This document shows, in pieces, positions 1-62,505 of a stretch of 62,505 nucleotides of DNA. The first letter of the stretch is position 1. The number at the start of each line of letters is the position of its first letter. The translations under genes were made by a program, and so were the position numbers. The stretch lies in the NCBI GenBank assembly GCA_002713585.1, contig PATD01000038.1:5362-67866 (forward strand). Reading direction: 5' to 3'. Source of the stretch: Methanobacteriota archaeon (GTDB lineage Archaea > Thermoplasmatota > Poseidoniia > Poseidoniales > Thalassarchaeaceae). The notes below the pieces were generated by a model. That model saw only the letters and a list, made by a program, of their open reading frames with translations. It was not told where the DNA came from and did no database searches.

Positions 1-1257
1 GGCCGTTACTCCGAAATAACGACGAATGACGAGGGTTGGGAAACTGTGTATACCTTCGATCAGGAGGCGAATGGAACCATCGTCTATCTGGAACGGAATC
101 CAACAGAACAAGATCACGATCTCGTGAGCGATGATGATGATCTCTGCCCTAACACGCCGTTTGGTGAATCAGTAGACAACGATGGATGCGGAGAGAGTCA
201 ACGAGATACGGACAACGATGGTGTCCTCGATGTAAATGACCTATGTCCATTCACCAACTCAATTGAGGCAAGTGAAGTCAATACAGATGGATGTGGAGCA
301 AGTCAACGAGACACTGATAACGACGGGGTAAACGATGCTCTAGATGAATGTCCAGGAACACCTGCGGCTACAGCGGTTGACAACAAAGGATGCGATGCTG
401 CTAACCAAGATTCGGATAGTGATGGCATCAGCGATGTGAATGACCTTTGTCCTGATACCCCATACTGGGCGAAAGATAGTGTGGATTCGGATGGATGCGC
501 TCTGTCTGAGAAAGACAGCGATGGTGACGGTGCCTACGACGACTTCGATAAGTTCCCACAAGACCCTACACAAATCTACGACTCAGACAATGACGGTTAT
601 GGAGACAACGAGAGTGGTAACTCCCCTGATGGATGTCCCTTCGAAGCTGGAACCTCAACTGGGACTCCTGCAGGTTGCCCCGACATCGATGGAGATGGGG
701 TTGCGGACAGTGTAGATGATGACATGGATGGTGATGGAGTAGTAAATGAAGAGGATGCTTTCCCATTAGATGCGTCAGAGACTGTCGACACCGATGGGGA
801 TGCCTTTGGAGACAACATGGACCCAGATGATGATGGCGACGGTCACACAGATGTGAAAGAGACCGATTGTGGAAGCGACCCTCTCGATGCTACCTCGATG
901 CCTCCTGATGCTGATGGAGATGGTACATGTGATGCTCTTGAAACCGCAAATAGTGGTGATGAGACACCATCGGATGGTGGAGAATCCGAAGGAATGAACG
1001 CTATGGTCATCGGTGGAGCTGTAGGGTTGGTTGTCATAGTCATCGCCGGAATTATTGGTGCTATGATGTTCCTCTCTAAGGATGAAGATGCACCTATTGG
1101 AACTGCGGCAGTATCCACTAGTACAACACAGGCCGAAGGACAGCAGGGACAAATGATCCCAACTGGAAAGAACTGTACCCAATGCAATGCACCGGGCGTG
1201 GTTCACATACCAGCCTATGGACGAGACTATTGTTCTACATGCGGTCAGTACAATTGA
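1..1257 (+). CDS. Surface-anchored calcium-binding repeat protein (thrombospondin type-3-like repeats), 5' end cut by the window edge; single TM helix followed by a cytoplasmic zinc ribbon
   Basis: Frame 1 is open from nt 1, with no stop before the ORF-track start at 46. Many tandem D-x-D-x-D-G-x-x-D-x-x-D-x-C-P units. Hydrophobic segment AMVIGGAVGLVVIVIAGIIGAMMFL. C-terminal CTQC...CSTC. Confidence 0.6.
   Translation, partial: GRYSEITTNDEGWETVYTFDQEANGTIVYLERNPTEQDHDLVSDDDDLCPNTPFGESVDNDGCGESQRDTDNDGVLDVNDLCPFTNSIEASEVNTDGCGASQRDTDNDGVNDALDECPGTPAATAVDNKGCDAANQDSDSDGISDVNDLCPDTPYWAKDSVDSDGCALSEKDSDGDGAYDDFDKFPQDPTQIYDSDNDGYGDNESGNSPDGCPFEAGTSTGTPAGCPDIDGDGVADSVDDDMDGDGVVNEEDAFPLDASETVDTDGDAFGDNMDPDDDGDGHTDVKETDCGSDPLDATSMPPDADGDGTCDALETANSGDETPSDGGESEGMNAMVIGGAVGLVVIVIAGIIGAMMFLSKDEDAPIGTAAVSTSTTQAEGQQGQMIPTGKNCTQCNAPGVVHIPAYGRDYCSTCGQYN
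127..945 (+). repeat. Coding tandem repeats (TSP3-like Asp-rich Ca-binding units) inside the first CDS
   Basis: Repeated peptide units such as RDTDNDGVLDVNDLCP, RDTDNDGVNDALDECP, QDSDSDGISDVNDLCP, EKDSDGDGAYDDFDKFP and DIDGDGVADSVDDDMDGDGVVNEED. The repetition is at protein/codon level, not as exact DNA repeats. Confidence 0.5.
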
Positions 1258-1290
1258 TTCCCGTAGTACTGTCTTTTCGAGATTTTAATC

Positions 1291-2940
1291 TCAAACGGGA
1301 CGGCCGAGCGCTGCCTTGACCAAACCAAGGAACGGGGGGCTGGGACGTCCTGGACGTGACTTGAATTCCGGATGATATTGAGTGCCGAAGAAGAATGGGT
1401 GGCCTTCAAGTTCAATGATTTCCATTCGCTCACCTTCAGTATCTCGACCGACGAATCTCAAGCCCCTCTCCTCAAGATCGGCAACCAAATCTGGATTTAC
1501 TTCGTATCGATGACGATGACGCTCATGAATCTCCATTTTCCCCTCATAGAGGCGATAAGCCGCACAATCCTGTGTTTGTAGATTCGTTTGACGGCTACCG
1601 AGGCGCATCGTTCCACCCATATGGGTACGACTTCCCTCGGGCATGAATATGACCGTAGGATGTGGAGTATCTGCATCAAACTCAGTACTGTTTGCACCCT
1701 TTAGACCAAGGCGATTACGAGCGAATTCAATCGTTGCAATCTGCAGACCTAAGCAGACACCAAGATATGGAACGGTATTCTCTCGAGCATGCTTTGCAGC
1801 GAGAATCTTACCCTCAATACCTCGATCTCCAAACCCTCCCGGAACAAGAATACCGTCAGCACTCTTCACCAACGACCATGCTGATTCGTGCTCATCCGTG
1901 CCTTCGTTTGAATTCTCTAGATTACTAGCCTCTACCCAGTCAATCGAGAGGTTGACACCCTCATGTAAGGCAGAATGCTGGAGTGCCTTGATTACACTCA
2001 GATAGGAATCTGAGAGACCGGTATACTTGCCAACCATCGCGATTCGAACCTCTCCACTAAGTTCATCCATCCTCTGAGCCATTTCTCCCCAATCCCTCAA
2101 CAAAGGTCGTTCAACGGGGATATCAAGACCGAAATGGGCCGCCATCTGTACAATGGCACCCTGCTCCTCAAGCATCAATGGAACACGGTAGATATTTGAC
2201 ACATCATGAGCACTGAATACAGCCTGTTCGGACACATGGCAGAACAAGGAAAGTTTTCGCTTCACTTCGGGGAGAAGAGGCTCGGAGGATCGGCAGACGA
2301 GGAAGTCAGGCTGAATTCCAGAGGCCATCAACCCCTTCACTGAATGTTGAGTTGGCTTTGTCTTCTGCTCACCGACAACCCCGATTACAGGAACAAGGCT
2401 CACGTGGAGGAAACATATGTTGTTCTTGCCGACACGGAACTGAAATTGACGCAATGCTTCGACAAATGGAGCAGACTCGATGTCACCTACAGTTCCACCA
2501 AGCTCAATCACACAAATCTCTGGAATCTCATCGGTTCCATCCGCAGGCGTGTGAGCGACTCTCTCAATCCAATCTTGAATCTCATCGGTGATATGTGGGA
2601 CAACCTGCACAGTCTTACCGAGATAATCGCCCTTTCTCTCCTTCCCAATAACCTCTGAGTATATCTTCCCAGTAGTGAGGTTGTTGTCACGAGAAAGTGT
2701 CACATCGAGGAAGCGCTCGTAATTTCCCAAATCGAGATCGGCCTCTCCACCATCATCGAGAACAAACACTTCGCCGTGCTCAAAGGGACTCATTGTGCCT
2801 GCATCGGAGTTCAGATAGGGATCAATCTTGATAGCAGTCACTCGCAAACCGAGGGACTTCATCAGCACTCCAATGCTACTGGCAGTCACACCTTTGCCAA
2901 TTCCACTGAGTACACCACCCGAGACCACGACATACTTCAT
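1291..2940 (-). CDS. pyrG: CTP synthase
   Basis: [24 protein letters not shown]...[38 protein letters not shown] synthetase domain, plus a C-terminal glutamine amidotransferase domain ([15 protein letters not shown]). Start trimmed to the MKYVVV Met; the ORF extends to 3027. Confidence 0.9.
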
Positions 2941-3058
2941 GCAATCAACGGGATTTGGAGCCGTCCACGTTGGCCTATCAAGGTTGTCTGGAAAGTGAGC
3001 GGATTCCGTTTCATACTCCATCGTCAATCATCAAGTAGCGGACTCGCCGTCTACACAC

Positions 3059-3970
3059 ATGGGCACGGTTCCAACCCGGATTCTAGTGACCGGAGCCCTC
3101 GGCCAGATTGGGACAGAGTTAGTTGAATCACTGCGAGATAAATACGGAGAGGAATCAGTCGTATCCACAGATGTCCGTGAATCTGAAAACTGTATGCAAC
3201 TCGATGTGATGGATGCTAAGAGAATAGAGGATTTAGTCCAAAGCAAGGGAATTACTGACATCTACCACCTCGCTGCTCTGTTATCTGCAACTGGAGAAAA
3301 GAACCCCGATCTTTGTTGGCGTATCAATGTAGATGGGCTCGTAAACGTAATCTCAGCAGCTAAAAAATACGGTTGTCGACTATTCTCACCATCCTCCATT
3401 GCAGTGTTTGGACCTGACTGTCCAAAACACGCCCCCCAGGTAACTGGACTAAGTCCGGCAACAGTGTATGGAAAAACGAAGGTCGTTGGCGAACATCTAG
3501 CAATGACATCTGGTATTGACATGCGTGGACTTCGGTATCCAGGCCTCATCTCGTGGAAGGCACCAGCAGGGGGAGGGACCACCGACTATGCCGTTGAAAT
3601 ATTCCATGCTGCACTCTCTGACGGACATTACGACTGCTTCGTCCGCGAGAATACTCGGCTTCCGATGATGTACATGGATGACGCAATCCGTGCAACATTG
3701 GAACTTATGGAGGCACCCTTCGATTCGCTAGGTACCGCTCGTGGTGGATACAACATCACAGGGTGCTCATTCACTGCTGGTGAGTTAGTCGATAGCATCC
3801 GCCGACACATACCTGATTTTACTTGCTCATTCAAGCCAGATGTGAGGCAAAATTACGCAGATTCATGGCCGGACTCAATCGAAGATGATGTGGCCCGAAA
3901 TGAATGGGGATGGATGCCTAAATTCGACTTAGACAAGATTGTTGATGAAATGGTCGAGAATTTGCAATAA
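3059..3970 (+). CDS. tdh: SDR/epimerase-fold L-threonine 3-dehydrogenase-like NAD-dependent enzyme
   Basis: ILVTGALGQIGTELV Rossmann motif. YGKTK catalytic Y-x3-K. LRYPGLISW...GGTTDYAVEIF and LPMMYMDDA blocks typical of the short-chain TDH family. Confidence 0.75.
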   Translation: MGTVPTRILVTGALGQIGTELVESLRDKYGEESVVSTDVRESENCMQLDVMDAKRIEDLVQSKGITDIYHLAALLSATGEKNPDLCWRINVDGLVNVISAAKKYGCRLFSPSSIAVFGPDCPKHAPQVTGLSPATVYGKTKVVGEHLAMTSGIDMRGLRYPGLISWKAPAGGGTTDYAVEIFHAALSDGHYDCFVRENTRLPMMYMDDAIRATLELMEAPFDSLGTARGGYNITGCSFTAGELVDSIRRHIPDFTCSFKPDVRQNYADSWPDSIEDDVARNEWGWMPKFDLDKIVDEMVENLQ

Positions 3971-3981
3971 AAGAAATGAAG

Positions 3982-5589
3982 TCAATCTTCATCCGGACCA
4001 AGTTCAGATTGCCAGTCCGGCATCTGAGCATCCTGCTTTGCCCAAAGGATATCTCCTATTCGAAGAACTGAAATCGCTGATTCAGTCGCTCCTGTGATAG
4101 CTTGACGGGCTATTCGAACAGGTTCTAGAACCCCGCGTTCGTTCATTGGATGGATGGAACGATCAGTTACATCGATACCAAGCCAATCATTGGACGAAGA
4201 GGTCTGCGCAGCAGTGAGTCCGATTATCTGATCAAGACCATCGAGACCTGAATTCTCTGCAAGTGCCCGAGGTATTGATTCAAGAGCTGCTGCGTAAGCT
4301 TCCACAGCAAGTTGCTCACGTCCTGGAATCGTTGTCGCATGAGCACGAAGACGGCGGGCAAGAGCGATTTGAATCGCTCCTCCTCCGGGAAGCATCTTGG
4401 GTTCGTCTTGCAAACCACAAGCAACTCCGATGGCATCATCAAACGCACGGGACACTTCGTCAATTACTGCATCTGTTGAACCTCGTAAGACAACGGTCTG
4501 ACCAGAACCCACTGACCCATGAATACGAACGTGATCTATGCTCTCCCATCGCTCTTCATTCACTGAATTAAACTCGCCAACACTCTCAGAACGAATGCCT
4601 TGAACATCCCGAACAATCCGGGCACCACATGCTCTTGCAATAAGTTCGAGATCGGTGCGTTCCACTCTGCGATAAGTGACAATGCCTGCATTACGAAGCA
4701 TTGGAATCGCATCCTCGTGGATTCCATCCCTTACAATAAGCAAATCAATACCCGCTTCCGCAATGGCATCCACTCGCTCTTTCATCTCAAGCTTCTGCCG
4801 CTGGAGGAAGCGGGCCATCATTCCTGGCTCCGTGATTCTGATTGAGGCATTGACACTGAGTTCCTTCGGATCCAGTCCACCATCAAGCAAGAGTACTTTG
4901 CCACCGTCTAATCGATTAGGAGTCTGTGAATCAAGACGGGTCTTACGAAGAACGATGCCATCAACACGCTCAGAATCTGCAATCCGTCCGCCTCGGATGA
5001 TTATTCGCTTGATTAAATCGGGATCAACATGCTTAGATGAGCCCCGATTCGCTGCAATAGAGGCCGTCTCAACTGCGAGATTTGAAAGAATTCTGCGAAC
5101 ATCCTCACTCACTTTGCCCGCAAGGCTAGTCGAAACAATTCGAATATGATCCGCCTCCTCCATAGGCTTCGAGATATCCTCTATAGCGATTAAGCTGTGA
5201 TCCATTGCAATCCGATAACCTGCAACCATGACTGATGGGTGGATTCCTCGATCAATCCAATCTAATGCATTGAGTAAGAGTTCTGCAGTGAGCACAATTG
5301 CACTACTTGTCCCATCTCGAGCTTCATCATCCTGAACACTAGATGTTGATATCAACATTCGAGCCGTAGGATGCTCTACTTTAGCCGCTTCTAGAACAGT
5401 GACTCCGTCATTGGTCACCTGAACATCACCATCATCGGATAAGAGCATCTTATCCAAACCAAGAGGTCCAATGGTTGATCGGACTGCATCCGCTAACGCC
5501 AACGCAGCACGGACATTGTTGCGAAGAGCAGTGTGCCCCTGTTCTCTCTCCGTATCCTGAAGGATGCGTTCATGCTCTCTCCGCGCCAT
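3982..5589 (-). CDS. ths: Thermosome subunit (group II chaperonin)
   Basis: ALADAVRSTIGPLGLDKML, VTNDGVTVL, DGTSSAIVLTAELL and PGGGAIQIALA motifs. Start trimmed to MARREHERI; the ORF extends to 5652. Confidence 0.9.
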   Translation of the reverse strand: MARREHERILQDTEREQGHTALRNNVRAALALADAVRSTIGPLGLDKMLLSDDGDVQVTNDGVTVLEAAKVEHPTARMLISTSSVQDDEARDGTSSAIVLTAELLLNALDWIDRGIHPSVMVAGYRIAMDHSLIAIEDISKPMEEADHIRIVSTSLAGKVSEDVRRILSNLAVETASIAANRGSSKHVDPDLIKRIIIRGGRIADSERVDGIVLRKTRLDSQTPNRLDGGKVLLLDGGLDPKELSVNASIRITEPGMMARFLQRQKLEMKERVDAIAEAGIDLLIVRDGIHEDAIPMLRNAGIVTYRRVERTDLELIARACGARIVRDVQGIRSESVGEFNSVNEERWESIDHVRIHGSVGSGQTVVLRGSTDAVIDEVSRAFDDAIGVACGLQDEPKMLPGGGAIQIALARRLRAHATTIPGREQLAVEAYAAALESIPRALAENSGLDGLDQIIGLTAAQTSSSNDWLGIDVTDRSIHPMNERGVLEPVRIARQAITGATESAISVLRIGDILWAKQDAQMPDWQSELGPDED

Positions 5590-5660
5590 AGGAACATCAC
5601 ACCGACCGGGGATTTGCACTTGAACCCAATGCGGGAGATTCGGGGCTTTCACGAATGGTT

Positions 5661-5669
5661 CATATAGAG
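5661..5669. promoter_or_regulatory. TATA-like element (catatagag) in the divergent thermosome / Hsp20-like-dnaK intergenic region
   Basis: AT-rich quasi-palindromic box about 50 nt upstream of ATG 5719 and about 70 nt upstream of the thermosome ATG 5589. Position is compatible with archaeal TATA use in either direction. No experimental support. Confidence 0.25.
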
Positions 5670-5718
5670 TCGGCCGAATTGGACATTACAACTCGAGGTT
5701 GTATAGTGAGGTTTGGAG

Positions 5719-6333
5719 ATGACTGAGGACTGGGAAGAGAATCTAATCCAGCAGCTCCTAGACATGTTCAAGCAATTGGGCCTCGATATGAACAAGGAAC
5801 AATTGACCGGTTTAATCGATCAAGTCCGTGGCCAGTTCGAAGGTATGGGCATCGATATGGAACGTCTACAATCTGGTGAAGCAACCGTGGACGCGCAAGC
5901 CAATATGGAAGCACTAGCCAAGGCACTCAGTACCCTCATGAGCGAAGGTGATGGAATCGGTAATCTGTTTGAGACGATGGGTTTCAAAGTTGATGTTCAG
6001 ACCTCAACACCCGTGACCATCGACCCGAGTACTCCAGAATCCAACGACTCGATTGATATCGACGTACCCGATGCAGACATACTAATCCATCAAGGCCGAA
6101 TGACCCTTACCATCGATCTCGCAAACTCCCTTGAAGAGGGAATTGGTATCGATCTCGCTCTGACCGACAGCGGTCGGACGCTACAAATTATCAAGACAAA
6201 TCAATTGAGGCCTTTTCGACGAATTAGCCTCGATCCCGCCGCAGAGAAAATCATAGTGTGGGATCTCAATAATGGAATTCTCGATGTCGAATTGGAAATC
6301 GAAAATGGTGATGGAACTATCCACATTGGATGA
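5719..6333 (+). CDS. Acidic protein with a divergent Hsp20/alpha-crystallin-like C-terminal domain; hypothetical co-chaperone
   Basis: The C-terminus [32 protein letters not shown]...[31 protein letters not shown] follows the ACD pattern (F-x-R-x-x-x-L-P ... NG-I/V-L-x-I/V). GAGGT precedes the ATG at 5719. The stop lies 14 nt before the dnaK ATG. Confidence 0.4.
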
Positions 6334-6335
6334 AT

Positions 6336-6340
6336 GGAGG
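6336..6340 (+). promoter_or_regulatory. Shine-Dalgarno-like GGAGG 7 nt upstream of the dnaK ATG
   Basis: tgaatGGAGGaataaacATG. It lies just after the stop of the upstream ORF (TGA 6331..6333). Confidence 0.5.
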
Positions 6341-6347
6341 AATAAAC

Positions 6348-8219
6348 ATGAGTGGACCTGTAATTGGAATCGACCTGGGAACGACAAATAGTTGCGTAGC
6401 AACACTCGAAGGAGGTGATCCTGTCGTCATCGCGAACGCAGAGGGAGCAAGGACAACTCCTAGTGTAGTCGCATTTAGCAAAGATGGGGAGCGTCTCGTT
6501 GGCGTTACCGCAAAGAGACAAGCAGTCACTAACTCAGAGCGTACAATCCTTTCAGTAAAGCGCGAGATGGGTACTAATTGGTCAAAGAACGTTGATTCTG
6601 ATGATTACACTCCACAGGAAGTATCCGCTTTCATCCTACAGAAGTTGAAAGCCGATGCAGAAGCTTACCTTGGCCGCGAAGTCAAGCAGGCTGTCATCAC
6701 CTGTCCGGCCTACTTCAGTGATGCACAGAGAAAGGCCACCCAAGATGCAGGCCGTATCGCTGGACTTGATGTTCTGAGAATCATCAACGAACCAACGGCT
6801 GCTGCACTCGCCTACGGTGTAGACAAGGATGATGATCAAACAATTCTCGTCTACGACCTCGGTGGTGGAACCTTTGACGTCTCAGTCCTTGAGATCTACC
6901 AGGTAGATGACCAACCTCAGATTGAAGTGAAGGCTACTTCGGGAGACAATCGCCTTGGCGGAGATGACTTTGACGAAGCGATTGTGGACCACCTAGTATC
7001 TGAATTCAAGAAGGGGACTGGAATTGATCTCGCCAAGGATTTGCAGGCAATAAGTCGGGTTCGTGAAGCCGCTGAGAAAGCGAAAATCGAACTTTCTCAG
7101 ACACAGCAGGCTAACGTAAACCTCCCCTTCATCACAATGAAGGATGGACAGCCTGAACACCTTGATCTCTCCATCACACGTGCGAAATTCGAGGACTTGG
7201 TTTCTGATCTCATCAAGCGAACTATGACGCCAACCCGTCAGGCAATGAAAGATGCTGGCTTGAGCAAGGGAGAGGTGGATAAGGTCATCCTTGTCGGCGG
7301 GTCAACCCGTATACCAGCGGTCCAGAGCGCAATCGAATCTGAAGTTGGTAAGGAGCCTTTCAAGGGAATCAATCCTGACGAGGCCGTCGCAATGGGTGCC
7401 GCACTACAGGCAGGAATTATCGTAGGGGATGAAGGTGTAACCGATGTTCTGCTTCTCGATGTCACCCCTCTTACCCTTGGGATAGAGACCCTTGGAGGTG
7501 TAACTACAACGATGATTGAGAGGAACACAACCATCCCCACAAAGCGATCCGAAGTATTCAGCACCGCGGCAGATAACCAACCAGCTGTAGAAATTCATGT
7601 CCTACAAGGTGAGCGTGAGTTCGCCAAGGATAACATCACACTAGGGATGTTTCATCTCACTGGAATCCCTCCTGCACGCAGAGGAGTTCCTCAGGTTGAG
7701 GTCACCTTCGACATAGATGCAAACGGTATCGTGAATGTCAGTGCGAAGGATCTAGGCACCGGTATGGAACAGTCGATTAAAATTGAAAGTCAAACGAGTC
7801 TCTCCGAGGATGAGATTAAGCAAAAGATTTCGGAGGCAGAGGAATTTGCCGAGGATGATAAGCGACGCAAGGCACGCGTTGAAGTTCGAAACCAGGCAGA
7901 TAGCATCGTATATCAGACACGTCGAACCATTGAGGAGGCAGAAGACAAACTCGATGAGAGTGACTCTGCTCCAATTCTAGCCAAGGTAGACGAACTTGAG
8001 GCCCTCATTCGTACAGATGATGGCCCCATTGCCGACGATGATCTAGACGAAGCTGGAATTCAAGCCAAAGTCAAGGAACTTGAAGAAGCAATGCACGGCA
8101 TCTCTGCGAAACTCTACGAGGCAGCAGCAGCAGCAATGGAAACCGAGAATGCCAGCGATTCGCCCGCTGAAGATGGTGTCGTAGATGCAAACTTCGAAGT
8201 CGTCGACGATGAAGATTGA
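6348..8219 (+). CDS. dnaK: Hsp70 chaperone DnaK
   Basis: [38 protein letters not shown] and an acidic C-terminal tail. Start trimmed to [11 protein letters not shown]; the ORF starts at 6330. Confidence 0.95.
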
Positions 8220-8228
8220 TTTCTAAGA

Positions 8229-9746
8229 TTAATTCGATGATGATGCCTGAGTAATCAGGCGGTGTAAAGTTCGGACATGAATGCCCGTCGCACCATGACT
8301 AACCATCGCATTAGTATCTGCACCCCATGCTGTGCCCGCAATATCGAGATGTGCCCAAGGAATCTGGTCATTGTCTTCATCAAAATCTCGAGGAGGGACG
8401 AACTGCTTGAGAAAAGCAGCTGCTGTACAGGACCCGCCCCATCGGCTCTTGCCAAGATTACGAACATCAGCGATTTTTGAACCTGTCATCTCTTTCTCAA
8501 AGGCAGGTAGTAGAGGCATCTTCCAAGCGATTTCGTCTTCTTCGTTACCGGCCTTATGGATGCGTTCCTGTAAATCATCATTATTGGACCAAAGGCCAGT
8601 CGCCTCGTGACCGAGAGCGACTACAACAGCCCCGGTTAATGTTGCAAGATCAACAACATACGCTGGATTGAGTTCTCCGGACTTCCAAAGTCCATCTGCG
8701 AGAACATTTCGCCCCTCTGCATCCGTGTTGAGGACCTCAATCGTCTTACCCGAATAGGTTGGGATGACATCTCCTGGACGATAGGCTTCGGCGCTGGGCA
8801 TGTTCTCGGCTAAGCAAGCGATACCATGGACTCGGCCCTTGTGACCAGAGGCCTGGAGAGCATACATCAGACCAAAGACTGTGGCAGCCCCGTGCATGTC
8901 ATACTTCATCTCGTCCATTGATGCACCCGGCTTGAGCGAAATACCGCCAGTGTCGAAGGTGATTCCCTTACCAACAATACAGGGCACCTGGGCCTTTGGA
9001 TCCACATTAGGATTTACAGTGAAGATTACCATGCAAGGCTTTCTTGAACTGCCCTTACCGACATTGATCAATCCACCCATATCTTCTTTCTGAAGGCGTT
9101 CCCAATCGTAAACCTCGACTTTTACGTTCTTCTTACCATTGGCCCAATTCTGAGCACGTTCGGCGTATGCCATAGGATAGAGATGGTTAGGTGGTTCGTT
9201 TCCGAGATCGCGCGCAAGATGAACTCCATCGACGCGAGCGGCGACGATCTTCATATCCGCCTTTAGATCAGTCAGATAACGTTCTGAAGCCTGAATTGTC
9301 AAGTTCCAGTTACCTTTCTCTTCCGCCTCCTCACGATCCTTCTTACGATACTTGAGGAAAGCATAGTCACGAAGCATCATGCCCTCAACAAACCACTTCA
9401 TACCCTCTAGGTTCCATCCAGTGGTAAAACGAACCGTAAGATCCGTTCCGTCCTTCTTTGACAATCCAGCTATGGCTTTCGCACCAGCGTCACGAGCGGT
9501 TTTGTGAGTTAACTCATCTACCTCTCCCATCCCGATAAGAACCACGCGACAATTATCAGACCATATCGACAATGTTGACCCGATTTTACCATTGAATCGC
9601 TGTCCTGAGAGGGCACTCTTCACGTTCGATATCGTTGAACGAGGGAGGCCATTCAATGAATTATGAGGGGCTTTTGACTTCGACTGCCAAAGTGGCAGCA
9701 GCATTACATCTCCAGTAGCTTCACGATCCGTGACCTTCCAATCCAT
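8229..9746 (-). CDS. pepA: Leucyl aminopeptidase (M17 family)
   Basis: VGKGITFDTGGISLKP, MKYDMHGAA and the NTDAEGR signature. Confidence 0.9.
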   Translation of the reverse strand: MDWKVTDREATGDVMLLPLWQSKSKAPHNSLNGLPRSTISNVKSALSGQRFNGKIGSTLSIWSDNCRVVLIGMGEVDELTHKTARDAGAKAIAGLSKKDGTDLTVRFTTGWNLEGMKWFVEGMMLRDYAFLKYRKKDREEAEEKGNWNLTIQASERYLTDLKADMKIVAARVDGVHLARDLGNEPPNHLYPMAYAERAQNWANGKKNVKVEVYDWERLQKEDMGGLINVGKGSSRKPCMVIFTVNPNVDPKAQVPCIVGKGITFDTGGISLKPGASMDEMKYDMHGAATVFGLMYALQASGHKGRVHGIACLAENMPSAEAYRPGDVIPTYSGKTIEVLNTDAEGRNVLADGLWKSGELNPAYVVDLATLTGAVVVALGHEATGLWSNNDDLQERIHKAGNEEDEIAWKMPLLPAFEKEMTGSKIADVRNLGKSRWGGSCTAAAFLKQFVPPRDFDEDNDQIPWAHLDIAGTAWGADTNAMVSHGATGIHVRTLHRLITQASSSN

Positions 9747-9770
9747 GATATCGGGGGTCTCTGAATCGGC

Positions 9771-11123
9771 TTACAAAACATCGCCTTCAAATTCAGAGGC
9801 TCGACGATGGGCAGCTAGAGCAAATCCAGTGATTACCAGTAGCGCAGATGGACCGGGGAGTAAACCTCCGGATTCAACCTCTGAAATAGAGACGTATGAG
9901 GAATTCACTGGTTCACTAACAAACATCGAGGAATCGATAACCCTCTTCTGGTAATGTAGTACGAAACCTCCATCCTCAGTTAGGGTAAGGTTTGAAGCAT
10001 CAAAAGTCACCATCGTTGAGTTGGTTGCATTTACGGAGAAATTACTCTCGGATTGCCAAAGTATCTCTCCGGAAGGAGACTCGTATCGTAAGGAAGCATT
10101 CAGCGTAGTAGCTTGTCCGAGATTATCCACTGAGAGGATCAAACTCTCACCTGGTGTTACATCAAGGGAAGTCACTGATAGACGAGCCCGCCAATACCAT
10201 ACATTTTCGATGAGATATCGCATCACATCCATCTCTTCTTCTAGACGATCACTTAGAGATTCAAATGAACCTGGAACAAACTGTTCATCATCGGTCTCGA
10301 AGGTGAATGTAGGGAATCCCATGACCCCATAGCCATAATCTCGACTTGTTCCACAATTGGGGTACAGGCCCTGATTTGCATTTTGAATGGGAATATCTGA
10401 GATGTTTTCATGGACATCGTCACGAATCTGGTGAAATAACTCCCAGTCCGAAGGCTGTTCAGGCCATTTACCCCAAGGATAAAGCATAATCCAAACCCCT
10501 GTATGCATGGTCACATATAGATCAGCATCAGGAACTTCAGTATTCATGTAATTCGAATTAGCAAGTGTTTCAGCTTCGCTAAATGCACTCGTACCGGGTT
10601 GTGTCGTCGGACAAGTGTTCCAATAATGGTCGTAATTTCGATTTAAATCGACTTGATTGATATTCCAACGTGTATCAAAGTCGTTTCCATCTGGATTAAG
10701 CATGATGAGGACATGAACCTCTGAGTTCTGCAATACACGAATCGCTTCCTCATTTCCATCGTTCCAACCATTGATGTACCATTTCGCAGACAACCATGCT
10801 AGAGCTGTTCCCAGGTACTCGTTGCCATGATGCCCCCCATCGATGTAGATGATTTCTTTCTGACTCCCGTCAGCTTTTGTTTCCATAGACCAATCCGATA
10901 ATCGAACCACCCAGAGTGTTTTTCCAAGTTCAGAGTTACCAACATCAACTAAATCGACAATATCGGGATTATCATCTGCCCAGTTATTGACTTCAATTGT
11001 CATTGCGGCCCAGGTCATGTGAACATGATTGTCAATTGGGTCCCCGGGCCATTCTTGTTCGGCAGCAACGATGACGGGGGCAGTAATGATGAACGCAAGA
11101 AACACTGCAAACCCGCGCATCAC
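9771..11123 (-). CDS. Secreted M14 zinc carboxypeptidase with a C-terminal membrane/sorting tail
   Basis: Signal peptide MMRGFAVFLAFIITAPVIVAA. HHGNE zinc motif. VDLNRNY. Later MHTG His. C-terminal LPGPSALLVITGFALAAHRR hydrophobic tail. Confidence 0.8.
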   Translation of the reverse strand: MMRGFAVFLAFIITAPVIVAAEQEWPGDPIDNHVHMTWAAMTIEVNNWADDNPDIVDLVDVGNSELGKTLWVVRLSDWSMETKADGSQKEIIYIDGGHHGNEYLGTALAWLSAKWYINGWNDGNEEAIRVLQNSEVHVLIMLNPDGNDFDTRWNINQVDLNRNYDHYWNTCPTTQPGTSAFSEAETLANSNYMNTEVPDADLYVTMHTGVWIMLYPWGKWPEQPSDWELFHQIRDDVHENISDIPIQNANQGLYPNCGTSRDYGYGVMGFPTFTFETDDEQFVPGSFESLSDRLEEEMDVMRYLIENVWYWRARLSVTSLDVTPGESLILSVDNLGQATTLNASLRYESPSGEILWQSESNFSVNATNSTMVTFDASNLTLTEDGGFVLHYQKRVIDSSMFVSEPVNSSYVSISEVESGGLLPGPSALLVITGFALAAHRRASEFEGDVL

Positions 11124-11209
11124 ACTGTAGGTGTGGTGACGTAGATTTGAGATTATGCATTAACCAATGAATTTCGTCAATACATGGTATCGACACTTCG
11201 AACAATTCA

Positions 11210-12139
11210 TCAGGATTCTAAGAGACAGGTCAGAATCAGTGGCAAAACGATAGTGGCGTCCGACTCGATTACGAATCTAGAGGTGTCGATGCCTATCTTA
11301 CCCCACGTAATCTTCTCGTTAGGAGGGGCTCCAGAATAACCACCGTATGATGTGGATGATTCAGAGATTTGACCGTACCATGACCAGAGTGGCACTTGTG
11401 CACCTAAGTCCTGATTCAACATCGGAACTACACATATCGGAAAATCTCCAGCAATCCCTCCTCCCACTTGTAAGAAGCCGACTGGTGAGTTCTGGGAACG
11501 GTACCAATCCGCAAAACCAACCATGTACTCGATGCCTGTACGCATCATTTCTACTGTCAAATCACCACGAATACAAGCCGCAGCGAACAGGTTGCCCAAG
11601 GTCGAATCCTCCCATCCAGGAACTAGAATAGGAATTTCCATATCCTTCGCTGCAATAAGCCAAGAGGACTCAGCACGAGGCCCGGGATCTATGCGATCCA
11701 ACAATGCGTAGAGATGCTCATGTGGCAATCTTGGCGCTTCCTTCCAAACCTCAAGCATCATCGATTCCACACGGCGAATCGCCTCCTCCTCCGGGATGCA
11801 GACATCAGTCACACGGTTCATCCCACGCTCGAAGAGATGCTGGTCCTCTTCCAAGCTCTGTCCTCGCCAATCTTCTACTGTCTCGTAATCATCGCCCGCG
11901 ATAAGAAGGAAAAGGTCCTCCTCAAGATTAGCACCTGTACAGGAAATTGCATGGATTTTTCCTGCCCGTATAGCGGGTGCAAGAGAATGACCAATCTGAG
12001 CGGTAGACAGTGCTCCAGCAAGGGCAAGAACAAGTTGGCCATCCGCATTCAAGAACTCGATTAAAGAATTAGTACAGCGTGTGAGTTCACCTGCGTTGAA
12101 GTGGCGGTAATGTGACTCCATGAATGAGTGGATGTCCAT
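11210..12139 (-). CDS. dys: Deoxyhypusine synthase
   Basis: Full-length resemblance to DHS: AGALSTAQ...AISCTGANLEEDLF, GWEDSTLGN and GGGIAGDFP blocks. Last gene of the speB / speH-like / dys operon. Confidence 0.8.
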   Translation of the reverse strand: MDIHSFMESHYRHFNAGELTRCTNSLIEFLNADGQLVLALAGALSTAQIGHSLAPAIRAGKIHAISCTGANLEEDLFLLIAGDDYETVEDWRGQSLEEDQHLFERGMNRVTDVCIPEEEAIRRVESMMLEVWKEAPRLPHEHLYALLDRIDPGPRAESSWLIAAKDMEIPILVPGWEDSTLGNLFAAACIRGDLTVEMMRTGIEYMVGFADWYRSQNSPVGFLQVGGGIAGDFPICVVPMLNQDLGAQVPLWSWYGQISESSTSYGGYSGAPPNEKITWGKIGIDTSRFVIESDATIVLPLILTCLLES

Positions 12140-12148
12140 GTATATGCC

Positions 12149-12586
12149 TCAGAGCGATTCGATGCTGTAATCATGAAGAAAGCGAGCGGTACGGTTACGA
12201 TTCACGACTTGGAGAGTTGGAATCTCCGCGGTAATTGATTGCAGGAGGTGATCTATGATGATCTCTGGCTCGGTCATACCACAGGTGAAGGCATCAATTG
12301 CCAACAAACCACGATCTGAATAGCAGTGAGCGGTAACATGACTCTCATCGATGAGGACTACTGCGGCAAACCCCGGAGGGCTGACAGAGCCATCAAACGG
12401 AACAACATGAGCGTGAACTTCACGAGCATGGCTATTTCGAACTGCTTCACGCATGAGGTCGAGAATCCAACGATGGTCGTCTGAAACGGGGGGCATGTAA
12501 CCCACACAATCGAGATGAACATGGAAGCCACGAGGAATCAAATCCTCGCCATCCGGTGCACTCGACATGGATCTAATCGATTTCAT
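12149..12586 (-). CDS. Pyruvoyl-dependent decarboxylase of the AdoMetDC (SpeH) fold; substrate ambiguous (S-adenosylmethionine or arginine)
   Basis: VVLIDESHVTAHCYSDRGLLAIDAFTCG matches the E-S self-cleavage site and the following block of class 1 AdoMetDC proenzymes. 9-nt spacers to both neighbouring genes. Confidence 0.7.
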   Translation of the reverse strand: MKSIRSMSSAPDGEDLIPRGFHVHLDCVGYMPPVSDDHRWILDLMREAVRNSHAREVHAHVVPFDGSVSPPGFAAVVLIDESHVTAHCYSDRGLLAIDAFTCGMTEPEIIIDHLLQSITAEIPTLQVVNRNRTARFLHDYSIESL

Positions 12587-12595
12587 TCTCTTATT

Positions 12596-13558
12596 TCATC
12601 GAATCCGTGTCGAAAGATGGCCTCCTACGAGGCGGGTCGCAATGAGAGCAGCCGTAAATGGGGTTAGAACACCATTTGAATCTGGGACTATCTCGACCAC
12701 ATCGGCGCCAATCACAACTGCATCATTCGCCTTGAAAATCGTAGCTAGTGCCTCTTCTAGATGCCACCATGTTAGTCCTCCAGGTACAGGAGTACCGGTT
12801 GAAGGAACAAGAGACCCATCTAAAGCATCGATGTCGACAGTAATCCAAACGGGGCCACGGATAGAGCGTAGGGATGCCATAAGGTTAGACCAGTTCTGCT
12901 CACCTGAAGATACAGAAAGTAGGTTAGAGGCTAGATGTGTCTCGATTCGAACATCCGAATCTGATTGAGATGCCTCCTCACGTGACCAAGCACGAACCCC
13001 AATCTGGATGATTTTACCAACTCCTTCGTCCAAGGCTCTGCGCGCCGCACAAGCATGGCTCCACACTTCACCATCGAGATTGTCTCGGAGATCTGCATGA
13101 GCATCAAACTGGATGACTGTCAGATTGGAAACATCGCCTGCCAAGCTTGGATGTGAGTTAATCGCCTTCATCTGCACCGGAAGTAGGCCATGTTCGCCTC
13201 CAAGAATCAATGGAAATACGTCAGTATTAGTCAACCATGGACGGAGATGAGACTCAATTTCTGTGAGTTGCTCGGTAAGAGTGCCCGCCTCGGATGACCA
13301 AGGATCTAATGTCTGGAAGCGTGCGCCTGCTGGAAGGTCTTGAGACAGACGCGGATCAAAGACCTCAACCTGTGCTGAGGCCTCGATGGCAGCCATTGGT
13401 CCGTTAGAAGTCCCTTGCCCATAGGATGTTGTAAGCTCATACGGGATGGGTATAATCACCACATCTGGATTACTATGAGCCTCATCGAGGCCGAGGAACG
13501 TCAATCGTTCCACCATGTCCTGTGGGGGCGAGCGCTCAGGGAAGAACATGGCGTTCAA
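12596..13558 (-). CDS. speB: Agmatinase / ureohydrolase family enzyme
   Basis: Mn-binding motifs GGEHGL, FDAHADLRD and TVDIDALD, plus the arginase-fold C-terminal block. Confidence 0.85.
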   Translation of the reverse strand: MNAMFFPERSPPQDMVERLTFLGLDEAHSNPDVVIIPIPYELTTSYGQGTSNGPMAAIEASAQVEVFDPRLSQDLPAGARFQTLDPWSSEAGTLTEQLTEIESHLRPWLTNTDVFPLILGGEHGLLPVQMKAINSHPSLAGDVSNLTVIQFDAHADLRDNLDGEVWSHACAARRALDEGVGKIIQIGVRAWSREEASQSDSDVRIETHLASNLLSVSSGEQNWSNLMASLRSIRGPVWITVDIDALDGSLVPSTGTPVPGGLTWWHLEEALATIFKANDAVVIGADVVEIVPDSNGVLTPFTAALIATRLVGGHLSTRIR

Positions 13559-13656
13559 GTTGGGCCTATTTCGGATTCAGAGGGGGAAATCAAGTGATTC
13601 GTTAAATAGGGCGGCCTCCAATAATACAGTGCTGCGGAGGGATTGAAATCGGGGGA

Positions 13657-14055
13657 ATGACGTTGAAGACGCTTACCGATGCAATCCGGAGTCGTGTTGA
13701 CGAAGGGATGGAGGAGAACGTCGCAGAGAGCATCGCTGAACACGCCCTTGGCTTCTTCGGATTCTCAAATCGCATCATCGACAACGCATTGGAACCAACT
13801 GACCGCAACTTGTTCTATCAACTCCAAGACTACGAACTTCTCACTACTGAATCCGAGGAGACCACGCTTTGGGACGGACGAGAATGGAGGATCCATTATT
13901 GGAAATTCAAGCCAAAGCGAGTGAGTGAGATTGCTCATCCCACTGCAATCGCGGAAGAGGTCGACCCATACGCTGGCCTCTATGATGAGGTGCCAACTGA
14001 CATCTGGAGAGAGCAAGCTGGATTCGAACATGATGACAACGAGCCACTCTTCTAA
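13657..14055 (+). CDS. Hypothetical cytoplasmic protein
   Basis: Only long ORF in this interval. No family recognised by eye. Confidence 0.45.
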   Translation: MTLKTLTDAIRSRVDEGMEENVAESIAEHALGFFGFSNRIIDNALEPTDRNLFYQLQDYELLTTESEETTLWDGREWRIHYWKFKPKRVSEIAHPTAIAEEVDPYAGLYDEVPTDIWREQAGFEHDDNEPLF

Positions 14056-14107
14056 TCGGCCCCGCGTCCCCAATGGTTTGAATACGGACCAGAGAGCAAA
14101 CCAAACC

Positions 14108-17100
14108 ATGCGCCGAAGCATTGCGCTTCTCATGGTCGGAATCCTAGCGATGGGGCTCTCGCCACAAACACTACTCGCAGCAGAGGATGCGAGTACTGAA
14201 GACCCCTGCACTGTGTTTGTCGATTGGAGTGATGGTGTCTCCTTCGAACACGCCTACCGCGTTGTACTCGATGATTTATCCACCCTCAATATTCAATGGG
14301 CTGAAATTGAATGGTCCCACGAGAATTCGACGACGGTTCTACACCATGATAACTCTACGATTGATCTGAACCTGAGTGAACATCGTATCGTGCTACCCAC
14401 CGAAGTTAACCTATCTGAGACAATCGTAATTCAGGTGATTGGAGCTGAATCAAACCTGACTCCACTTGAGCAGCGAACGACATTGTGCTCGAGGACTGTA
14501 GAAGTCACCTACTGGAATCAGCCAACAGCAGATCACGAAATCACTCGGGCGACATCTTGGAGTCTCGATCAAAGCGGGGAAACCGGCGAAGAATATTATC
14601 TTGATTTCATTGGACAGGGATGGCAACAGCGTGATGGAAATTTGCTGACATCTAATGAACTCGGTGCAGGGAATATCACCATCATCACCGATGATGGCGA
14701 AACACGAACTGAAACGGAACTTGACCTCAGCCGCGTCTGGTTGAATGAGACAATGACTGGTACTTTGCTTGATGAGCAGACCTTTGAGATGTATGGTAAC
14801 GGCTCAACGACCTTTGTTGTCGTCGATGATGCAGGGGCAGAGACCGTGGCGCACATCGATGTGAGGGACTCATACATAGTACGAACCATTGCAAACGGAA
14901 TCCCATCAGAAATGGTTCGAATTGAGGGTAGTGGAGATCTAAACTCAAATGGAACCAACGACGATGAATCAATCAATATCACTGGCGAGGTAGCAGTATT
15001 CCTCTTTGAGCTTGAAACCGTAGATGGACAAGTCGTCGACTCAACCTATCGACTCGAGGCCTTCGCGGAAATGCTCCTTATCGATGGCAACGATAGATTC
15101 CAAATCGATCTCGACGAATTTATCCTCGTCGATCGATGGGAAGATGGTGAACAGGTCGAACAACTGTCTAGAATCAAAGGGGATGGAAGTTTCGACTTTG
15201 CAGAATCCGAGGATGGAGCGACAATTGTTGTGAATGGAACGGTACCTGTTTTCTGGATTGAGTCCCAAAACGGTTTAACGACTGTAAATACAATCCATAT
15301 GGACGGAGATATCAGTGGAGATATCGATGGACGTATCGGATTGATTATCGAAATTGAAGAACAAGGTCCTCAACAAAACGCAACCGGTGAAATCTTCGAT
15401 GTGAACGTGATTCGAAGTGAATCGTGGTTGAACATAACCCAAGTGACTGGCATCGGATCGAATCTAGATATCGAAGCAGAACATAATCTCACCTTCGATT
15501 ATCAAGTCCCGGAAGAACACTGGAAAAACCGGACTGTTCGATACCGGTATGTCGAGGACAGCGGCCAAGTCAACGATGAATACCCGGAACGTAGTCCGAT
15601 ACCTCAAGATCTACCCGAACCTTCCAATGATTCCATCCTAGGAAGTGTGAACATTAGTCGGGAGCTTGGATACGCACCTACGGCGCTAATACCAGGAGAC
15701 ATATTGACCCTTGATGTCGGTGATACCTTGGTACTGCATGTGGAAGCAATGTCTGTCTCAACCGTAAACCTCGATGGACATACGCTTCCGGTGACGATTT
15801 GGAACGGTACCTTCGAAGAGGGAGGATATGCCGCTGGAAGTATCATCAACGAAGGGATACTCGCTGGACTCATCGCCGATGTTACGAGGGAAGTTGATAT
15901 CGAACTCGATGAAGGGAACCTTACATTCACTGAGACCCAAGCACTCGAACGTATCCTCGCTCCATCCATAGTGACTGAAGCTGAGAACACTCCTCCTACT
16001 CTGGAAGAAATTCGTTTCCAAGAAGGTAGCTTAAGCAGTGAAGGTGGAGAAGCGCACATCGAAGTCGTTGTATCTGATCCAGATTGGAACGTCAAATCTG
16101 TCCTAGTTGATTTGTCCTCGATTGGCCTCGGAACCGTGGAGTTGAATGATGTCGGAGCTGACGGTGACGATACTGTCCATGACGATATCTGGACTATGCA
16201 CATTCAACATCTTGGAACGGAGTATGGCGAATTCGAATTGAACGTGACTATCTCGGATGGATGGTCCACAACCATCGACAAAGATACAGTCACGATAGAC
16301 AATTTAGCTCCACGTCTGAAAAATGTCGTCTATGAACCACAAGTGGTACGAAGAGGTGACACAATAGGAGTCACCATAGAGGCCGATGATCTCCACGGCA
16401 TTACATCTGCGTCTATTGATTTACAAAGTATAGGCGGAGTTTTGAACAATCTAATGCAAGGAACCAATGGGGAATGGTCTGGTTCCATCGTAGTTCCACC
16501 CGGAATGTCCCCCGGACTGAACAGATTTACGTTTACTCTCGTCGATAATGAAGGAGCGATAAGAGTTACAGATTTCATCACTGGATCTTCGGGTAGTATT
16601 GAAACTGCACCTCAGTTCACTATTCTGAATGAAGGACCAAAACTCTCTGAACTCGTTATCCTCCGAGGTACTGAACCTGTGAATGTCTTGCTTGTCCCCG
16701 ATATCGGCGAGGAACCGATTGAACATACTATCACCATCCACGTCACGGATCCCGATGGTATTTCAGCCGTTCAAGCGCGACTTGGCACCTTAGCAGCAAT
16801 TGGAGAAGGGGATGATTGGACTCGACTCGTCGATGATGGAACAAACGGAGATTCCGTGGCAGGCGATGGAAACTACAGTGTCACTGTGCTGACACGTTCT
16901 ACTATGCCGACTGGAATAATGGATATCGAAATCAGAGGAATCGACAACTTTCTGGAACCTACACCCGGTGATGAACGAAGTTTCTCGGTTACTCTCTCTG
17001 AAACTGATTCTGAAGGAATGGCAGGATGGACCTTTCAAACAGGCGTTATTGTCATGATTGCAGTGATTGCTCTCCTCGCGATTGGAGGTGTTGGTGTCTT

Positions 17101-17137
17101 CGTCAGCCTCCGAGGCGCCGAATTCAGCGACGATTGA
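14108..17137 (+). CDS. Large acidic cell-surface (glyco)protein with signal peptide, tandem Ig-like C-terminal repeats and a C-terminal TM anchor
   Basis: Start trimmed to MRRSIALLMVGILAMGLSPQTLLAAED; the ORF from 13925 overlaps the upstream gene. Many N-x-S/T sequons. Three ~100-aa repeats of the type 'V..DPDG/W.. S..VDLSSIG...DDG..GD...'. C-terminal GVIVMIAVIALLAIGGVGVFVSL. Confidence 0.7.
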   Translation: MRRSIALLMVGILAMGLSPQTLLAAEDASTEDPCTVFVDWSDGVSFEHAYRVVLDDLSTLNIQWAEIEWSHENSTTVLHHDNSTIDLNLSEHRIVLPTEVNLSETIVIQVIGAESNLTPLEQRTTLCSRTVEVTYWNQPTADHEITRATSWSLDQSGETGEEYYLDFIGQGWQQRDGNLLTSNELGAGNITIITDDGETRTETELDLSRVWLNETMTGTLLDEQTFEMYGNGSTTFVVVDDAGAETVAHIDVRDSYIVRTIANGIPSEMVRIEGSGDLNSNGTNDDESINITGEVAVFLFELETVDGQVVDSTYRLEAFAEMLLIDGNDRFQIDLDEFILVDRWEDGEQVEQLSRIKGDGSFDFAESEDGATIVVNGTVPVFWIESQNGLTTVNTIHMDGDISGDIDGRIGLIIEIEEQGPQQNATGEIFDVNVIRSESWLNITQVTGIGSNLDIEAEHNLTFDYQVPEEHWKNRTVRYRYVEDSGQVNDEYPERSPIPQDLPEPSNDSILGSVNISRELGYAPTALIPGDILTLDVGDTLVLHVEAMSVSTVNLDGHTLPVTIWNGTFEEGGYAAGSIINEGILAGLIADVTREVDIELDEGNLTFTETQALERILAPSIVTEAENTPPTLEEIRFQEGSLSSEGGEAHIEVVVSDPDWNVKSVLVDLSSIGLGTVELNDVGADGDDTVHDDIWTMHIQHLGTEYGEFELNVTISDGWSTTIDKDTVTIDNLAPRLKNVVYEPQVVRRGDTIGVTIEADDLHGITSASIDLQSIGGVLNNLMQGTNGEWSGSIVVPPGMSPGLNRFTFTLVDNEGAIRVTDFITGSSGSIETAPQFTILNEGPKLSELVILRGTEPVNVLLVPDIGEEPIEHTITIHVTDPDGISAVQARLGTLAAIGEGDDWTRLVDDGTNGDSVAGDGNYSVTVLTRSTMPTGIMDIEIRGIDNFLEPTPGDERSFSVTLSETDSEGMAGWTFQTGVIVMIAVIALLAIGGVGVFVSLRGAEFSDD

Positions 17138-17144
17138 GTGAGAA

Positions 17145-17216
17145 TGCGAGTGCCGGGATTTGAACCCGGGTTCCGACGTTGGCAACGTCGGGTGATAACC
17201 ACTACACTACACTCGC
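17145..17216 (-). tRNA. tRNA-Gly (anticodon GCC)
   Basis: Manual cloverleaf: acceptor GCGAGUG/CACUCGC. Anticodon arm CGACG-UUGCCAA-CGUCG. T arm CCGGG-UUCAAAU-CCCGG. Discriminator A. No encoded CCA and no intron. Confidence 0.9.
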
Positions 17217-17270
17217 GGTGTGCCATCGAAATGGACCGCATTCTTCTATCCATCGGTTGGTGACGACAGA

Positions 17271-17633
17271 TTAGGATTCGAGAGCCTTGAGATGTTCCAC
17301 AATAGCGTCGCGTGTCTCTCTGAAAACCTCGATACTCTGATTCACGGGGTCATCGAGTTCCCAGTCCTGATCAATCCTCATAGTCGGACAAGAAACACCG
17401 CATCCCATCGAGATAACCAGGTCCCAATCCTCGGCCGAGAATCCATCCACAGACTTCGGATGTTGATGGGAGATATCGATGCCCATCTCATTGCATACTA
17501 AAACTGCATTTTCACTTACTTTTGGAGCAGGATGAGTGCCTGCAGATGCTGCTTCATGGCCAATGCTCTGTGCGATACCTTCAGCCATCTGACTCCTGCA
17601 AGAGTTTCCAACACATACGAACAAGAGGCGCAT
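17271..17633 (-). CDS. Low-molecular-weight phosphatase family protein (ArsC-type arsenate reductase / LMW-PTP)
   Basis: MRLLFVCVGNSCRSQMAEG carries the C-x5-R-S P-loop. A downstream GCGVSCP Cys pair is present. Start trimmed; the ORF extends to 17711. Confidence 0.7.
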   Translation of the reverse strand: MRLLFVCVGNSCRSQMAEGIAQSIGHEAASAGTHPAPKVSENAVLVCNEMGIDISHQHPKSVDGFSAEDWDLVISMGCGVSCPTMRIDQDWELDDPVNQSIEVFRETRDAIVEHLKALES

Positions 17634-17726
17634 ACCTGATGTTCTATACCACCAGATATGAATCGTTCCAATATACTGTATTGAGGCAGCACACGTATTC
17701 AAGTAATGCAATTATGTCGCTACATC

Positions 17727-18761
17727 ATGGCCGATACGCCAGTATCTACGCACAACCCATCCGGGGATGGGGAGTCCAACGATGCACAGGTGAATCCTGA
17801 ACAAAAAGCACAGATGGAACAGGCATATCAGCAAATGCGTAGAAAAATGCGAATGACACAACTCGCCGAAGGTGTTCGTCACAAATTCATGGTTCTTTCT
17901 GGAAAGGGAGGTGTCGGCAAATCCACTGTCGCTACAGGTCTTGCTCTTGCACTCGCTCGTATGGGACTCAAAGTTGGCCTTCTCGACATAGACATTACCG
18001 GCCCGAATGTTCCGAAAATGCTCGGTATCGAAGGTACACAACTCCATGTCGAAGATGGGCAGATATATCCCGCGATTGGACCGCATGGCGTGAAGGTCAT
18101 TTCGATGGCCTTCCTACTTGAAGATCCAGATAAGCCGGTGATTTGGAGAGGTCCAATCAAGCTCGGTGCAATTCAGCAATTCATTGGAGATGTTGCATGG
18201 GGTGAACTTGACCACTTGATTATCGATTTTCCACCTGGAACCAGCGATGAACCATTGACTGTGACGCAATCCTTGCCTGACATGGATGGTGTCGTGATTG
18301 TAACAACCCCCCAGGAGGTTGCTCTACTCGATTCTAGGAAGAGCATTAACTTCGCGAAAACAATCAATCTCCCCGTACTGGGTGTCGTCGAAAATATGCG
18401 CGGCTATTCACTATCCGGAACAGCAAGGGGCAACGATGGCAAGCCGCTCGGAAAAATCAGCATCGATGTATCCGGCCCATCAGGACAGATGATCGAAGCA
18501 GTAACCACTGACGACGGGGAATGGACCGTGAACCTTGATCTGTTCAAATCAGGAGGAGGTGAAGCAGCAGCCGAAGAAATGGATGTACCTTTCCTCGGTT
18601 CGCTACCATTTGATCCAGGATTTGTCCGAGGAGGCGATGATGGGGTTCATCGAATTATTTCAGAGCCAGAAGGATTTGCCGCAGCCGCGTTTGAGACCAT
18701 TGTTACCCGACTAATCGATACGCTAGAATCCGACGACGATGAAGGCGTGACTATCATCTGA
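17727..18761 (+). CDS. Mrp/NBP35/ApbC-family P-loop ATPase, atypical cysteine-free form
   Basis: VLSGKGGVGKSTVA deviant Walker A. DFPPGTSDE. VVENM followed by a ~48-aa Cys-free insertion where the CxxC cluster-binding motif normally sits. Ends with ...VPFLGSLPFDP. Confidence 0.75.
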   Translation: MADTPVSTHNPSGDGESNDAQVNPEQKAQMEQAYQQMRRKMRMTQLAEGVRHKFMVLSGKGGVGKSTVATGLALALARMGLKVGLLDIDITGPNVPKMLGIEGTQLHVEDGQIYPAIGPHGVKVISMAFLLEDPDKPVIWRGPIKLGAIQQFIGDVAWGELDHLIIDFPPGTSDEPLTVTQSLPDMDGVVIVTTPQEVALLDSRKSINFAKTINLPVLGVVENMRGYSLSGTARGNDGKPLGKISIDVSGPSGQMIEAVTTDDGEWTVNLDLFKSGGGEAAAEEMDVPFLGSLPFDPGFVRGGDDGVHRIISEPEGFAAAAFETIVTRLIDTLESDDDEGVTII

Positions 18762-18790
18762 GCAAATGACGATTCAAACGACCCATTCTC

Positions 18791-18799
18791 TTCTATAGG
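18791..18799 (+). promoter_or_regulatory. TATA-like box (ttctatagg) about 25 nt upstream of the FKBP ATG; suggests a leaderless or very short-leader transcript
   Basis: ttctatagggggg at 18791..18803, ATG at 18820. Spacing matches archaeal TATA-to-TSS distance. Sequence-only inference. Confidence 0.3.
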
Positions 18800-18819
18800 G
18801 GGGTGTGGTCCCATTACTC

Positions 18820-19299
18820 ATGGCCAACATCGAGAAGGACGCAATCGCCACCGTGCATTACACTGGAACGCTCCCAGATGGCGAGGTATTCGATAGCAGT
18901 CGTGATGGAGAACCTATGACATTTCTAGTCGGGCATCGCAGAATGATTCCAGGTTTCGAAGAGGAACTAATGGGAGCCGAAGCTGGTGAAACACGTGAAT
19001 TCACACTACCACCTGAGAGAGCCTATGGAGAACGTGACGATGCTGCGATTATGAAGGTCAAACGTGACCAATTTCCACCTGATGTAGACCTCAAACCAGG
19101 ACTCATGATGATGACTCAAACTGATCAAGGTCCAATGCCCCTTACAATCTCTGAAATCAATGGAGACGAGATTACAATTGATTTCAACCACCAAATGGCA
19201 GGTAAGACACTCACCTTCAATGTCGAAATCATGGATGTACGGGAAGCAACTCCGGAAGAACTCCCAGACAATTGCGGACCAGGCTGCGGTTGCGACTGA
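18820..19299 (+). CDS. slyD: FKBP-type peptidyl-prolyl cis-trans isomerase (SlyD-like) with a Cys-rich C-terminal tail
   Basis: VHYTGTLPDGEVFDSS, an IF-domain-like insert, DFNHQMAGKTLTFNVEI, and the C-terminal tail CGPGCGCD. Confidence 0.8.
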   Translation: MANIEKDAIATVHYTGTLPDGEVFDSSRDGEPMTFLVGHRRMIPGFEEELMGAEAGETREFTLPPERAYGERDDAAIMKVKRDQFPPDVDLKPGLMMMTQTDQGPMPLTISEINGDEITIDFNHQMAGKTLTFNVEIMDVREATPEELPDNCGPGCGCD

Positions 19300-19304
19300 T
19301 TTTT
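19300..19304 (+). terminator. Oligo-T tract directly after the FKBP stop codon (possible archaeal terminator)
   Basis: tgcgacTGAtttttcagg. Archaeal RNA polymerase terminates at T-runs. The run is short, so this is weak. Confidence 0.25.
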
Positions 19305-19310
19305 CAGGAG

Positions 19311-19392
19311 TGCAGGGAGCAGGATTCGAACCTGCGAAGCATTCTGCAGCGGATCTTGAGCCCGCCCCCTTTGACCACTCGGGTACCCCTGC
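19311..19392 (-). tRNA. tRNA-Leu (anticodon CAA), class II with long variable arm
   Basis: Manual fold: acceptor GCAGGGG/UCCCUGC. Anticodon arm GCGGG-CUCAAGA-UCCGC. 13-nt variable arm. T arm GCAGG-UUCGAAU-CCUGC. Discriminator A. No CCA. Confidence 0.85.
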
Positions 19393-19434
19393 GCATGCTT
19401 CGGTCCAACGGCATCACGCTTGAGGGTTGCGAAG

Positions 19435-22400
19435 TTATTCCTCGCCGTCATCATCTGGAAATCTATCTGGAGGTGAAGGCCATGACTTCGGTCGAGCAGG
19501 AGGGGTTTCTGGCAATGGTATGTCATCCTCATCATCATCCCAATCCTCTGCAGCAGGATTCCGTTGCACAATAATACCGATGAGGAAGCCAAAACTGGTG
19601 AATACTATCACAAGTAAGCCAATCGAATTCAAATCACCCTCGATAACGGAATCGAGAAATCCACGTTGTGCATCAGGATCAATCACCTCGATTGCAGGAA
19701 GCATGGTTCCATTCTCGATATCTCCATCAATGACTGCGAGTAGGAGCATCTGACCAACAGCCCATGTCTCAACCTCGAAAGACTCACGAACAGAACCACC
19801 AGGCATCAGTTCAATCGTTGTTCGGTTCTGCTCAATCCACCGTTCAATCAATCCATCCTGCTTCCAAGCGAGAAGAGACACTTCGACACTGCCTCCTTCA
19901 TTTCCAGTGTCGCGAATCCAGAGATCAACATCCACAAAACGGTTGAGATGTGCTGGCTGGGGGTCAACGGAAATAGGTTCAATGCTAGGCTCAAACCAGA
20001 CCACCCTGAGCACCGGTGCCCGTGGCTCGTACTGGCTACCAATACCTTCTACAGGATTTCCAGCAAGATCAGTAAACGTCAACCATACTACTAGCTGATC
20101 TCCATCCTCAAGATTCTGCGGTTCAATAGTTGAAATATCAACGGATTCGGATACGCCGTAAACCAGACCTTGCCGCTTAACTGGCCCAATGGATTCGTAG
20201 CCTATGGACCCAGGTAAATCAACTCCAAACCGCCTGAAAGTCCAATGCAAATCAACCTCTTCTTCGGCTACACCTCCTTCATCGAGAATGGAAAAGGAAA
20301 CCTGTTGTGTTTCGAGTCCGTTTGTCTGGACTGCGGCTAGACTGGTCTGAAGGAATTCAATTCGAGGCGCAGTGCGATCAACAACCACATCGATATCTCG
20401 GCCACCCCATGCAATCTCTCCTGTAGAATCTAGTCGAACACGGATTATGCCATCACTATCAATCTCCATCTGAGGGAGAACGAGTACAAATTCGACGATT
20501 CCACTCATGTCAACGGTACCATTGACAATAACTCCAGGGGTAGTCTCAAGATTCTCATCAAAATGTGGGTCTGCTTGGACGTTTCTACCCACAGGTGGAG
20601 CCGAAAGTGGAGCGCCGTTACGTTCGTGAATAATCTGAAGCCGACATAGCAGAGCATCTCCATCCCATGCATGGATTACTCCTGAATCGATACGCCCAAA
20701 TGGTGCAGTCAAATCCTGGACTTCGAGCACCTGCCATGATGTTCTATGATCCAAATTCCAAGTGAGATCAGCAAGAGTTAGGAGATCCAAATCTAGAGTG
20801 CGTTCATCCTCAATTACCGTAATTCCAGGCACCTGGTTAGACAGAGTCCATTCGAACGGGGCATTCTCACCTATGGCGAAACTGAGGTTCAACAATCCAC
20901 GGTTCCCTGATGTATCACTCGGAATAAACTCACTACCCATCGGGATGAGGGCACTGCTAGTCGATGCAGATAACTCTCCAAGAAGAGGATGATACAGTAG
21001 ATGTCCGGCTTCTTCACCTACTCCAGACAACCACAAATGAATCTCATCAATTGATATGAATCCGTTCTCATCAGCGACTACAAGGCTCACCGTGTGTGTA
21101 GATGCGTGCAAGAGATATCCCTCGGTATGATCCATTAAGACCTCGTTCCGCTCGATGCGGGTTGGACGTTCTTCAGCAAGTGTAAAGCTAGCAATATCTG
21201 CATGGAGTCCAGGCCCACCGCCACCGATGAATGGGCGTCCAGATGCATCTACACCAGTCACATAGATGGATACCATTGCTCCATCCATCCCCATGGAGAT
21301 ATCCAACAAACCAAGATCGATTCTTCCAATTTCATGAGCATTGAATGGAACCACGATGGGGCGTGAATTGTATTCATCCGGCTGAGGTATTCCATCTCCA
21401 TCTAGATCGTTAATATTCTCAATCCACGAATGGATTTGGATTGTGCGGGAAAGGGATTCTACCTCGTCAACTTCGACACTCATTATCAACGGGCGTGATA
21501 AGGACCAGACATCTTGGTCAAGAGGTCGTTGAATACCGCTGATATCTGCAAGTAAGCGCCCAATCAAAGGGGCAACGCGATCAATTCGGAATTGGCCGGG
21601 ATGATCAATTAGTGTGTTATCCAAAGCTTGGTTTCGATTCTCTTCAGCCGGACCTACTCTAATCATGCGAGCAGTGATATTCCAAACTGAGTCAGGTAAT
21701 TCAACCTCAATATCAGGAATGGAGATAGTCGCTGTCCATGAACCATCAGTCCCCACAGGACCGGCGGGGAAAGACCAGTTATCCCCCCCCATCTCAATTA
21801 TGACGGCTACCGCAGCGGAAGAGTCGGGAATATCTCCGACTATGCCCTCAAACCTCACCTGCCCACTCACCTCTATTGGCGAGAGAGGGCTGAGATGAAG
21901 TGGGTATCCGTATACACCTGAATTTAGAAGGCTGCGATCAAGTGAATCTACAGCAGTGAATCCAACTATTTCCATGTCGTTTTCAATTCCATTTAGTCCG
22001 CCGAGACCGATGGTAGCTACAGCCGGCCCCCAAGTTCGGTTCAATGAATCGAAGCCTTTCGCATGGATTTTGACCCACTCCGCATCATCAAGGCTCCAAT
22101 CCATCGTCAAGGGCCAAGTAACTCGGTAACTGTAAGCTCGGCGCTCCACTATAGGATTACCAATAGTGAATCCAGCGGGATCGATTGTTTGAACAGAGCC
22201 AGCGTCTATCGGATTGAGAACGAAAGAAGGGTTAGATTCAATTCCGCTAATATCTAATTCGAGACGGATTCGATCTATTTCATCCACATCGAAAAGGTGG
22301 TGATGTTCAGTTACAATATCAAAGTCGGTATCTGGGACAATTGTAGTGGGATGAAGAAGGACCTCATCAGTCATCAAAGGACTTTGAATTACATGACCAT

Positions 22401-25400
22401 CGAGAATCAGACCTCCATTGTCTTCTTGTATAATTCGGACTGGAATAGCCAGCTTAGAAGAGATATTCGAACCTGTATTTGCTGCATCTTGTAGATGATT
22501 GAGGCGATAATTCTCTATTGATGAACCGAGATTGGAAATGTTGGAGATGATGTGCTGGTCCACACTAAGCAAGGTCACAGAACCAGTAAAATCCTGGTCT
22601 GCTGTGACATGGAACACGACATCTCGAATAGGTATCTGGTGAGCTGGACCGAGTACCAACTGACCAATAGAAGATGACTGGCCTTGACGGAGTTCCGCAC
22701 CACTCATGCTAATCATAGAGAAGTCGCCTGCAGAGATGGTTTGCGTCCATGAACGCTGACCCATTGCGACTGTTACTGTTACATTTGTACCAGTATGAGC
22801 ACGCATCATCATCGTTGCAGTACGCCAATCAGCATCATCGACTAGGCTCATCTGAATTGAGCCATTAATCGATGATTCGTTTGATTCTAGATTCGATCCC
22901 TGCATCAAGCCATATGGAAGGGCGTTACCTTCACCGTCATCAGGCCAAGACCATTCAACCAGACCATCTGATAGGACATCAATCTCTGGACCAAAGGAAG
23001 GTGTTGCGAGATGAGGATGAATACTCAATTGTTCCAAATCCGCTCCTGGTTGGAAATCTAACACAAATGCAAGAGTTGTTGCGGGTCTGAAGAGAGAAAC
23101 TGTGCCATTACTAATCATCGACGAATGTACGGAATTTCCATCCGCAAAGACCTCTATCATGACACCGGCAGAAATTGATTCTAAGGAGAAAGATTCGATT
23201 CTGCGCTCAGAAATGATGGTTGGCCCATCAACGCGCTGTGTCATGAAAGTTGGATTCTCAATTCGTCCTTCCACCTCGTGTACAATCAATGGGGGGCTAA
23301 CGCCCCAACCTGTTGTAAAGGCCGCTTGACCAGAGAGGAAGCGGCTGCCGTTAATGGATACCTGTTCGATACGAGGTGTCCTATGTTCGTCCATCGTTTC
23401 CATCGTGATTTGGATATGGATACCTGAACTCGAATCAAAGGATGTTAATCCGTAGAGATCGGCAAGATGCACAGGAAGAGTTCGATTCTCCATCCCAAGA
23501 ATCGGTATACCTTGTGAATCAAGTATAGATGCCTTGATTGCAGTTCTATTTGGTACACTTCCCTGAACATCAACGGAGCCCCAGCCTAAGGAATCAGGTG
23601 CTTGAATCAATGGTGAAGTCCACGTCCCCTTATCACGAAATACGTCTACGGTAATACCGACGTTGTCCACATACCAACCACTGGATTCGAAGTAGGTGTC
23701 TGAGAAGAATGAGAACCTGAGCATTACACTCTGACCTGCGAGATGGCTCAAATCCGCCGTCTTGGTAACGAAACTGGTGTTAGTCCCACAACCGCCTCCC
23801 TTCACTCGAGAGCCATCCCAAGCCATCTGTCCATAAAACGGACTGAGAGTGTTGTTGTAATGCATCGAATCATACCAATCCATGATATGAGAGCCAAAGT
23901 GAGACCAAGAGTGACCGTAGTCGGTCGAAATGTAGAGGGCACCCCCATCCCAACCACTTTCTGCACAGATGAAGTGATCAAATTGTAGAGTTGCTCGACT
24001 CCCGTAAGGAATAGGGATCGATGGTGATTCCAAATGAGAATACGAATTCTGCCGATAAGCCGCATTCAAGACGGTCCCGGCACCATTCCCCCCCCCTGGA
24101 AAAGAGGCGGGGTCGGGCCCAGTGCTATTCAGTTCACCAAATGCCCAACCATATCCAGCCTCTGTTCTAATGTTCCAATCCATCGGCAACATACTTGCAT
24201 CCTCAAAGGATTCCATTTCATCCCAAGGACCATTCATCCCTTGGTTCGAGATATGCCGCCACTGGTCCACTTTACCAAGAACAACGGAGGAATGATTCGC
24301 ATCCGATGTATCGTTAAACCGCCATGCTGCATGTTCAATTTCAGTTTGACCGGAAATCTCGACAATTCGGACATCATCCAGCATGAGACCTTCTGGAGGG
24401 TCAATTGTCAAGCCACCAAAACCAGTGCCTCCTGTCGGGTCAGATTGAAAGCGAAAACGTAACCAGATCGTTGTGTTATATCCATTAGGAATCGCATGCT
24501 GAAGGGATACCCAGCCATTTGAATCATCGATTATAGTAGTCCCATTTACATAGACACCGTGCCCAGGAAGACCAATCATAGGAGTGATGCCTGTCCAATT
24601 GGTACCATCCGTGCTCATCTCGACATGCCAGTTGTCGTAGATATCCCCCTCCATATCGAAATCCGCTGCATACTGTAGAACCATGGGGCCATTGACAGAG
24701 GAGAGGTCTGCTTCCATAACCAAAGCAGCGTTTGCATCCGGTGAATATTCTCCATTCAGGTTGCCATGGAACCACGCACCAGGCGCATAACCGTCATTGC
24801 TCACCTGAAGACGATCTACGAACCAGCCTGGACGATCGATGGATTGTGTAATCGGTGTCCAAACTACGAGGCGAAAACGGAACTTACTCGCGTTAACAAT
24901 ATCTGGATTATCGTCTAAAACGAAGGAAGAACGAACCCAGCCGCTCGCATTAACGGATGCCCATACAGGGAATCCTGAACCATTCGCTCCATTTGGAACA
25001 GGGGCAGCAGTGGATATTGTATTCCCATAACCCTGCTCAGGTTCAATCCACGACCAGTTAGAGCCACCATCAAAAGAAACCTCTACCCATGCTCCAGCTC
25101 CGGTGCCAGACATATCCGAATCAGTCCAAAGATGAAACCAGTGATCCATTGTGAAGGTCAGATTTTCAACATGTGCTGGCATGGACCAATCCGGACCAGT
25201 TAACCATGAATGTGTACCTGGAGCGATACTAATATTCGGTTGAGTCATGGCAACAAAATCCCCATCTGTGGCGAATCTAGGTGCGTGACCACCCCCATTA
25301 GTCCGAGCTGTCATCGACTGACCTACAGGATTGTTGACGTTGACTACAGTTCCATTTAGGCTAGATACATCAGTAATCTCCCAAACACTGGTTGTCCCCC

Positions 25401-25797
25401 CGGGAATCCAACCCTCAAATCGACGATGAAGATTCTCAAAGTCATGAATCCTACCATGATTGTCAGCATTCGACAAACTAAGATCTCCATTGAACAACGT
25501 GGAGGAAGCATTGTGATGTGAGCCATGGGAGAAATTTCTGCCAGGAGTGTCACTCGACCAACCTGGAACGGTGAAGATATCGCTGCCATCCGAATCTATC
25601 GTAACCCATGCATCGGTGACTGTTCCGTTGGTCTCAATGCTAAAGCCTTCAACGATTGTATCATCCAATAACGTGCTTTCAGGACCCGTCCAAGGCACGT
25701 CATCAGCAGATACAACTGAAACTATTGGACTAAGGCTCATCATCACCATGAGAGTCACGAGGGAGAGGGCAGATGCCTTCCCGCGTGTAGGGTCCAT
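19435..25797 (-). CDS. Giant (2120 aa) secreted cell-surface protein with signal peptide, several jelly-roll/MAM-like modules and a C-terminal TM anchor plus acidic/proline-rich cytoplasmic tail
   Basis: Uninterrupted 6.36-kb ORF. N-terminal SALSLVTLMVMMSLSPIVSVVSADD. Module ends GWFVDRLQVSN, LMLDDVRIVE and GWYVDNVGITV. C-terminal IGLLVIVFTSFGFLIGIIV followed by DWDDDEDD...PDRFPDDDGEE. Confidence 0.75.
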   Translation of the reverse strand: MDPTRGKASALSLVTLMVMMSLSPIVSVVSADDVPWTGPESTLLDDTIVEGFSIETNGTVTDAWVTIDSDGSDIFTVPGWSSDTPGRNFSHGSHHNASSTLFNGDLSLSNADNHGRIHDFENLHRRFEGWIPGGTTSVWEITDVSSLNGTVVNVNNPVGQSMTARTNGGGHAPRFATDGDFVAMTQPNISIAPGTHSWLTGPDWSMPAHVENLTFTMDHWFHLWTDSDMSGTGAGAWVEVSFDGGSNWSWIEPEQGYGNTISTAAPVPNGANGSGFPVWASVNASGWVRSSFVLDDNPDIVNASKFRFRLVVWTPITQSIDRPGWFVDRLQVSNDGYAPGAWFHGNLNGEYSPDANAALVMEADLSSVNGPMVLQYAADFDMEGDIYDNWHVEMSTDGTNWTGITPMIGLPGHGVYVNGTTIIDDSNGWVSLQHAIPNGYNTTIWLRFRFQSDPTGGTGFGGLTIDPPEGLMLDDVRIVEISGQTEIEHAAWRFNDTSDANHSSVVLGKVDQWRHISNQGMNGPWDEMESFEDASMLPMDWNIRTEAGYGWAFGELNSTGPDPASFPGGGNGAGTVLNAAYRQNSYSHLESPSIPIPYGSRATLQFDHFICAESGWDGGALYISTDYGHSWSHFGSHIMDWYDSMHYNNTLSPFYGQMAWDGSRVKGGGCGTNTSFVTKTADLSHLAGQSVMLRFSFFSDTYFESSGWYVDNVGITVDVFRDKGTWTSPLIQAPDSLGWGSVDVQGSVPNRTAIKASILDSQGIPILGMENRTLPVHLADLYGLTSFDSSSGIHIQITMETMDEHRTPRIEQVSINGSRFLSGQAAFTTGWGVSPPLIVHEVEGRIENPTFMTQRVDGPTIISERRIESFSLESISAGVMIEVFADGNSVHSSMISNGTVSLFRPATTLAFVLDFQPGADLEQLSIHPHLATPSFGPEIDVLSDGLVEWSWPDDGEGNALPYGLMQGSNLESNESSINGSIQMSLVDDADWRTATMMMRAHTGTNVTVTVAMGQRSWTQTISAGDFSMISMSGAELRQGQSSSIGQLVLGPAHQIPIRDVVFHVTADQDFTGSVTLLSVDQHIISNISNLGSSIENYRLNHLQDAANTGSNISSKLAIPVRIIQEDNGGLILDGHVIQSPLMTDEVLLHPTTIVPDTDFDIVTEHHHLFDVDEIDRIRLELDISGIESNPSFVLNPIDAGSVQTIDPAGFTIGNPIVERRAYSYRVTWPLTMDWSLDDAEWVKIHAKGFDSLNRTWGPAVATIGLGGLNGIENDMEIVGFTAVDSLDRSLLNSGVYGYPLHLSPLSPIEVSGQVRFEGIVGDIPDSSAAVAVIIEMGGDNWSFPAGPVGTDGSWTATISIPDIEVELPDSVWNITARMIRVGPAEENRNQALDNTLIDHPGQFRIDRVAPLIGRLLADISGIQRPLDQDVWSLSRPLIMSVEVDEVESLSRTIQIHSWIENINDLDGDGIPQPDEYNSRPIVVPFNAHEIGRIDLGLLDISMGMDGAMVSIYVTGVDASGRPFIGGGGPGLHADIASFTLAEERPTRIERNEVLMDHTEGYLLHASTHTVSLVVADENGFISIDEIHLWLSGVGEEAGHLLYHPLLGELSASTSSALIPMGSEFIPSDTSGNRGLLNLSFAIGENAPFEWTLSNQVPGITVIEDERTLDLDLLTLADLTWNLDHRTSWQVLEVQDLTAPFGRIDSGVIHAWDGDALLCRLQIIHERNGAPLSAPPVGRNVQADPHFDENLETTPGVIVNGTVDMSGIVEFVLVLPQMEIDSDGIIRVRLDSTGEIAWGGRDIDVVVDRTAPRIEFLQTSLAAVQTNGLETQQVSFSILDEGGVAEEEVDLHWTFRRFGVDLPGSIGYESIGPVKRQGLVYGVSESVDISTIEPQNLEDGDQLVVWLTFTDLAGNPVEGIGSQYEPRAPVLRVVWFEPSIEPISVDPQPAHLNRFVDVDLWIRDTGNEGGSVEVSLLAWKQDGLIERWIEQNRTTIELMPGGSVRESFEVETWAVGQMLLLAVIDGDIENGTMLPAIEVIDPDAQRGFLDSVIEGDLNSIGLLVIVFTSFGFLIGIIVQRNPAAEDWDDDEDDIPLPETPPARPKSWPSPPDRFPDDDGEE

Positions 25798-25896
25798 GGT
25801 AGCCTAGCCATCCACAGTCGTTTCAATCGTCCGGCCTTCCGTTCTCTTGAACCAAGAACGAATGGTTCATGAGTCGGCCGGTTTGACTGCAAATGG

Positions 25897-26706
25897 ATGG
25901 CGGTCACTAGTTCTGACACCGGGGCGGTTCCCCCGTTGAGCGAACAGGCCGCCCAAGAGATTGAATCAAGGCTCATCAGCCTTCAACGCTCACAAGCAGA
26001 CAAAGAACTCCCTCTCCCACTTCCCAACTCCAGATTCTGGGATTTGGTAACCCAACTCACCCAACGGATTGAGATTGAGATGGATGAGGCACGGAGGAAG
26101 GAAGGGTGGAATACGAAGACGGATTTGATCCGCAAACGGATGCGTACCATCCGTTGGGCTATTGGTTCCCTGACCCAACATCGCTTGAATGGATTTGCTC
26201 GACTTGCCACTATGCGGACTCTGCTCCAACGAGAAGGAAACGCCCCCGAACCAAACTGGGAACAGCATGGACCAGCAGAACGCGCATTCTACGAAAGCGT
26301 CTGTCGTTCTATCGAAATTTTCCAGAAGGATATCGATTGGGATACATTACAAAACGGAATAACTACACCAATTATCGAAGTTTCCAATTCTGGTATCGCT
26401 CCATTGACCGATTTCATCCAAGAAGAAAATGATGAACAAGCAATTCCAACTACATCTTCTCAGGAAGATCTAGACCCTCCTCCTGAATTCCATATTGACG
26501 AAGCCTGGGATGACGACGATCAATCACAGGCATCCACCGTTCCAGAAGGATTTCGTCGAATTCGAATGCTGCAAGATCTGCCTGAACCAATACTTGGCCC
26601 CGATGATACCCCGGTTAATCTCTCAATTGGAGATGTCCACGTATGTCCAATACTCTTAGCAGGCGCACTAATCGGTGGCGGAATGGCAGAGCCTGCAGAT
26701 CTCTAA
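25897..26706 (+). CDS. GINS subunit-like replication protein (Gins51/Gins15-type A+B domain arrangement), tentative
   Basis: N-terminal helical region with ...IRKRMRTIRWAIGSLTQHRL..., then an acidic linker. C-terminal RIRMLQDLPEPILGPDDTPVNLSIGDVHVCPILLAGALIGGGMAE resembles the GINS B-domain pattern (vp.f.G.D...y.l..GDv..lP...A..Li..g.A). Confidence 0.5.
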   Translation: MAVTSSDTGAVPPLSEQAAQEIESRLISLQRSQADKELPLPLPNSRFWDLVTQLTQRIEIEMDEARRKEGWNTKTDLIRKRMRTIRWAIGSLTQHRLNGFARLATMRTLLQREGNAPEPNWEQHGPAERAFYESVCRSIEIFQKDIDWDTLQNGITTPIIEVSNSGIAPLTDFIQEENDEQAIPTTSSQEDLDPPPEFHIDEAWDDDDQSQASTVPEGFRRIRMLQDLPEPILGPDDTPVNLSIGDVHVCPILLAGALIGGGMAEPADL

Positions 26707-26718
26707 TCCTAATCCTAA

Positions 26719-27048
26719 TCAGTTGACCTGACGCAGATTAATCTCGATGGTGACGGAATCGGGAATCGGGATTTTAATAATCTCACGAATCGCGTTTTCA
26801 TCTTTTGAGGAGTTTGTCACGAGTTCAATTAAGCGACGATGAATGCGCATCTCCCAGTGATCGAAGGTCTCGGAACCCTCGCCATCAGGAGACTTTCTGC
26901 AAGGAACGGTAAGTCGGCGGGTAGGGAGAGGGATTGGACCTCTCATCTTAACGCCTGTTCGGTCGCTAATCTCCTTGACAACACCAGCAACACGATCGAC
27001 TGCAGTGTGGTCTTCACCGGTCAACTTAATCGCTGTGATGATAGGCAT
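26719..27048 (-). CDS. rps10: 30S ribosomal protein S10 (uS10)
   Basis: ITAIKLTGEDHTAVDRV...GVKMRGPIPLPTRRL...HWEMRIHRRLIEL. Immediately downstream of EF-1alpha, the conserved archaeal arrangement. Confidence 0.9.
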   Translation of the reverse strand: MPIITAIKLTGEDHTAVDRVAGVVKEISDRTGVKMRGPIPLPTRRLTVPCRKSPDGEGSETFDHWEMRIHRRLIELVTNSSKDENAIREIIKIPIPDSVTIEINLRQVN

Positions 27049-27083
27049 GGGAATCCGACTCCGAACTCCTCATTATCCAATTA

Positions 27084-28391
27084 TCACTTCTTCTCGATCT
27101 TCATGCAGACGCCAGCAGCGACGGTCTTGCCCATATCACGGATTGCGAAGCGTGCGAGTTCTGGGAACGCACCCATCTCTTCGATAGCCATAGGCTTGGT
27201 CGGAGCGAAGCGAATGAGAGCTGCATCACCGGACTTGAGGAATGCTGGATTCTTCTCCTTGGTCTTTGCATTCTCAAGGAGTTCAGCAAAGCGGACTGCA
27301 ACCTGAGCTGTGTGTGCGTGGAATACAGGGGTGTAACCAGCGCCGATTGCCTTGGGGATATCCATGAGCTGAATCTGTCCAACGAAGGTCTCGTCGTGAC
27401 GAACGAAGCTTGGCTCACTGTCGGCGTAACCTGCAACGTCACCACGGCGGATGTCAGTTGCAGCAAGACCACGAACGTTGAATCCAACGTTGTCACCAGG
27501 CTCAGCCTTTGCGACCTGCGTATGGTGCATCTCGATGCTCTTGACTTCAGCTGTCTGCTGACTAGGATTGAACACGACATTTTTGCCGACGTTCAGAGTA
27601 CCTGTCTCAATCTTACCGACGGGCACAGTGCCGATTCCACTGATCTTATAGACGTCCTGGATTGGAAGTCGCAGAGGCTTATCAACAGGCTTAGAAGGCT
27701 GCTTCACAGCATCGATTGCCTCGAAGAGGGTCTTGACAGACTTGTCGTTGAAGGTAGTTCCCTTCCACCAGCCCATGTTGTCAGAGCCGTTGTAGAGATT
27801 CTCGCCATTGAATGATGAGCAAGGAATCTTTGGAACATCTGCAGGGTTGAAGCCAGCCATCTTGAGGAGTTCATCGACCTCTCCACAGACCTGATTGTAC
27901 TTGTCCTCGGAATAGTCGACACCGCTGATGTCCATCTTGTTGACATTGACAATGAGTTGCTTGACACCAAGAACACGAGCAAGGAAAGCGTGTTCCTTGG
28001 TCTGCGCATTGACGCCGTCATTCGCAGCACATAGAAGAATAGCAGCGTCCGCCTGACTAGTTCCAGTAATCATATTCTTGACGAAGTCACGGTGACCAGG
28101 TGCGTCGATGACAGTGTAGTACCAGTTAGGGGTGAAGAACTCCTTGTGAGCAACGTCGATCGTGATTCCACGCTCGCGCTCCTCCTTTAGTCCGTCCATC
28201 ACGTAAGCGAGACCGAAGCCAGCCTTTCCAGACTCAGCTGCGAGTTTCTCGTTCTTGTCAATAACGTGCTGTTCGATGTGGCCGCTGTCGAGGAGAAGGC
28301 GACCGACGGTCGTGGACTTCCCATGGTCGACGTGACCAATGAATACGATGTTCAAGTGTGGCTTGTTCTTGTCTTCCCATTGCGATCCCAT
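27084..28391 (-). CDS. tuf: Translation elongation factor EF-1alpha
   Basis: KPHLNIVFIGHVDHGKSTTVGRLL, DAPGHRDF and NKMD GTPase motifs. Start trimmed to MGSQWEDKNKPHLN; the ORF extends to 28442. Confidence 0.95.
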   Translation of the reverse strand: MGSQWEDKNKPHLNIVFIGHVDHGKSTTVGRLLLDSGHIEQHVIDKNEKLAAESGKAGFGLAYVMDGLKEERERGITIDVAHKEFFTPNWYYTVIDAPGHRDFVKNMITGTSQADAAILLCAANDGVNAQTKEHAFLARVLGVKQLIVNVNKMDISGVDYSEDKYNQVCGEVDELLKMAGFNPADVPKIPCSSFNGENLYNGSDNMGWWKGTTFNDKSVKTLFEAIDAVKQPSKPVDKPLRLPIQDVYKISGIGTVPVGKIETGTLNVGKNVVFNPSQQTAEVKSIEMHHTQVAKAEPGDNVGFNVRGLAATDIRRGDVAGYADSEPSFVRHDETFVGQIQLMDIPKAIGAGYTPVFHAHTAQVAVRFAELLENAKTKEKNPAFLKSGDAALIRFAPTKPMAIEEMGAFPELARFAIRDMGKTVAAGVCMKIEKK

Positions 28392-28501
28392 GTGGTTCAC
28401 TCCTGTGTTAAGCAACGCTGCGACCGTGGATGCATATATCAAGGCTACTCATCAGAGACAAACGTTTTCAGAACCGAAATTGAATTACAAATATCGGCGA
28501 C

Positions 28502-29704
28502 TCACTTGTAAATGAGTTCAATCGCAAAATCGATTATGTCTGCTGCATGGGTTCTTTGATTTCGAATCTCCACCGTGTATTCTCCGTCAAGGTATTCCTC
28601 AAAGTCGCCACCTGTAAGTTGGAGCCAAAGGCAACGGTTGTTATCTGTATCACAATCATCCCCATAGGTCATCTGCTCGTTCGTAACTCCTGTCGTGTCA
28701 CGAACCTCTGATCCAGTATTATTCGTAACGAAAAGATCGAAGCGATTGTGGCATACATCGTTAGTACAGGTAACAAAATCATCGTCCTCAATCGGATAGG
28801 TAATCTTGAGTTTCACATATCGAATGGTGTTCTTTACTTCATCATCATCAACAACAGGGAAGTCGAATGCGGACACATTTCCTGAACTCCCCCTACGATT
28901 AAGTTCAAAGTCACTCCAAACCCCTCGATAATTGATGTACACTAAGGAAGTGTCTTGATCCGTGAATCCATTATTATCAGTCACGGTTAGAGACACCTTG
29001 TGCTCTCCCGCAGACATAGATGTCCAGTCATAGGTCTCACCAGTTGCATCGGCGTCATTTGTTAAATCCCCATCACCATCGGAGTCCGTGTACGCATCGA
29101 GATCCCATACATAATCCGTCAGATATTCCTCTGCATAGCAATCAGAATCATCTGAATCGCAACCAGCCCAAGAGGCGCTACCATCCAGAGTGAGAGTTGT
29201 CGAAATATCGATGTTTCGATCAGATATCTCTCGATCAGGCTCACATACCCACTGGAGGATGTATGTTCCAGTCTTCGGATCTTCTCCTTCACAGTCGCCA
29301 TCCTTCTGGCCCATAATTTCCGCGTGAGGGAGTCGTGCATTGGAATCTGCAACTGTGATATCCTTCGTTAACGACGCTTCGTATTGGGAATCGGCAACAG
29401 TAAGCGTAACCGTGTATGTGCCAGAAGTAGTGTAGATATGGCTAGTGGTGAGGCCTGTGCCTACATCACCATCACCAAAGTCCCAGGTAAAAGTCAGAGA
29501 ATCGCCATCTGGATCGCTACTCCCTGCTGCATCGAAAGTGACGGAGTCCTGAGCCTTCACTGTCCCGGATGGAGTGATGTTCATTGCGACAGTTGGTGGT
29601 GAGTTCGATGAAAGACTATCAAGACAACCTGCAAGAGGGAGACATACTACGAGAAGAGCGAGTATGGAAGCGCGTAGAAGGCGGCTCATCATACCTCCAT
29701 ACAT
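28502..29704 (-). CDS. Secreted PKD-domain protein with a lipobox-like signal peptide
   Basis: LLVVCLPLAGC signal/lipobox. PKD signature FDAAGSSDPDGDSLTFTWDFGDG and a second Ig-like module (HKVSLTVTDNNGF). Confidence 0.7.
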   Translation of the reverse strand: MYGGMMSRLLRASILALLVVCLPLAGCLDSLSSNSPPTVAMNITPSGTVKAQDSVTFDAAGSSDPDGDSLTFTWDFGDGDVGTGLTTSHIYTTSGTYTVTLTVADSQYEASLTKDITVADSNARLPHAEIMGQKDGDCEGEDPKTGTYILQWVCEPDREISDRNIDISTTLTLDGSASWAGCDSDDSDCYAEEYLTDYVWDLDAYTDSDGDGDLTNDADATGETYDWTSMSAGEHKVSLTVTDNNGFTDQDTSLVYINYRGVWSDFELNRRGSSGNVSAFDFPVVDDDEVKNTIRYVKLKITYPIEDDDFVTCTNDVCHNRFDLFVTNNTGSEVRDTTGVTNEQMTYGDDCDTDNNRCLWLQLTGGDFEEYLDGEYTVEIRNQRTHAADIIDFAIELIYK

Positions 29705-29757
29705 TCCCGGTCCCTATCAGCCATTCGATTCAGAGACCCCCCAATATGACGTTCCAT

Positions 29758-32379
29758 TTACATCCAGCGATCGAGCGATGATTGCTGTGACCCTTCGAGT
29801 AGTTCCTTCTCATTCCAACCGAATACCTCTGTAATTCTCCCCATTGCTGTTGCTATTCTCCTAGCATAATATTCAGGATCGAAATCAGTTTGTATTTCTC
29901 CTGTTTCATCTTCATGCCAATCCACGACCGACATTGGACTACTAGTTGCATCAGTAACGAGATATCCTACTTTCATGCCAGGAGTGAAATTGAGACCACG
30001 CGCCAGACGTTGTTTTGCTGCTTTCACGTAAGGCAAGCCATCTGGATTAGCGTAAACTGAAAAATCAACTGAGCCATCTTTCCTGTTGATCTTTCCCTTG
30101 CAAGAACGACTGATGACGAGGTTCTTGGGAGCAACATCACGATTACGAACCCTTTGAATCAAGGTACGGATATCTTCGACTGCCTGTGTAGTCTCACCGG
30201 CGAGAATACGCTCAAAAGATGAAGTCATGCAATCGGTTAGAATCACGAAAGAATCCGAGCGGCGGACCTCATAACCACGGATTAACAAATCCTCTTCGGG
30301 CCAAACCACTTGGCCGAAGTACCGCTTCTTCGCTCCATGACTGAACATCGCTGCAAGAGCAGCCTCGAACTCAAGTTCTGCACCTGCCTTCGTAAACCGC
30401 TTAGCTAAGGATTGACCGAATTCAACGGTCGTGTTACGAGCCTCCTCAAACGATTTTCGGCCATCCTCACCTAACTTTGGGATGCGTGTAGGTATGTCTG
30501 AATCAACAGGTGCTGAGATGAATATCGAATCTGTATCGCCGTATACTACACGCTGATTTTCCTCCTCCAAAGTGGCGATTACACCTCGAATATTGGAACG
30601 TGCCCACGCGGTAATTGACGCGCCAATATCTTGATGCGTAAATCGATAGAAAGACGATGCAAAGACGCCGTAGAAAGAATTCATCAGGATTTTTACAGCA
30701 AATTGTAGACGATCGTGGAAAAATGCCGTTATCTCATCTTCCTCGATTCGAGCCATTTTCATGGCCGTCTTCTGCCGATCGCGCTCATCCATCAACTGCT
30801 GTAAGAGACGCGGTACGAGGCCGTTTCGATGACTTCGTCCAAGGTATGCTGTTCCGTCAGGTGCAAGATATACATCCTCAGAGGGTGCGTCCTTCGCATC
30901 AATTCGGGTGGTAAAACAGATGTTTTTCTCGATCATTATTGAAGGGTACATTGACTTGAAATCAAGCACTGCAATCCAAGGATGCAATCCTGAATCAACA
31001 TCTTGGACATGCCCACCAACGATTTGATCGCGACGTGGTCCGGTACGAGTCCGAGGTATTGCCACCTTCTCACGGTCTGCGAGGCGAATCATCAGGGAAT
31101 CAATCCACTGACTTGTAGTCCCTCCAACGGCACGTTGGAAAGGCATTCGAGCGACAGAAGCCAACGCCTCCTTACCCCTAATTGCATGAATTGCCTCAAG
31201 AATCTCAATCGGGAGAACTGTGTCCATTACGCAATAGCGGAGAACCTCATCCGGCCGCTGAGCCCACTCCTCATCCATTCTACTTGCATCAATGTCCATC
31301 TTACGCAGTTCAGGGCGATCAGGGAACAGAAGTTCGGAAACAAAGCGTAACGTTTCACGCTGAGGCCGCAATGCAGTCCTTGCTTCCCACCACGCATCCA
31401 TCACTGCACGCCCACCAATCGACCATCTTCGTGACTGTGAACGCGATGGAATCGCCCGCATTGAACCATCAACAACGGGGTCTCTACCCCATCCGAACAT
31501 ATCCAACAACAACCCGCGGTCCTTACCTGAAAGGTCCTCTGAGCGTTGGTCGATTCTTGGCAAATCAAAATTATCGATATTGTATCCTGTCAAAATATCC
31601 GGATCCTCATCACGGATGAGGCGCGTCATACCGGAAAGGATACCTTGTTCATTTCCCTGGAAGGTGTATTCAGTTTGTGATCCTGCACGGTCAATGACCA
31701 TCGCAGCACACAGAATGTTCGGTTCAACTACGCTCGTCTCAAGGTCAAAAGAAGCGGTTACAAAAGGAGCTCTGAACGGTTCTGTATCCTTCAAATCCTC
31801 TACCCCACATCTAATCACGAGATCTGTTGAGTAAAGGCCACTTCCACCGGCCTCTCGAATAAAATTGGCAGCTTCTAAGGAATCTATACCCTCGAATGTG
31901 GATACTATTTCCTGAGGTGCACGGCCTCTAGCATGAATCACAGAACCTGACACATCCATATGAGGTCCGAGATCGAAATCAAGGAAAAGACGCATGGGGA
32001 ATACAATGTCGGCACTCGTGACAAGCCATCGCTCCGCGAGATATTCACGTAACTTTGGGACCACATGGGGTTGAGTCACGTCCACTCGCCAGTGCGGTCG
32101 CTCTCCTTCCTCACACCACAGAAACTCCGGATTATGGATATGCACAACTCGCTCGTCCTTTCGGACATCGTCCAACCACGATTCCAAACGATCCTGTGGA
32201 GCGTCATCAGGTGCTGCAATGACTACGAAGGGGCGGAGGCCGTGAACCAACATCGTCACTGAGTGACCCACTTCAGCCCGGGCGTGAGCCACTAGAACGG
32301 TACCTCCTCCAATTTGCGCTTGATATGATACATCGATGATGCAGATGCGGCCCTGCCACACCATGTCTTCATCGCCCAT
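29758..32379 (-). CDS. polB: Family B DNA polymerase
   Basis: Exo I SFDLETS, Exo II YNIDNFDLPRI, Pol motif A DFKSMYPSIM, motif B KILMNSFYGVF and motif C YGDTDSIF. Motifs are contiguous and no intein-like insertion was seen. Confidence 0.9.
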   Translation of the reverse strand: MGDEDMVWQGRICIIDVSYQAQIGGGTVLVAHARAEVGHSVTMLVHGLRPFVVIAAPDDAPQDRLESWLDDVRKDERVVHIHNPEFLWCEEGERPHWRVDVTQPHVVPKLREYLAERWLVTSADIVFPMRLFLDFDLGPHMDVSGSVIHARGRAPQEIVSTFEGIDSLEAANFIREAGGSGLYSTDLVIRCGVEDLKDTEPFRAPFVTASFDLETSVVEPNILCAAMVIDRAGSQTEYTFQGNEQGILSGMTRLIRDEDPDILTGYNIDNFDLPRIDQRSEDLSGKDRGLLLDMFGWGRDPVVDGSMRAIPSRSQSRRWSIGGRAVMDAWWEARTALRPQRETLRFVSELLFPDRPELRKMDIDASRMDEEWAQRPDEVLRYCVMDTVLPIEILEAIHAIRGKEALASVARMPFQRAVGGTTSQWIDSLMIRLADREKVAIPRTRTGPRRDQIVGGHVQDVDSGLHPWIAVLDFKSMYPSIMIEKNICFTTRIDAKDAPSEDVYLAPDGTAYLGRSHRNGLVPRLLQQLMDERDRQKTAMKMARIEEDEITAFFHDRLQFAVKILMNSFYGVFASSFYRFTHQDIGASITAWARSNIRGVIATLEEENQRVVYGDTDSIFISAPVDSDIPTRIPKLGEDGRKSFEEARNTTVEFGQSLAKRFTKAGAELEFEAALAAMFSHGAKKRYFGQVVWPEEDLLIRGYEVRRSDSFVILTDCMTSSFERILAGETTQAVEDIRTLIQRVRNRDVAPKNLVISRSCKGKINRKDGSVDFSVYANPDGLPYVKAAKQRLARGLNFTPGMKVGYLVTDATSSPMSVVDWHEDETGEIQTDFDPEYYARRIATAMGRITEVFGWNEKELLEGSQQSSLDRWM

Positions 32380-32501
32380 GAATCGTGTTGAACGCCGATG
32401 GTGATGAACCTACCCGGATTCAGAAGGAAAGTAACTCAGGGAATCGTTGATAGGCACTGTCCTTCACCTTGGACAACAGGCTTGCTGCCTGAGGAGGTGT
32501 A

Positions 32502-33518
32502 ATGGTGGACTTTGATTGGGACAGCCTCACCTTTTCGTTCACTGCTACCGATACAATGTACCGGAATGTTGTCCGTTCAGGAGAAGAATGGGGTGAAGGA
32601 GAGTTAATTCCCTTTGCTAACATTGAGATTTCTCCAGCTGCGGGTGTCCTGAACTATGGTCAAGGTATCTTTGAGGGCATGAAGGCTCAACGAGCAGACG
32701 ATGGAAACATTGTACTTTTCCGATCAGACAAAAATGCGGCTCGATTCGCAGAGGGCGCAAAACGCCTCGGTATGCCCCCCGTTCCAGAATCACTGTTCCT
32801 AAACGCCGTAGAATCGGCAGTAAAGGCGAATCATCGCTGGGTTCCTCCCACTGGACGTGGGGCACTCTACATTCGACCTGTACTCTGGGGTAGTGGAGCT
32901 ATTCTAGGTGTTGCTCCTGCTCCCGAATTTACCTTCATGGTCTACGTGTGCCCCGTAGGACCTTACTTCAAAGGAGGTATGACTCCAATCAATCTCAAGG
33001 TCTCCGATGAATATCACCGTGCTGCTCCAGGTGGTTCAGGCGGAGTAAAGGCAATCGGAAACTACGCCCCTGGGATGATGCCATCGAAAATGGCGAAGGT
33101 AGAGGGTTATGCTGAAATCATCTATCTCGATGCTGTCGAGCACCGATATATCGAGGAGGTCGGCGCTGCGAACTTCTTCTGTGTCAAGGATAATGTAGTC
33201 TATACTCCGGACTTGACCGGAACCATCTTGCCAGGAATCACTAGAGCAAGTGTGATTCAAATTGCTCGTGATTTAGGACATGATGTGCGGGAGGAACGCA
33301 TAGATGTCGATATGGCTCTAGCCGCTGACGAAGCATTCTGTGCAGGTACGGCGGCAGTAATCTCACCCATTGGTAGCATCGAACATGGACACAAAATTGC
33401 ACATTATTCCAATGGAGAAGTCGGACCAGTGACAAGAAAACTCTACGACGCTTTAGTGGACATTCAGTTGAAACGAGCACCCGATCGACACGAATGGATT
33501 CGAACTATTGAATTATGA
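32502..33518 (+). CDS. ilvE: Branched-chain amino acid aminotransferase
   Basis: LNYGQGIFEGMKA, RPVLWGSG, GGVKAIGNYA and TPDLTGTILPGITR blocks of fold-type IV PLP enzymes. Confidence 0.85.
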   Translation: MVDFDWDSLTFSFTATDTMYRNVVRSGEEWGEGELIPFANIEISPAAGVLNYGQGIFEGMKAQRADDGNIVLFRSDKNAARFAEGAKRLGMPPVPESLFLNAVESAVKANHRWVPPTGRGALYIRPVLWGSGAILGVAPAPEFTFMVYVCPVGPYFKGGMTPINLKVSDEYHRAAPGGSGGVKAIGNYAPGMMPSKMAKVEGYAEIIYLDAVEHRYIEEVGAANFFCVKDNVVYTPDLTGTILPGITRASVIQIARDLGHDVREERIDVDMALAADEAFCAGTAAVISPIGSIEHGHKIAHYSNGEVGPVTRKLYDALVDIQLKRAPDRHEWIRTIEL

Positions 33519-33519
33519 T

Positions 33520-33960
33520 TCAGCGACGTTTTTGCCGACGCTTGTTCTTCTTATTTTGAGGCCTCTTAGCCTTCCTCTGTGAACGGGCTGCTCGGTCTCC
33601 TTTTCTGGGGCCACGCTTGCGTTCTTCCTCTGCCTTATCCTTCGCCTCCTGATGAGTAGTAGCTAATCGTGAACCTATAGCAGCCATCAACTCCTCCTTA
33701 CTATTTGTCCCAGCAGCAGAATGCGCATCTTTGGCAGACACGACTAGGTATCCTTCCTTCGCACGTGGACGCTTCGGATGCGATTGATTTGCTTCACGCT
33801 TCATCTTACGAATCCCAAGAGACCGTGCGGCAAGAGCAATTGAATCTAGATCTGGTTTTGGAACCGCGTTTATCACACTGACACGACGACCTTCAGATCG
33901 TGAAAGCCGGGCATCGAAGTATCCGGTCCATACCCGAATCCGCGATGCATCGCCGCTCAT
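33520..33960 (-). CDS. srp19: Signal recognition particle protein SRP19 with a Lys/Arg-rich C-terminal extension
   Basis: IRVWTGYFDARLSRSEGRRV...PDLDSIALAARSLG matches the SRP19 N-terminal pattern. The tail is ...RKAKRPQNKKNKRRQKRR. Confidence 0.7.
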   Translation of the reverse strand: MSGDASRIRVWTGYFDARLSRSEGRRVSVINAVPKPDLDSIALAARSLGIRKMKREANQSHPKRPRAKEGYLVVSAKDAHSAAGTNSKEELMAAIGSRLATTHQEAKDKAEEERKRGPRKGDRAARSQRKAKRPQNKKNKRRQKRR

Positions 33961-34010
33961 TCAATCAACTCCGTTCGGAATGGTTCCGACGACCATCATG
34001 AGGTCTTCGC

Positions 34011-34403
34011 TCATTCGTCGATTACGACGCCACAGATTACGCCGTCCATGCCAGGACGGCTCGTAATGCGTACACGACCAAGAGTAGTCTCAACAATTGC
34101 GCCCTTGGTCAAGATATTACGTCGAACATAGTTCGGGTCTGCTCCATTCTCGACAACATTAGTCATCTCGACACGCTGAGTCTTTCCCGAACCATCTGAG
34201 ACGTTGATCATATTCTCCTTCAGAACACGAACGGTAGTGTTACCACTGCGCTTACGGTATACCTTGGTCTGACGATCTGAATCGATGAATGCGAATTGCT
34301 TCTCGCTGGAAATCTCGGTGCGTCGCTTGCCACGGTAACGGTTCGGACGCTTAAGGCGAGCTCCGCTGGGCTTACGTCGAGAGATACCGTGCCATTGTGC
34401 CAT
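34011..34403 (-). CDS. rps8e: 30S ribosomal protein S8e (eS8)
   Basis: MAQWHGISRRKPSGARLK...RGKRRTE...VENGADPNYVRRNILTKGAIVETTLG...ITSRPGMDGVI. Confidence 0.9.
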   Translation of the reverse strand: MAQWHGISRRKPSGARLKRPNRYRGKRRTEISSEKQFAFIDSDRQTKVYRKRSGNTTVRVLKENMINVSDGSGKTQRVEMTNVVENGADPNYVRRNILTKGAIVETTLGRVRITSRPGMDGVICGVVIDE

Positions 34404-34475
34404 GAGTTCATCGCCTCCGGAATCCGCCGACCGGCTCCCCTTATTTCAAAGAAGCGTTGCAACACTACCTGCTCA

Positions 34476-35096
34476 TTAGGCGTGAATATGCAGATGAAGG
34501 CGACTGATACATCGCCCATCCTGATGCAATTCTGCAACCATTTCGTCCCCTAGTTGAATCGGCCCGACACCGCTTGGCGTGCCGGTGAAAACAAGGTCGC
34601 CAGGCTGCGGATCAAAACGCTCTCTAAGGGCTTCTATTATGCGATTGATACTGTGAATCATCATATTGCTTGAACCCTGTTGACGCATTACTCCATTGAC
34701 TGATAACTGCACTTCGAAGACACCAGCTTCGTAAGGACTCCATGGGCCATGAGGTGCTGAATTTGGGAATCCTTTCGCGTCGCTCCATGGTAAACCATCA
34801 CGTTTTGCAAGTTCCTGTTCAGTTCGATTTGTCAGATCTAAGCCAACACACACGGCATCCGGGTATCCATTATGGCCAATTCTGAATACAATCTCTACCT
34901 CATGATGAACAGTACATGTGGGGCTAGGATGAGGCATTTCACCGATTCCGCTCTCAAATGAAAGAAGGCTTGCAGGAGGCATGAGAAAGAAAAGGGGATT
35001 ACTAGATGGTTCTGCCCCCATCTCCTCCGCATGGGCCCGGTAGTTCCGTAGGACCCCCCAACCCATCGCCATGCCAATAATTGCGAGGAACTGCAT
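34476..35096 (-). CDS. Fumarylacetoacetate hydrolase (FAH) family protein
   Basis: PLFFLMPPASL, HHEVEIVFRIG, GLDLTNR, AKGFPNSAP and PGDLVFTGTPSGVGP. Start trimmed to MQFLAIIG; the upstream part of the ORF, to 35333, overlaps the PUA gene on the other strand. Confidence 0.75.
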   Translation of the reverse strand: MQFLAIIGMAMGWGVLRNYRAHAEEMGAEPSSNPLFFLMPPASLLSFESGIGEMPHPSPTCTVHHEVEIVFRIGHNGYPDAVCVGLDLTNRTEQELAKRDGLPWSDAKGFPNSAPHGPWSPYEAGVFEVQLSVNGVMRQQGSSNMMIHSINRIIEALRERFDPQPGDLVFTGTPSGVGPIQLGDEMVAELHQDGRCISRLHLHIHA

Positions 35097-35152
35097 TACA
35101 GGCCTTGCGGTGAGGGCGGGACATTCATTGGACGGCAGAAGGAGGCAGTGGT

Positions 35153-35671
35153 ATGGCAAGGCGAAGGATGAGGAAGAGGAAGCCCGTACGACTGAAGGTC
35201 GTACGACGTATCCTCGATTCCCTAAATGAGAATCTGGGCATCGAGGACGACTTCTCCGACGTCTTTCTTGAAATCGCAGAATTCGGTGAACTAAACCTCC
35301 TGCTTGGTGATCGTGTTCCTCTTGTAATGACAATTAATCGACCAGAAGATCTAGGCGATGTTGCAGCAGTGACTTTTCCTACGCTTCGTGGACTCTTGCG
35401 CTGGAATCTCGAAGTTGGCTGGTGCGCTGTCGACAGGGGTGCGATTCCATTTCTGATGAATGGTGCAGATTGTATGGCAGCCGGCGTACAGATGGTGGAC
35501 CCGAACATCGAACAAGGCGACCTAATCTGGATTCGTGACGAGGAACATGGCAAACCAATCGCAATGGGTTGGGCATTGTTAGATGCTGAAGAAATGAATG
35601 CTGCAACCAAAGGCAAGGCTCTCAGAACAGTCCACTGGATTGGTGACGACCTGTGGGAAATGGAGAATTAA
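35153..35671 (+). CDS. PUA-domain RNA-binding protein (pre-PUA + PUA; MCT-1/Tma20/Nip7-like)
   Basis: C-terminal VDRGAIPFLMNGADCMAAGV...GDLIWIRDEEHGKPIAMGWALL matches the PUA pattern. Confidence 0.7.
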   Translation: MARRRMRKRKPVRLKVVRRILDSLNENLGIEDDFSDVFLEIAEFGELNLLLGDRVPLVMTINRPEDLGDVAAVTFPTLRGLLRWNLEVGWCAVDRGAIPFLMNGADCMAAGVQMVDPNIEQGDLIWIRDEEHGKPIAMGWALLDAEEMNAATKGKALRTVHWIGDDLWEMEN

Positions 35672-35724
35672 GGTCTATGCCCTCGGGAATAGCATTGAAT
35701 AGGTCAAGTACACGAACAATATGT

Positions 35725-36303
35725 ATGAGGCCTCTGATTCCACTTACACTAGTCATGATTCTAATCTCAGCTGCCACTGTCTCTGCTGCGTCAGAAGGAG
35801 GCGTAAACAAATCAGTCGACGAGTTTGCAGATACTGGAATTGACAATGTGGATTCACCCTCTGTCTTCAGTCAAGTTGAGGATTTCGTAATCAGTGTAAA
35901 TATCAACGAAAGTTCAGATGCAGTGAAAATCTACGCGACTACACAAATTTGTGTGAACTCTGGTCTCTGCTATCCTCCTGAACAAATCGAGATGGTAACG
36001 GAGGATAATACCACATGGACTACCACTGTATCACCAATGACTGATCAGACCTACGTGAATTGGAATATTATTCTTGAAAACGCATCAGAGAACCAGACAA
36101 AAATTCCCGAGACTGGATTCGGTTGGAAGGTCTGGTCCGATTGTTGGAACGATGGAACGGGTTGGGGCGGTGAAGGTTACGAAGGTGGCGAGAGTTGCGA
36201 TGATGTATTGGTCTCAGGAGATCCTGAAGGGACTGTTCCTACAGTAGGTATCGCTGCAGTGATTTCTGTTTTCGTAATGGCTGCAATCATCCGTCGTCAT
36301 TGA
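35725..36303 (+). CDS. Small secreted/membrane-anchored acidic protein, hypothetical
   Basis: Signal peptide MRPLIPLTLVMILISAATVSAAS. C-terminal TM VGIAAVISVFVMAAII-RRH. Start trimmed from 35653. The 3' end overlaps the convergent 36287..36733 gene by 17 nt. Confidence 0.55.
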   Translation: MRPLIPLTLVMILISAATVSAASEGGVNKSVDEFADTGIDNVDSPSVFSQVEDFVISVNINESSDAVKIYATTQICVNSGLCYPPEQIEMVTEDNTTWTTTVSPMTDQTYVNWNIILENASENQTKIPETGFGWKVWSDCWNDGTGWGGEGYEGGESCDDVLVSGDPEGTVPTVGIAAVISVFVMAAIIRRH

Positions 36304-36733
36304 TTGTAACGTGTTCGATAAAACGAGATAGACATCGCCTTGCTTCAATACCCCAAGCTTCGATTAGCACTTGAGCCCCACATCCATCAGCATCAATTTG
36401 CCCCTCTCTTAGCCCAGGTGATGCAAGATCACTAGGGACGAACGGAAGACGAAACTCACTCTCAAAGATAAGTTGGACTGCGTCCTCACCTATGGCTACC
36501 GTTAACCCTTGAACCGTGAGGTTTCCGTCCTCAATGGATTCTATTTCACATCCAATCGAACGAAGATGACGCACTACTGCATCGAAAATCTCCTCAGGAG
36601 GGGCCTTTGCTTGCGAGATATCCTCTTCCACCTCGGATGCCGGACCATATGCAGATAGAAACGGAAGATCCATCTCATTTTGAGCCATGAGATCGTCTAA
36701 CCCGCGACCAAGTCCGCGTCTCTCATCACTCAT
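36287..36733 (-). CDS. ParA partner protein: ParB-like N-terminal ParA-activating peptide fused to an unrecognised acidic domain
   Basis: Begins MSDERRGLGRGLDDLM (ParB/Spo0J N-terminal motif). No ParB box or HTH recognised afterwards. The start overlaps the parA stop (ATGAGTGA). Confidence 0.6.
   Translation of the reverse strand: MSDERRGLGRGLDDLMAQNEMDLPFLSAYGPASEVEEDISQAKAPPEEIFDAVVRHLRSIGCEIESIEDGNLTVQGLTVAIGEDAVQLIFESEFRLPFVPSDLASPGLREGQIDADGCGAQVLIEAWGIEARRCLSRFIEHVTINDDG
36686..36721 (-). other. Codons for the ParB-type N-terminal peptide RRGLGRGLDDLM
   Basis: Direct translation of the minus strand, checked codon by codon. Confidence 0.8.
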
Positions 36734-37706
36734 CTCGAAGACCTCCTGGGAACCAAATTACTTCAAGTTCGGAAGCCAATGCTGCATAATCTTGGCCACC
36801 ATGACTCTGTGGAGCATGAAACTGAATCGGGACGCCCTGACTCGGCGATTCTGCAAGGCGAATGTTACGTCTAATCGCCGGTTCTATGACTAAATCGCCG
36901 AATACTTCTCTGAGGTGGCCTGCAACCTGCGTATTCAGGAGGGTGGGCGCATGCATAGTCATAATCACGCCATCCACACCAAGACGGGGATTGAGTAAAC
37001 GTCGCACTTCGTTGAGAGTTCCAGTCAACAATGCGACCCCTTCCAGAGCAAGATACTCCGTTTGTACGGGTATTAAGACGGCATCTGAAGCTGCCAACGC
37101 GTTGATTGACACGATACTCAAGGAAGGGGCTGTGTCGATTAGGATTAGATCGTAATGTGGCTTGAGCGGTTCAAGAGCCTCACTGAGGCGACCCTCTCGT
37201 CCTAGTTGTGATGCAAGAGCCTCTTCCAAACCAATGAGGTTTCTATCGCCAACAATTAGATGGAGGCCTTCCACAGCAGTCGCATGGCGAGCTTGCGTCG
37301 CCATCGCGGGCGTAAGCACAACATCTCTCGTCGTAATGGTGACTCTCGACTTGTCAATACCTAAGCCAGAAGCACAATTCCCCTGAGCGTCGCAATCCAC
37401 AACAAGAACACGCCCCCCTCTCATCGCAACATGTGCTGCGATATTGATTACCGAAGTGGTCTTCCCAACTCCACCTTTCTGATTGGTCACAGTAACTACA
37501 CGTGCAAGACCTGCAACTGTTGGTTCAGCCCTAGGTAATTCGATCGACTCGCGGGGACGGGCCTTCGTATCGAATCCCTCTGATTCAACCGGGTGTTCAA
37601 CTTCGTTAAATGAGACATCTGTGATGAGATTATCATCAATAGACAATATGTCCACGACTGGATACTCATCCGAACCCATCGTTACCTCAGCGAATGCCTG
37701 AGGCAT
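36726..37706 (-). CDS. parA: ParA/Soj-family chromosome-partitioning-type ATPase with a ~70-aa N-terminal extension
   Basis: VTVTNQKGGVGKTTSVINIAAH deviant Walker A. VVDCDAQGN. ILIDTAPSL. LNPRLGVDGVIMTM and AESPSQGVPI blocks. Confidence 0.85.
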   Translation of the reverse strand: MPQAFAEVTMGSDEYPVVDILSIDDNLITDVSFNEVEHPVESEGFDTKARPRESIELPRAEPTVAGLARVVTVTNQKGGVGKTTSVINIAAHVAMRGGRVLVVDCDAQGNCASGLGIDKSRVTITTRDVVLTPAMATQARHATAVEGLHLIVGDRNLIGLEEALASQLGREGRLSEALEPLKPHYDLILIDTAPSLSIVSINALAASDAVLIPVQTEYLALEGVALLTGTLNEVRRLLNPRLGVDGVIMTMHAPTLLNTQVAGHLREVFGDLVIEPAIRRNIRLAESPSQGVPIQFHAPQSHGGQDYAALASELEVIWFPGGLRDE

Positions 37707-37742
37707 TCAAGGTGACGCCCGTATAGAGGTTAGAGTGACGTT

Positions 37743-39842
37743 TCATTCAGTCGTACTTTGGAGCCAGCCTACCATCCGGCCTCGTTCCGCGTCCATTATC
37801 AGATCGAAAGAATGCTCTGATTCCCCTTCTGACCATGATCTCGTGGCTGTGAAAGTAACCTCACCCTCGTCGATATCATCAATGAAATCAAGGAGGTCTG
37901 TATCTTGTGTGACTACGAGACGTGAGGTGAATTCTACGTCTGAACGTAGTGTACCTCCATCCATCAACACCTGAGTCGCTCCAAGGAAATCTGACGTATC
38001 CATCATTCTCGATTGCATCTCAGAAATTGACAAAGTATTGGGAACCGCATTGAGGTTGTACTCTGGAGCATCCGATGGGGCAAGAGTTCCGTCATTTACA
38101 ACTGTACAATTGTTGCCTGAAGAACGTACTAAAGTCCATCCCGCATCGGAATCAGGGTCAACCCAACTAAGATTCCATGTCTCCTCAACACCATCATTTG
38201 CATGGTTCATTCTGTACAGGTAACCATCGTTATTGAGGGCGGAACGAACACCATTTCCTGCGCTCGAATTCATGAGGCATTCGACTGCTTCTTCAACTGT
38301 GAATGCATGGACTGCTGATTCATCAGGCATGTGCCCATCCCACTGCACCTGCGTATTTGGGATTCCTTCACCAGCACCTGGTCGACTATTGTATAAGTCG
38401 CCCCAAACAATCGCACGTTCCCCTGCAGTGAAAGTAGATTCGCGAAGTGTGTAGGTGATTACCAACTGACCATCGGGAACCGCGAAGTCAAGGGCTGCTG
38501 ATTCATGCCAACTACAATCACTCGATTCACGGGCTTTGTCAATGAGGATGTCCACCTTCTGCTCCACAGGCCACGGCGCCCCCTCGCGTACGAGAAGGTC
38601 GATCTTCGCATGACCAAGGCATGTGGCAATACTCGGTTGCTCCATCTTGATAGGTACAAGAATTTCACCGTTTACGCGCTGTGTAGGCTCAACAGTATAG
38701 TCCCAACCTTCTGCAGTTCCGGTTGACCCCTCCTCAAGAATAATGGAACCAAAGGTAGAACGCAAATCCAGTGGTACCGCGGGTTGCAAAAAAAGCGGTA
38801 ATGCTTCATCTATAGCTGTGATTCCTGTACCTCCAAAGGCAGTGTTCTTCAACATACTCCGATCCCCATCGGGGGTGACGAAGTCCAGTGTAGCTTCAGA
38901 ACGGATGGTTGTCGATTCAGTCAACTCCTCCCAAGAAGTAACAGAGATATCCACTGAATTCGCATTCATTTCCCATGTGAGACTACTACTACAACGACTC
39001 CCGTCATTGGTCCATGTCCTACCTGAGAGGTCAGCTAGAAGATCGTAAGAAAGCGATCGTTCGGCTGCAAGATGAATGCGGCCATAACCGTCCCTCGTCT
39101 CAGTAGCTCCAGCATTGTCCCGATCAGTAGGGTCACCAATCTCCGATGTCGGAGCATCACGATAGGCGATACTCGACAGCCCATTCATTGTAATTGCAAG
39201 ATCCCCACAAGCCTTCTCCAATGCCGATCCCGTATTGTCACGAAGCAGAGCGACCATGTCGTTACCATTGACTTGAACTGAACCGCCCGTCATAGTGAAA
39301 TCCATACTATCTCCATAGCGTGCAGGTTCAACAGCGAAAGCTTGCTGATCCTGCATCCAAGTCCACCAGTAGCCTCCACCGGCCAAAGCCGCTACTAGGA
39401 GGAGGCCCCCAAGGAAAATGGCTCGACTCGGCTTGCTACTATCACCCAAGGAAACGGAGGCGTTTAGCTTACTACGTGCCTCAGCCCTCGGCTTGGATTC
39501 CGGTGAATCTACAATCACAGCTTCTAGAATAGTTGCCTCAAGAATCTCGACACTCTCTTTCTCAACCTTGGGTTCAATTACAGGGGAGGGATCTTCTAAA
39601 GGGAGCTCAGACGATTCTGTCTCCTCTTCTTCAAGAAGGAGGAAACCCTCATCCTCGTTGGACTCTTTTATCTCTGATAGAACCTCTTCATCAGGGCCCT
39701 TAGTATCCTGTTCATCAAGCCGCAGAGAATCGATAATTCGATCAATTAATTCTGACTTTTTTCCAGAACGGGGAAGCCCCATCGCTTCGAGAAGAACCTT
39801 GAGATCGGCGACTGTTCGCTTCTCAAGATCACCTCGCTTCAT
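37743..39842 (-). CDS. Membrane protein: cytoplasmic SAP/HeH-like motif, acidic linker, one TM helix, ~525-aa extracytoplasmic domain
   Basis: N-terminus RTVADLKVLLEAMGLPRSGKKSELIDRIIDSL fits the SAP/Rho_N helix-extension-helix pattern. TM IFLGGLLLVAALAGGGYWWTW near aa 150-172. Same strand as parA and 36 nt upstream of it. Confidence 0.6.
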   Translation of the reverse strand: MKRGDLEKRTVADLKVLLEAMGLPRSGKKSELIDRIIDSLRLDEQDTKGPDEEVLSEIKESNEDEGFLLLEEEETESSELPLEDPSPVIEPKVEKESVEILEATILEAVIVDSPESKPRAEARSKLNASVSLGDSSKPSRAIFLGGLLLVAALAGGGYWWTWMQDQQAFAVEPARYGDSMDFTMTGGSVQVNGNDMVALLRDNTGSALEKACGDLAITMNGLSSIAYRDAPTSEIGDPTDRDNAGATETRDGYGRIHLAAERSLSYDLLADLSGRTWTNDGSRCSSSLTWEMNANSVDISVTSWEELTESTTIRSEATLDFVTPDGDRSMLKNTAFGGTGITAIDEALPLFLQPAVPLDLRSTFGSIILEEGSTGTAEGWDYTVEPTQRVNGEILVPIKMEQPSIATCLGHAKIDLLVREGAPWPVEQKVDILIDKARESSDCSWHESAALDFAVPDGQLVITYTLRESTFTAGERAIVWGDLYNSRPGAGEGIPNTQVQWDGHMPDESAVHAFTVEEAVECLMNSSAGNGVRSALNNDGYLYRMNHANDGVEETWNLSWVDPDSDAGWTLVRSSGNNCTVVNDGTLAPSDAPEYNLNAVPNTLSISEMQSRMMDTSDFLGATQVLMDGGTLRSDVEFTSRLVVTQDTDLLDFIDDIDEGEVTFTATRSWSEGESEHSFDLIMDAERGRMVGWLQSTTE
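39723..39842 (-). other. SAP/HeH-like motif coding segment (aa 1-40)
   Basis: L-x2-(R/K)-T-V-A-D-L-K-x-L-L-x3-G-L-x3-G-K-K-x-E-L-I-D-R-I. Confidence 0.55.
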
Positions 39843-39934
39843 CGGTCCACGCTCCCTTTCTCTATGTTGACGTCTCCGTCGCCACTATCAAACCGTTGGA
39901 CTCAGAGTGTAACGGATTGAGATTTTAGTCCCTA

Positions 39935-41284
39935 TCATTGACCGCCGCGATATTTTGCGATTTGTTCAGCGGACCATCCCGCAGCAAGGAGTTGCTCATC
40001 GGTGTACTGATCAATCTGTGTGGCCCCAGAGTTGTCATTTTCGTCACTTTGCTGAACCTCGTTAGCAGAAACCTGTTCTTCTTCAATGGGCTCACTGACA
40101 GCTTCCTCGGCCTCAGCAACAATATCTGTCGAAGATTCTTCCTCCGATGACATCTCCTTGGACATCACTGGACTTTCATCGGCGGCATCAGTGTTCTCTG
40201 CACCTGTAGTTAGATCCATGCCAAGTTCACGCTCAGCATCGGCAGCATCGAGTACCTGTTTCTCTGTTGATTTGTCTGAAGTCTCAGGATATCTGACCCT
40301 CTTGTACGCAACACCTGCCTTCTGTGCACCAATGAGGGCGGCTCCCAGTAGGGGGAGGATAAGTAGGCAGATTGGGAGCAGTAAGGCGCGTGGCCAAAAC
40401 ATCTGAGCCTCTGCATCCACAGTAGCCTTCCATTGGTAGTTCGTACCCTGCCATTGGTCAGAATTCAGTTGTTGGCCTTCGATGTACTGAAAGACGAGGC
40501 AATGCCGACCTGGCTTCACTGTAAGAGCATATTCCACCTCTTGACCCGAAGGAAGAGCAGGCGCATCTGACCGATCATAACGAATCACCTGAGATTCTGT
40601 CGTAATGTCCTCCATCAACGAGGAAGACTCCCAAGGAAGTGAAGGAGACATCATTGCGCAACCATCTGGTGCTTCAAATAAGCCAAGGCGGAAAGAGGTG
40701 TTTCCACCATCGAAGCGATGGCCCTTGAGACTCACTTTAACTTGAACATCGTTGATTGGACCAAGATCAAGGATAGGGAAACCAATCATCAATTGATTCA
40801 AATCTTGTTCAAACGAGCCTGCATTAGAATCACTGCCATCCCAAATCTTGTTTTCAGCACGATCATTTACCTCCTCTAGTGACCAATGGGGATTTGGATT
40901 CGCATCTGAAGTGTCCATCCAAGACTCGACCTCGATTGCACTAAGATTCTGATGCGGATTCACAGTATGATCTCCTTGAGTCACAGGGAAAAACGAGAAC
41001 GTGAACAGAATAGTAAGAACCCCAAGAACAAGATAGACATTCATTCTCTTGTTGGAGCGGTTCTCCTTGAGGTTACTCAATTGCTTTTCTCGACGCTCCT
41101 TTCGGTTCCTTCGATCCTCCATCTCTGAGATGGGATCAAACGCTGCTTCTGGAGCGGACTTCGGGCCAACAGGTGGGGCCACTGATGGGCCTTGGACAGA
41201 GGCTGATGGCCCTGCAGATGATACCTCGCTAGCGGGTGGATTCCCGGGCTGCATGGCTTGACCGATGACGGACTTCGATTTCAA
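39935..41284 (-). CDS. Two-TM membrane protein: Pro/Ala-rich and basic cytoplasmic N-terminus, ~220-aa outside domain, acidic cytoplasmic C-terminus ending in a GW motif
   Basis: TM1 VYLVLGVLTILFTFSFFPV. TM2 LLLPICLLILPLLGAALIGA. C-terminal DQYTDEQLLAAGWSAEQIAKYRGGQ. Confidence 0.55.
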   Translation of the reverse strand: MKSKSVIGQAMQPGNPPASEVSSAGPSASVQGPSVAPPVGPKSAPEAAFDPISEMEDRRNRKERREKQLSNLKENRSNKRMNVYLVLGVLTILFTFSFFPVTQGDHTVNPHQNLSAIEVESWMDTSDANPNPHWSLEEVNDRAENKIWDGSDSNAGSFEQDLNQLMIGFPILDLGPINDVQVKVSLKGHRFDGGNTSFRLGLFEAPDGCAMMSPSLPWESSSLMEDITTESQVIRYDRSDAPALPSGQEVEYALTVKPGRHCLVFQYIEGQQLNSDQWQGTNYQWKATVDAEAQMFWPRALLLPICLLILPLLGAALIGAQKAGVAYKRVRYPETSDKSTEKQVLDAADAERELGMDLTTGAENTDAADESPVMSKEMSSEEESSTDIVAEAEEAVSEPIEEEQVSANEVQQSDENDNSGATQIDQYTDEQLLAAGWSAEQIAKYRGGQ

Positions 41285-41351
41285 TCGAACCCATGTCTTC
41301 GATGCGCCCTCTCAAGGGATGATTTGAAGATGGGAACGGGTGGCTCGGCGA

Positions 41352-42515
41352 ATGATGAGAGCGATGCGTCTGTGCATCCTATCCCGCGGCCCACAGCTGT
41401 ATAGCACACGACGGCTGGTAACTGAAGCAGAAAACCGCGGAGCAGAGGTAGAAATTGTCGATCCGTTAGAAACAAGCCTCGTTCTCGGCGAACGGAATGG
41501 ACAGGTTATCCACCGTGGCTGGCCTATTCAGGCTGACGCAGTTATTCCAAGAATTGGTTACTCAGTGACATCTGAAGGCGTGCGTGTTGTCCGACAATTC
41601 GAATCACAAGGCGTCTATGTTGCCAACTCAGCCGACTCTATCCTTCGCAGTCGGGACAAGCTAACAGCATCTCAAATTCTGTCGCATCAAGGAATCCCAG
41701 TCCCACGGACCGCACTTGTAACATCTTGGCGAGATACTGAAAGGGCAATCTCGAGAGTTGGTGGGGTACCTTGTGTGATTAAGGCAAGTCAAGGGACTCA
41801 AGGAGACTCTGTCCATCTTGCTCATTCAATTCGAGATGCAAAGGAACTTGCCTACCGTTTACTTGCAAATAGAGAAACTGTTCTCGTCCAAGAGTATATT
41901 CGAGAAAGTCATGGAAGGGATGTACGAGTAATTGTGGCTGGGGGCGAAGTAGTTGCTGCGATGCGCCGTGTGGCAAGGGGGCGTGAATTCCGGTCCAACT
42001 TCCATCTTGGAGGTCAAGTGGAGACGATTGAATTAGAGGATGAATATGCTAAGGTTGCTATTCGTGCTGCAAATCTCCTTGGTATTGAGGTCGGCGGGGT
42101 TGATCTCCTTGAAGGACGAAGTGGTCCAATCCTCCTTGAAGTCAATTCAAGTCCAGGATTAGAAGGAATTGAGAAAGCTTCGAAGATAAATGTCGCAGGG
42201 AGAATCATCGACATGGTTTCACAGCGTCATAGAATTCAGTCAACAGATCTCCAACAAGTTATCCGCCGTCGCTCAGGCCATGGGGCATTGACTATTCGAA
42301 TCAAGGATTGGCCTGAGTTCATCGGGCGACGAATCAAAGATGTGCAAATGGGAGATTCACGCGCATTGACGCTGTTGCGTGGCAAGGACCATATCTGGTC
42401 CCCAAACGAGAATCTAGTTCTACAGCCAAACGATGAACTGGTGATCTATGGGGAAATCGCTTCGATTCGCACGCATATGCAAGGGCACGACACTGCTTCG
42501 GAAGAAAGATTCTGA
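41352..42515 (+). CDS. RimK-type ATP-grasp ligase fused to a C-terminal RCK_C/TrkA_C-like domain
   Basis: MRLCILSRG...YSTRRL, VIKASQGTQGDSV, GRDVRVIVAGGEVV, FRSNFHLGG and GVDLLE...LEVNSSPGLEGIE are RimK/ATP-grasp blocks. The tail ...IGRRIKDVQMGDSRALTLLRGKDHIWSPNENLVLQPNDELVIYG is TrkA_C-like. GTG at 41340 is an alternative start. Confidence 0.7.
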   Translation: MMRAMRLCILSRGPQLYSTRRLVTEAENRGAEVEIVDPLETSLVLGERNGQVIHRGWPIQADAVIPRIGYSVTSEGVRVVRQFESQGVYVANSADSILRSRDKLTASQILSHQGIPVPRTALVTSWRDTERAISRVGGVPCVIKASQGTQGDSVHLAHSIRDAKELAYRLLANRETVLVQEYIRESHGRDVRVIVAGGEVVAAMRRVARGREFRSNFHLGGQVETIELEDEYAKVAIRAANLLGIEVGGVDLLEGRSGPILLEVNSSPGLEGIEKASKINVAGRIIDMVSQRHRIQSTDLQQVIRRRSGHGALTIRIKDWPEFIGRRIKDVQMGDSRALTLLRGKDHIWSPNENLVLQPNDELVIYGEIASIRTHMQGHDTASEERF

Positions 42516-42600
42516 CCTTCAATCACCCCTCTTCACCTTCTGATGAAATGAGAGGGTTCAAACCCGACACCTCGTTCCACATCTACCCTTCGGGGATGGG

Positions 42601-43653
42601 ATGGGACCCATGGACGACCAACGACAGCGGAGCGGATGGGCTGCAGACGGCCCAGCGGGCCGCATCGCTACTCCTTTCGATTCATCTATCACAGGGAACA
42701 GCCAAGTCCTCCCTGCACGCCTAGTTCGAATCCAGCATCTTTCCTGTCTTCCACTTTGGGAGACCCAATTAAGATCGGAAAAGAAGAGCAATCATACAAT
42801 CCGGTCATACATGTCCACAGCACGACGATTCTCGGCGACGGTTATACCGGGAGAAGAGGAGGTCGATATTGAGGAGATATCGATTACAGAAATGCATGAC
42901 CGCTGTAATCCGAACAATGGGCGTCTGGACCTATTCATCCAAGCTATCGCTAATCTAAGACCTGCAACAATCAACGCACGTATTGCTGCACTGAGTCATC
43001 TGTTCCGTTACATAGGGCACAGGATACCTGATTGGGTACATCGGCCCACTTCTTCTCGGCCTCTACCACGAACCCTCACTAGAGAGGAGGTCATGCGTGT
43101 TCGTAGGGCTGCTCAAGATTCCGAAAATCCGCTTGCTCAACCCATCATTACGCTTCTCCTCGATACCGGAATGCGGGTATCCGAGTTATGCGCTCTTGAG
43201 ACCGGAACCATCGATCTAGCTGACCGTTCAGCCCGAGTCTATGGGGGGAAGGGTGACAAGGACCGGACCGTCTTATTCACAGAACGCTCAGTAAATGCAA
43301 TGGAAGCCTGGTTCGGAACACGGCGACTATTGGTCCAAAGAAGGAATCCACCTAACGAGGATGTAGATGCTGTTTTTCTAACCAATCGTGTTGCACGCAT
43401 CAGCACTCGCTATGTTCAGAAGATGATGGACGTCATTGCCGACGATGCCCTCATCCCGAGAACGCGTCTGACACCTCATACCCTAAGACACAACTTCGCA
43501 ACTGGCCTTCTTGAACGAGGAGTAGATCTTGTCTCAATCCAGAGGCTTCTAGGGCATTCTAACATTCAAACGACACGAATCTATCTGGATATTAGTGATC
43601 AGACGTTGAGAGAAATCTACCACCGGGCCCAGAGTGCGTCTCTAGAAGAGTAA
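42601..43653 (+). CDS. xerA: Tyrosine recombinase (XerA/XerC/XerD-like)
   Basis: Core-binding block SNHTIRSYMSTARRF. Catalytic residues in DTGMRVSEL (R), HTLRHNFAT (H-x-x-R) and LGHSNIQTTRIY (H, Y). Confidence 0.8.
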   Translation: MGPMDDQRQRSGWAADGPAGRIATPFDSSITGNSQVLPARLVRIQHLSCLPLWETQLRSEKKSNHTIRSYMSTARRFSATVIPGEEEVDIEEISITEMHDRCNPNNGRLDLFIQAIANLRPATINARIAALSHLFRYIGHRIPDWVHRPTSSRPLPRTLTREEVMRVRRAAQDSENPLAQPIITLLLDTGMRVSELCALETGTIDLADRSARVYGGKGDKDRTVLFTERSVNAMEAWFGTRRLLVQRRNPPNEDVDAVFLTNRVARISTRYVQKMMDVIADDALIPRTRLTPHTLRHNFATGLLERGVDLVSIQRLLGHSNIQTTRIYLDISDQTLREIYHRAQSASLEE

Positions 43654-43851
43654 TCACCGTTTTCTGCCTGGTCGCTTCTTGTTCTCACGCTTATCGATAT
43701 CTTCGGGGCCGGTCCAATTCTTAGAGGGACGAACATCATTGCCAGAATGGCCTGGAATAGGACAGTGCTTACCAGAACGACAACGAGAGCAATTGTCCTT
43801 GGGTGGAATCTCGAGAGGCTTCGTTAGCCGCCCGTACTTCCGTCTTGGCAT
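43654..43851 (-). CDS. Small (65 aa) highly basic protein with a zinc-knuckle-like C-x2-C-x4-H-x5-H motif, hypothetical
   Basis: MPRRKYGR...CSRCRSGKHCPIPGH...KKRPGRKR. Its stop abuts the xer stop (TAATCA). Strand assignment is not certain, because a 63-aa ORF exists on the plus strand. Confidence 0.4.
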   Translation of the reverse strand: MPRRKYGRLTKPLEIPPKDNCSRCRSGKHCPIPGHSGNDVRPSKNWTGPEDIDKRENKKRPGRKR

Positions 43852-43889
43852 GATTGCATTCCCGAATTGAGGGAAGATAGTGAATGCGG

Positions 43890-44261
43890 TTAATCCGAGC
43901 GCCGAATACGCTTCATCATGTCTTTAACACTCTTCGGAGCACTCAACTTTTTGCCGATCTGATCGCCGCGGACACCGCTCTCTGTATCACTGATGGTGGA
44001 CTTAGGCGAAGGTGCCTTCGGAGTTGGCTTCTTCTTTTCCATCTTCTTCTTGGCCTTGGTGACAGCGCTAGATGCGACTGCTTTTGCAATCTTAGTTGCA
44101 GTTCCAGCACTAATGCCTGCCGCCTTGAGGCCCTTGAGGCCCGCCTTCGCGACATCTGCCTTGGATTTCATGCCAGCACCTGCCAACTTCTTCGCTGTTG
44201 CTTCCCCTACACCTGGAATAGCAGTCAACGCATCAATCACTTTCTTGCTTGGCTTCGCCAT
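43890..44261 (-). CDS. Lys/Ala-rich (HhH)2-type DNA-binding protein, possible nucleoid-associated protein
   Basis: LTAIPGVGEATAKKLAGAG and LKAAGISAGTATKIAKA helix-hairpin-helix motifs, then the tail KAKKKMEKKKPTPKAPSPK. Start trimmed to MAKPSKK. Confidence 0.55.
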   Translation of the reverse strand: MAKPSKKVIDALTAIPGVGEATAKKLAGAGMKSKADVAKAGLKGLKAAGISAGTATKIAKAVASSAVTKAKKKMEKKKPTPKAPSPKSTISDTESGVRGDQIGKKLSAPKSVKDMMKRIRRSD

Positions 44262-44316
44262 GAATGGGTTGGATTCTCGGCCGTGTATGAACATCACGCT
44301 GCATTACACCGGATGA

Positions 44317-45099
44317 ATGATGACCGAGAGATGTAATCCAATATCCATGGAGGACCGCTTCATCCTGTGGGCGCAGGTGCGAAGTGGCACCCCAAGGATG
44401 CGTATCGACTCGGGAGGAGTCCTGCGACCTGAACGCTGGCCAGATGGTGGAGGAAAGGTGTACCTTGGCGATGTTGCGAGTTCGTTCCTAAGTGCACTCG
44501 GACCACATGCACCTCCAGAATTCATCGAACACCCCGGATTCGACGAACAACGATGGACCCTGGCAGCATCCTCAAGCGGCTTGCAGATCATCATCCGCAG
44601 TGAATCCTACTGGGGCTTCGCTCTGCTCGCTCGATGTTATCTAAATCGTATCGAGATTGTTGGTGAACGCAGTGATGTAGGTCGACTCGTGATGGATGTC
44701 TTATCTAGCCTCGGACATAATCCATGGAATGCAGCATTTGGTTGGGCATTCAGGCGACATACGGGTCTATCAATTCCAGAGCACCGAGAAGAATGGTCAG
44801 GATTGGCCTCGTCGGGCAAAGAAGAGATGGATGCTGCAATCAATCTGCTTGAAGACCGATTACGAAAACTGAAATCAAGAACCGATTCTGTAATCAAAAC
44901 CCATGTCGAGGGAGCCAGAAATGACATAGATCGAGCAAGAAAAGCACTCCTCGAACGAAATCTACCTTCCGCGATGCGCGCGATGGCTCGTGCTGAGAAG
45001 GAACTCATCCTCGCAGATCCGGATACTAGATCGGATATTGATGACATCGAAGAGGATGAAGATGAGATACCCTATGTCGATTTGACAGGTGAGGAATAA
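44317..45099 (+). CDS. Hypothetical protein with a C-terminal coiled-coil and acidic tail
   Basis: Long ORF with no recognisable family. The stop is back-to-back with the convergent Sec61beta gene. Confidence 0.45.
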   Translation: MMTERCNPISMEDRFILWAQVRSGTPRMRIDSGGVLRPERWPDGGGKVYLGDVASSFLSALGPHAPPEFIEHPGFDEQRWTLAASSSGLQIIIRSESYWGFALLARCYLNRIEIVGERSDVGRLVMDVLSSLGHNPWNAAFGWAFRRHTGLSIPEHREEWSGLASSGKEEMDAAINLLEDRLRKLKSRTDSVIKTHVEGARNDIDRARKALLERNLPSAMRAMARAEKELILADPDTRSDIDDIEEDEDEIPYVDLTGEE

Positions 45100-45288
45100 T
45101 CAACCAATTTTCTCCCAAATCCACTGCCATACGCCGTGGTTTGCAAGATAAATAGCGATGGATAGGGCGAAACAAGCCGCATAGACCGCACTCTTCGGAA
45201 TCTGAAGGGCATCTTCAGACTCCTCATCGAAGTACCGGATGAGTCCTGCGGCTTGCTGGATGCCGCTGTTATCCTTCTTCTTCGCCAT
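45100..45288 (-). CDS. secG: Preprotein translocase subunit Sec61beta (archaeal SecG)
   Basis: MAKKKDNSGIQQAAGLIRYFDEE...LQIPKSAVYAACFALSIAIYL fits the tail-anchored Sec61beta pattern (basic N-terminus, aGLi.yfde, P..V, single C-terminal TM). Confidence 0.65.
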   Translation of the reverse strand: MAKKKDNSGIQQAAGLIRYFDEESEDALQIPKSAVYAACFALSIAIYLANHGVWQWIWEKIG

Positions 45289-45350
45289 GCGAACCATTCT
45301 TCCCGACCGTGGGGGCCTATTTGACCGTGACGCACCCGGATTCGCCGTAA

Positions 45351-45782
45351 TCAGGGAGCCAAAGCTTCGACAAGAACGACACCGTCATGGAATTCAACGA
45401 TGCGGGAAGCGGATTCTACCGCTGCATCGAGAGTATGAGTCATGAATAGTTCACGACGTCGTCCATCCTTCATCTGTAACACCAAACGATGGGTTAGTTT
45501 GGAAAGCGTGGATCTGTCAACAGTCTGCCAGACCCAGTGGTCAGTCTCAATGGTTACAAGAGCTTCGACAGGTACCAATGCGCCTTCTGCACGACCATAG
45601 AGGCGTGCCCTATCAGTCAAAGAACGTAGTTTACGTACTGTCTCATTCGTGTTCGTACGAATCAATCGGCCCTCGTCCTTAGCGTATCTCGATGACCTTC
45701 GGCTAATCTGTTCCTGCATTTCCATCCCATCCCGACCCTTGCAGGTCGATGTATGCAATCTTGAAAATAGATATTTAATCAT
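45351..45782 (-). CDS. Hypothetical protein
   Basis: ORF only. The start is uncertain; internal Mets at 45725/45719 are possible. Confidence 0.4.
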   Translation of the reverse strand: MIKYLFSRLHTSTCKGRDGMEMQEQISRRSSRYAKDEGRLIRTNTNETVRKLRSLTDRARLYGRAEGALVPVEALVTIETDHWVWQTVDRSTLSKLTHRLVLQMKDGRRRELFMTHTLDAAVESASRIVEFHDGVVLVEALAP

Positions 45783-45810
45783 GATTGCAAATTAACTATT
45801 GATATGCCGT

Positions 45811-46899
45811 TTATGATGATGATGATTTTAATCCAAAGTGCCGATCAATAGGATTCCAAAATAGAGATGCAGAGAAGAGAGGTAAGCACCCCAAAAGGAG
45901 GATTTGGCTAGGTTCAGATGTAATTACCAAGAGAGCGATACCAACAAATCCACCAAACATGGCTCCACGATGCGCTGACCTATTTCTGAGATCCATGCCA
46001 AGGCGAGGTAATTGCGAACCTAGAGCCCCGAGTACTGACACTGTACCAATCGCCCATAGAACTGAAAGATTAGGCGCACCTCCCACGAATACAGCTACTC
46101 CGGGTCCAACTAGAGTTAGTAGTGTAATAGCAAAAGATGGCCAAGTCATTCCACTAGAGTACTGGCTGGCTTCAGTTGAGCCCCCCAACATGTCAGAAAC
46201 AGAGAACATCACAAGAACAACAACCAGATGGTATGCTTGAATCACCGGCTCAAGTTCCAATACCGAATCCGGCCTAAGTGAAAACAAAGTAATCGTGAGA
46301 GCGATTGCAAATCCAAGATATGCATCATATTTACGCACTCTTCGATAATTCATCGATGATGATGTCCGAATCAGAAGTTCGGCAATCAAGAACCCTAGGG
46401 CTGAATTCATCATCAATGGAATGAATGAGGGTTCAGGTACAAATGACGAAGCAATAGATGATGATACTGGAGTAAAAGCCCCAGATGATGTACCCACAGC
46501 GATAAGGGGCAGAAGGTGAGCAGTCGTGAATATCCAAGGCCCTGAACCACGTCTCTCTCGGCAAATTAGAATCCATACTGATCCAACAAATGCGCAAATC
46601 AGTATGCCTCCTTCAGGCCCTCCTGCAAGATATTGAACTGCAGTAAGGATGGAATCAGACACCCCCCAGAGAGTCGCATGGGTATGAGAAGGAGATCCTC
46701 GATGACCACTTACAGCAAGAAAAATTGCAGCCCCCAATAAAGCAACGGGGACCAATAGGAGAAAGCGTTCAAGACGTTCTGCTTCGATGTCAAAACGTCT
46801 TCCAATGGTTGGTCCAAACCAAATCAATGGCAAAATAAGGACCTGGATGAGAAGCAGGTCTTCGATGCCCATGAATGCGGCTCTTTGCACACAAGGCAT
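45811..46899 (-). CDS. Polytopic integral membrane protein (about 10 predicted TM segments), hypothetical
   Basis: Hydrophobic segments along the whole length. No family recognised. Confidence 0.55.
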   Translation of the reverse strand: MPCVQRAAFMGIEDLLLIQVLILPLIWFGPTIGRRFDIEAERLERFLLLVPVALLGAAIFLAVSGHRGSPSHTHATLWGVSDSILTAVQYLAGGPEGGILICAFVGSVWILICRERRGSGPWIFTTAHLLPLIAVGTSSGAFTPVSSSIASSFVPEPSFIPLMMNSALGFLIAELLIRTSSSMNYRRVRKYDAYLGFAIALTITLFSLRPDSVLELEPVIQAYHLVVVLVMFSVSDMLGGSTEASQYSSGMTWPSFAITLLTLVGPGVAVFVGGAPNLSVLWAIGTVSVLGALGSQLPRLGMDLRNRSAHRGAMFGGFVGIALLVITSEPSQILLLGCLPLFSASLFWNPIDRHFGLKSSSS

Positions 46900-46934
46900 T
46901 GAACCGTGCGGAAGACTGTCGCTACAATCATTCG

Positions 46935-48572
46935 ATGGTGGATGAACGGATAGTCATGGGAGACGACCAACGGCCATGGAGGCAACAGGCCGAGGAAAGT
47001 CTTCTACTTGTTGCCATGGAGGCATGGCACGGTGAATCTGAAGTATGGCTCGAGGCTGCACTTCCTCGATTGGATGAAACCTTACGCGTAAATCCACTTC
47101 GCAGAGAATACGACTGGGTTCGACAACGAATTGAAGAGATGGGAGGGGAACCTCTCGGTTGGGTCCCTAATGCCTATGTTATGCCTTGGAAGCGAGGGGG
47201 AGCTCCTGCAGATATCAAGCCACTGTTCAATGCGTTCCATGAAACTGGACGTACCACTAGACAGGAAGCGGTCTCCATGCTTCCTCCGATGATGTTTGAT
47301 CTAAATTCAGAAGAAATCGTCCTTGATATGTGTGCATCGCCTGGATCAAAAAGTACGCATCTAGCTGAGATACTCGCTGGGAGAGGTGGAGTGATTGCCA
47401 ACGATGTTTCTCGTGCACGCACAAATACATTGGTTGCAAACGCTCAACGAGCATCATGCTCCAATCTAATGGTGATTCAACACGATGGTCGGCATGTTCC
47501 TAGAGGCACCGGACAAGGATACGATGCTGTACTCGTCGATGCACCTTGTACTGGGTCAGCTACCACACGGAAGAATCCCGATGTTTGGAGGAAGTGGCGA
47601 CCATCTGCTGGCCAAGAGTTACACACATTGCAGGTATCTCTACTGAATCGAGCTATTGATGTTGTTCGACCCGGCGGTACTGTGGTCTACTCTACATGTT
47701 CGATTGATCCAGTAGAAAACGAAGCAGTCATTGCACGGGTTCTCGAAGAAAGGGATGACATCGTATCTATCCGGTTCGAGCCATCTCGGACACCGGGCCT
47801 CATTTATCGCCCCGGCATGGAGGATTGGACAGTGTTTGATGACAATATGGAGGGCATTTCAGAGGGATGTGGGGCGCCTCCTCATGAACCTGAAATTCGA
47901 GAAGCTCTCTGCAAATGTGTTCGATTGCTTCAACAAGACACAGGACAGGGTGGTTTCTTCTTAGCAATTCTACAGAAGAACTCAGATGCAATAATGGAAA
48001 CTAGACCTGATGCTCGTCAGATTATTCCAAACCCCAAACGAAAGGGACTTCACCCCTCTACAGTATGCAAAGAAACCCTAGATGTCATTCAAACAGAACA
48101 TGACCCGATACTCTCAGATGCTTCAATCTGGAAGAGAGGGAAAAGAATACTCTGGGCAAGTAAGGCAATGAGGAATCGCGTATGGGAAATGGATACCAAT
48201 TCACGACCGGATCGAATACACCTAGGGAAACAATGGTCACCACTGAATGTCGTACATGTAGGAGTCAGAGGATGGGAGGACCGCGGAGGTAGGAACATTC
48301 GTCTGTCTTCTGAAGCGATGCACAGTATCCCACTTGGAACGGAGGGGGATAGAATCCACGATGTGACTCCAGAGGCCCTAATACGGATACTCACACAGGA
48401 GGAACCCGCCGAAAATAACCAAGGGTATGATTCAGGTGGGCACATCCTCAGATGCGAACTTGATGGAGTTGAATGGAGGCTACCTGTATGGGTGGGCGAA
48501 CGTATCACTGGGATGTGGAAGGATACCGAAGCCCTCATCCTATTGGATCGATTCAAGGATGTGATTCAATGA
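46935..48572 (+). CDS. NOL1/NOP2/Sun-family RNA (cytosine-C5)-methyltransferase
   Basis: VLDMCASPGSKSTHLAE (SAM motif I), DVSRAR, LVDAPCTGSATTRKNPD (motif IV, PC) and VVYSTCSIDPVENEAV (motif VI, TC). Start trimmed to MVDERI. Confidence 0.85.
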   Translation: MVDERIVMGDDQRPWRQQAEESLLLVAMEAWHGESEVWLEAALPRLDETLRVNPLRREYDWVRQRIEEMGGEPLGWVPNAYVMPWKRGGAPADIKPLFNAFHETGRTTRQEAVSMLPPMMFDLNSEEIVLDMCASPGSKSTHLAEILAGRGGVIANDVSRARTNTLVANAQRASCSNLMVIQHDGRHVPRGTGQGYDAVLVDAPCTGSATTRKNPDVWRKWRPSAGQELHTLQVSLLNRAIDVVRPGGTVVYSTCSIDPVENEAVIARVLEERDDIVSIRFEPSRTPGLIYRPGMEDWTVFDDNMEGISEGCGAPPHEPEIREALCKCVRLLQQDTGQGGFFLAILQKNSDAIMETRPDARQIIPNPKRKGLHPSTVCKETLDVIQTEHDPILSDASIWKRGKRILWASKAMRNRVWEMDTNSRPDRIHLGKQWSPLNVVHVGVRGWEDRGGRNIRLSSEAMHSIPLGTEGDRIHDVTPEALIRILTQEEPAENNQGYDSGGHILRCELDGVEWRLPVWVGERITGMWKDTEALILLDRFKDVIQ

Positions 48573-49639
48573 ATATTCGACTCTGCATATTCAGTATATT
48601 GCTAGCGATGCTTCTGATGCCAATGGCACAGGCTGCACCATTGATTGAGGTCTTTGTTCCGAATGGAGAGACCATTCACGATATTGTAGATGAAGAAATC
48701 CTTGAGGAGGGGCAATCGGGTGAAGCTATTCTCATTTCATGGCACTCCGATGAAGAAGATCCATTGAACATCCTCGCAGCTGAGCAGAGAGCTGCTGCAC
48801 TGAATGCCTCAATCGGCGAGGTTCGATATGATGGAGCGCCCCTAGCAGGAGAAGTTCAATCTGGAGAAGATATCCAAGTCCATGCCCGATGGACAGAGAC
48901 GGGAGACATTGCTATCGATGCTCAGATAAAGCTCAACGAGACAGTTGGAGATGAGGTAATCATCCGATGGTTGATTCTGCGGCCATCAATTTCTGTTGCC
49001 AGTCACCCTCTGGCCCCTAATGACCTGAATGTGGTCGTATACCACGCATGGACCTCAACCTTCAACCGCAGCGAAGGAGCAGATGAGGTCTGGGCTCATG
49101 TAGTGCAACCGACGACTTTGTTGGACTGGGGTATCGAACCGGGAGAAGAGGTCCGAGTTGTAACCAGCCTAATTTCAATGGACGACCATTTAGTCCATGC
49201 TTCTGGAATTGGGCATCTTGATGCACATGTGGTCGAGAAAGGTGCGAAGAGTGCGGCAACTGCAAGCCTCATTATGGGTATTGGAACCCTTGCACTTGTA
49301 GCGGTGTTCATCGGAGAAAAACGGCGTCAACAATCGATGCCGAAAATTCGTCCAATCGTGACAGGTAACGGTGACAATCTGCAACATCTAATCCATGTTC
49401 AAGCTGGTGCAGCGGGCATCGTAATTGATGGTATTGAAGGAGGGAGGTCATGGAGGATGATTGCACGGCGAAATCTCCCAATCAGATTAGAGCCAAATGA
49501 GGAAGTGGAAATTCAAATTCGGAAATTACGAGCAATAGAGCATGATGACCCCTGCACAATCAGGATGGAAGTCGATGGGCATGACCGATGGGTGCTGGAT
49601 CTAAGGTTCCCGAGAATAGTTACGAACGAGGAAGAGTAA
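48569..49639 (+). CDS. Membrane-anchored protein: signal peptide, ~230-aa outside domain, TM helix, ~95-aa cytoplasmic beta-rich domain; hypothetical
   Basis: MNIRLCIFSILLAMLLMPMAQAAP. TM ASLIMGIGTLALVAVFIG. The ATG overlaps the methyltransferase stop (ATGA). Confidence 0.55.
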   Translation: MNIRLCIFSILLAMLLMPMAQAAPLIEVFVPNGETIHDIVDEEILEEGQSGEAILISWHSDEEDPLNILAAEQRAAALNASIGEVRYDGAPLAGEVQSGEDIQVHARWTETGDIAIDAQIKLNETVGDEVIIRWLILRPSISVASHPLAPNDLNVVVYHAWTSTFNRSEGADEVWAHVVQPTTLLDWGIEPGEEVRVVTSLISMDDHLVHASGIGHLDAHVVEKGAKSAATASLIMGIGTLALVAVFIGEKRRQQSMPKIRPIVTGNGDNLQHLIHVQAGAAGIVIDGIEGGRSWRMIARRNLPIRLEPNEEVEIQIRKLRAIEHDDPCTIRMEVDGHDRWVLDLRFPRIVTNEEE

Positions 49640-49714
49640 CCATTGGAACTAGGTTATTCGCTGGAAACTTCAAGAGCGGCGGACCGAACTGCGTTGCCCC
49701 GAAGGCGATGTGGA

Positions 49715-50179
49715 ATGCTCGACGACACCGACCGTGCTATCCTGGCCCAGTTGATCGAGGATGGGACCCGTTCCAATCGAACTGTCGCAGAAGCGATTGG
49801 AGTATCACAAGGAACTGTCAGCAATCGCGTAAAGCGATTGGAAGAGCTTGGCGTCATCCGTGGATACACCGCGCACATCGATCCAGAGAAGGTCGGATGG
49901 AGAATCACAGTAGTGGTAGGCATCCGAATAGAGAAGGGGCGATTACTCGAGATCCAAGGGAGAATTGCAGAAGACCCTCGCGTTATCTCAGTATACGACG
50001 TCACGGGAGATTACGACTCGATGGTGATCGCTCTAGCCAAAGACAGAGAGGATCTCAACGATTTGACCAAAACCGTCCTCTCTATCGATGGCATCGAACG
50101 TTCTCATACGCATATGGTTCTAAACACAGTAAAGGAATCCAAGATACAGATGCCGAAGATTCACGAAGATGGCGCTTGA
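49715..50179 (+). CDS. lrp: Lrp/AsnC-family transcriptional regulator
   Basis: LDDTDRAILAQLIEDGTRSNRTVAEAIGVSQGTVSNRVKRLEELGVI HTH, plus a C-terminal RAM/AsnC_trans_reg domain (...VYDVTGDYDSMV...). Confidence 0.85.
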   Translation: MLDDTDRAILAQLIEDGTRSNRTVAEAIGVSQGTVSNRVKRLEELGVIRGYTAHIDPEKVGWRITVVVGIRIEKGRLLEIQGRIAEDPRVISVYDVTGDYDSMVIALAKDREDLNDLTKTVLSIDGIERSHTHMVLNTVKESKIQMPKIHEDGA

Positions 50180-50207
50180 TATGGCCTCGACCCCATGAGG
50201 TCGTCCC

Positions 50208-53078
50208 ATGACGTTGCAAAATCCATCTACTGAACAGAGGACTTGGGCCGCTATCGAATCCGATTTGAAAATTCAACAACCCGCTTCGGATCAGAACATG
50301 ACTCTCCATTTCGGCCGATGGGAAGATCAGCCTCATCAACACCTACCAGTAGCCCGTATGTTTGCGGGACCATGGAAAGGAATTCTTGTCGCTGATGAAG
50401 TGGGCCTCGGAAAAACCATCTCTGCGATGATCTCGATTCGAGAACTCCATGCTAGAGGTGAAACCGGAGGCATCCTAATTGCTTGCCCAGGCAGTCTGAG
50501 ATCGAAATGGAAGAACGAACTCGCACATCGAGTTGACCTTGATGCGAAGACGCCTGCAACCTGCGCCTCCTTCCTCGAAGAACTCGATGCTCTACAAAAC
50601 GGCTCAAACAATGTGGTAATTGTCAGTCACGGTGTTCTTCGGCGAGCCGAAACACTAGATTCGATGGTAGGACAAAGGATGAATCTACTCATGACAATTG
50701 TCGATGAAGCCCACCATGTTCGAAACCCAAAATCAAGGCTTCACGATGCGATCCAAATGCTCTTTCTTTCATCACGCTGGAAGATGCTACTCACGGCAAC
50801 ACCAGTCAATCTTGATAATGAGGATCTCTTTGTCTTGCTCTCTCTCATCGCTCCAGATCGATGGCCAGATATCCATTCATTTCGTGCTACGATGTCCCCC
50901 ACTGCCACAATCCACAGTGCTATCGATGCAGTATGTACAAAGCCAATTCAAGCGGATCAGCTCAGATATGAGATTGCTCGACTAAACAATTACGTCGCAA
51001 TGCAAGATGACCCTCGGTTGAGAGACGTTCGAGTTCTAGCTGCTGAAGGTGAGTATCTTTCATCGAAATCACATCACGAACTTGTTGATCTATTGAGAGA
51101 GATGTTGCCTCTGAATGACATGCTCGTTCGAACACGGCGAAAAGACCTCGACATGGAACTTGCTCAGCGAGCACCGGTCATACTTCACGTGAATCTAACC
51201 GAAGAGGAATGGGCGCTCTACAGGGCCGCAAGAGCCTGGTCATATCGGCTCCAACGTCTAAGAGACCCCGATGGTGGCTTTGATTGGGCATCCATTATGC
51301 CAGAACGAATGGCTTCATCCTGCCTACAAGCCTACGCATCTCATGTGCTCCAAAAAATCGAGGAGGCATTGGAGAATCCTCCCGATGAAGAGGAAAAGGA
51401 TGTTCGGATTATTGATGCATGGAGGGGGTTACCGGAACATCGGGAACTCGTACGCTCGGCGAAATCACTTGGACTTCGAGATACGAAATATGAGGCACTA
51501 ATTGGATGGCTAAGGAAGCAAGAAACAGATGATGGTTTTGATGGTGGAGTTCTCCTATTCTCCCAGTTCCATGGCACCCTTGAACACCTTCTGAAAAAGT
51601 TGAACGATGACGGTCTCAAAGCGGAGTTGCTAACAGGAAAAACACCGCTTACAAGGCGAGATGAAATCCGTGAGAGATTCGCTAATGGTGAAATGGATGT
51701 ACTGCTAAGCAGCGAAGTCGGAACAGAAGGACTCGACCAACAACACTGTCATCGACTCGTCAACTATGATCTCCCATGGAATCCGATGAAATTGGAGCAA
51801 CGAATTGGGAGATTAGATCGATATGGACAGAGAAGTCCTGTAATACACATCGCAAACATGTGTGTTCAAGGTACAATCGATGCTGCAATACTAGGTCGAT
51901 TGCTATTCCGTATCCAGATCTTTGAGACCTCTCTTGGGATGGTTGACCCAATGCTTGGTCGTGCAGTCCGCGTTCTCGCTCAAAACGAGATCTCGCGAAA
52001 TGCTGTCAGAGAGGATATGGAACCGGGTTTTCAATTCATGGATCTAGACCATTACCTTGAGATTGAGAATGACGAGGACGTCGAGGAAATTCTTCAGGAA
52101 CGAAATCGATGGATTACAGAATCAGCACTCAAAGAGCGGGAGGTCATTGGGGCCGATCCAGGGGTTCGACGTGTGCGCTCCGCGATGGAAGCGCATAGGG
52201 TAGATGTCGAACCAGAAGATGTTCGTCGGCAAGTCGAACGTTGGGTGATTACGAATGGGGGAGATCACTACGAATCGGCTGACGGCATCTGGATGATTCG
52301 TTTGTCCAATGAATGTCTGGAGGAATTAGGTTCATCCAAACACGGAACAACTGTGTGGAAGGAACTCATCGGCCGATTCAGTCAACGTGCTGGACCACAA
52401 TGGCTTGAGATTACGTATAGTCAAGTCATTGCTCGAGAGCGAACAGACCTTGAATTTGTCAATCCTTGGCATCCTCTGATGCGTATCTCTCTCGATGAAT
52501 CTGTTAGGGAGTTCGGAGAGGATGTGATTGCTTCTGAAATCCTTAGTGTAGGATCTGCTGACTCGCTTCCCACTGGAACTGCTTGTGTTGTAGCAATTGA
52601 ATGGCGAGTTCATGGACTCAACGAACATCGAATTCGCCGATGGCTTGCTCTAGATAACGAATTCAATCCGCTCATGACCCTCGACCACAATCCATGGATA
52701 GATACTGTAGAAGAACCTCAAGTAATGAGGCGGGATTCCTCCTTGATTCAACACTTGGAAGAAGCCCGAACTCGGCTCCATGGTGAATTACTATTCCATG
52801 AAAGAAATCGATTAGCACCCTTATTGAATGAACTAACCATCAATACCAATGCGGCATGGAAATCAAGAATTGAAGCAGAAGAGGTGCAAATCCAGAAAGC
52901 TGAATGGAACGCTACACTCCGTGACGAAGTCCTCGATATACGATGGTTGCGCATGAAGCGGGGTATCATCAACCGGCTCCATGAACAATTGAACGAACGT
53001 ATCGAGGAAATCGACAGAATTAGACAATCTATGCAGGCAAGTATAGCCATTCCAATCGTCGTCCTAATCAAGGAATAA
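50208..53078 (+). CDS. SNF2-family helicase/translocase with a ~380-aa uncharacterised C-terminal region
   Basis: LVADEVGLGKT (motif I), VDEAHHVRN (II), LLTATP (III) and LLSSEVGTEGLDQQHCHRLVNYDLPWNPMKLEQRIGRLDRYGQ (V/VI). Confidence 0.85.
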   Translation: MTLQNPSTEQRTWAAIESDLKIQQPASDQNMTLHFGRWEDQPHQHLPVARMFAGPWKGILVADEVGLGKTISAMISIRELHARGETGGILIACPGSLRSKWKNELAHRVDLDAKTPATCASFLEELDALQNGSNNVVIVSHGVLRRAETLDSMVGQRMNLLMTIVDEAHHVRNPKSRLHDAIQMLFLSSRWKMLLTATPVNLDNEDLFVLLSLIAPDRWPDIHSFRATMSPTATIHSAIDAVCTKPIQADQLRYEIARLNNYVAMQDDPRLRDVRVLAAEGEYLSSKSHHELVDLLREMLPLNDMLVRTRRKDLDMELAQRAPVILHVNLTEEEWALYRAARAWSYRLQRLRDPDGGFDWASIMPERMASSCLQAYASHVLQKIEEALENPPDEEEKDVRIIDAWRGLPEHRELVRSAKSLGLRDTKYEALIGWLRKQETDDGFDGGVLLFSQFHGTLEHLLKKLNDDGLKAELLTGKTPLTRRDEIRERFANGEMDVLLSSEVGTEGLDQQHCHRLVNYDLPWNPMKLEQRIGRLDRYGQRSPVIHIANMCVQGTIDAAILGRLLFRIQIFETSLGMVDPMLGRAVRVLAQNEISRNAVREDMEPGFQFMDLDHYLEIENDEDVEEILQERNRWITESALKEREVIGADPGVRRVRSAMEAHRVDVEPEDVRRQVERWVITNGGDHYESADGIWMIRLSNECLEELGSSKHGTTVWKELIGRFSQRAGPQWLEITYSQVIARERTDLEFVNPWHPLMRISLDESVREFGEDVIASEILSVGSADSLPTGTACVVAIEWRVHGLNEHRIRRWLALDNEFNPLMTLDHNPWIDTVEEPQVMRRDSSLIQHLEEARTRLHGELLFHERNRLAPLLNELTINTNAAWKSRIEAEEVQIQKAEWNATLRDEVLDIRWLRMKRGIINRLHEQLNERIEEIDRIRQSMQASIAIPIVVLIKE

Positions 53079-53087
53079 TACAGTGAA

Positions 53088-53717
53088 TCAGAAAAAACCA
53101 CTAGGTGGGGGGTCGACTGTATCGATTAGGGGATTCAACTCATTCACGTGTGTCTTCAAACCCTCAACTGTAGACCCCTTCATGGCCATGGATCTCATTA
53201 GGACCCTGCGTGTTGAATCATCGATGCTCATATCGAGACTCCTCATTCTAACACGCAGACGTTCATGCAGACGTTTTCCTGTTCGGTCCCAATCCATCAT
53301 CAACATCACAGATGCGCCACCGTCAAACGGATTTTTCCTCCCATACTGATCATGGAGATGAGCAATCAATCGACTCTGACTCCAACCCCGATTGACAAGT
53401 TCAATAGGGCCATCGAAACCTAAAGCACGAAGAGTCTCAAGATCTCTGCGTCCCTCGACTATAATTGGACACCCAAAACCTCCCAAGATAGGGTTTCTAT
53501 TTCTTGACCTCGCTCGAGCAAGAGCTCGAGCTGATGGCATAAGGGACTCATCTCCTGGAGGATTACGACGACCAAAGCTGAATGACATCAGAATTCTTTT
53601 CTCACCTAGTTCGGTACCCATCGGATACGCCGAAGTTCGAAACCCCCTTGGTAGAACAATTCTACAAGGTAGTTCTTGAATAGGAAGCACAGAACCTCTC
53701 TCAAGATGGGAATTCAT
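53088..53717 (-). CDS. Small Toprim-domain protein
   Basis: PIIVEGRRDLETLRALGF (conserved Glu) and VMLMMDWDRTGKRL (DxD). Confidence 0.6.
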   Translation of the reverse strand: MNSHLERGSVLPIQELPCRIVLPRGFRTSAYPMGTELGEKRILMSFSFGRRNPPGDESLMPSARALARARSRNRNPILGGFGCPIIVEGRRDLETLRALGFDGPIELVNRGWSQSRLIAHLHDQYGRKNPFDGGASVMLMMDWDRTGKRLHERLRVRMRSLDMSIDDSTRRVLMRSMAMKGSTVEGLKTHVNELNPLIDTVDPPPSGFF

Positions 53718-53818
53718 ACCACCTCACCCATCTACTAACTGTCGGTCTTGAGTATGGATGGTTGAGCCCCACGAATGCTTATCTACGGGAGTCCAGACGC
53801 TTAGAATGAGGGTTGGGA

Positions 53819-54541
53819 ATGGGCATAGCGAGCGCCGCATTCGACAGTCTCTGGAACGAGTACTTGGTGTGGTCCGCAATCGTCGGCGGTTTCACGTTTA
53901 TCTGGCTAGCACATCACTCACTCACCTACCGCTCAAAAGAAGAAGATGACGATTGGGTTGATGTCGACGGGATCGAAGTCGGTGTCTTCCCAAAACACAA
54001 CGATAACGTCTCCCTTGAACTTGCATGGACGATTATTCCATTCATCCTCATCGTCTACTTAACCTGGATTTCATGGGGGCCGATTAACGATGTTTGGGCA
54101 GATCCTACCGATCCTGACAGTCAATATGGGCTCGATTGCACGGATGCTGCTGCTGATCCAAACAAATGCTACCATAACATCGATATTACGGCGCAACAAT
54201 GGTTCTGGTCCTTCGACTGTCGTGACCTCGGACCTTCACTCTGTGATGCTTCTCAATATCAAGATTTGAATGGGACGACGGTCCCGGTAATATCTTTGAA
54301 AGAAGGTGAATTCTATCTTGCAAATATCACTTCAATCGATGTAACCCATTCCCCATGGTTCGTATCATTCGGAGTAAAAGAGGATGCAGTCCCAGGACTT
54401 GATTCCCAGGTCTGGATTATTCCGACCTGTGATGAAGCTGACTGTGGTGGAGAAGAAGGGGAATCAACCCTACTTCTATGCACAGAATACTGCGGTGACG
54501 ATCACGCCTACATGGCCGCTGTGGTGAATGTTCACAAGTGA
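53819..54541 (+). CDS. coxB: Heme-copper (aa3-type) oxidase subunit II with CuA site; no cytochrome c domain
   Basis: Two N-terminal TM helices. DVTHSPWF. CuA motif CTEYCGDDHAYM. TTG at 53813 is an alternative start. Confidence 0.85.
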   Translation: MGIASAAFDSLWNEYLVWSAIVGGFTFIWLAHHSLTYRSKEEDDDWVDVDGIEVGVFPKHNDNVSLELAWTIIPFILIVYLTWISWGPINDVWADPTDPDSQYGLDCTDAAADPNKCYHNIDITAQQWFWSFDCRDLGPSLCDASQYQDLNGTTVPVISLKEGEFYLANITSIDVTHSPWFVSFGVKEDAVPGLDSQVWIIPTCDEADCGGEEGESTLLLCTEYCGDDHAYMAAVVNVHK

Positions 54542-54553
54542 GGTGTTGATGAT

Positions 54554-55258
54554 ATGAAGCAGAATACTCTTCTTCGAACTCTTGTCCTACTAACCGTTCT
54601 CGGTCTGGCTCTAAGCATGGCGCCTCAAGCAGATTCTTTGCCCAATGGAATTATTGGGCAGAGCGAAAAGGGGTGCACTTGCCACGGGGCCATCCCTGAT
54701 TCCGGTGTAGCTCCTTCCATCGAGGGGCTCCCGGCGACATTCAACGCCAGTACTACCTACACCTTGACTATCTCATTCACAGGAGGTCCTTCGGGGCAAT
54801 CAGGTGACCCTCACAACCTAGGGGGATTCAACTTAGCTGTGTCTTCTGGAATTCTCGAAGCCGTCGATGACACTGTCAAGATTGATGGTGATCAAGCCAC
54901 CCATAATGGAATTGATGATGATATAGATGGGAATGGAATTCAAGATTCAATAGAAGCCGGAGGAGCAGCGATCATCAGCGGTAACGATTACACCTCATGG
55001 TTAGTCAACTGGACATCGCCGTCAAGCGGATCGAGCACTTTCACACTTGCAGTCAATTCTGTTAATGGCGATGGGCAAGCAAGCGCCAATGACGCTTGGA
55101 ATCTAATGGCCATTACAGTTGCAGGGCCCTCCTCAGGGGCAGCAGCAGAGGAATTACAATCTGCAGACCCATTTGTCGTACTTGTAACACTCATCATCGT
55201 ATCTGGAATCCTACTCGCTGCCGTCATCCTCTACACATTCTACCGAGTTAGCCCAGAC
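54554..55258 (+). other. N-terminal Reeler/DOMON-like extracytoplasmic module plus extra TM helix of the CoxI fusion
   Basis: Pattern GC.CHG...Y.LTISF.GG.....LGGFNLAV..G......ATH......[23 protein letters not shown]. Fold assignment is by eye only. Confidence 0.4.
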
Positions 55259-56941
55259 GGATTTAACTGGGAAAGTTTCGCTCCCTGGATTATTGAGTGG
55301 CTGACATCTACAGACCACAAGAAAGTTGGAACTCTCTACTTCCTAGCGGGATTCTTCTTCCTAGGAGTTGGAGGAATCATGGCTATGCTAATCCGAATTC
55401 AACTTGCTGTTCCAGGCAACGATTTTCTCACTCAAGATCAATACAATATGTTCTTCACAATGCATGGAACAACGATGATTTTCCTGGCAGCTATGCCGTT
55501 GATTAATGGATTCGCGAATTGGCTAATCCCACTCCAGATTGGAGCGCACGACCTTGCCCTCCCACGAATCAATGCTATGTCCTTCTGGCTCCAACCATTC
55601 GCCGCCTTACTAATCTTCACAGGTGTATTCAGCGGGCAGGCTGCTGATGTAGGATGGACTGGATACGCGCCTTACATTGTCTCAGAAACCGCGCACACTG
55701 GAACAACACTGTGGGCTGCTGGACAAATTATGCTCGTGGCATCATCTACACTTACTGGAATCAACTTCCTAGCGACGATTTGTGGCATGAGAGCCCCAGG
55801 TATGGGTTGGATGCAGATGCCCTTGTTCACTTGGTCTATCTTCATAGCCAATCTGATGCTCTTCCTTTCCATCCCTGCTTGGGGTGTTGGACTCATTCAG
55901 GTCTATTTAGATCGGACCATTGGCACCGCATTCTACCATGTTGCATCTGGTGGAGACCCACTCCTATGGAGCCATTTATTCTGGTACTTCGGGCACCCCG
56001 AAGTGTATGTGGTGATTGTTCCTGCCTTCGGCGTAATTTCTGAAGTTCTTGCCACCTCTGCCCGACGCTCCGTCTTTGGATACCGGTCAATGGTCTACGC
56101 AATGGCAGGCATCGGCGTAGTGGCCTTCATCGTATACGGCCACCATATGTTCACCTCCGGAATGTCCCCTACCCTCCGCTTCGTAACCATGCTGACAACG
56201 ATGCTTGTCGCTGTGCCAACTGGAATCAAGATATTCAACTGGCTCAAAACAATGCACAAAGGATCCCTTGTCTATCGAACTCATACCCTATGGGCACTAG
56301 GATTCCTCGTAACATTCACTCTTGGTGGGATTTCAGGGATGTTCTTCCCTTCGCTGGCCATGGATACTCATCTACACGAGACATACTTCGTCGTTGCACA
56401 TTTCCATTACGTATTCGTAGGTGGAACTGTATTCGGCGTATTCTCTGCTGTCTACTACTGGTTCCCTAAGATGTCAGGGCGAATGATGGATGAAAAGTGG
56501 GGACTTCTGCACTTCTTAACCGGATTTATTTCATTCAATGGTATCTTTTGGCCCATGCACAAGCTTGGTGTCCTTGGAATGGCTCGACGTCACCACACAT
56601 GGTTCATTACAACTGATGATTATGCGAATATTCCCGCAGAAATGGCATCTTGGAACCTATTCATTACCGTCTCCGCTTTCCTCTTCTTCTTCTCGAACTT
56701 CATACTCGTCGGGAACATGATCAAGACAGTTGTGTCCGGAAAGAAAGCCCCGGCCGACCCATGGGGTGGTTGGTCCTTTGAGTGGATGTGTGCCTCGCCT
56801 CCGCCAACGCCTTCATTCGACCCACACAACCCACCGGTTCTCCGAGATGCGAACGAACATATTGCATCCGAACCATCACGACTTGGACAGTGGTTTGAGA
56901 GGCTCATGATGCCAGAAGACGATTCGGAGGTGAACCATTGA
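54554..56941 (+). CDS. coxA: Heme-copper oxidase subunit I fused to an N-terminal extracytoplasmic domain and an extra TM helix
   Basis: The canonical core starts at ...[21 protein letters not shown] and includes [33 protein letters not shown] and HFHYVFVGG. The preceding ~235 aa comprise a signal/TM, a beta-rich domain with GCTCHG, and the [27 protein letters not shown]. Confidence 0.9.
56926..56933 (+). promoter_or_regulatory. Strong Shine-Dalgarno (GGAGGTGA) for coxC; the TTG start overlaps the coxA stop
   Basis: gattcGGAGGTGAaccaTTGAgc. TTG at 56938, coxA TGA at 56939..56941. Confidence 0.55.
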
Positions 56942-58095
56942 GCGCAGATTACGGTCATGATCATCATGATGACCATCATGCCTCCCCATGGGGACCTCAT
57001 GATTGGAGCCATGGTGCACCTCACAACTCGTTTGCACCACTAATCATGAGCGCGGGGTTCGCCATGTTCCTATACGGATTCGCCAATGTCTTCATCGGTG
57101 GAGAAGTTGCTGATCTTGGCGCATTAAGTGGTGTAATGCTTGGCCTCATCATTATCACAATGGGCTTGCTCGTCTGGTGGCGTCAAGATATGTCTGCAGA
57201 TGGAATTTACGAACCAAAGGCAACAGGAGCTCCGTTCCGCAATATAGACATCCGCAAGGTCTCAATGTGGATCTTCTTGATGTCTGAGATGATGGTCTTC
57301 ACCAGTCTATTCAGCACCTATATCCGCTATCGTCTAGGTATCCAAAACTGCGGAGAGGTCTTCCTCTCTGGAGAATGGGTCGAAGGTACTTCCGTAGTAT
57401 GCTTTGAGCCCGCAGCACATCTAATTGCAAGTAGTTGGTTCCATCTCGCACCAGGTGCAGTGAACACATTTGCTTTGATTATCTCATCATTCACTATTGT
57501 TCTTGCACTCAAGACAGCGAAGATGAGCGATAAAAAGTATGCAGACAAGTATGAAATTGACATGGAAAGAGTCCGGACACATCGGAGTCGTAAGGTCGCT
57601 ATGTTCCTTGGCTCGACACTCTTCCTCGCAACACTTTTCCTAACACTGAAGATGATTGAATGGTTCATTGGTTTCCCTACTCCTGGCCCTCTGACTGACC
57701 TAAATCACGGTCACTCCGAAATTGCCTCACTTTACAGTGAAGGTTACACTATCCATGCAAATTCATACCAGCATTATGCATATGATACATCATATCACGA
57801 CGGCCATGACATCCCTCACGACAGCGCCCTCTACAGCATGATGCAAGCAGGAACGCACCCCGGAGGGGTCATGATGGCAGATATCCGAGTTGGTGCTTCG
57901 ACCTTCTTCGTGACAACAGGCACCCACGGAGTACACGTACTGGCAGGAATGATTGGACTGGCCTACATGACTTTGAAGGCACTTCGTGGAGGATATGGTC
58001 CTTCAAATGCCGTTTCGATTGAATACTTCGGGCTATACTGGCACTTTGTTGATCTGGTATGGGTTCTCGTCTTCCCATTCTTCTATCTGTTCTGA
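56938..58095 (+). CDS. coxC: Heme-copper oxidase subunit III, enlarged, with a His-rich N-terminus and a His/Tyr-rich loop
   Basis: [17 protein letters not shown] and [17 protein letters not shown] are subunit III signatures. N-terminus [28 protein letters not shown]. Confidence 0.8.
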
Positions 58096-58100
58096 GGTGA
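58094..58100 (+). promoter_or_regulatory. Shine-Dalgarno-like GAGGTGA upstream of the subunit IV ATG
   Basis: ctGAGGTGAtgaaatATG. It overlaps the coxC stop codon. Confidence 0.5.
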
Positions 58101-58106
58101 TGAAAT

Positions 58107-58436
58107 ATGGCACACTACACGATTTTCGGAAAAGACCCCTACTGGATGAACTTCTGGGGTCTGATGATACTCACTGCAATTGAGGTGGCTGCTGTCGGTG
58201 TAGAATTAGGCGACACTATCACGATGAGTATTCTTATTGGAATTGCTATCCCGAAGTTCATCATGATTGCAGCGATTTTCATGCACCTATACGGTGATGC
58301 AGATTCCAAGATTCTCACAATGACGGCGCTCTTCCCGGCGTTCTTCATCATCGTCATGGTTTTCTTCATCGGCCTAACTAGCCCAGGATCCGCAACCGAG
58401 CTTCCTGCATGGTGCCGACCCGGATATTGGACTTGA
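58107..58436 (+). CDS. Small 3-TM protein, probable oxidase subunit IV (CoxD-like)
   Basis: Position directly after coxC. Three hydrophobic helices. WGLMILTAIEVAAV resembles prokaryotic subunit IV. Confidence 0.55.
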   Translation: MAHYTIFGKDPYWMNFWGLMILTAIEVAAVGVELGDTITMSILIGIAIPKFIMIAAIFMHLYGDADSKILTMTALFPAFFIIVMVFFIGLTSPGSATELPAWCRPGYWT

Positions 58437-58480
58437 AATGCACAAAGCGTGAAATCCACCTTAGGATTCGAACACCTGTA

Positions 58481-58563
58481 GCTGACGTCGCATAGCCTGG
58501 TATTGCGCCGGATTTGAAATCCGGTGTCCCTTGGACTCGGGAGTTCGAATCTCTCCGTCAGCG
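58481..58563 (+). tRNA. tRNA-Ser (anticodon UGA), class II
   Basis: Manual fold: acceptor GCUGACG/CGUCAGC. 3-bp D stem. Anticodon arm CCGGA-UUUGAAA-UCCGG. 14-nt variable arm with GUCC/GGAC stem. T arm GGGAG-UUCGAAU-CUCUC. Discriminator G. Confidence 0.9.
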
Positions 58564-58613
58564 CCTCCCTTCAACTCGGGAAATGTATTCAACGCCGATG
58601 TCGCTCCGTAACC

Positions 58614-60134
58614 ATGGGCGTGCGCAGATCGGGACCCGCGCTCATCGCTCTCATGCTCTCCTTGACCCTTGTTGGTTGCCTCGCTGCAGCTCCTGCAGAA
58701 TGGGGAACAGGGCAAGGAATGGTTTCCGTAGAAATGTCCGATGATGGAACAAGTGTGACCATTCACGAACGCCTCTCCAGTGACTCCAATAATGACATCG
58801 TTGGAGTCGAAGTCCCGATTATTGGCTGTAACACCAATGAGAATGGAACGATCCCTCAGAAGTCACAAGATGTTACGGCCGCCGACCACGGTGGAGACCC
58901 CATCAGAATTGAAGGGTGGCTTGCAACATCGAAAAATTTCCCAGATGACGAAGGCCCTTCTATCCAAGCTATCATCGTCGATGTGATGCCAATTGAGGAA
59001 GCACTGGACACAAAAGGGGTGGAGCGAGACCCTGGACAACAAGTACCAGGAATCCAAGACAAGCGATGGGCTACGCCTCTCTACGCTGAGGCTCAATTCG
59101 GGCAAGACTACGATGCCGTCGAAGAAAAGCGCGGGTGGGCTCTGATCGGCGTTATCCCAGGTAATGAGAATGTACTCGATGGCATGGCTGGGCTACAAGA
59201 ATGGAATCGGGCAGTTGCCTTAGAGGGTTACATGCTGCATGGATCTGTTGGAAGTACCGCAACTATTCCATCCGGTGCATCCGTACAAAACTGTGAATTG
59301 AGTTCAAACACTCGATTTGCTGCTCACATGGTAATCACCAGTATCGAAATTGGAGGCGTGACTGCATCAGAATCCGAATCGTACTCTATGGGAAGTATCC
59401 CCTTCATTGGTGGTCCACTTTACCTAATGCTCGTCCTTATCGGAGGTGGTGCAGGCGCTTTCGGGACATTCACCTACGCATCAATCCAAATTCGCACCGC
59501 AGCATCCAAACAAGCAGCTACGCTGATGTCAGAAAAACAAATCAAAGCCGCTGGAAGTGTTGCGAAAGAGCTCAAGAAGCACAAGAAGGAAGTCGAGAGC
59601 ATCAACAAAGACAGAGAAACTTCCGAATCTATCGGCGTAGTTGATGATACTAGCGTGAAGAAGGTCGAGATCAAAGATTTCGATGTCTCAGCAACACTAG
59701 ATGGCCCCGCAGATTCTATGGAGGCATTGAACAGCGTCTCACGAACTCCTGGTGCAGGAGTAATTCAGACCGAGGCATCAATAGAGATGGCTGACAAGTT
59801 GCGCGAAGTCATGGAATCCGCGATGGAAGACGCAAGCTCTCCTTCTTCGGGTCCAAGTGGGCGTCGAATGGGTGGAGGCGTGACTAGCGGTGGCGGCCCA
59901 GGAAGTCAACGAACTATGTCGAATTCGATTAGTTCCAATGAGATGGTTACAGAGGATGAATCACAACCTGAACCAGTAAAGCGGAGTCCACCGGTCAAGA
60001 GGAAGAGGGCTGTTCGCACGCCAAAGGAAGAAGTCGCAGAGCCGGAACCAGAGCCGGAACCGGAAGTGAGAGTTGACACCCGTGAAGGCCCGAGTATCTC
60101 AGATGATGATGAATTCTCAGACTTTAGTTTCTAA
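58614..60134 (+). CDS. Membrane protein: lipobox-like signal, ~270-aa outside domain, TM helix, long charged cytoplasmic tail; hypothetical
   Basis: Start trimmed to MGVRRSGPALIALMLSLTLVGC, because the ORF from 58524 overlaps tRNA-Ser. TM GGPLYLMLVLIGGGAGAFGTFTYA. Tail with KELKKHKKE, PEPEPEPE and an acidic end. Confidence 0.55.
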   Translation: MGVRRSGPALIALMLSLTLVGCLAAAPAEWGTGQGMVSVEMSDDGTSVTIHERLSSDSNNDIVGVEVPIIGCNTNENGTIPQKSQDVTAADHGGDPIRIEGWLATSKNFPDDEGPSIQAIIVDVMPIEEALDTKGVERDPGQQVPGIQDKRWATPLYAEAQFGQDYDAVEEKRGWALIGVIPGNENVLDGMAGLQEWNRAVALEGYMLHGSVGSTATIPSGASVQNCELSSNTRFAAHMVITSIEIGGVTASESESYSMGSIPFIGGPLYLMLVLIGGGAGAFGTFTYASIQIRTAASKQAATLMSEKQIKAAGSVAKELKKHKKEVESINKDRETSESIGVVDDTSVKKVEIKDFDVSATLDGPADSMEALNSVSRTPGAGVIQTEASIEMADKLREVMESAMEDASSPSSGPSGRRMGGGVTSGGGPGSQRTMSNSISSNEMVTEDESQPEPVKRSPPVKRKRAVRTPKEEVAEPEPEPEPEVRVDTREGPSISDDDEFSDFSF

Positions 60135-61193
60135 TTAGACAATTAGACGGATTGCCTGTGGCATTACCTGCATCTCCAGAGGTGTACATCCAATGAGTTC
60201 ACCATCAATGTTGATTGCCATGGGTTCATTCGTCTCAATCCTTAGATGTTTGAATCGATGATAGACGACGCTAGGATGGAAGACGTGTCTCCCCTCCTTC
60301 TGAAGCATACCAAATGCCTTGAGCAACGATGGACGGCTCATCCGCTGTAATATGCCAAGATCCATCTCACCATCGTCAATCGATGCACCGGGGCCTAGTT
60401 TCAATCCAGAACCACCAAGTTGGGTATTCTGAATCAAGAAAAGAGTGTAGTCGCCCTCCATCCGATGACCATCGAGAATCAAGGTAGCACGTCGGCGGCG
60501 ATTAACAAGCATCATCATGACAATTCCCACATCATAGCGTATTGGACCCATCCAACGTAACTTCTCAGCGAGAACGACTGAATCTACACCTAATCCCCAC
60601 GTTACAAGATTGTGACTATACCATGTCATCTCTGGGCCAGGATTCTTGCGATTCCCTGAACTCAGATTCACCTCGGCAAGGTCAATCGCTTGAGTTCGCC
60701 CTCGAATAATTCTGGATATACTATCATCCACCCCTGAGATTCCGAGTTCTGTGCCTTGAGAATTTCCAGTTCCGGCAGGAATTACTGCAAAGATTGGTGT
60801 CGTTGTTGGCTTAGTTCTCATCCAACCAGTAATCGCTTCAGATAGGCTTCCATCACCACCGACCACTGCAATACAATCTCCATCATTCAAATCTAAAGAT
60901 GCGGCAATCTCGACAAGATGGCTTGCGTATTCTGAATGATGAACGTCAACAACAACTCCAGCCTCAATTAGGAGACGTTCGGCTTCTTGACCAACCGAGA
61001 GGCCTTTCTTCCTACCAGAATATGGATTGACAAGAAGATGCACTTTGGAGGGGGTTGAAACATCAATCGCAGGCTGAGTAAAAAATGGAGCAAAGATAGG
61101 CCGGTGAACACCACTCCGCTTTTTGGAAGAGGTGTCTGCTTCGAAGATTAATCGATCAACGGAATCGCCCATGAATTGTAAGAGTGGGTCCAC
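60135..61193 (-). CDS. Diacylglycerol-kinase-catalytic-domain lipid kinase (YegS/BmrU/sphingosine-kinase-like)
   Basis: LLVNPYSGRKKG and the nucleotide-binding block VVGGDGSLSEAITG, plus the C-terminal beta-sandwich typical of DAGK_cat proteins. Confidence 0.7.
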   Translation of the reverse strand: MDPLLQFMGDSVDRLIFEADTSSKKRSGVHRPIFAPFFTQPAIDVSTPSKVHLLVNPYSGRKKGLSVGQEAERLLIEAGVVVDVHHSEYASHLVEIAASLDLNDGDCIAVVGGDGSLSEAITGWMRTKPTTTPIFAVIPAGTGNSQGTELGISGVDDSISRIIRGRTQAIDLAEVNLSSGNRKNPGPEMTWYSHNLVTWGLGVDSVVLAEKLRWMGPIRYDVGIVMMMLVNRRRRATLILDGHRMEGDYTLFLIQNTQLGGSGLKLGPGASIDDGEMDLGILQRMSRPSLLKAFGMLQKEGRHVFHPSVVYHRFKHLRIETNEPMAINIDGELIGCTPLEMQVMPQAIRLIV

Positions 61194-61240
61194 AACATGA
61201 ACTCTGTCCTGAACTACACCCTGATTGAAGCGAAGCCATC

Positions 61241-62380
61241 ATGATAGATGCAGCCCCCCCAGACAACATGGAGCCAGATGTGCGGTTCATGGCACGAGCC
61301 ATCGAGATTGCAGAACGTGGTCTAGCACGAGTGTCTCCAAATCCGCCAGTAGGTTGCGTCCTAGTTCGAGATGGCCGTATTATCGCAGAAGGGTGGCATG
61401 ATCATATTGGTAACCTGCATGCCGAGCAGGCTGCAATTGCAGATGCAGAGGAACGTGGGGAACCAACGGAAGGAGCCACCGCATACGTAACACTAGAGCC
61501 ATGTAATCACTTTGGACGGACTCCTCCCTGCACCCAAGCCCTGCTATGGGCTGGAATTGATTCGGTAATTATCGCCGCTAAGGATCCTAATCCCAACGTT
61601 CGCGGTCATGGGATTAGAGTTCTCGAAGAAGCAGGTATCGAGGTCCGTTATGGTATGTTAAAATTAGAAGCAGAAATGCAAATGCAGGCATTCATGCGTT
61701 GGTGTCATCATCGTCGACCTATCGTAACCCTGAAGATGGCAGTCGATGCCAAAAATCGTGTCGATACAGATGCAGGGCCGCCTGCCCGTTTCACCACAGA
61801 AAAATCACTCCATTTCGCTCATGCTTTACGGCGACAGACAGATGCAATTCTTGTTGGCTCTGGAACCGTCATCCGTGACAATCCATCGCTCACTATTCGC
61901 CACGTCCCTCTTGATGGAGTTGACCAACCATTACGTATCGTTCTCGATCGGCGAGGCCGTGTCTCATCGGATGCAAAGGTCTGGAATCAAGAGGCTGCAA
62001 GCCTCCACATTCATGGATTGGAGGGTGTGGAAGAAACAATGAATGGCGAATCCATAGCAATCGCTGATCTCAATGAAGAGAAAGGATTGCATGATCTACT
62101 CGACCTACTTGGAGATCGAGGTATCCAGGAACTTCTGATCGAAGGGGGGCCACAAATCTGGACGAGTTTCCTTGATGCTGGTCTTGTAGATCGTCTAATC
62201 CATATCCGTAGTCATCAAGAGATTGGAAATGGACCTGTGATGATTCTGAATGAAGCATACTTGGAATCGAATGAACTCTTACTACATTCCGAATCTGAGG
62301 ATACGGGTGATTGTATTCAAATCTACACAAAATCGAACTTTAAGCCCCCAAATTCAGCATGGCCCTACCCGTCGGGTTGA
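61241..62380 (+). CDS. ribD: Bifunctional riboflavin biosynthesis protein RibD (pyrimidine deaminase / uracil reductase)
   Basis: Deaminase zinc motifs HAEQAAI and TLEPCNHFGRTPPC. The reductase domain has TLKMAVD...GSGTVIRDNPSLT and LLIEGGPQIWTSF. Confidence 0.9.
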   Translation: MIDAAPPDNMEPDVRFMARAIEIAERGLARVSPNPPVGCVLVRDGRIIAEGWHDHIGNLHAEQAAIADAEERGEPTEGATAYVTLEPCNHFGRTPPCTQALLWAGIDSVIIAAKDPNPNVRGHGIRVLEEAGIEVRYGMLKLEAEMQMQAFMRWCHHRRPIVTLKMAVDAKNRVDTDAGPPARFTTEKSLHFAHALRRQTDAILVGSGTVIRDNPSLTIRHVPLDGVDQPLRIVLDRRGRVSSDAKVWNQEAASLHIHGLEGVEETMNGESIAIADLNEEKGLHDLLDLLGDRGIQELLIEGGPQIWTSFLDAGLVDRLIHIRSHQEIGNGPVMILNEAYLESNELLLHSESEDTGDCIQIYTKSNFKPPNSAWPYPSG

Positions 62381-62406
62381 AATCAAGCCGGCTGGTCGAG
62401 AAGGCT

Positions 62407-62480
62407 GGGCGATTGGTGTAGTCTGGATATCATCTGGCGCTTCGGACGCTAGGACACGGGTTCGAATCCTGTATCGCCCG
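62407..62480 (+). tRNA. tRNA-Arg (anticodon UCG)
   Basis: Manual fold: acceptor GGGCGAU/AUCGCCC. Anticodon arm UGGCG-CUUCGGA-CGCUA. T arm ACGGG-UUCGAAU-CCUGU. Discriminator G. No CCA. Confidence 0.9.
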
Positions 62481-62505
62481 CTCTCATATCGGTTGTAAGC
62501 GAAGG

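What the first reader, a model, noticed from the sequence alone, without database searches (positions are those of the whole stretch)
36287..37706. Soj-type ParA coupled to a partner that keeps only the ParB N-terminal activating peptide
**Seen in sequence.** parA (36726..37706) encodes a bacterial-style deviant Walker A ATPase (NQKGGVGKTT). Its stop overlaps the start of a 148-aa ORF (ATGAGTGA). That ORF begins MSDERRGLGRGLDDLM.

**Established knowledge.** This stretch is nearly identical to the conserved N-terminal peptide of chromosomal ParB/Spo0J/Noc (K/R-R-G-L-G-R/K-G-L-D/E-A-L). In ParB, that peptide contacts ParA/Soj and stimulates its ATPase through an arginine.

**What is unusual.** In the remaining ~130 residues I cannot recognise a ParB box, a CTP-binding GxxRxxA block or an HTH. 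The region is also strongly acidic, which is unexpected for a centromere-binding protein.

**Inference.** ParB appears to have been replaced by a new adaptor that retained only the ParA-activating peptide. It could be a novel archaeal centromere-binding protein. Alternatively it could be a cargo adaptor, comparable to the adaptors of ParA/MinD-type cargo-positioning systems.
Basis: partly seen in the sequence, partly recalled or inferred. Interest (0 to 1): 0.72.

Follow-up and report, generated by a model that had tools for sequence, protein, structure and literature searches.

The report
ParA partner carrying a ParB-type peptide
In abundant uncultured marine archaea (Marine Group II), a bacterial-type DNA-segregation ATPase (ParA) is paired with a small undescribed protein instead of ParB; it carries ParB's short ParA-binding peptide on an unrelated fold, and related genomes show the same peptide fused to a membrane transporter-like protein.

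Summary
parA (36726..37706, -) is a Soj-type ATPase, 43% identical to Myxococcus ParA. Its stop overlaps by 8 nt the start of a 148-aa ORF (36287..36733, -) that begins MSDERRGLGRGLDDLM.

The ORF is not a ParB. It has no Pfam, NCBIfam or PDB sequence hit. Residues 45-148 fold with pLDDT 95 into a double-wing / secretion-chaperone-like domain (weak matches: T4 MotA C-terminal domain, SycT, YjbR).

The family is small (about 44 clusters at 50% identity), and all 31 genome loci found with it are Poseidoniales-type (two carry bacterial labels).

L8, R10, L12, L15 and M16 match the five residues shown to be critical in Myxococcus ParB. The motif is intact in about 70 of 72 ParA-linked orthologues. 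It is degenerate or partly lost only in lineages that lack parA at the locus. In another lineage it is fused to an EamA-like membrane protein directly after parA.

New caveats:
- A membrane-anchored SAP-domain protein is the most constant same-strand neighbour, more constant than parA.
- Some parA-less genomes keep the peptide.
- A second motif (DLPFLSAYG) and the globular domain persist without parA.

Best reading: a non-ParB ParA-activating partner whose cargo is still unknown. The SAP membrane protein is the leading candidate. This is a new variant of a known kind.

The parts
36726..37706 (-). parA: Soj-type ParA ATPase, 326 aa, with an acidic N-terminal extension of about 65 aa
   Evidence: Pfam AAA_31, E 8.6e-51. 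Closest solved structures are M. xanthus ParA 8RAY (E 7e-55) and T. thermophilus Soj (E 3e-51); SegA only 3e-11. K77, K82, D104, D106 and N110 are invariant in 102 Marine Group II orthologues. Position 283 (the M. xanthus R238 DNA-binding position) is always R or K. Peptide-pocket positions L196, I198, I201 and L238 are almost always hydrophobic.
37458..37487 (-). Deviant Walker A motif TNQKGGVGKT (residues 74-83; signature Lys77, catalytic Lys82)
36287..36733 (-). 148-aa ParA partner ('adaptor') ORF. Its ATG overlaps the parA stop by 8 nt.
   Evidence: No Pfam, NCBIfam or PDB sequence match. The family has 42-44 clusters; all 31 genome loci found with it look Poseidoniales-type, two under bacterial labels.
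36741..36746 (-). GGAGGT Shine-Dalgarno-like hexamer 7 nt upstream of the adaptor ATG, inside the 3' end of parA
   Evidence: Read directly from the sequence.
36686..36718 (-). Motif 1, residues 6-16 RGLGRGLDDLM: ParB-type ParA-binding motif. L8, R10, L12, L15 and M16 correspond to M. xanthus ParB L11, R13, L15, L18 and I19.
   Evidence: Family invariants R6, L8, R10, G11, L12, D14. The critical ParB residues are taken from PMC12462528. Only match to LG[RK]GL..[LIMV] in six frames of the window. Intact in about 70 of 72 ParA-linked orthologues; degenerate or partly lost only in parA-less loci.
36644..36670 (-). Motif 2, residues 22-30 DLPFLSAYG: a second conserved short linear motif in the disordered N-terminal region. 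Partner unknown.
   Evidence: F25 and L26 are invariant across the whole family, including parA-less members. A similar GPDLSSFV follows the peptide in the EamA fusions. AF2 pLDDT is about 50 for residues 1-44.
36290..36601 (-). Globular domain, residues 45-148: alpha-beta sandwich of the double-wing / secretion-chaperone-like class. Conserved R55, LPxVPSDLxxPG (96-107), W127, R132, R133, R137, E140.
   Evidence: AF2 pLDDT 95, pTM 0.86. Foldseek PDB: MotA C-terminal domain 1kaf (E 0.022, prob 0.99, TM 0.52), SycT (prob 0.87), YjbR (prob 0.85). BFVD: phage G gp54 (E 9.5e-4) and MotA. Conservation.
37743..39842 (-). SAP-domain membrane protein, 699 aa, 36 nt upstream of parA. Layout: SAP/HeH DNA-binding domain (residues 5-41; 39720-39830), acidic linker (42-140; 39423-39719), one predicted TM helix (about 141-162; 39357-39422), ectodomain of about 535 aa.
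   Evidence: Pfam SAP, E 7.6e-11. TM from a hydropathy scan. Wherever the upstream sequence is in the fetched locus it lies directly upstream of parA or of the adaptor, except configuration D and L156. All relatives detected are of similar length and almost all carry the SAP domain.
39935..41284 (-). 449-aa protein with two TM helices, 92 nt upstream of the SAP gene. Probably the first gene of the same transcription unit. No known domain.
   Evidence: Conserved upstream of the SAP gene in most complete loci.
35653..36303 (+). Convergent 216-aa gene (N-terminal hydrophobic signal-like segment plus C-terminal TM). Its 3' end overlaps the adaptor's 3' end by 17 nt. It stays adjacent to the adaptor in configurations A, B and D wherever that flank is in the locus; in some ParA-plus-adaptor loci and in configuration C it lies 2-3 kb away. 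Listed as context, not as a proven component.
   Evidence: Weak DsbD_N hit below threshold.

Best explanation
The 148-aa protein is the ATPase-activating partner of the Marine Group II Soj-type ParA. It is not a ParB.

**Shown**
- Its first ~44 residues are predicted disordered.
- They carry a ParB-type ParA-binding motif (L8-G-R10-G-L12-D-D-L15-M16).
- That motif is conserved wherever parA lies next to the gene.

**Inferred by analogy with M. xanthus and T. thermophilus ParB**
- The motif folds into a short helix that docks in the hydrophobic pocket at the interface of the DNA-bound ParA-ATP dimer.
- R10 helps trigger ATP hydrolysis and release of ParA from the nucleoid.

**Fold shown, role inferred**
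- Residues 45-148 form a double-wing / secretion-chaperone-like domain. This domain replaces the ParB body and connects the peptide to the cargo.

**Least certain step**
- The cargo is probably the cytoplasmic part of the co-transcribed SAP-domain membrane protein. That would make a three-part system of DNA/membrane tether, adaptor and ParA, in which a ParA gradient on the nucleoid positions or separates membrane-attached chromosome contacts.

**Supporting observation**
- The N-terminal module is portable. In the Thalassarchaeum-type lineage the same two motifs sit at the N-terminus of an EamA-like membrane protein encoded directly after parA.
For: 1. **Gene coupling.** 8-nt overlap with parA and a GGAGGT ribosome-binding-like site.
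2. **ParA is a complete bacterial-type enzyme.** 43% identical to M. xanthus ParA. Catalytic residues are invariant, the DNA-binding position is always R or K, and four of six peptide-pocket positions are hydrophobic in 102 orthologues.
3. **The motif matches the functional residues of ParB.** It matches residue for residue the five positions shown by mutagenesis to be critical in M. xanthus ParB (PMC12462528). It is unique in the window.
4. **Comparative coupling.** The motif is intact in about 70 of 72 distinct ParA-linked N-termini. The only degenerate forms are in loci without parA: KKGSLDHLM, KSRDLDHLM, KSRDFDHLI and the partly degenerate SDGRGLDHLM.
5. **Independent second scaffold.** Ten ParA-EamA loci encode KRGLGRGLxxI...GPDLSSFV fused in frame to an EamA-family membrane protein.
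6. **Not ParB.** No family hits and no ParB among fold matches to a pLDDT-95 model.
7. **SAP-TM gene as neighbour.** It sits directly upstream in configurations A, B and C wherever the upstream sequence is in the locus, across both families of the order.
8. **Precedent.** Partners of ParA/MinD ATPases generally act through an N-terminal region on otherwise unrelated proteins (PMC11407121). Haloferax HpaAB pairs a bacterial-origin ParA with a novel archaeal partner.
Against: - No binding or ATPase data exist.
- Nine locus clusters have SAP-adaptor with no parA. Most of them keep a perfect LGRGLDDLL. None of those 12 MAGs appears among 113 ParA loci found with a ParA-specific pattern. So the peptide is kept without a detectable cognate ParA, either through another ParA-like ATPase, a recent loss, or another role.
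- In one abundant lineage the adaptor stands alone with neither SAP nor parA nearby, yet keeps motif 2 and the domain. The domain therefore has a ParA-independent function.
- About two-thirds of the ParA-EamA loci lack any peptide next to a ParA whose catalytic and pocket residues are conserved.
- Two of the six M. xanthus pocket positions are Glu/Gln/Asp here.
- The SAP linker motifs do not co-vary cleanly with presence of the adaptor.
- The best fold match, MotA C-terminal domain, is a DNA-binding domain, and YjbR shares that double-wing fold (my recollection). Four arginines are conserved.
Confidence: 0.6

Rival explanations
1. A novel centromere-binding protein. The double-wing domain binds specific chromosomal DNA as the MotA C-terminal domain does. 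The protein would then be a functional ParB analogue (DNA binder plus ParA-activating tail, like ParG, omega, SegB or HpaB). The SAP protein would be an unrelated neighbour.
For: - The top fold match is the T4 MotA DNA-binding domain (prob 0.99, TM 0.52); YjbR, which shares that double-wing fold (my recollection), also matches (prob 0.85).
- R55, R132, R133 and R137 are conserved. Some family members have net positive domains, up to +6.
- The domain persists without parA, as expected for a DNA-binding regulator.
- All other characterised archaeal ParA partners bind DNA.
Against: - Fold matches are weak (E about 0.02, TM about 0.5). They equally include a type III secretion chaperone, a protein-binding protein.
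- The window protein's domain has net charge -13, with 7 Arg and 0 Lys in 104 residues.
- No repeat array or convincing palindrome cluster lies near the operon.
- The same peptide works from a membrane protein with no DNA-binding domain.
- A dedicated DNA-binding (SAP) domain is already encoded in the operon.
Confidence: 0.2
2. The protein's main job is ParA-independent, for example as a chaperone or regulator of another partner that binds motif 2 and the domain. The LGRGL motif would be an accessory element, or would serve a different ParA/MinD-family ATPase encoded elsewhere.
For: - Motif 2 and the domain are the most conserved parts. They survive in lineages lacking parA, and in one lineage lacking the SAP gene nearby as well.
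- Five distinct parA-less N-termini keep a perfect LGRGLDDLL.
- The same-strand SAP gene is a more constant neighbour than parA.
Against: - Motif 1 is found only downstream of parA or in clear descendants of that arrangement. It is degenerate in four of the ten distinct parA-less N-termini seen (one more is partly degenerate) and in at most about 2 of 72 ParA-linked ones.
- The motif reappears on EamA exactly where parA is upstream.
- Translational coupling with parA.
Confidence: 0.15
3. A highly divergent or truncated ParB whose ParB/Srx CTPase and HTH domains are simply unrecognisable by sequence.
For: The N-terminal peptide and the position after a Soj-type parA are exactly those of ParB.
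Against: - With 148 aa, only 104 residues remain after the tail.
- The AF2 model at pLDDT 95 is an alpha-beta sandwich with six or seven strands. It has no Foldseek match to any ParB, Srx, KorB or HTH structure among 518 PDB hits.
- No ParBc or HTH hit in any of 29 members.
- An exhaustive HMMER search of 1.84 billion representatives returned no protein of ParB-like length or architecture; nearly all hits are small proteins of about 50-185 aa.
Confidence: 0.02
4. Chance resemblance: the N-terminal sequence merely looks like the ParB peptide and has no function.
For: The motif is short, with five defining residues.
Against: - One occurrence in six frames of 62.5 kb, located exactly after parA.
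- Invariant across orthologues whose domains have diverged to 30-45% identity.
- Independent occurrence on EamA proteins after parA.
Confidence: 0.03

Closest known systems
Bacterial chromosomal ParABS (Soj/ParA with Spo0J/ParB), as dissected in M. xanthus (PMC12462528) and T. thermophilus
   Same: - The ParA is of this type: 43% identity to M. xanthus ParA, same catalytic motifs, same DNA-binding basic position.
- The partner gene lies directly downstream and is translationally coupled.
- The partner starts with a disordered tail carrying the LGRGLxxL[IM] motif, with the same five critical residues.
   Different: - The partner has no ParB/Srx CTPase domain, no HTH and no ParB C-terminal dimerisation domain. 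Its body is an unrelated 104-residue alpha-beta domain.
- No parS-like repeats were found.
- The host is an archaeon.
- Clamp closure, which juxtaposes the two peptides in ParB, has no counterpart here.
Haloferax volcanii HpaAB (bioRxiv 10.1101/2025.11.19.689047)
   Same: - Two-gene operon with a 4-8 nt overlap.
- A ParA of bacterial origin is paired with a novel archaeal partner that has no ParB similarity and uses an N-terminal helix to engage ParA.
   Different: - HpaB is a ribbon-helix-helix DNA binder that forms foci and acts as a centromere-binding protein.
- HpaA clusters with MipZ/McdA rather than Soj.
- HpaB's N-terminus is not described as matching the ParB consensus.
- No SAP membrane protein is involved.
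Crenarchaeal SegAB and the three-part pNOB8 AspA-ParB-ParA system
   Same: - Archaeal ParA-type ATPases with non-canonical partners whose N-terminal region contacts the ATPase.
- pNOB8 (from my own knowledge) separates DNA binding (AspA) from the adaptor (ParB) and the motor (ParA), as I propose for SAP protein, adaptor and ParA.
   Different: - SegA is only distantly related to this ParA (E 3e-11).
- SegB is a helical DNA-binding dimer. It is confined to Thermoproteota and a few Euryarchaeota (Thermococcus, Methanobacteriales); the preprint's text never mentions Thermoplasmatota or Poseidoniales.
- The pNOB8 adaptor still contains a ParB-like domain.
- Neither system uses a membrane-anchored DNA binder.
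Cargo adaptors of ParA/MinD positioning systems (McdB for carboxysomes, PomX/Y, ParP and TlpT for chemoreceptor arrays); review PMC11407121
   Same: Unrelated partner proteins contact their ATPase through an N-terminal region, and the rest of the protein binds a non-DNA cargo. Membrane-associated cargos are known, for example chemoreceptor arrays.
   Different: - Those partners have system-specific N-terminal peptides. Here the peptide is the chromosomal ParB consensus itself, and the ATPase is a chromosomal Soj-type ParA.
- The cargo here is unidentified.
Double-wing / secretion-chaperone-like folds: T4 MotA C-terminal domain (1kaf), E. coli YjbR (2fki), Yersinia SycT (2bsh)
   Same: Same order of secondary-structure elements and similar size. 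Foldseek probabilities are 0.85-0.99 and TM 0.44-0.53 for the pLDDT-95 model.
   Different: - Sequence identity is 8-19% and E-values only about 0.02-0.16.
- No family-level sequence signal.
- The three matched proteins do different things: sequence-specific DNA binding (MotA), effector binding (SycT) and, for YjbR, no function I can assign. The match therefore does not assign a function.

Membership tests
ParB/Spo0J/Noc (ParB/Srx superfamily partition proteins) | N-terminal ParB/Srx domain with the CTP-binding GxxRxxA box (Pfam ParBc) | tested here: not met
   No ParBc hit for the window protein or any of 29 family members at E<=1. No NCBIfam hit. No ParB or Srx structure among Foldseek matches to the pLDDT-95 model.
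ParB/Spo0J/Noc (ParB/Srx superfamily partition proteins) | Central helix-turn-helix parS-binding domain and C-terminal dimerisation domain | tested here: not met
   The model of residues 41-148 has three helices and six or seven strands in one alpha-beta domain. No HTH family or fold match. Only 148 aa in total.
ParB/Spo0J/Noc (ParB/Srx superfamily partition proteins) | Disordered N-terminal ParA-binding motif (hydrophobic-G-R/K-G-hydrophobic-x-x-hydrophobic-hydrophobic) | tested here: met
   L8-G-R10-G-L12-D-D-L15-M16 corresponds to M. xanthus ParB L11, R13, L15, L18, I19. AF2 pLDDT is about 50 for residues 1-44. The motif is conserved in the family.
ParA/Soj (chromosomal-type ParA; applies to the neighbouring gene 36726..37706) | Deviant Walker A with signature lysine (KGGxGK[ST]), Walker A' and B aspartates, and the basic residue for non-specific DNA binding | tested here: met
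   K77, K82, D104, D106 and N110 are invariant. Position 283 is R or K in 102 orthologues. Pfam AAA_31 8.6e-51. Best PDB matches are bacterial ParA/Soj.
ParA/Soj (chromosomal-type ParA; applies to the neighbouring gene 36726..37706) | Hydrophobic ParB-peptide pocket at the dimer interface (M. xanthus V116, L150, L152, L155, L187, L192) | tested here: inconclusive
   Four of six positions are almost always hydrophobic (L196, I198, I201, L238). The other two are E/Q/D (E162, E233). Whether the pocket binds the peptide cannot be tested without modelling the complex.
ParA/MinD partner proteins (functional class: ATPase-activating adaptors) | Encoded next to the ATPase, and interacts through an N-terminal region that stimulates ATP hydrolysis | tested here: inconclusive
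   Adjacency and translational coupling are met. The motif co-varies with parA presence. The interaction and ATPase stimulation themselves are not testable with these tools.
SegB (archaeal SegAB partner) | Sequence homology to Sulfolobus SegB, with a helical DNA-binding dimer | tested here: not met
   Sequence searches of the PDB, which contains SegA-SegB entries such as 7dv3, returned no match to a SegB or any other partition protein. The predicted fold is an alpha-beta sandwich, not helical. The SegB distribution reported in PMC12139799 does not include this order.
Type III secretion class I chaperones / SCOP 'secretion chaperone-like' fold (SycT, YjbR) | Small alpha-beta(3)-alpha-beta(2-3)-alpha sandwich. 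For true chaperones, also a homodimer that binds an extended effector segment. | tested here: inconclusive
   The fold class matches with modest scores: SycT prob 0.96 and 0.87, YjbR prob 0.85, TM 0.4-0.5. No CesT- or YbjN-type Pfam hit. Dimerisation and peptide binding are not testable here.
MotA C-terminal 'double-wing' DNA-binding domain | Double-wing fold with a DNA-contacting beta-sheet face | tested here: inconclusive
   Best PDB match is 1kaf_D (E 0.022, prob 0.99, TM 0.52, 13% identity). MotA also appears in BFVD. The conserved arginines lie in the predicted helices, not in the strands. DNA binding was not tested.

The most novel reading that the evidence does not exclude
Marine Group II archaea may use a membrane-coupled chromosome organisation and segregation machine with no described counterpart. 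In it, a single-pass membrane protein with a cytoplasmic SAP/HeH DNA-binding domain tethers DNA to the membrane. That layout resembles eukaryotic inner-nuclear-membrane LEM/HeH tethers. A bacterial-type ParA on the nucleoid is then coupled to the membrane through a portable ParB-derived activating peptide. Evolution has grafted that peptide onto different carriers: a soluble double-wing adaptor in most lineages and an EamA-type membrane protein in Thalassarchaeum. The ParB body would have been discarded after horizontal acquisition of parAB, leaving only its ~40-residue tail as a transferable module.
Probability: 0.25. Interest if true: 0.8.

Novelty: new variant of a known kind. Interest (0 to 1): 0.6.

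Why it matters
- **Biology of an uncultured group.** Marine Group II archaea are among the most abundant archaea in surface oceans and have no cultured member, so nothing is known about how they organise or segregate their chromosome. This locus gives a concrete, testable set of candidates: ParA, a peptide-bearing partner and a membrane-anchored DNA-binding protein.
- **General lesson about the ParB peptide.** The locus is an unusually clean natural experiment. The ParB ParA-binding peptide behaves as a self-contained, transferable module. It appears on a non-ParB fold and on a membrane protein, and it is degenerate or partly lost in several lineages that have lost parA from the locus.
- **Links to current work.** This ties in with efforts to define specificity determinants of ParA/MinD partners and to engineer minimal positioning systems.
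- **Limits.** The idea that unrelated partners use N-terminal peptides is already established, and archaeal hybrids such as HpaAB are already reported. The advance is a new variant, not a new principle.

Tried and rejected
- **Divergent ParB:** rejected on family scans and on two AF2 models with Foldseek.
- **SegB-like partner:** rejected.
- **PDB sequence search with the 39-aa tail:** no hits; the query is too short.
- **tblastn of the 30-aa tail against plasmids, to recover ParB N-termini directly:** only one irrelevant weak hit. The ParB comparison therefore rests on residues named in PMC12462528 and on my own knowledge of ParB N-termini.
- **Full-text search for 'LGRGL' with ParA:** nothing relevant.
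- **Paper searches for ParA with Poseidoniales and for SAP domain with archaea and ParA:** no prior description of this locus found.
- **Centromere-like repeats around the operon:** only short two-copy matches of the kind expected by chance. One 17-18-nt palindrome at the parA start has a second imperfect copy and was not followed up.
- **Bacterial promoter and terminator scan:** uninformative for an archaeon.
- **Co-variation of a SAP-linker motif (acidic-hLhL-acidic) with adaptor presence:** it looked promising in a small alignment but failed when all loci were examined, because adaptor-less loci have similar motifs elsewhere in the linker.
- **Relaxation of the ParA peptide pocket where no peptide-bearing neighbour exists:** none seen.
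- **A displaced adaptor in ParA-EamA loci:** none between EamA and the downstream conserved gene in the one locus inspected.
- **PIP-box or FtsZ-tail-like readings of DLPFLSAYG:** considered from memory and dropped, because the key positions are not conserved in the family.
- **Acidity as an argument against DNA binding:** dropped, because the proteome is acidic and the family's domain charge spans -12 to +6.

Full report
**1.

On the minus strand, ORF 36726..37706 encodes a 326-aa protein with the deviant Walker A motif TNQKGGVGKT. ORF 36287..36733 encodes 148 aa beginning MSDERRGLGRGLDDLM. The two overlap by 8 nt (ATGAGTGA). A GGAGGT hexamer lies 7 nt upstream of the second ATG.

The first protein is a ParA (Pfam AAA_31, E 8.6e-51). 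Its closest solved relatives are bacterial chromosomal ParA/Soj proteins:
- M. xanthus ParA 8RAY: E 7e-55, 43% identity over 250 columns.
- T. thermophilus Soj: E 3e-51.
- H. pylori Soj: E 1e-38.
- The archaeal SegA reaches only E 3e-11.

'Soj-type' is therefore correct. The flanking genes are chromosomal housekeeping genes: family B DNA polymerase, EF-1 alpha, ribosomal protein S8e, SRP19, RimK and a Xer-like recombinase (gene tables). Related loci all come from Poseidoniales (Marine Group II) genomes.

**2. The 148-aa protein is not a ParB**

- It has no Pfam, NCBIfam or PDB sequence match. None of 29 family members hits ParBc or an HTH family even at E<=1.
- An exhaustive HMMER scan of 1.84 billion representative proteins found only 44 relatives. 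Nearly all are small proteins of about 50-185 aa (one weak hit is 1065 aa), and none has a ParB-like length or architecture. A word-indexed search of 5.8 billion proteins found 42, named 'hypothetical protein' or unnamed.
- AlphaFold2 predicts residues 1-44 as disordered (pLDDT about 50) and residues 45-148 as one compact domain.
- A domain-only model built on 39 sequences reaches pLDDT 95 and pTM 0.86.
- Foldseek against the PDB gave these best matches:
  - T4 MotA C-terminal 'double-wing' DNA-binding domain: E 0.022, prob 0.99, TM 0.52.
  - Type III secretion chaperone SycT: prob 0.87.
  - E. coli YjbR: prob 0.85.
- The viral library gives Bacillus phage G gp54 (E 9.5e-4) and MotA.
- No ParB, Srx, KorB or HTH structure appears.
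- The fold class is clear, but it does not assign a function.

**3. The N-terminal motif is the ParB ParA-binding motif in functional detail**

In M. xanthus ParB the motif spans residues 11-19. [quoted passage not shown] R13 is needed for ATPase stimulation, although it is not a catalytic arginine finger. A 20-residue peptide is sufficient when DNA is present (PMC12462528).

The window protein has L8, R10, L12, L15 and M16 in the same register. In ParA:
- The catalytic residues are invariant across 102 Marine Group II orthologues.
- The DNA-binding position corresponding to M. xanthus R238 is always R or K.
- Four of the six pocket positions are almost always hydrophobic. The other two are Glu, Gln or Asp.

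The pattern LG[RK]GL..[LIMV] occurs once in all six frames of the window, in this ORF.

**4. Comparative genomics gives the strongest evidence and changes the picture**

I collected 160 related loci from these sources:
- a search of 185,579 species-representative genomes with the adaptor profile;
- a scan of the same genomes with a Marine Group II ParA-specific peptide pattern, TMHAPTLLN;
- look-ups of diverged family members.

Four arrangements exist:

| Configuration | Gene order | Locus clusters | Notes |
|---|---|---|---|
| A | SAP-TM, ParA, adaptor | 57 | The window's arrangement |
| B | SAP-TM, adaptor | 9 | No parA within 6 kb; seen in a subset that includes Poseidoniaceae-labelled MAGs |
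| C | SAP-TM, ParA, EamA-like membrane protein | 15 | No adaptor; Thalassarchaeum-type lineages |
| D | Adaptor alone | not counted | Abundant lineage; neither SAP nor parA nearby, downstream synteny kept |

A locus cluster here means loci merged when they share an exact 50-mer.

Three results bear on function.

- **Motif 1 tracks parA.** Among 72 distinct ParA-linked adaptor N-termini, motif 1 is intact in about 70. Every degenerate or partly degenerate form lies in a locus without parA: KKGSLDHLM (L040, L041), KSRDLDHLM (P0069, configuration D), KSRDFDHLI (P0066) and the partial SDGRGLDHLM (P0064).
- **The peptide occurs on a second scaffold.** In ten configuration C loci the EamA-family protein (Pfam EamA, E 1.1e-23) carries an in-frame N-terminal extension, KRGLGRGLxxI followed by GPDLSSFV. 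This has the same two-motif layout as the adaptor tail. So the peptide sits on two unrelated proteins, both directly after parA. That is hard to explain unless the peptide is a ParA-directed module.
- **The peptide can outlast parA.** Five distinct configuration B N-termini keep a perfect LGRGLDDLL. None of the 12 MAGs concerned appears among the 113 ParA loci recovered. These are incomplete MAGs, so a diverged ParA-like ATPase elsewhere cannot be excluded. As it stands, the peptide is sometimes kept without its neighbour.

**5. What else is conserved**

- **Motif 2.** A second short motif, [DE]LxFLxxYG (DLPFLSAYG, residues 22-30), is the most conserved part of the family. F25 and L26 are invariant, and the motif survives in all four configurations.
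- **The globular domain.** It also survives everywhere. Its conserved residues are R55, LPxVPSDLxxPG, W127, R132, R133, R137 and E140.
- **Consequence.** Motif 2 and the domain therefore serve a function that does not require parA in cis.
- **The SAP gene.** The most constant same-strand neighbour is the 699-aa SAP protein gene (37743..39842). Its layout is:
  - a SAP/HeH DNA-binding domain (Pfam E 7.6e-11);
  - an acidic linker of about 100 residues with repeated hLEAEhhEAEh-type motifs;
  - one predicted TM helix;
  - an ectodomain of about 535 residues.
- Its detected relatives are all of similar length and almost all carry the SAP domain; the few that sources name are 'hypothetical' or 'SAP domain-containing protein' from euryarchaeal MAGs.
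- **Other neighbours.** A 449-aa two-TM protein gene lies upstream. A convergent 216-aa membrane protein gene overlaps the adaptor's 3' end.

**6. Mechanism I consider most likely**

*Shown:*
- gene coupling with parA;
- identity of the motif with the functionally mapped ParB motif;
- a ParA whose catalytic, DNA-binding and most pocket residues are conserved;
- a non-ParB fold;
- co-variation of motif 1 with parA;
- portability of the tail.

*Inferred:*
- The tail docks at the ParA-ATP dimer interface and, with DNA, triggers hydrolysis and release from the nucleoid, as in bacteria.
- The globular domain and motif 2 attach the tail to a cargo.

My best guess for the cargo is the cytoplasmic part of the SAP membrane protein. 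That would give a three-part tether-adaptor-motor arrangement, analogous in logic to pNOB8 AspA-ParB-ParA (comparison from my own knowledge). The EamA fusions fit this view, because there too the activator sits at the membrane.

The cargo step is weak, for three reasons:
- The SAP-linker motifs do not co-vary with adaptor presence.
- Configuration D lacks the SAP gene nearby.
- The complex could not be modelled here.

The main rival is that the double-wing domain binds DNA, which would make the protein a true ParB analogue like HpaB or SegB. The MotA and YjbR fold matches and four conserved arginines keep this alive. Against it:
- the fold scores are weak;
- the window protein's domain has net charge -13;
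- no centromere-like repeats lie nearby;
- the operon already encodes a dedicated DNA-binding domain.

**7. Relation to what is known**

Unrelated ParA/MinD partners acting through N-terminal regions are well established (PMC11407121). Archaeal examples with novel partners exist:
- SegAB;
- Haloferax HpaAB, a bacterial-origin ParA with a ribbon-helix-helix partner.

I found no description of this Poseidoniales family, of a chromosomal-ParB-consensus peptide on a non-ParB scaffold, or of its fusion to a transporter-like protein. I therefore rate it a new variant of a known kind.

Whether the peptide descends from an acquired ParB or arose convergently cannot be decided from sequence. Two facts make descent with body replacement plausible: the Soj-type ParA, and the demonstrated ability of the tail to move to another protein in this same clade.

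**8. Verdict**

| Question | Verdict |
|---|---|
| Observation | Confirmed |
| Confidence that this is a non-ParB ParA-activating partner | About 0.6 (higher for the peptide-ParA link alone, lower for the SAP cargo) |
| Interest | 0.6 |

Noticed in passing
window 37743-39842 (-): The SAP-domain membrane protein has a cytoplasmic SAP/HeH DNA-binding domain, an acidic linker, one TM helix and a large ectodomain. This resembles eukaryotic inner-nuclear-membrane LEM/HeH chromatin tethers in layout. All detected relatives look like the same Marine Group II family, and they are unnamed or annotated hypothetical / 'SAP domain-containing protein'.
   Followed up: partly
L110 1655-2629 (-); also L055, L077, L085, L101, L104, L113, L131, L145, L153: EamA-family membrane proteins encoded directly after parA carry an N-terminal KRGLGRGLxxI...GPDLSSFV extension. 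About 22 sister loci (for example L045 and L048) have the same EamA gene without the extension, next to a parA whose catalytic and pocket residues are conserved.
   Followed up: partly
window 39935-41284 (-): 449-aa protein with two TM helices, a basic N-terminal tail and an acidic C-terminal tail ending in ...YTDEQLLAAGWSAEQIAKYRGGQ. No Pfam hit. Conserved upstream of the SAP gene in most complete loci, so it is probably the first gene of the operon.
   Followed up: no
window 35653-36303 (+): Convergent 216-aa gene (N-terminal hydrophobic signal-like segment plus C-terminal TM anchor; sub-threshold DsbD_N hit) whose 3' end overlaps the adaptor gene by 17 nt. It is still adjacent in the lineage that lost both the SAP gene and parA from the locus; in some ParA-plus-adaptor loci and in ParA-EamA loci it lies 2-3 kb away.
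   Followed up: partly
window 37691-37708 and 38265-38282: Palindrome CGAATGCCTGAGGCATTC spanning the parA start codon, with a second 89%-identical copy 574 nt away inside the SAP gene. Two-copy matches of this size are often chance, and conservation in other loci was not checked.
   Followed up: no
window 41340-42515 (+) and 42601-43653 (+): RimK-type ATP-grasp ligase with a TrkA-C domain, followed by a Xer-like tyrosine recombinase. Both are divergent from the operon. The same pair is seen next to the locus in L005, L006 and L008.
   Followed up: no
window 36726-37706 (-), ParA residues 1-65: ParA has an acidic N-terminal extension of about 65 residues (pI 4.05), absent from the crystallised bacterial cores. 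Conserved patches (DVSF.E; R....LP...PT..G.ARV) occur across Marine Group II orthologues.
   Followed up: no
window 19435-25797 (-): A 2120-aa ORF, the largest in the window. Not examined.
   Followed up: no
L028, L034, L066, L101: Contigs carrying this typical Marine Group II locus are filed under bacterial names (Deltaproteobacteria, Yoonia, Salinimicrobium, Gammaproteobacteria). They are probably mis-binned contigs in those assemblies.
   Followed up: no
L131 (first 8 kb of a 1.60-Mb contig, MGIIb-O1 LRMED-022): The SAP-ParA-EamA locus lies at the very start of a near-complete single-contig genome. Other large contigs with the locus also exist (1.18 Mb; 1.97 Mb). They could be used to place the locus relative to replication origins.
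   Followed up: no

Follow-up and report, generated by a model that had tools for sequence, protein, structure and literature searches.

A SAP-domain membrane protein of Marine Group II archaea as a candidate nucleoid-to-envelope tether

A gene on the minus strand of the window (the whole 62,505-nt stretch of a Thalassarchaeaceae contig, PATD01000038.1, that was analysed) encodes a protein, here called SAP-TM, that consists of a SAP domain, an acidic disordered linker, one transmembrane (TM) helix and a large beta-rich outside domain, in that order. The best reading of this architecture, to which we give a probability of roughly 40%, is that SAP-TM is a nucleoid-to-envelope tether. The SAP domain, lying in the cytoplasm, would hold double-stranded DNA with little sequence preference, as Tho1 leads us to expect, SAP-TM would use its flexible linker to pin nucleoid DNA against the membrane's inner face, and the ectodomain would either fix the protein in the cell envelope or form the link to it. 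The family was found only in Poseidoniales (Marine Group II, MGII), which are among the most abundant planktonic archaea and are uncultured, and it is encoded by all MGII sampled. Searching the literature for SAP together with archaea, ParA, Marine Group II or Poseidoniales brought up nothing relevant and no paper on such a protein, in keeping with the remark, made when the DNA was read from sequence alone, that no characterised archaeal system of this kind was known. The parts of the gene are as follows.

37743..39842, minus strand: SAP-TM gene, 699 aa, taken from the ORF list (coordinates include the stop codon)
39720..39830, minus strand: SAP domain, aa 5-41, putatively cytoplasmic (Pfam, PDB profile matches, AF2, conservation)
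39423..39719, minus strand: acidic disordered linker, aa 42-140 (~100 aa), predicted cytoplasmic (composition, AF2)
39624..39647, minus strand: linker motif 1, GFLLLEEE, aa 66-73 (conservation in the family alignment)
39510..39548, minus strand: linker motif 2, EILEATILEAVIV, aa 99-111 (conservation in the family alignment)
39351..39422, minus strand: single TM helix, aa ~141-164 (Kyte-Doolittle, AF2)
37746..39350, minus strand: ectodomain, aa 165-699 (~535 aa), beta-rich, with six Cys (AF2, null searches)

The N-terminus of the protein reads MKRGDLEKRTVADLKVLLEAMGLPRSGKKSELIDRIIDSL, and the SAP motif that the sequence-only reading saw there is borne out by profile searches. Residues 5-41 match Pfam SAP (PF02037) along the whole model (positions 1-37 of 37, E 7.6e-11) and score 41.8 bits against a curated cut-off (gathering score) of 23.9 bits, and the family profile matches the solved SAP domains of Tho1 (the top match, 1.3e-5), MKL1, DEK and Ku70, with the alignment to Tho1 spanning both helices. 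Given this score and these matches, the motif is far above chance. AF2 predicts helices at aa 11-20 and 29-46 (pLDDT ~80), a layout that agrees with the helices of Tho1 SAP (9-19 and 27-42), and the two are joined by the extended loop with conserved glycine and basic residues (G-x-K...L..R-L) that defines a SAP domain. By analogy with Tho1, whose SAP domain binds dsDNA and not dsRNA (PMC4909252), the SAP domain of SAP-TM would be expected to bind dsDNA with little sequence preference. In a Pfam scan at E <= 0.1, SAP and SAP_new25 were the sole matches in the protein, LEM, HeH and Rho_N giving none; a marginal Rho_N match was seen in one of 29 relatives (E 0.009). No further SAP copies were found in the window. 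By HMM, the N-terminal 37 residues belong to the same domain family as the eukaryotic SAP proteins (Tho1/SARNP, SAF-A, PIAS, Ku70, MKL1), and the helix-extended loop-helix layout is common to both. The eukaryotic proteins are soluble and nuclear, however, whereas the archaeal domain is joined to a TM helix and a large outside domain.

The SAP domain is also kept across the family. PF02037 was present in all of 49 SAP-TM homologues but one, a fragment, and among 29 representatives of 50%-identity clusters every one keeps the motif, with 26 matching Pfam SAP. L14, G27, L32 and R35 do not vary among the 29 representatives, and G27, K29, L32 and R35 are invariant in the family alignment. Distant pairs share 42% identity in SAP, 33% in the ectodomain and 26% in the linker, by which measure SAP is the best-conserved domain of the family. 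The architecture as a whole, whose conservation the sequence-only reading had proposed to check, is kept in every full-length relative.

The rest of that earlier description stood with some corrections. A single TM helix had been placed at aa 150-172, followed by an outside domain of ~525 aa; both parts exist, but the hydrophobic segment lies at aa ~141-164 (AIFLGGLLLVAALAGGGYWWTW, the sole Kyte-Doolittle segment over threshold; AF2 helix at aa 147-164) and the outside domain measures ~535 aa. TM residues G155 and G157 are invariant in A1/A2. The protein has no signal peptide or N-terminal hydrophobic segment, the charge is basic before the TM helix and acidic after it, and all six Cys lie in the C-terminal part. 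These signs favour a type II (N-in, C-out) single-pass membrane protein and thus the inside N-terminus that had been supposed. The linker is acidic, as had been claimed (26 D/E vs 8 K/R over aa 46-125, pI 4.05), is predicted to be disordered (AF2 pLDDT <50 over aa 43-166) and differs in length from clade to clade. The pI is 8.1 for aa 1-45, SAP included, and 4.2 for the whole protein. Such a strongly acidic linker could oppose DNA binding, which is a point against the tether.

Within the linker we noted two conserved stretches. In motif 1, E71 is invariant and L68 and L70 are invariant or nearly so (59% identity between distant pairs), and in motif 2, E102, A103 and A108 are invariant (50% identity between distant pairs). 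Both are kept in clades that have no p148 and no ParA at the locus (these neighbours are described below) and so track neither. More tentatively, the two motifs may be docking sites for cytoplasmic partners of the tether. Short linear motifs of this kind indicate protein docking, and together with a net charge of only ~+1 in the SAP region (range -2 to +3 across sampled sequences) and the persistence of the family where the locus has no ParA, they could also mean that the SAP domain serves an envelope protein as an adaptor for protein or RNA, not as a DNA binder, with the cytoplasmic tip recruiting a cytoskeletal, division or translation factor. Bacterial RodZ provides the precedent and a caution for any DNA tether: when a bitopic protein carries a DNA-binding-type fold at its cytoplasmic tip, that fold can bind protein instead, the HTH of RodZ binding MreB and not DNA. 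We regard the adaptor as unlikely. The invariant G27, K29 and R35 belong to the conserved core of the SAP consensus, formed by the loop and helix 2, no candidate protein partner was identified, and the closest solved relative, Tho1 SAP, is a binder of dsDNA and not of dsRNA (PMC4909252).

The ectodomain makes up 76% of the protein, is predicted by AF2 with pLDDT mostly 70-90 and has invariant Cys, Trp and Gly positions. It gave no Pfam, NCBIfam or PDB sequence-profile match, and Foldseek against the PDB found nothing convincing, the best being LolA-/DUF1849-like half barrels (TM <= 0.38, rmsd >12 A). Its size and invariant positions would suit a protein whose main function lies outside the cell, as an envelope or S-layer scaffold, an adhesin or an enzyme of unknown fold, with the cytoplasmic part a minor accessory and the adjacency to ParA an accident of order-wide gene-order conservation. 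This is consistent with a colinear block that takes in unrelated housekeeping genes and with the lack of ParA at most MGIIa loci. We likewise think it unlikely that the ectodomain is the main point of the protein, as SAP is the better conserved of the two, is lost in none of the 29 diverse cluster representatives, and is joined to an ectodomain that was found beyond the SAP-TM family as fragments only.

The tether reading was also weighed against the neighbouring genes, which run in a same-strand, tightly spaced, operon-like order, p449 > SAP-TM > ParA > p148. The parA gene had been correctly placed on the strand of SAP-TM.

36726..37706, minus strand: Soj-type ParA (AAA_31, 8.6e-51), probable true start at 37679
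37692..37718, minus strand: box GCGTCACCTTGAA and hairpin GAATGCC-TCA-GGCATTC, between the SAP-TM stop and the ParA start
36287..36733, minus strand: p148, 148 aa, a ParB-type N-terminal peptide (RRGLGRGLDDL...DLPFLSAYG) on a small alpha/beta domain (family alignment)
39935..41284, minus strand: p449, a two-TM protein upstream of SAP-TM, probable start at 41254 (hydropathy)

The ParA has the deviant Walker A motif KGGVGKT, and its closest solved structures are 8ray ParA (7e-55) and T. thermophilus Soj (3e-51), with Sulfolobus SegA matching at just 3e-11. The 36-nt gap that had been given between the two genes is right if counted up to the first ATG in the ParA ORF. This codon is not conserved (ATT in a close relative, L010), and M10, at 37679, is conserved with GAGGT ahead of it; the true start therefore probably lies 27 nt further downstream, making the SAP-TM/ParA gap 63 nt.

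SAP-TM was seen at 80 Poseidoniales loci. ParA lies directly after it at 58/58 Thalassarchaeaceae (MGIIb) loci vs 2/16 Poseidoniaceae (MGIIa) loci, and it is missing in 14/16 of the latter, a count that covers the locus only. The synteny looked for in relatives thus held throughout the first family and only rarely in the second. Most Poseidoniaceae retain SAP-TM and p148 at the locus and not ParA, suggesting that the core function of SAP-TM does not require a parA gene alongside. Moreover, since an entire ~12-kb block, Xer-RimK-...-S8e (ribosomal protein S8e included), is colinear across the whole order, the SAP-TM/ParA adjacency is weak functional evidence. We consider the ParA link of SAP-TM to be only partly supported.

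The box pattern that precedes ParA was seen in 49 of 57 distinct SAP-TM/ParA intergenic regions, and clade-specific hairpins lie immediately 5' of the ParA ATG. This conserved, ParA-specific box and hairpin suggest that ParA may have its own control, a further point that weakens its link to SAP-TM. The box, GCGKCAYNTTSAA, was also considered as a general promoter and rejected, the window holding a single exact copy. A conserved box and palindrome right downstream of SAP-TM, before ParA, would fit a one-component regulator of the ToxR/CadC kind, in which the ectodomain would sense an external cue and SAP, bound to the membrane, would control how nearby genes are transcribed; ToxR, CadC and also RodZ share with SAP-TM an N-in topology with a small cytoplasmic domain of the nucleic-acid-binding type (DNA-binding in ToxR and CadC), one TM helix and an outside domain, large in the ToxR/CadC class. 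We think such a regulator very unlikely. These proteins use wHTH or HTH whereas SAP-TM uses SAP, the Pfam scan found no OmpR-type winged helix, Trans_reg_C or other HTH, and a 100-aa acidic linker is atypical for the class. In addition, the box goes with ParA, yet SAP-TM persists at loci lacking both, and no SAP domain is known to act as a sequence-specific operator.

The steadiest neighbour of SAP-TM is p148, which lies directly after it at loci without ParA. It has no Pfam or NCBIfam match and so none to the HTH and ParB/Srx domain of a ParB. The AF2 model (pLDDT 82) gave weak fold matches to the T4 MotA DNA-binding domain (TM 0.54, E 0.018) and the T3SS chaperone SycT. Basic residues before the p148 peptide are present beside ParA and absent from most ParA-less loci, with L077 as an exception. 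In one clade the bearer of the ParB-type peptide is an EamA membrane protein; a ParA partner bound to the membrane thus appears to recur. No parS- or centromere-like repeats were found around the cluster, where only chance-level two-copy repeats were seen. On the other side of SAP-TM, p449 has a basic N-terminus, an acidic tail and a C-terminal YTDEQLLAAGWSAEQI motif; homologues lie upstream of SAP-TM in L001, L003 and L007, and none was detected by tblastn in a 27-row MGIIb clade.

If SAP-TM is a tether, it may in Thalassarchaeaceae work with the Soj-type ParA and p148, the ParB-peptide protein, which would make the tether a landmark in the membrane for positioning or segregating the nucleoid; this part of the mechanism is put forward more tentatively than the tether itself. 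A bolder proposal, which we consider quite unlikely, is that p449, SAP-TM, ParA and p148 form an undescribed membrane-anchored nucleoid-positioning machine. SAP-TM would tie DNA to the envelope, p148 (the EamA protein in one clade) would present the ParB-type peptide at the membrane, and the bearer of the peptide, perhaps docked on the SAP-TM linker motifs, would drive ParA on the nucleoid.

The domain logic of SAP-TM had been likened to that of eukaryotic inner-nuclear-membrane HeH/LEM proteins. The likeness holds as far as the logic goes, since yeast Heh1/Src1 and Heh2, MAN1 and LEM2 also combine an N-terminal domain of the helix-extension-helix type on the DNA side, a long disordered linker and anchorage in the membrane. 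They differ in having two TM helices and a C-terminal MSC winged helix on the DNA side, whereas SAP-TM has the SAP subtype, one TM helix, no MSC and a large exoplasmic domain. Family membership was rejected on these grounds and for want of a profile match, and as nothing beyond the small fold speaks for common descent, the comparison points to analogy over ancestry.

Landmarks that hold DNA or ParA/ParB at the envelope are also known in bacteria, among them Vibrio HubP with ParA1, Caulobacter PopZ/TipN, and B. subtilis RacA-DivIVA and Noc; HubP, too, spans the membrane and is highly acidic in its cytoplasmic region, and Noc links DNA directly to the membrane. SAP-TM shows no sequence or domain kinship with these anchors, LysM, FimV and ParB-family matches being absent from its Pfam scan. 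The archaeal SegAB(+SegC) systems pair a ParA-family ATPase with a small non-ParB partner, as the SAP-TM locus does. Here, however, the ParA is Soj-like and not SegA-like (3e-51 vs 3e-11), p148 has a ParB-type peptide and a different predicted fold, and no SAP-TM protein has been described with SegAB. In Sulfolobus, foci of SegB occur close to the cell periphery, and the existence of an as yet unidentified tether in the membrane was proposed (PMC12284271). SAP-TM is a concrete candidate for the membrane tethers invoked in that work (PMC12284271).

If DNA binding by SAP-TM is true, the nuclear-envelope layout of helix-extension-helix domain, disordered linker and membrane would also occur in a prokaryote. 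Should the four-protein machine be true as well, it would be a prokaryotic functional counterpart of the inner-nuclear-membrane HeH tethers and would supply the missing membrane tether discussed for archaeal segregation. If DNA binding fails, SAP-TM is still an envelope protein that is expressed, occurs across the order and has an ectodomain of a new fold. Replication-origin markers were not seen among ten large ORFs scanned, and DNA polymerase B lies ~5 kb away. Contigs from RNA libraries cover the genes of the cluster, and one of them spans the SAP-TM/ParA junction.

The gene ahead of ParA encodes a membrane protein, SAP-TM, whose N-terminus, judged by sequence, belongs to the SAP domain family. 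The features of the locus are as follows.

37743..39842, minus strand: SAP-TM gene, 699 aa, N-terminus MKRGDLEKRTVADLKVLLEAMGLPRSGKKSELIDRIIDSL
36726..37706, minus strand: ParA
37692-37718, minus strand: box GCGKCAYNTTSAA, then a clade-specific hairpin/palindrome, between SAP-TM and ParA, just 5´ of the ParA ATG
36287..36733, minus strand: p148, 148 aa, N-terminus MSDERRGLGRGLDDLMAQNEMDLPFLSAYG
39935-41284, minus strand: p449, two TM helices; N-terminus Pro-rich, then very basic; acidic tail; C-terminal motif YTDEQLLAAGWSAEQIAKY

A Pfam scan matched aa 5-41 of SAP-TM to the whole PF02037 (SAP) model (E 7.6e-11; 41.8 bits, curated cut-off 23.9 bits), with SAP_new25 as a second, weak match. Using a profile built from 35 family members, only solved SAP domains were recovered from the PDB, the best being Tho1 (1.3e-5), followed by a plant SAP protein, MKL1, DEK, Hcc-1 and Ku70. 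These matches bear out the SAP-type motif proposed in the sequence-only reading. The suggested likeness to HeH/LEM inner-nuclear-membrane proteins is one of layout only and was rejected as family membership, since no LEM, HeH or Rho_N match was found in the Pfam scan at E <= 0.1. AlphaFold2 with the family alignment predicts helices at 11-20 and 29-46 (pLDDT ~80); those of the Tho1 SAP domain, which binds dsDNA and not dsRNA, lie at 9-19 and 27-42 (PMC4909252). A rival to DNA binding is that the domain serves as a protein or RNA adaptor, for which RodZ is a precedent.

The SAP-TM architecture is universal across the family sampled. A word-indexed search returned 49 relatives at 27-92% identity, all with PF02037 pre-annotated except one fragment. 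An exhaustive profile search gave ~30 full-length 50%-identity clusters (680-866 aa), nearly all aligning from profile position 1-13 onward; its other matches were only fragments and unrelated multi-SAP proteins. Conservation in relatives, named earlier as a check on the proposal, is seen in the individual Pfam SAP match of 26/29 cluster representatives and in L14, G27, L32 and R35, invariant in 29/29. The 80 loci retrieved from genomes of species representatives belong without exception to Poseidoniales; identity to the query is 30-92% in Thalassarchaeaceae (MGIIb) and 27-29% in Poseidoniaceae (MGIIa).

Mean identity by region of SAP-TM, over pairs with overall identity below 40%
SAP domain: 42%
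Ectodomain: 33%
Linker: 26%
Linker motif GFLLLEEE: 59%
Linker motif EILEATILEAVIV: 50%

With these values set against those of the ectodomain and linker, the strongest constraint falls on the SAP domain and the two short cytoplasmic motifs.

The linker is acidic (26 Asp/Glu and 8 Lys/Arg in aa 46-125, pI 4.05) and predicted to be disordered, with pLDDT <50 across aa 43-166 in AlphaFold2. The sole hydrophobic segment, AIFLGGLLLVAALAGGGYWWTW, at aa ~141-164 (AlphaFold2 helix 147-164), agrees with the single TM helix described earlier, but the position then given, aa 150-172, was ~10 residues too late. Because there is no hydrophobic segment at the N-terminus, the TM flanks are basic on the N-side (KPSR, more basic in other clades) and acidic on the C-side, and all six Cys (5/6 invariant in cluster representatives) are C-terminal to the TM helix, sequence rules favor an N-in/C-out orientation, in line with the cytoplasmic N-terminus assumed previously. 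The C-terminal ectodomain (~535 aa) is modeled as beta-rich domains (AlphaFold2 pLDDT 70-90), with no sequence relatives in Pfam, NCBIfam or the PDB and no convincing fold relatives (best target-normalised TM-score 0.38, rmsd >12 A).

Read from its domains, SAP-TM may be a nucleoid-envelope tether, in which a membrane anchor and a flexible acidic linker would place a SAP domain predicted to bind dsDNA within reach of the nucleoid. This is the best-supported reading, at a probability of about 0.4; a ToxR-like regulator is a competing account. The nearest functional precedents for a tether are the bacterial chromosome or partition-protein envelope anchors HubP, PopZ, RacA-DivIVA and Noc, none related to SAP-TM in sequence. 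For archaeal SegAB, a membrane tether has been proposed and not identified (PMC12284271). Full-text searches found no paper on an archaeal SAP-TM protein or on Poseidoniales chromosome segregation; the architecture is genuine, shared by the whole order and absent from the literature searched.

ParA has a deviant Walker A (NQKGGVGKTT). Its nearest matches are bacterial Soj-type proteins (8ray, 7e-55; T. thermophilus Soj, 3e-51), and Sulfolobus SegA is much more distant (3e-11). The acidic, variable N-terminal extension of ParA, ~55-65 aa ahead of the Walker A, occurs in all clades and is poorly conserved. A second ParA/MinD-superfamily P-loop ATPase, at 17706-18761 (plus strand), belongs to the Mrp/NUBPL iron-sulfur carriers (PF10609, 8.9e-87) and has no connection with partition. 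A tblastn survey of 87 loci, with nine proteins of the window as queries, revealed a single colinear block order-wide: Xer recombinase, RimK, (p449), SAP-TM, (ParA), (p148), p216, PUA protein, and on to ribosomal protein S8e. Because the whole block is colinear, SAP-TM/ParA adjacency is by itself weak evidence. In a further rival reading, SAP-TM would have a function centered on the ectodomain at the envelope, adjoining ParA through colinearity. Mapped on a maximum-likelihood ectodomain tree, with ParA scored as missing when not within 1-7 kb of downstream sequence at the locus, the distribution requires two or more gains or losses. The synteny with parA, named earlier as a check, holds in MGIIb (58/58 rows) and is rare in MGIIa (2/16), and the ParA link is weaker than was supposed.

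The steadier partner is p148, a homologue of which follows SAP-TM by 2-64 nt in 13/14 loci without ParA and lies ~5.6 kb away in the other (L007). Its N-terminus has the pattern of the N-terminal, ParA-stimulating peptide of ParB/Spo0J. A second conserved motif extends this peptide, and R10, L12, L15, L23, F25, L26 and Y29 are invariant in the family. Basic residues precede GRGL in ParA-bearing loci (KKGLGRGL, RRGLGRGL) and are mostly absent from ParA-less loci (MSGRGL, MARGL), L077 being an exception. AlphaFold2 predicts that p148 has an alpha/beta domain, modeled with confidence (pLDDT 82), after a disordered N-terminus; its fold matches, to the DNA-binding domain of T4 MotA and to T3SS chaperones, are all weak. 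Convergent with p148, p216 (35653-36303, plus strand) carries a signal or TM segment at its N-terminus and a TM anchor at its C-terminus; its position is kept order-wide.

By tblastn, p148 and p449 are both absent from the largest MGIIb subclade (27 rows), where the gene after ParA encodes an EamA-type multi-pass membrane protein (N-terminus MGTKIMSSKGLGRGLES; L005, 9364-10341, plus strand). At the N-terminus of this protein is the ParB-type peptide, SSKGLGRGLES, and the GPDLTSFVSVS that follows is possibly a remnant of the DLPFLSAYG motif. The C-terminal motif of p449, whose true start is likely the ATG at 41254 (MQPGNPP), is kept in L001 and L003, not L007. That p449, SAP-TM, ParA and p148 form one membrane-anchored positioning machine seems improbable.

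The 36-nt gap first given between SAP-TM and ParA takes the earliest ATG in the ParA ORF as its far end; this ATG sits within a 17-nt palindrome (GAATGCC-TCA-GGCATTC) and is ATT in a close relative (L010). The ParA start is probably the conserved M10 at 37679 (ATGGGTTCG), with GAGGT ahead, so that the gap is probably 63 nt. The box and hairpin occupy the same position in L001, L003, L005, L022, L039 and other loci; the box pattern occurs in 49/57 distinct SAP-TM/ParA intergenic regions, and its exact copy once within the window. Together they look like a ParA-specific control element. Possible roles are a promoter or operator for ParA, an RNA element masking the start region, or a centromere-like site. 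In marine metatranscriptomes, contigs match parts of p148, the ParA/p148 overlap, SAP-TM and p449. A contig of 253 nt (37570-37822, 0 mismatches) spans the SAP-TM/ParA junction. It is compatible with read-through transcription, and so with the co-transcription thought plausible from the sequence, although such contigs are unstranded and DNA can be present in RNA libraries.
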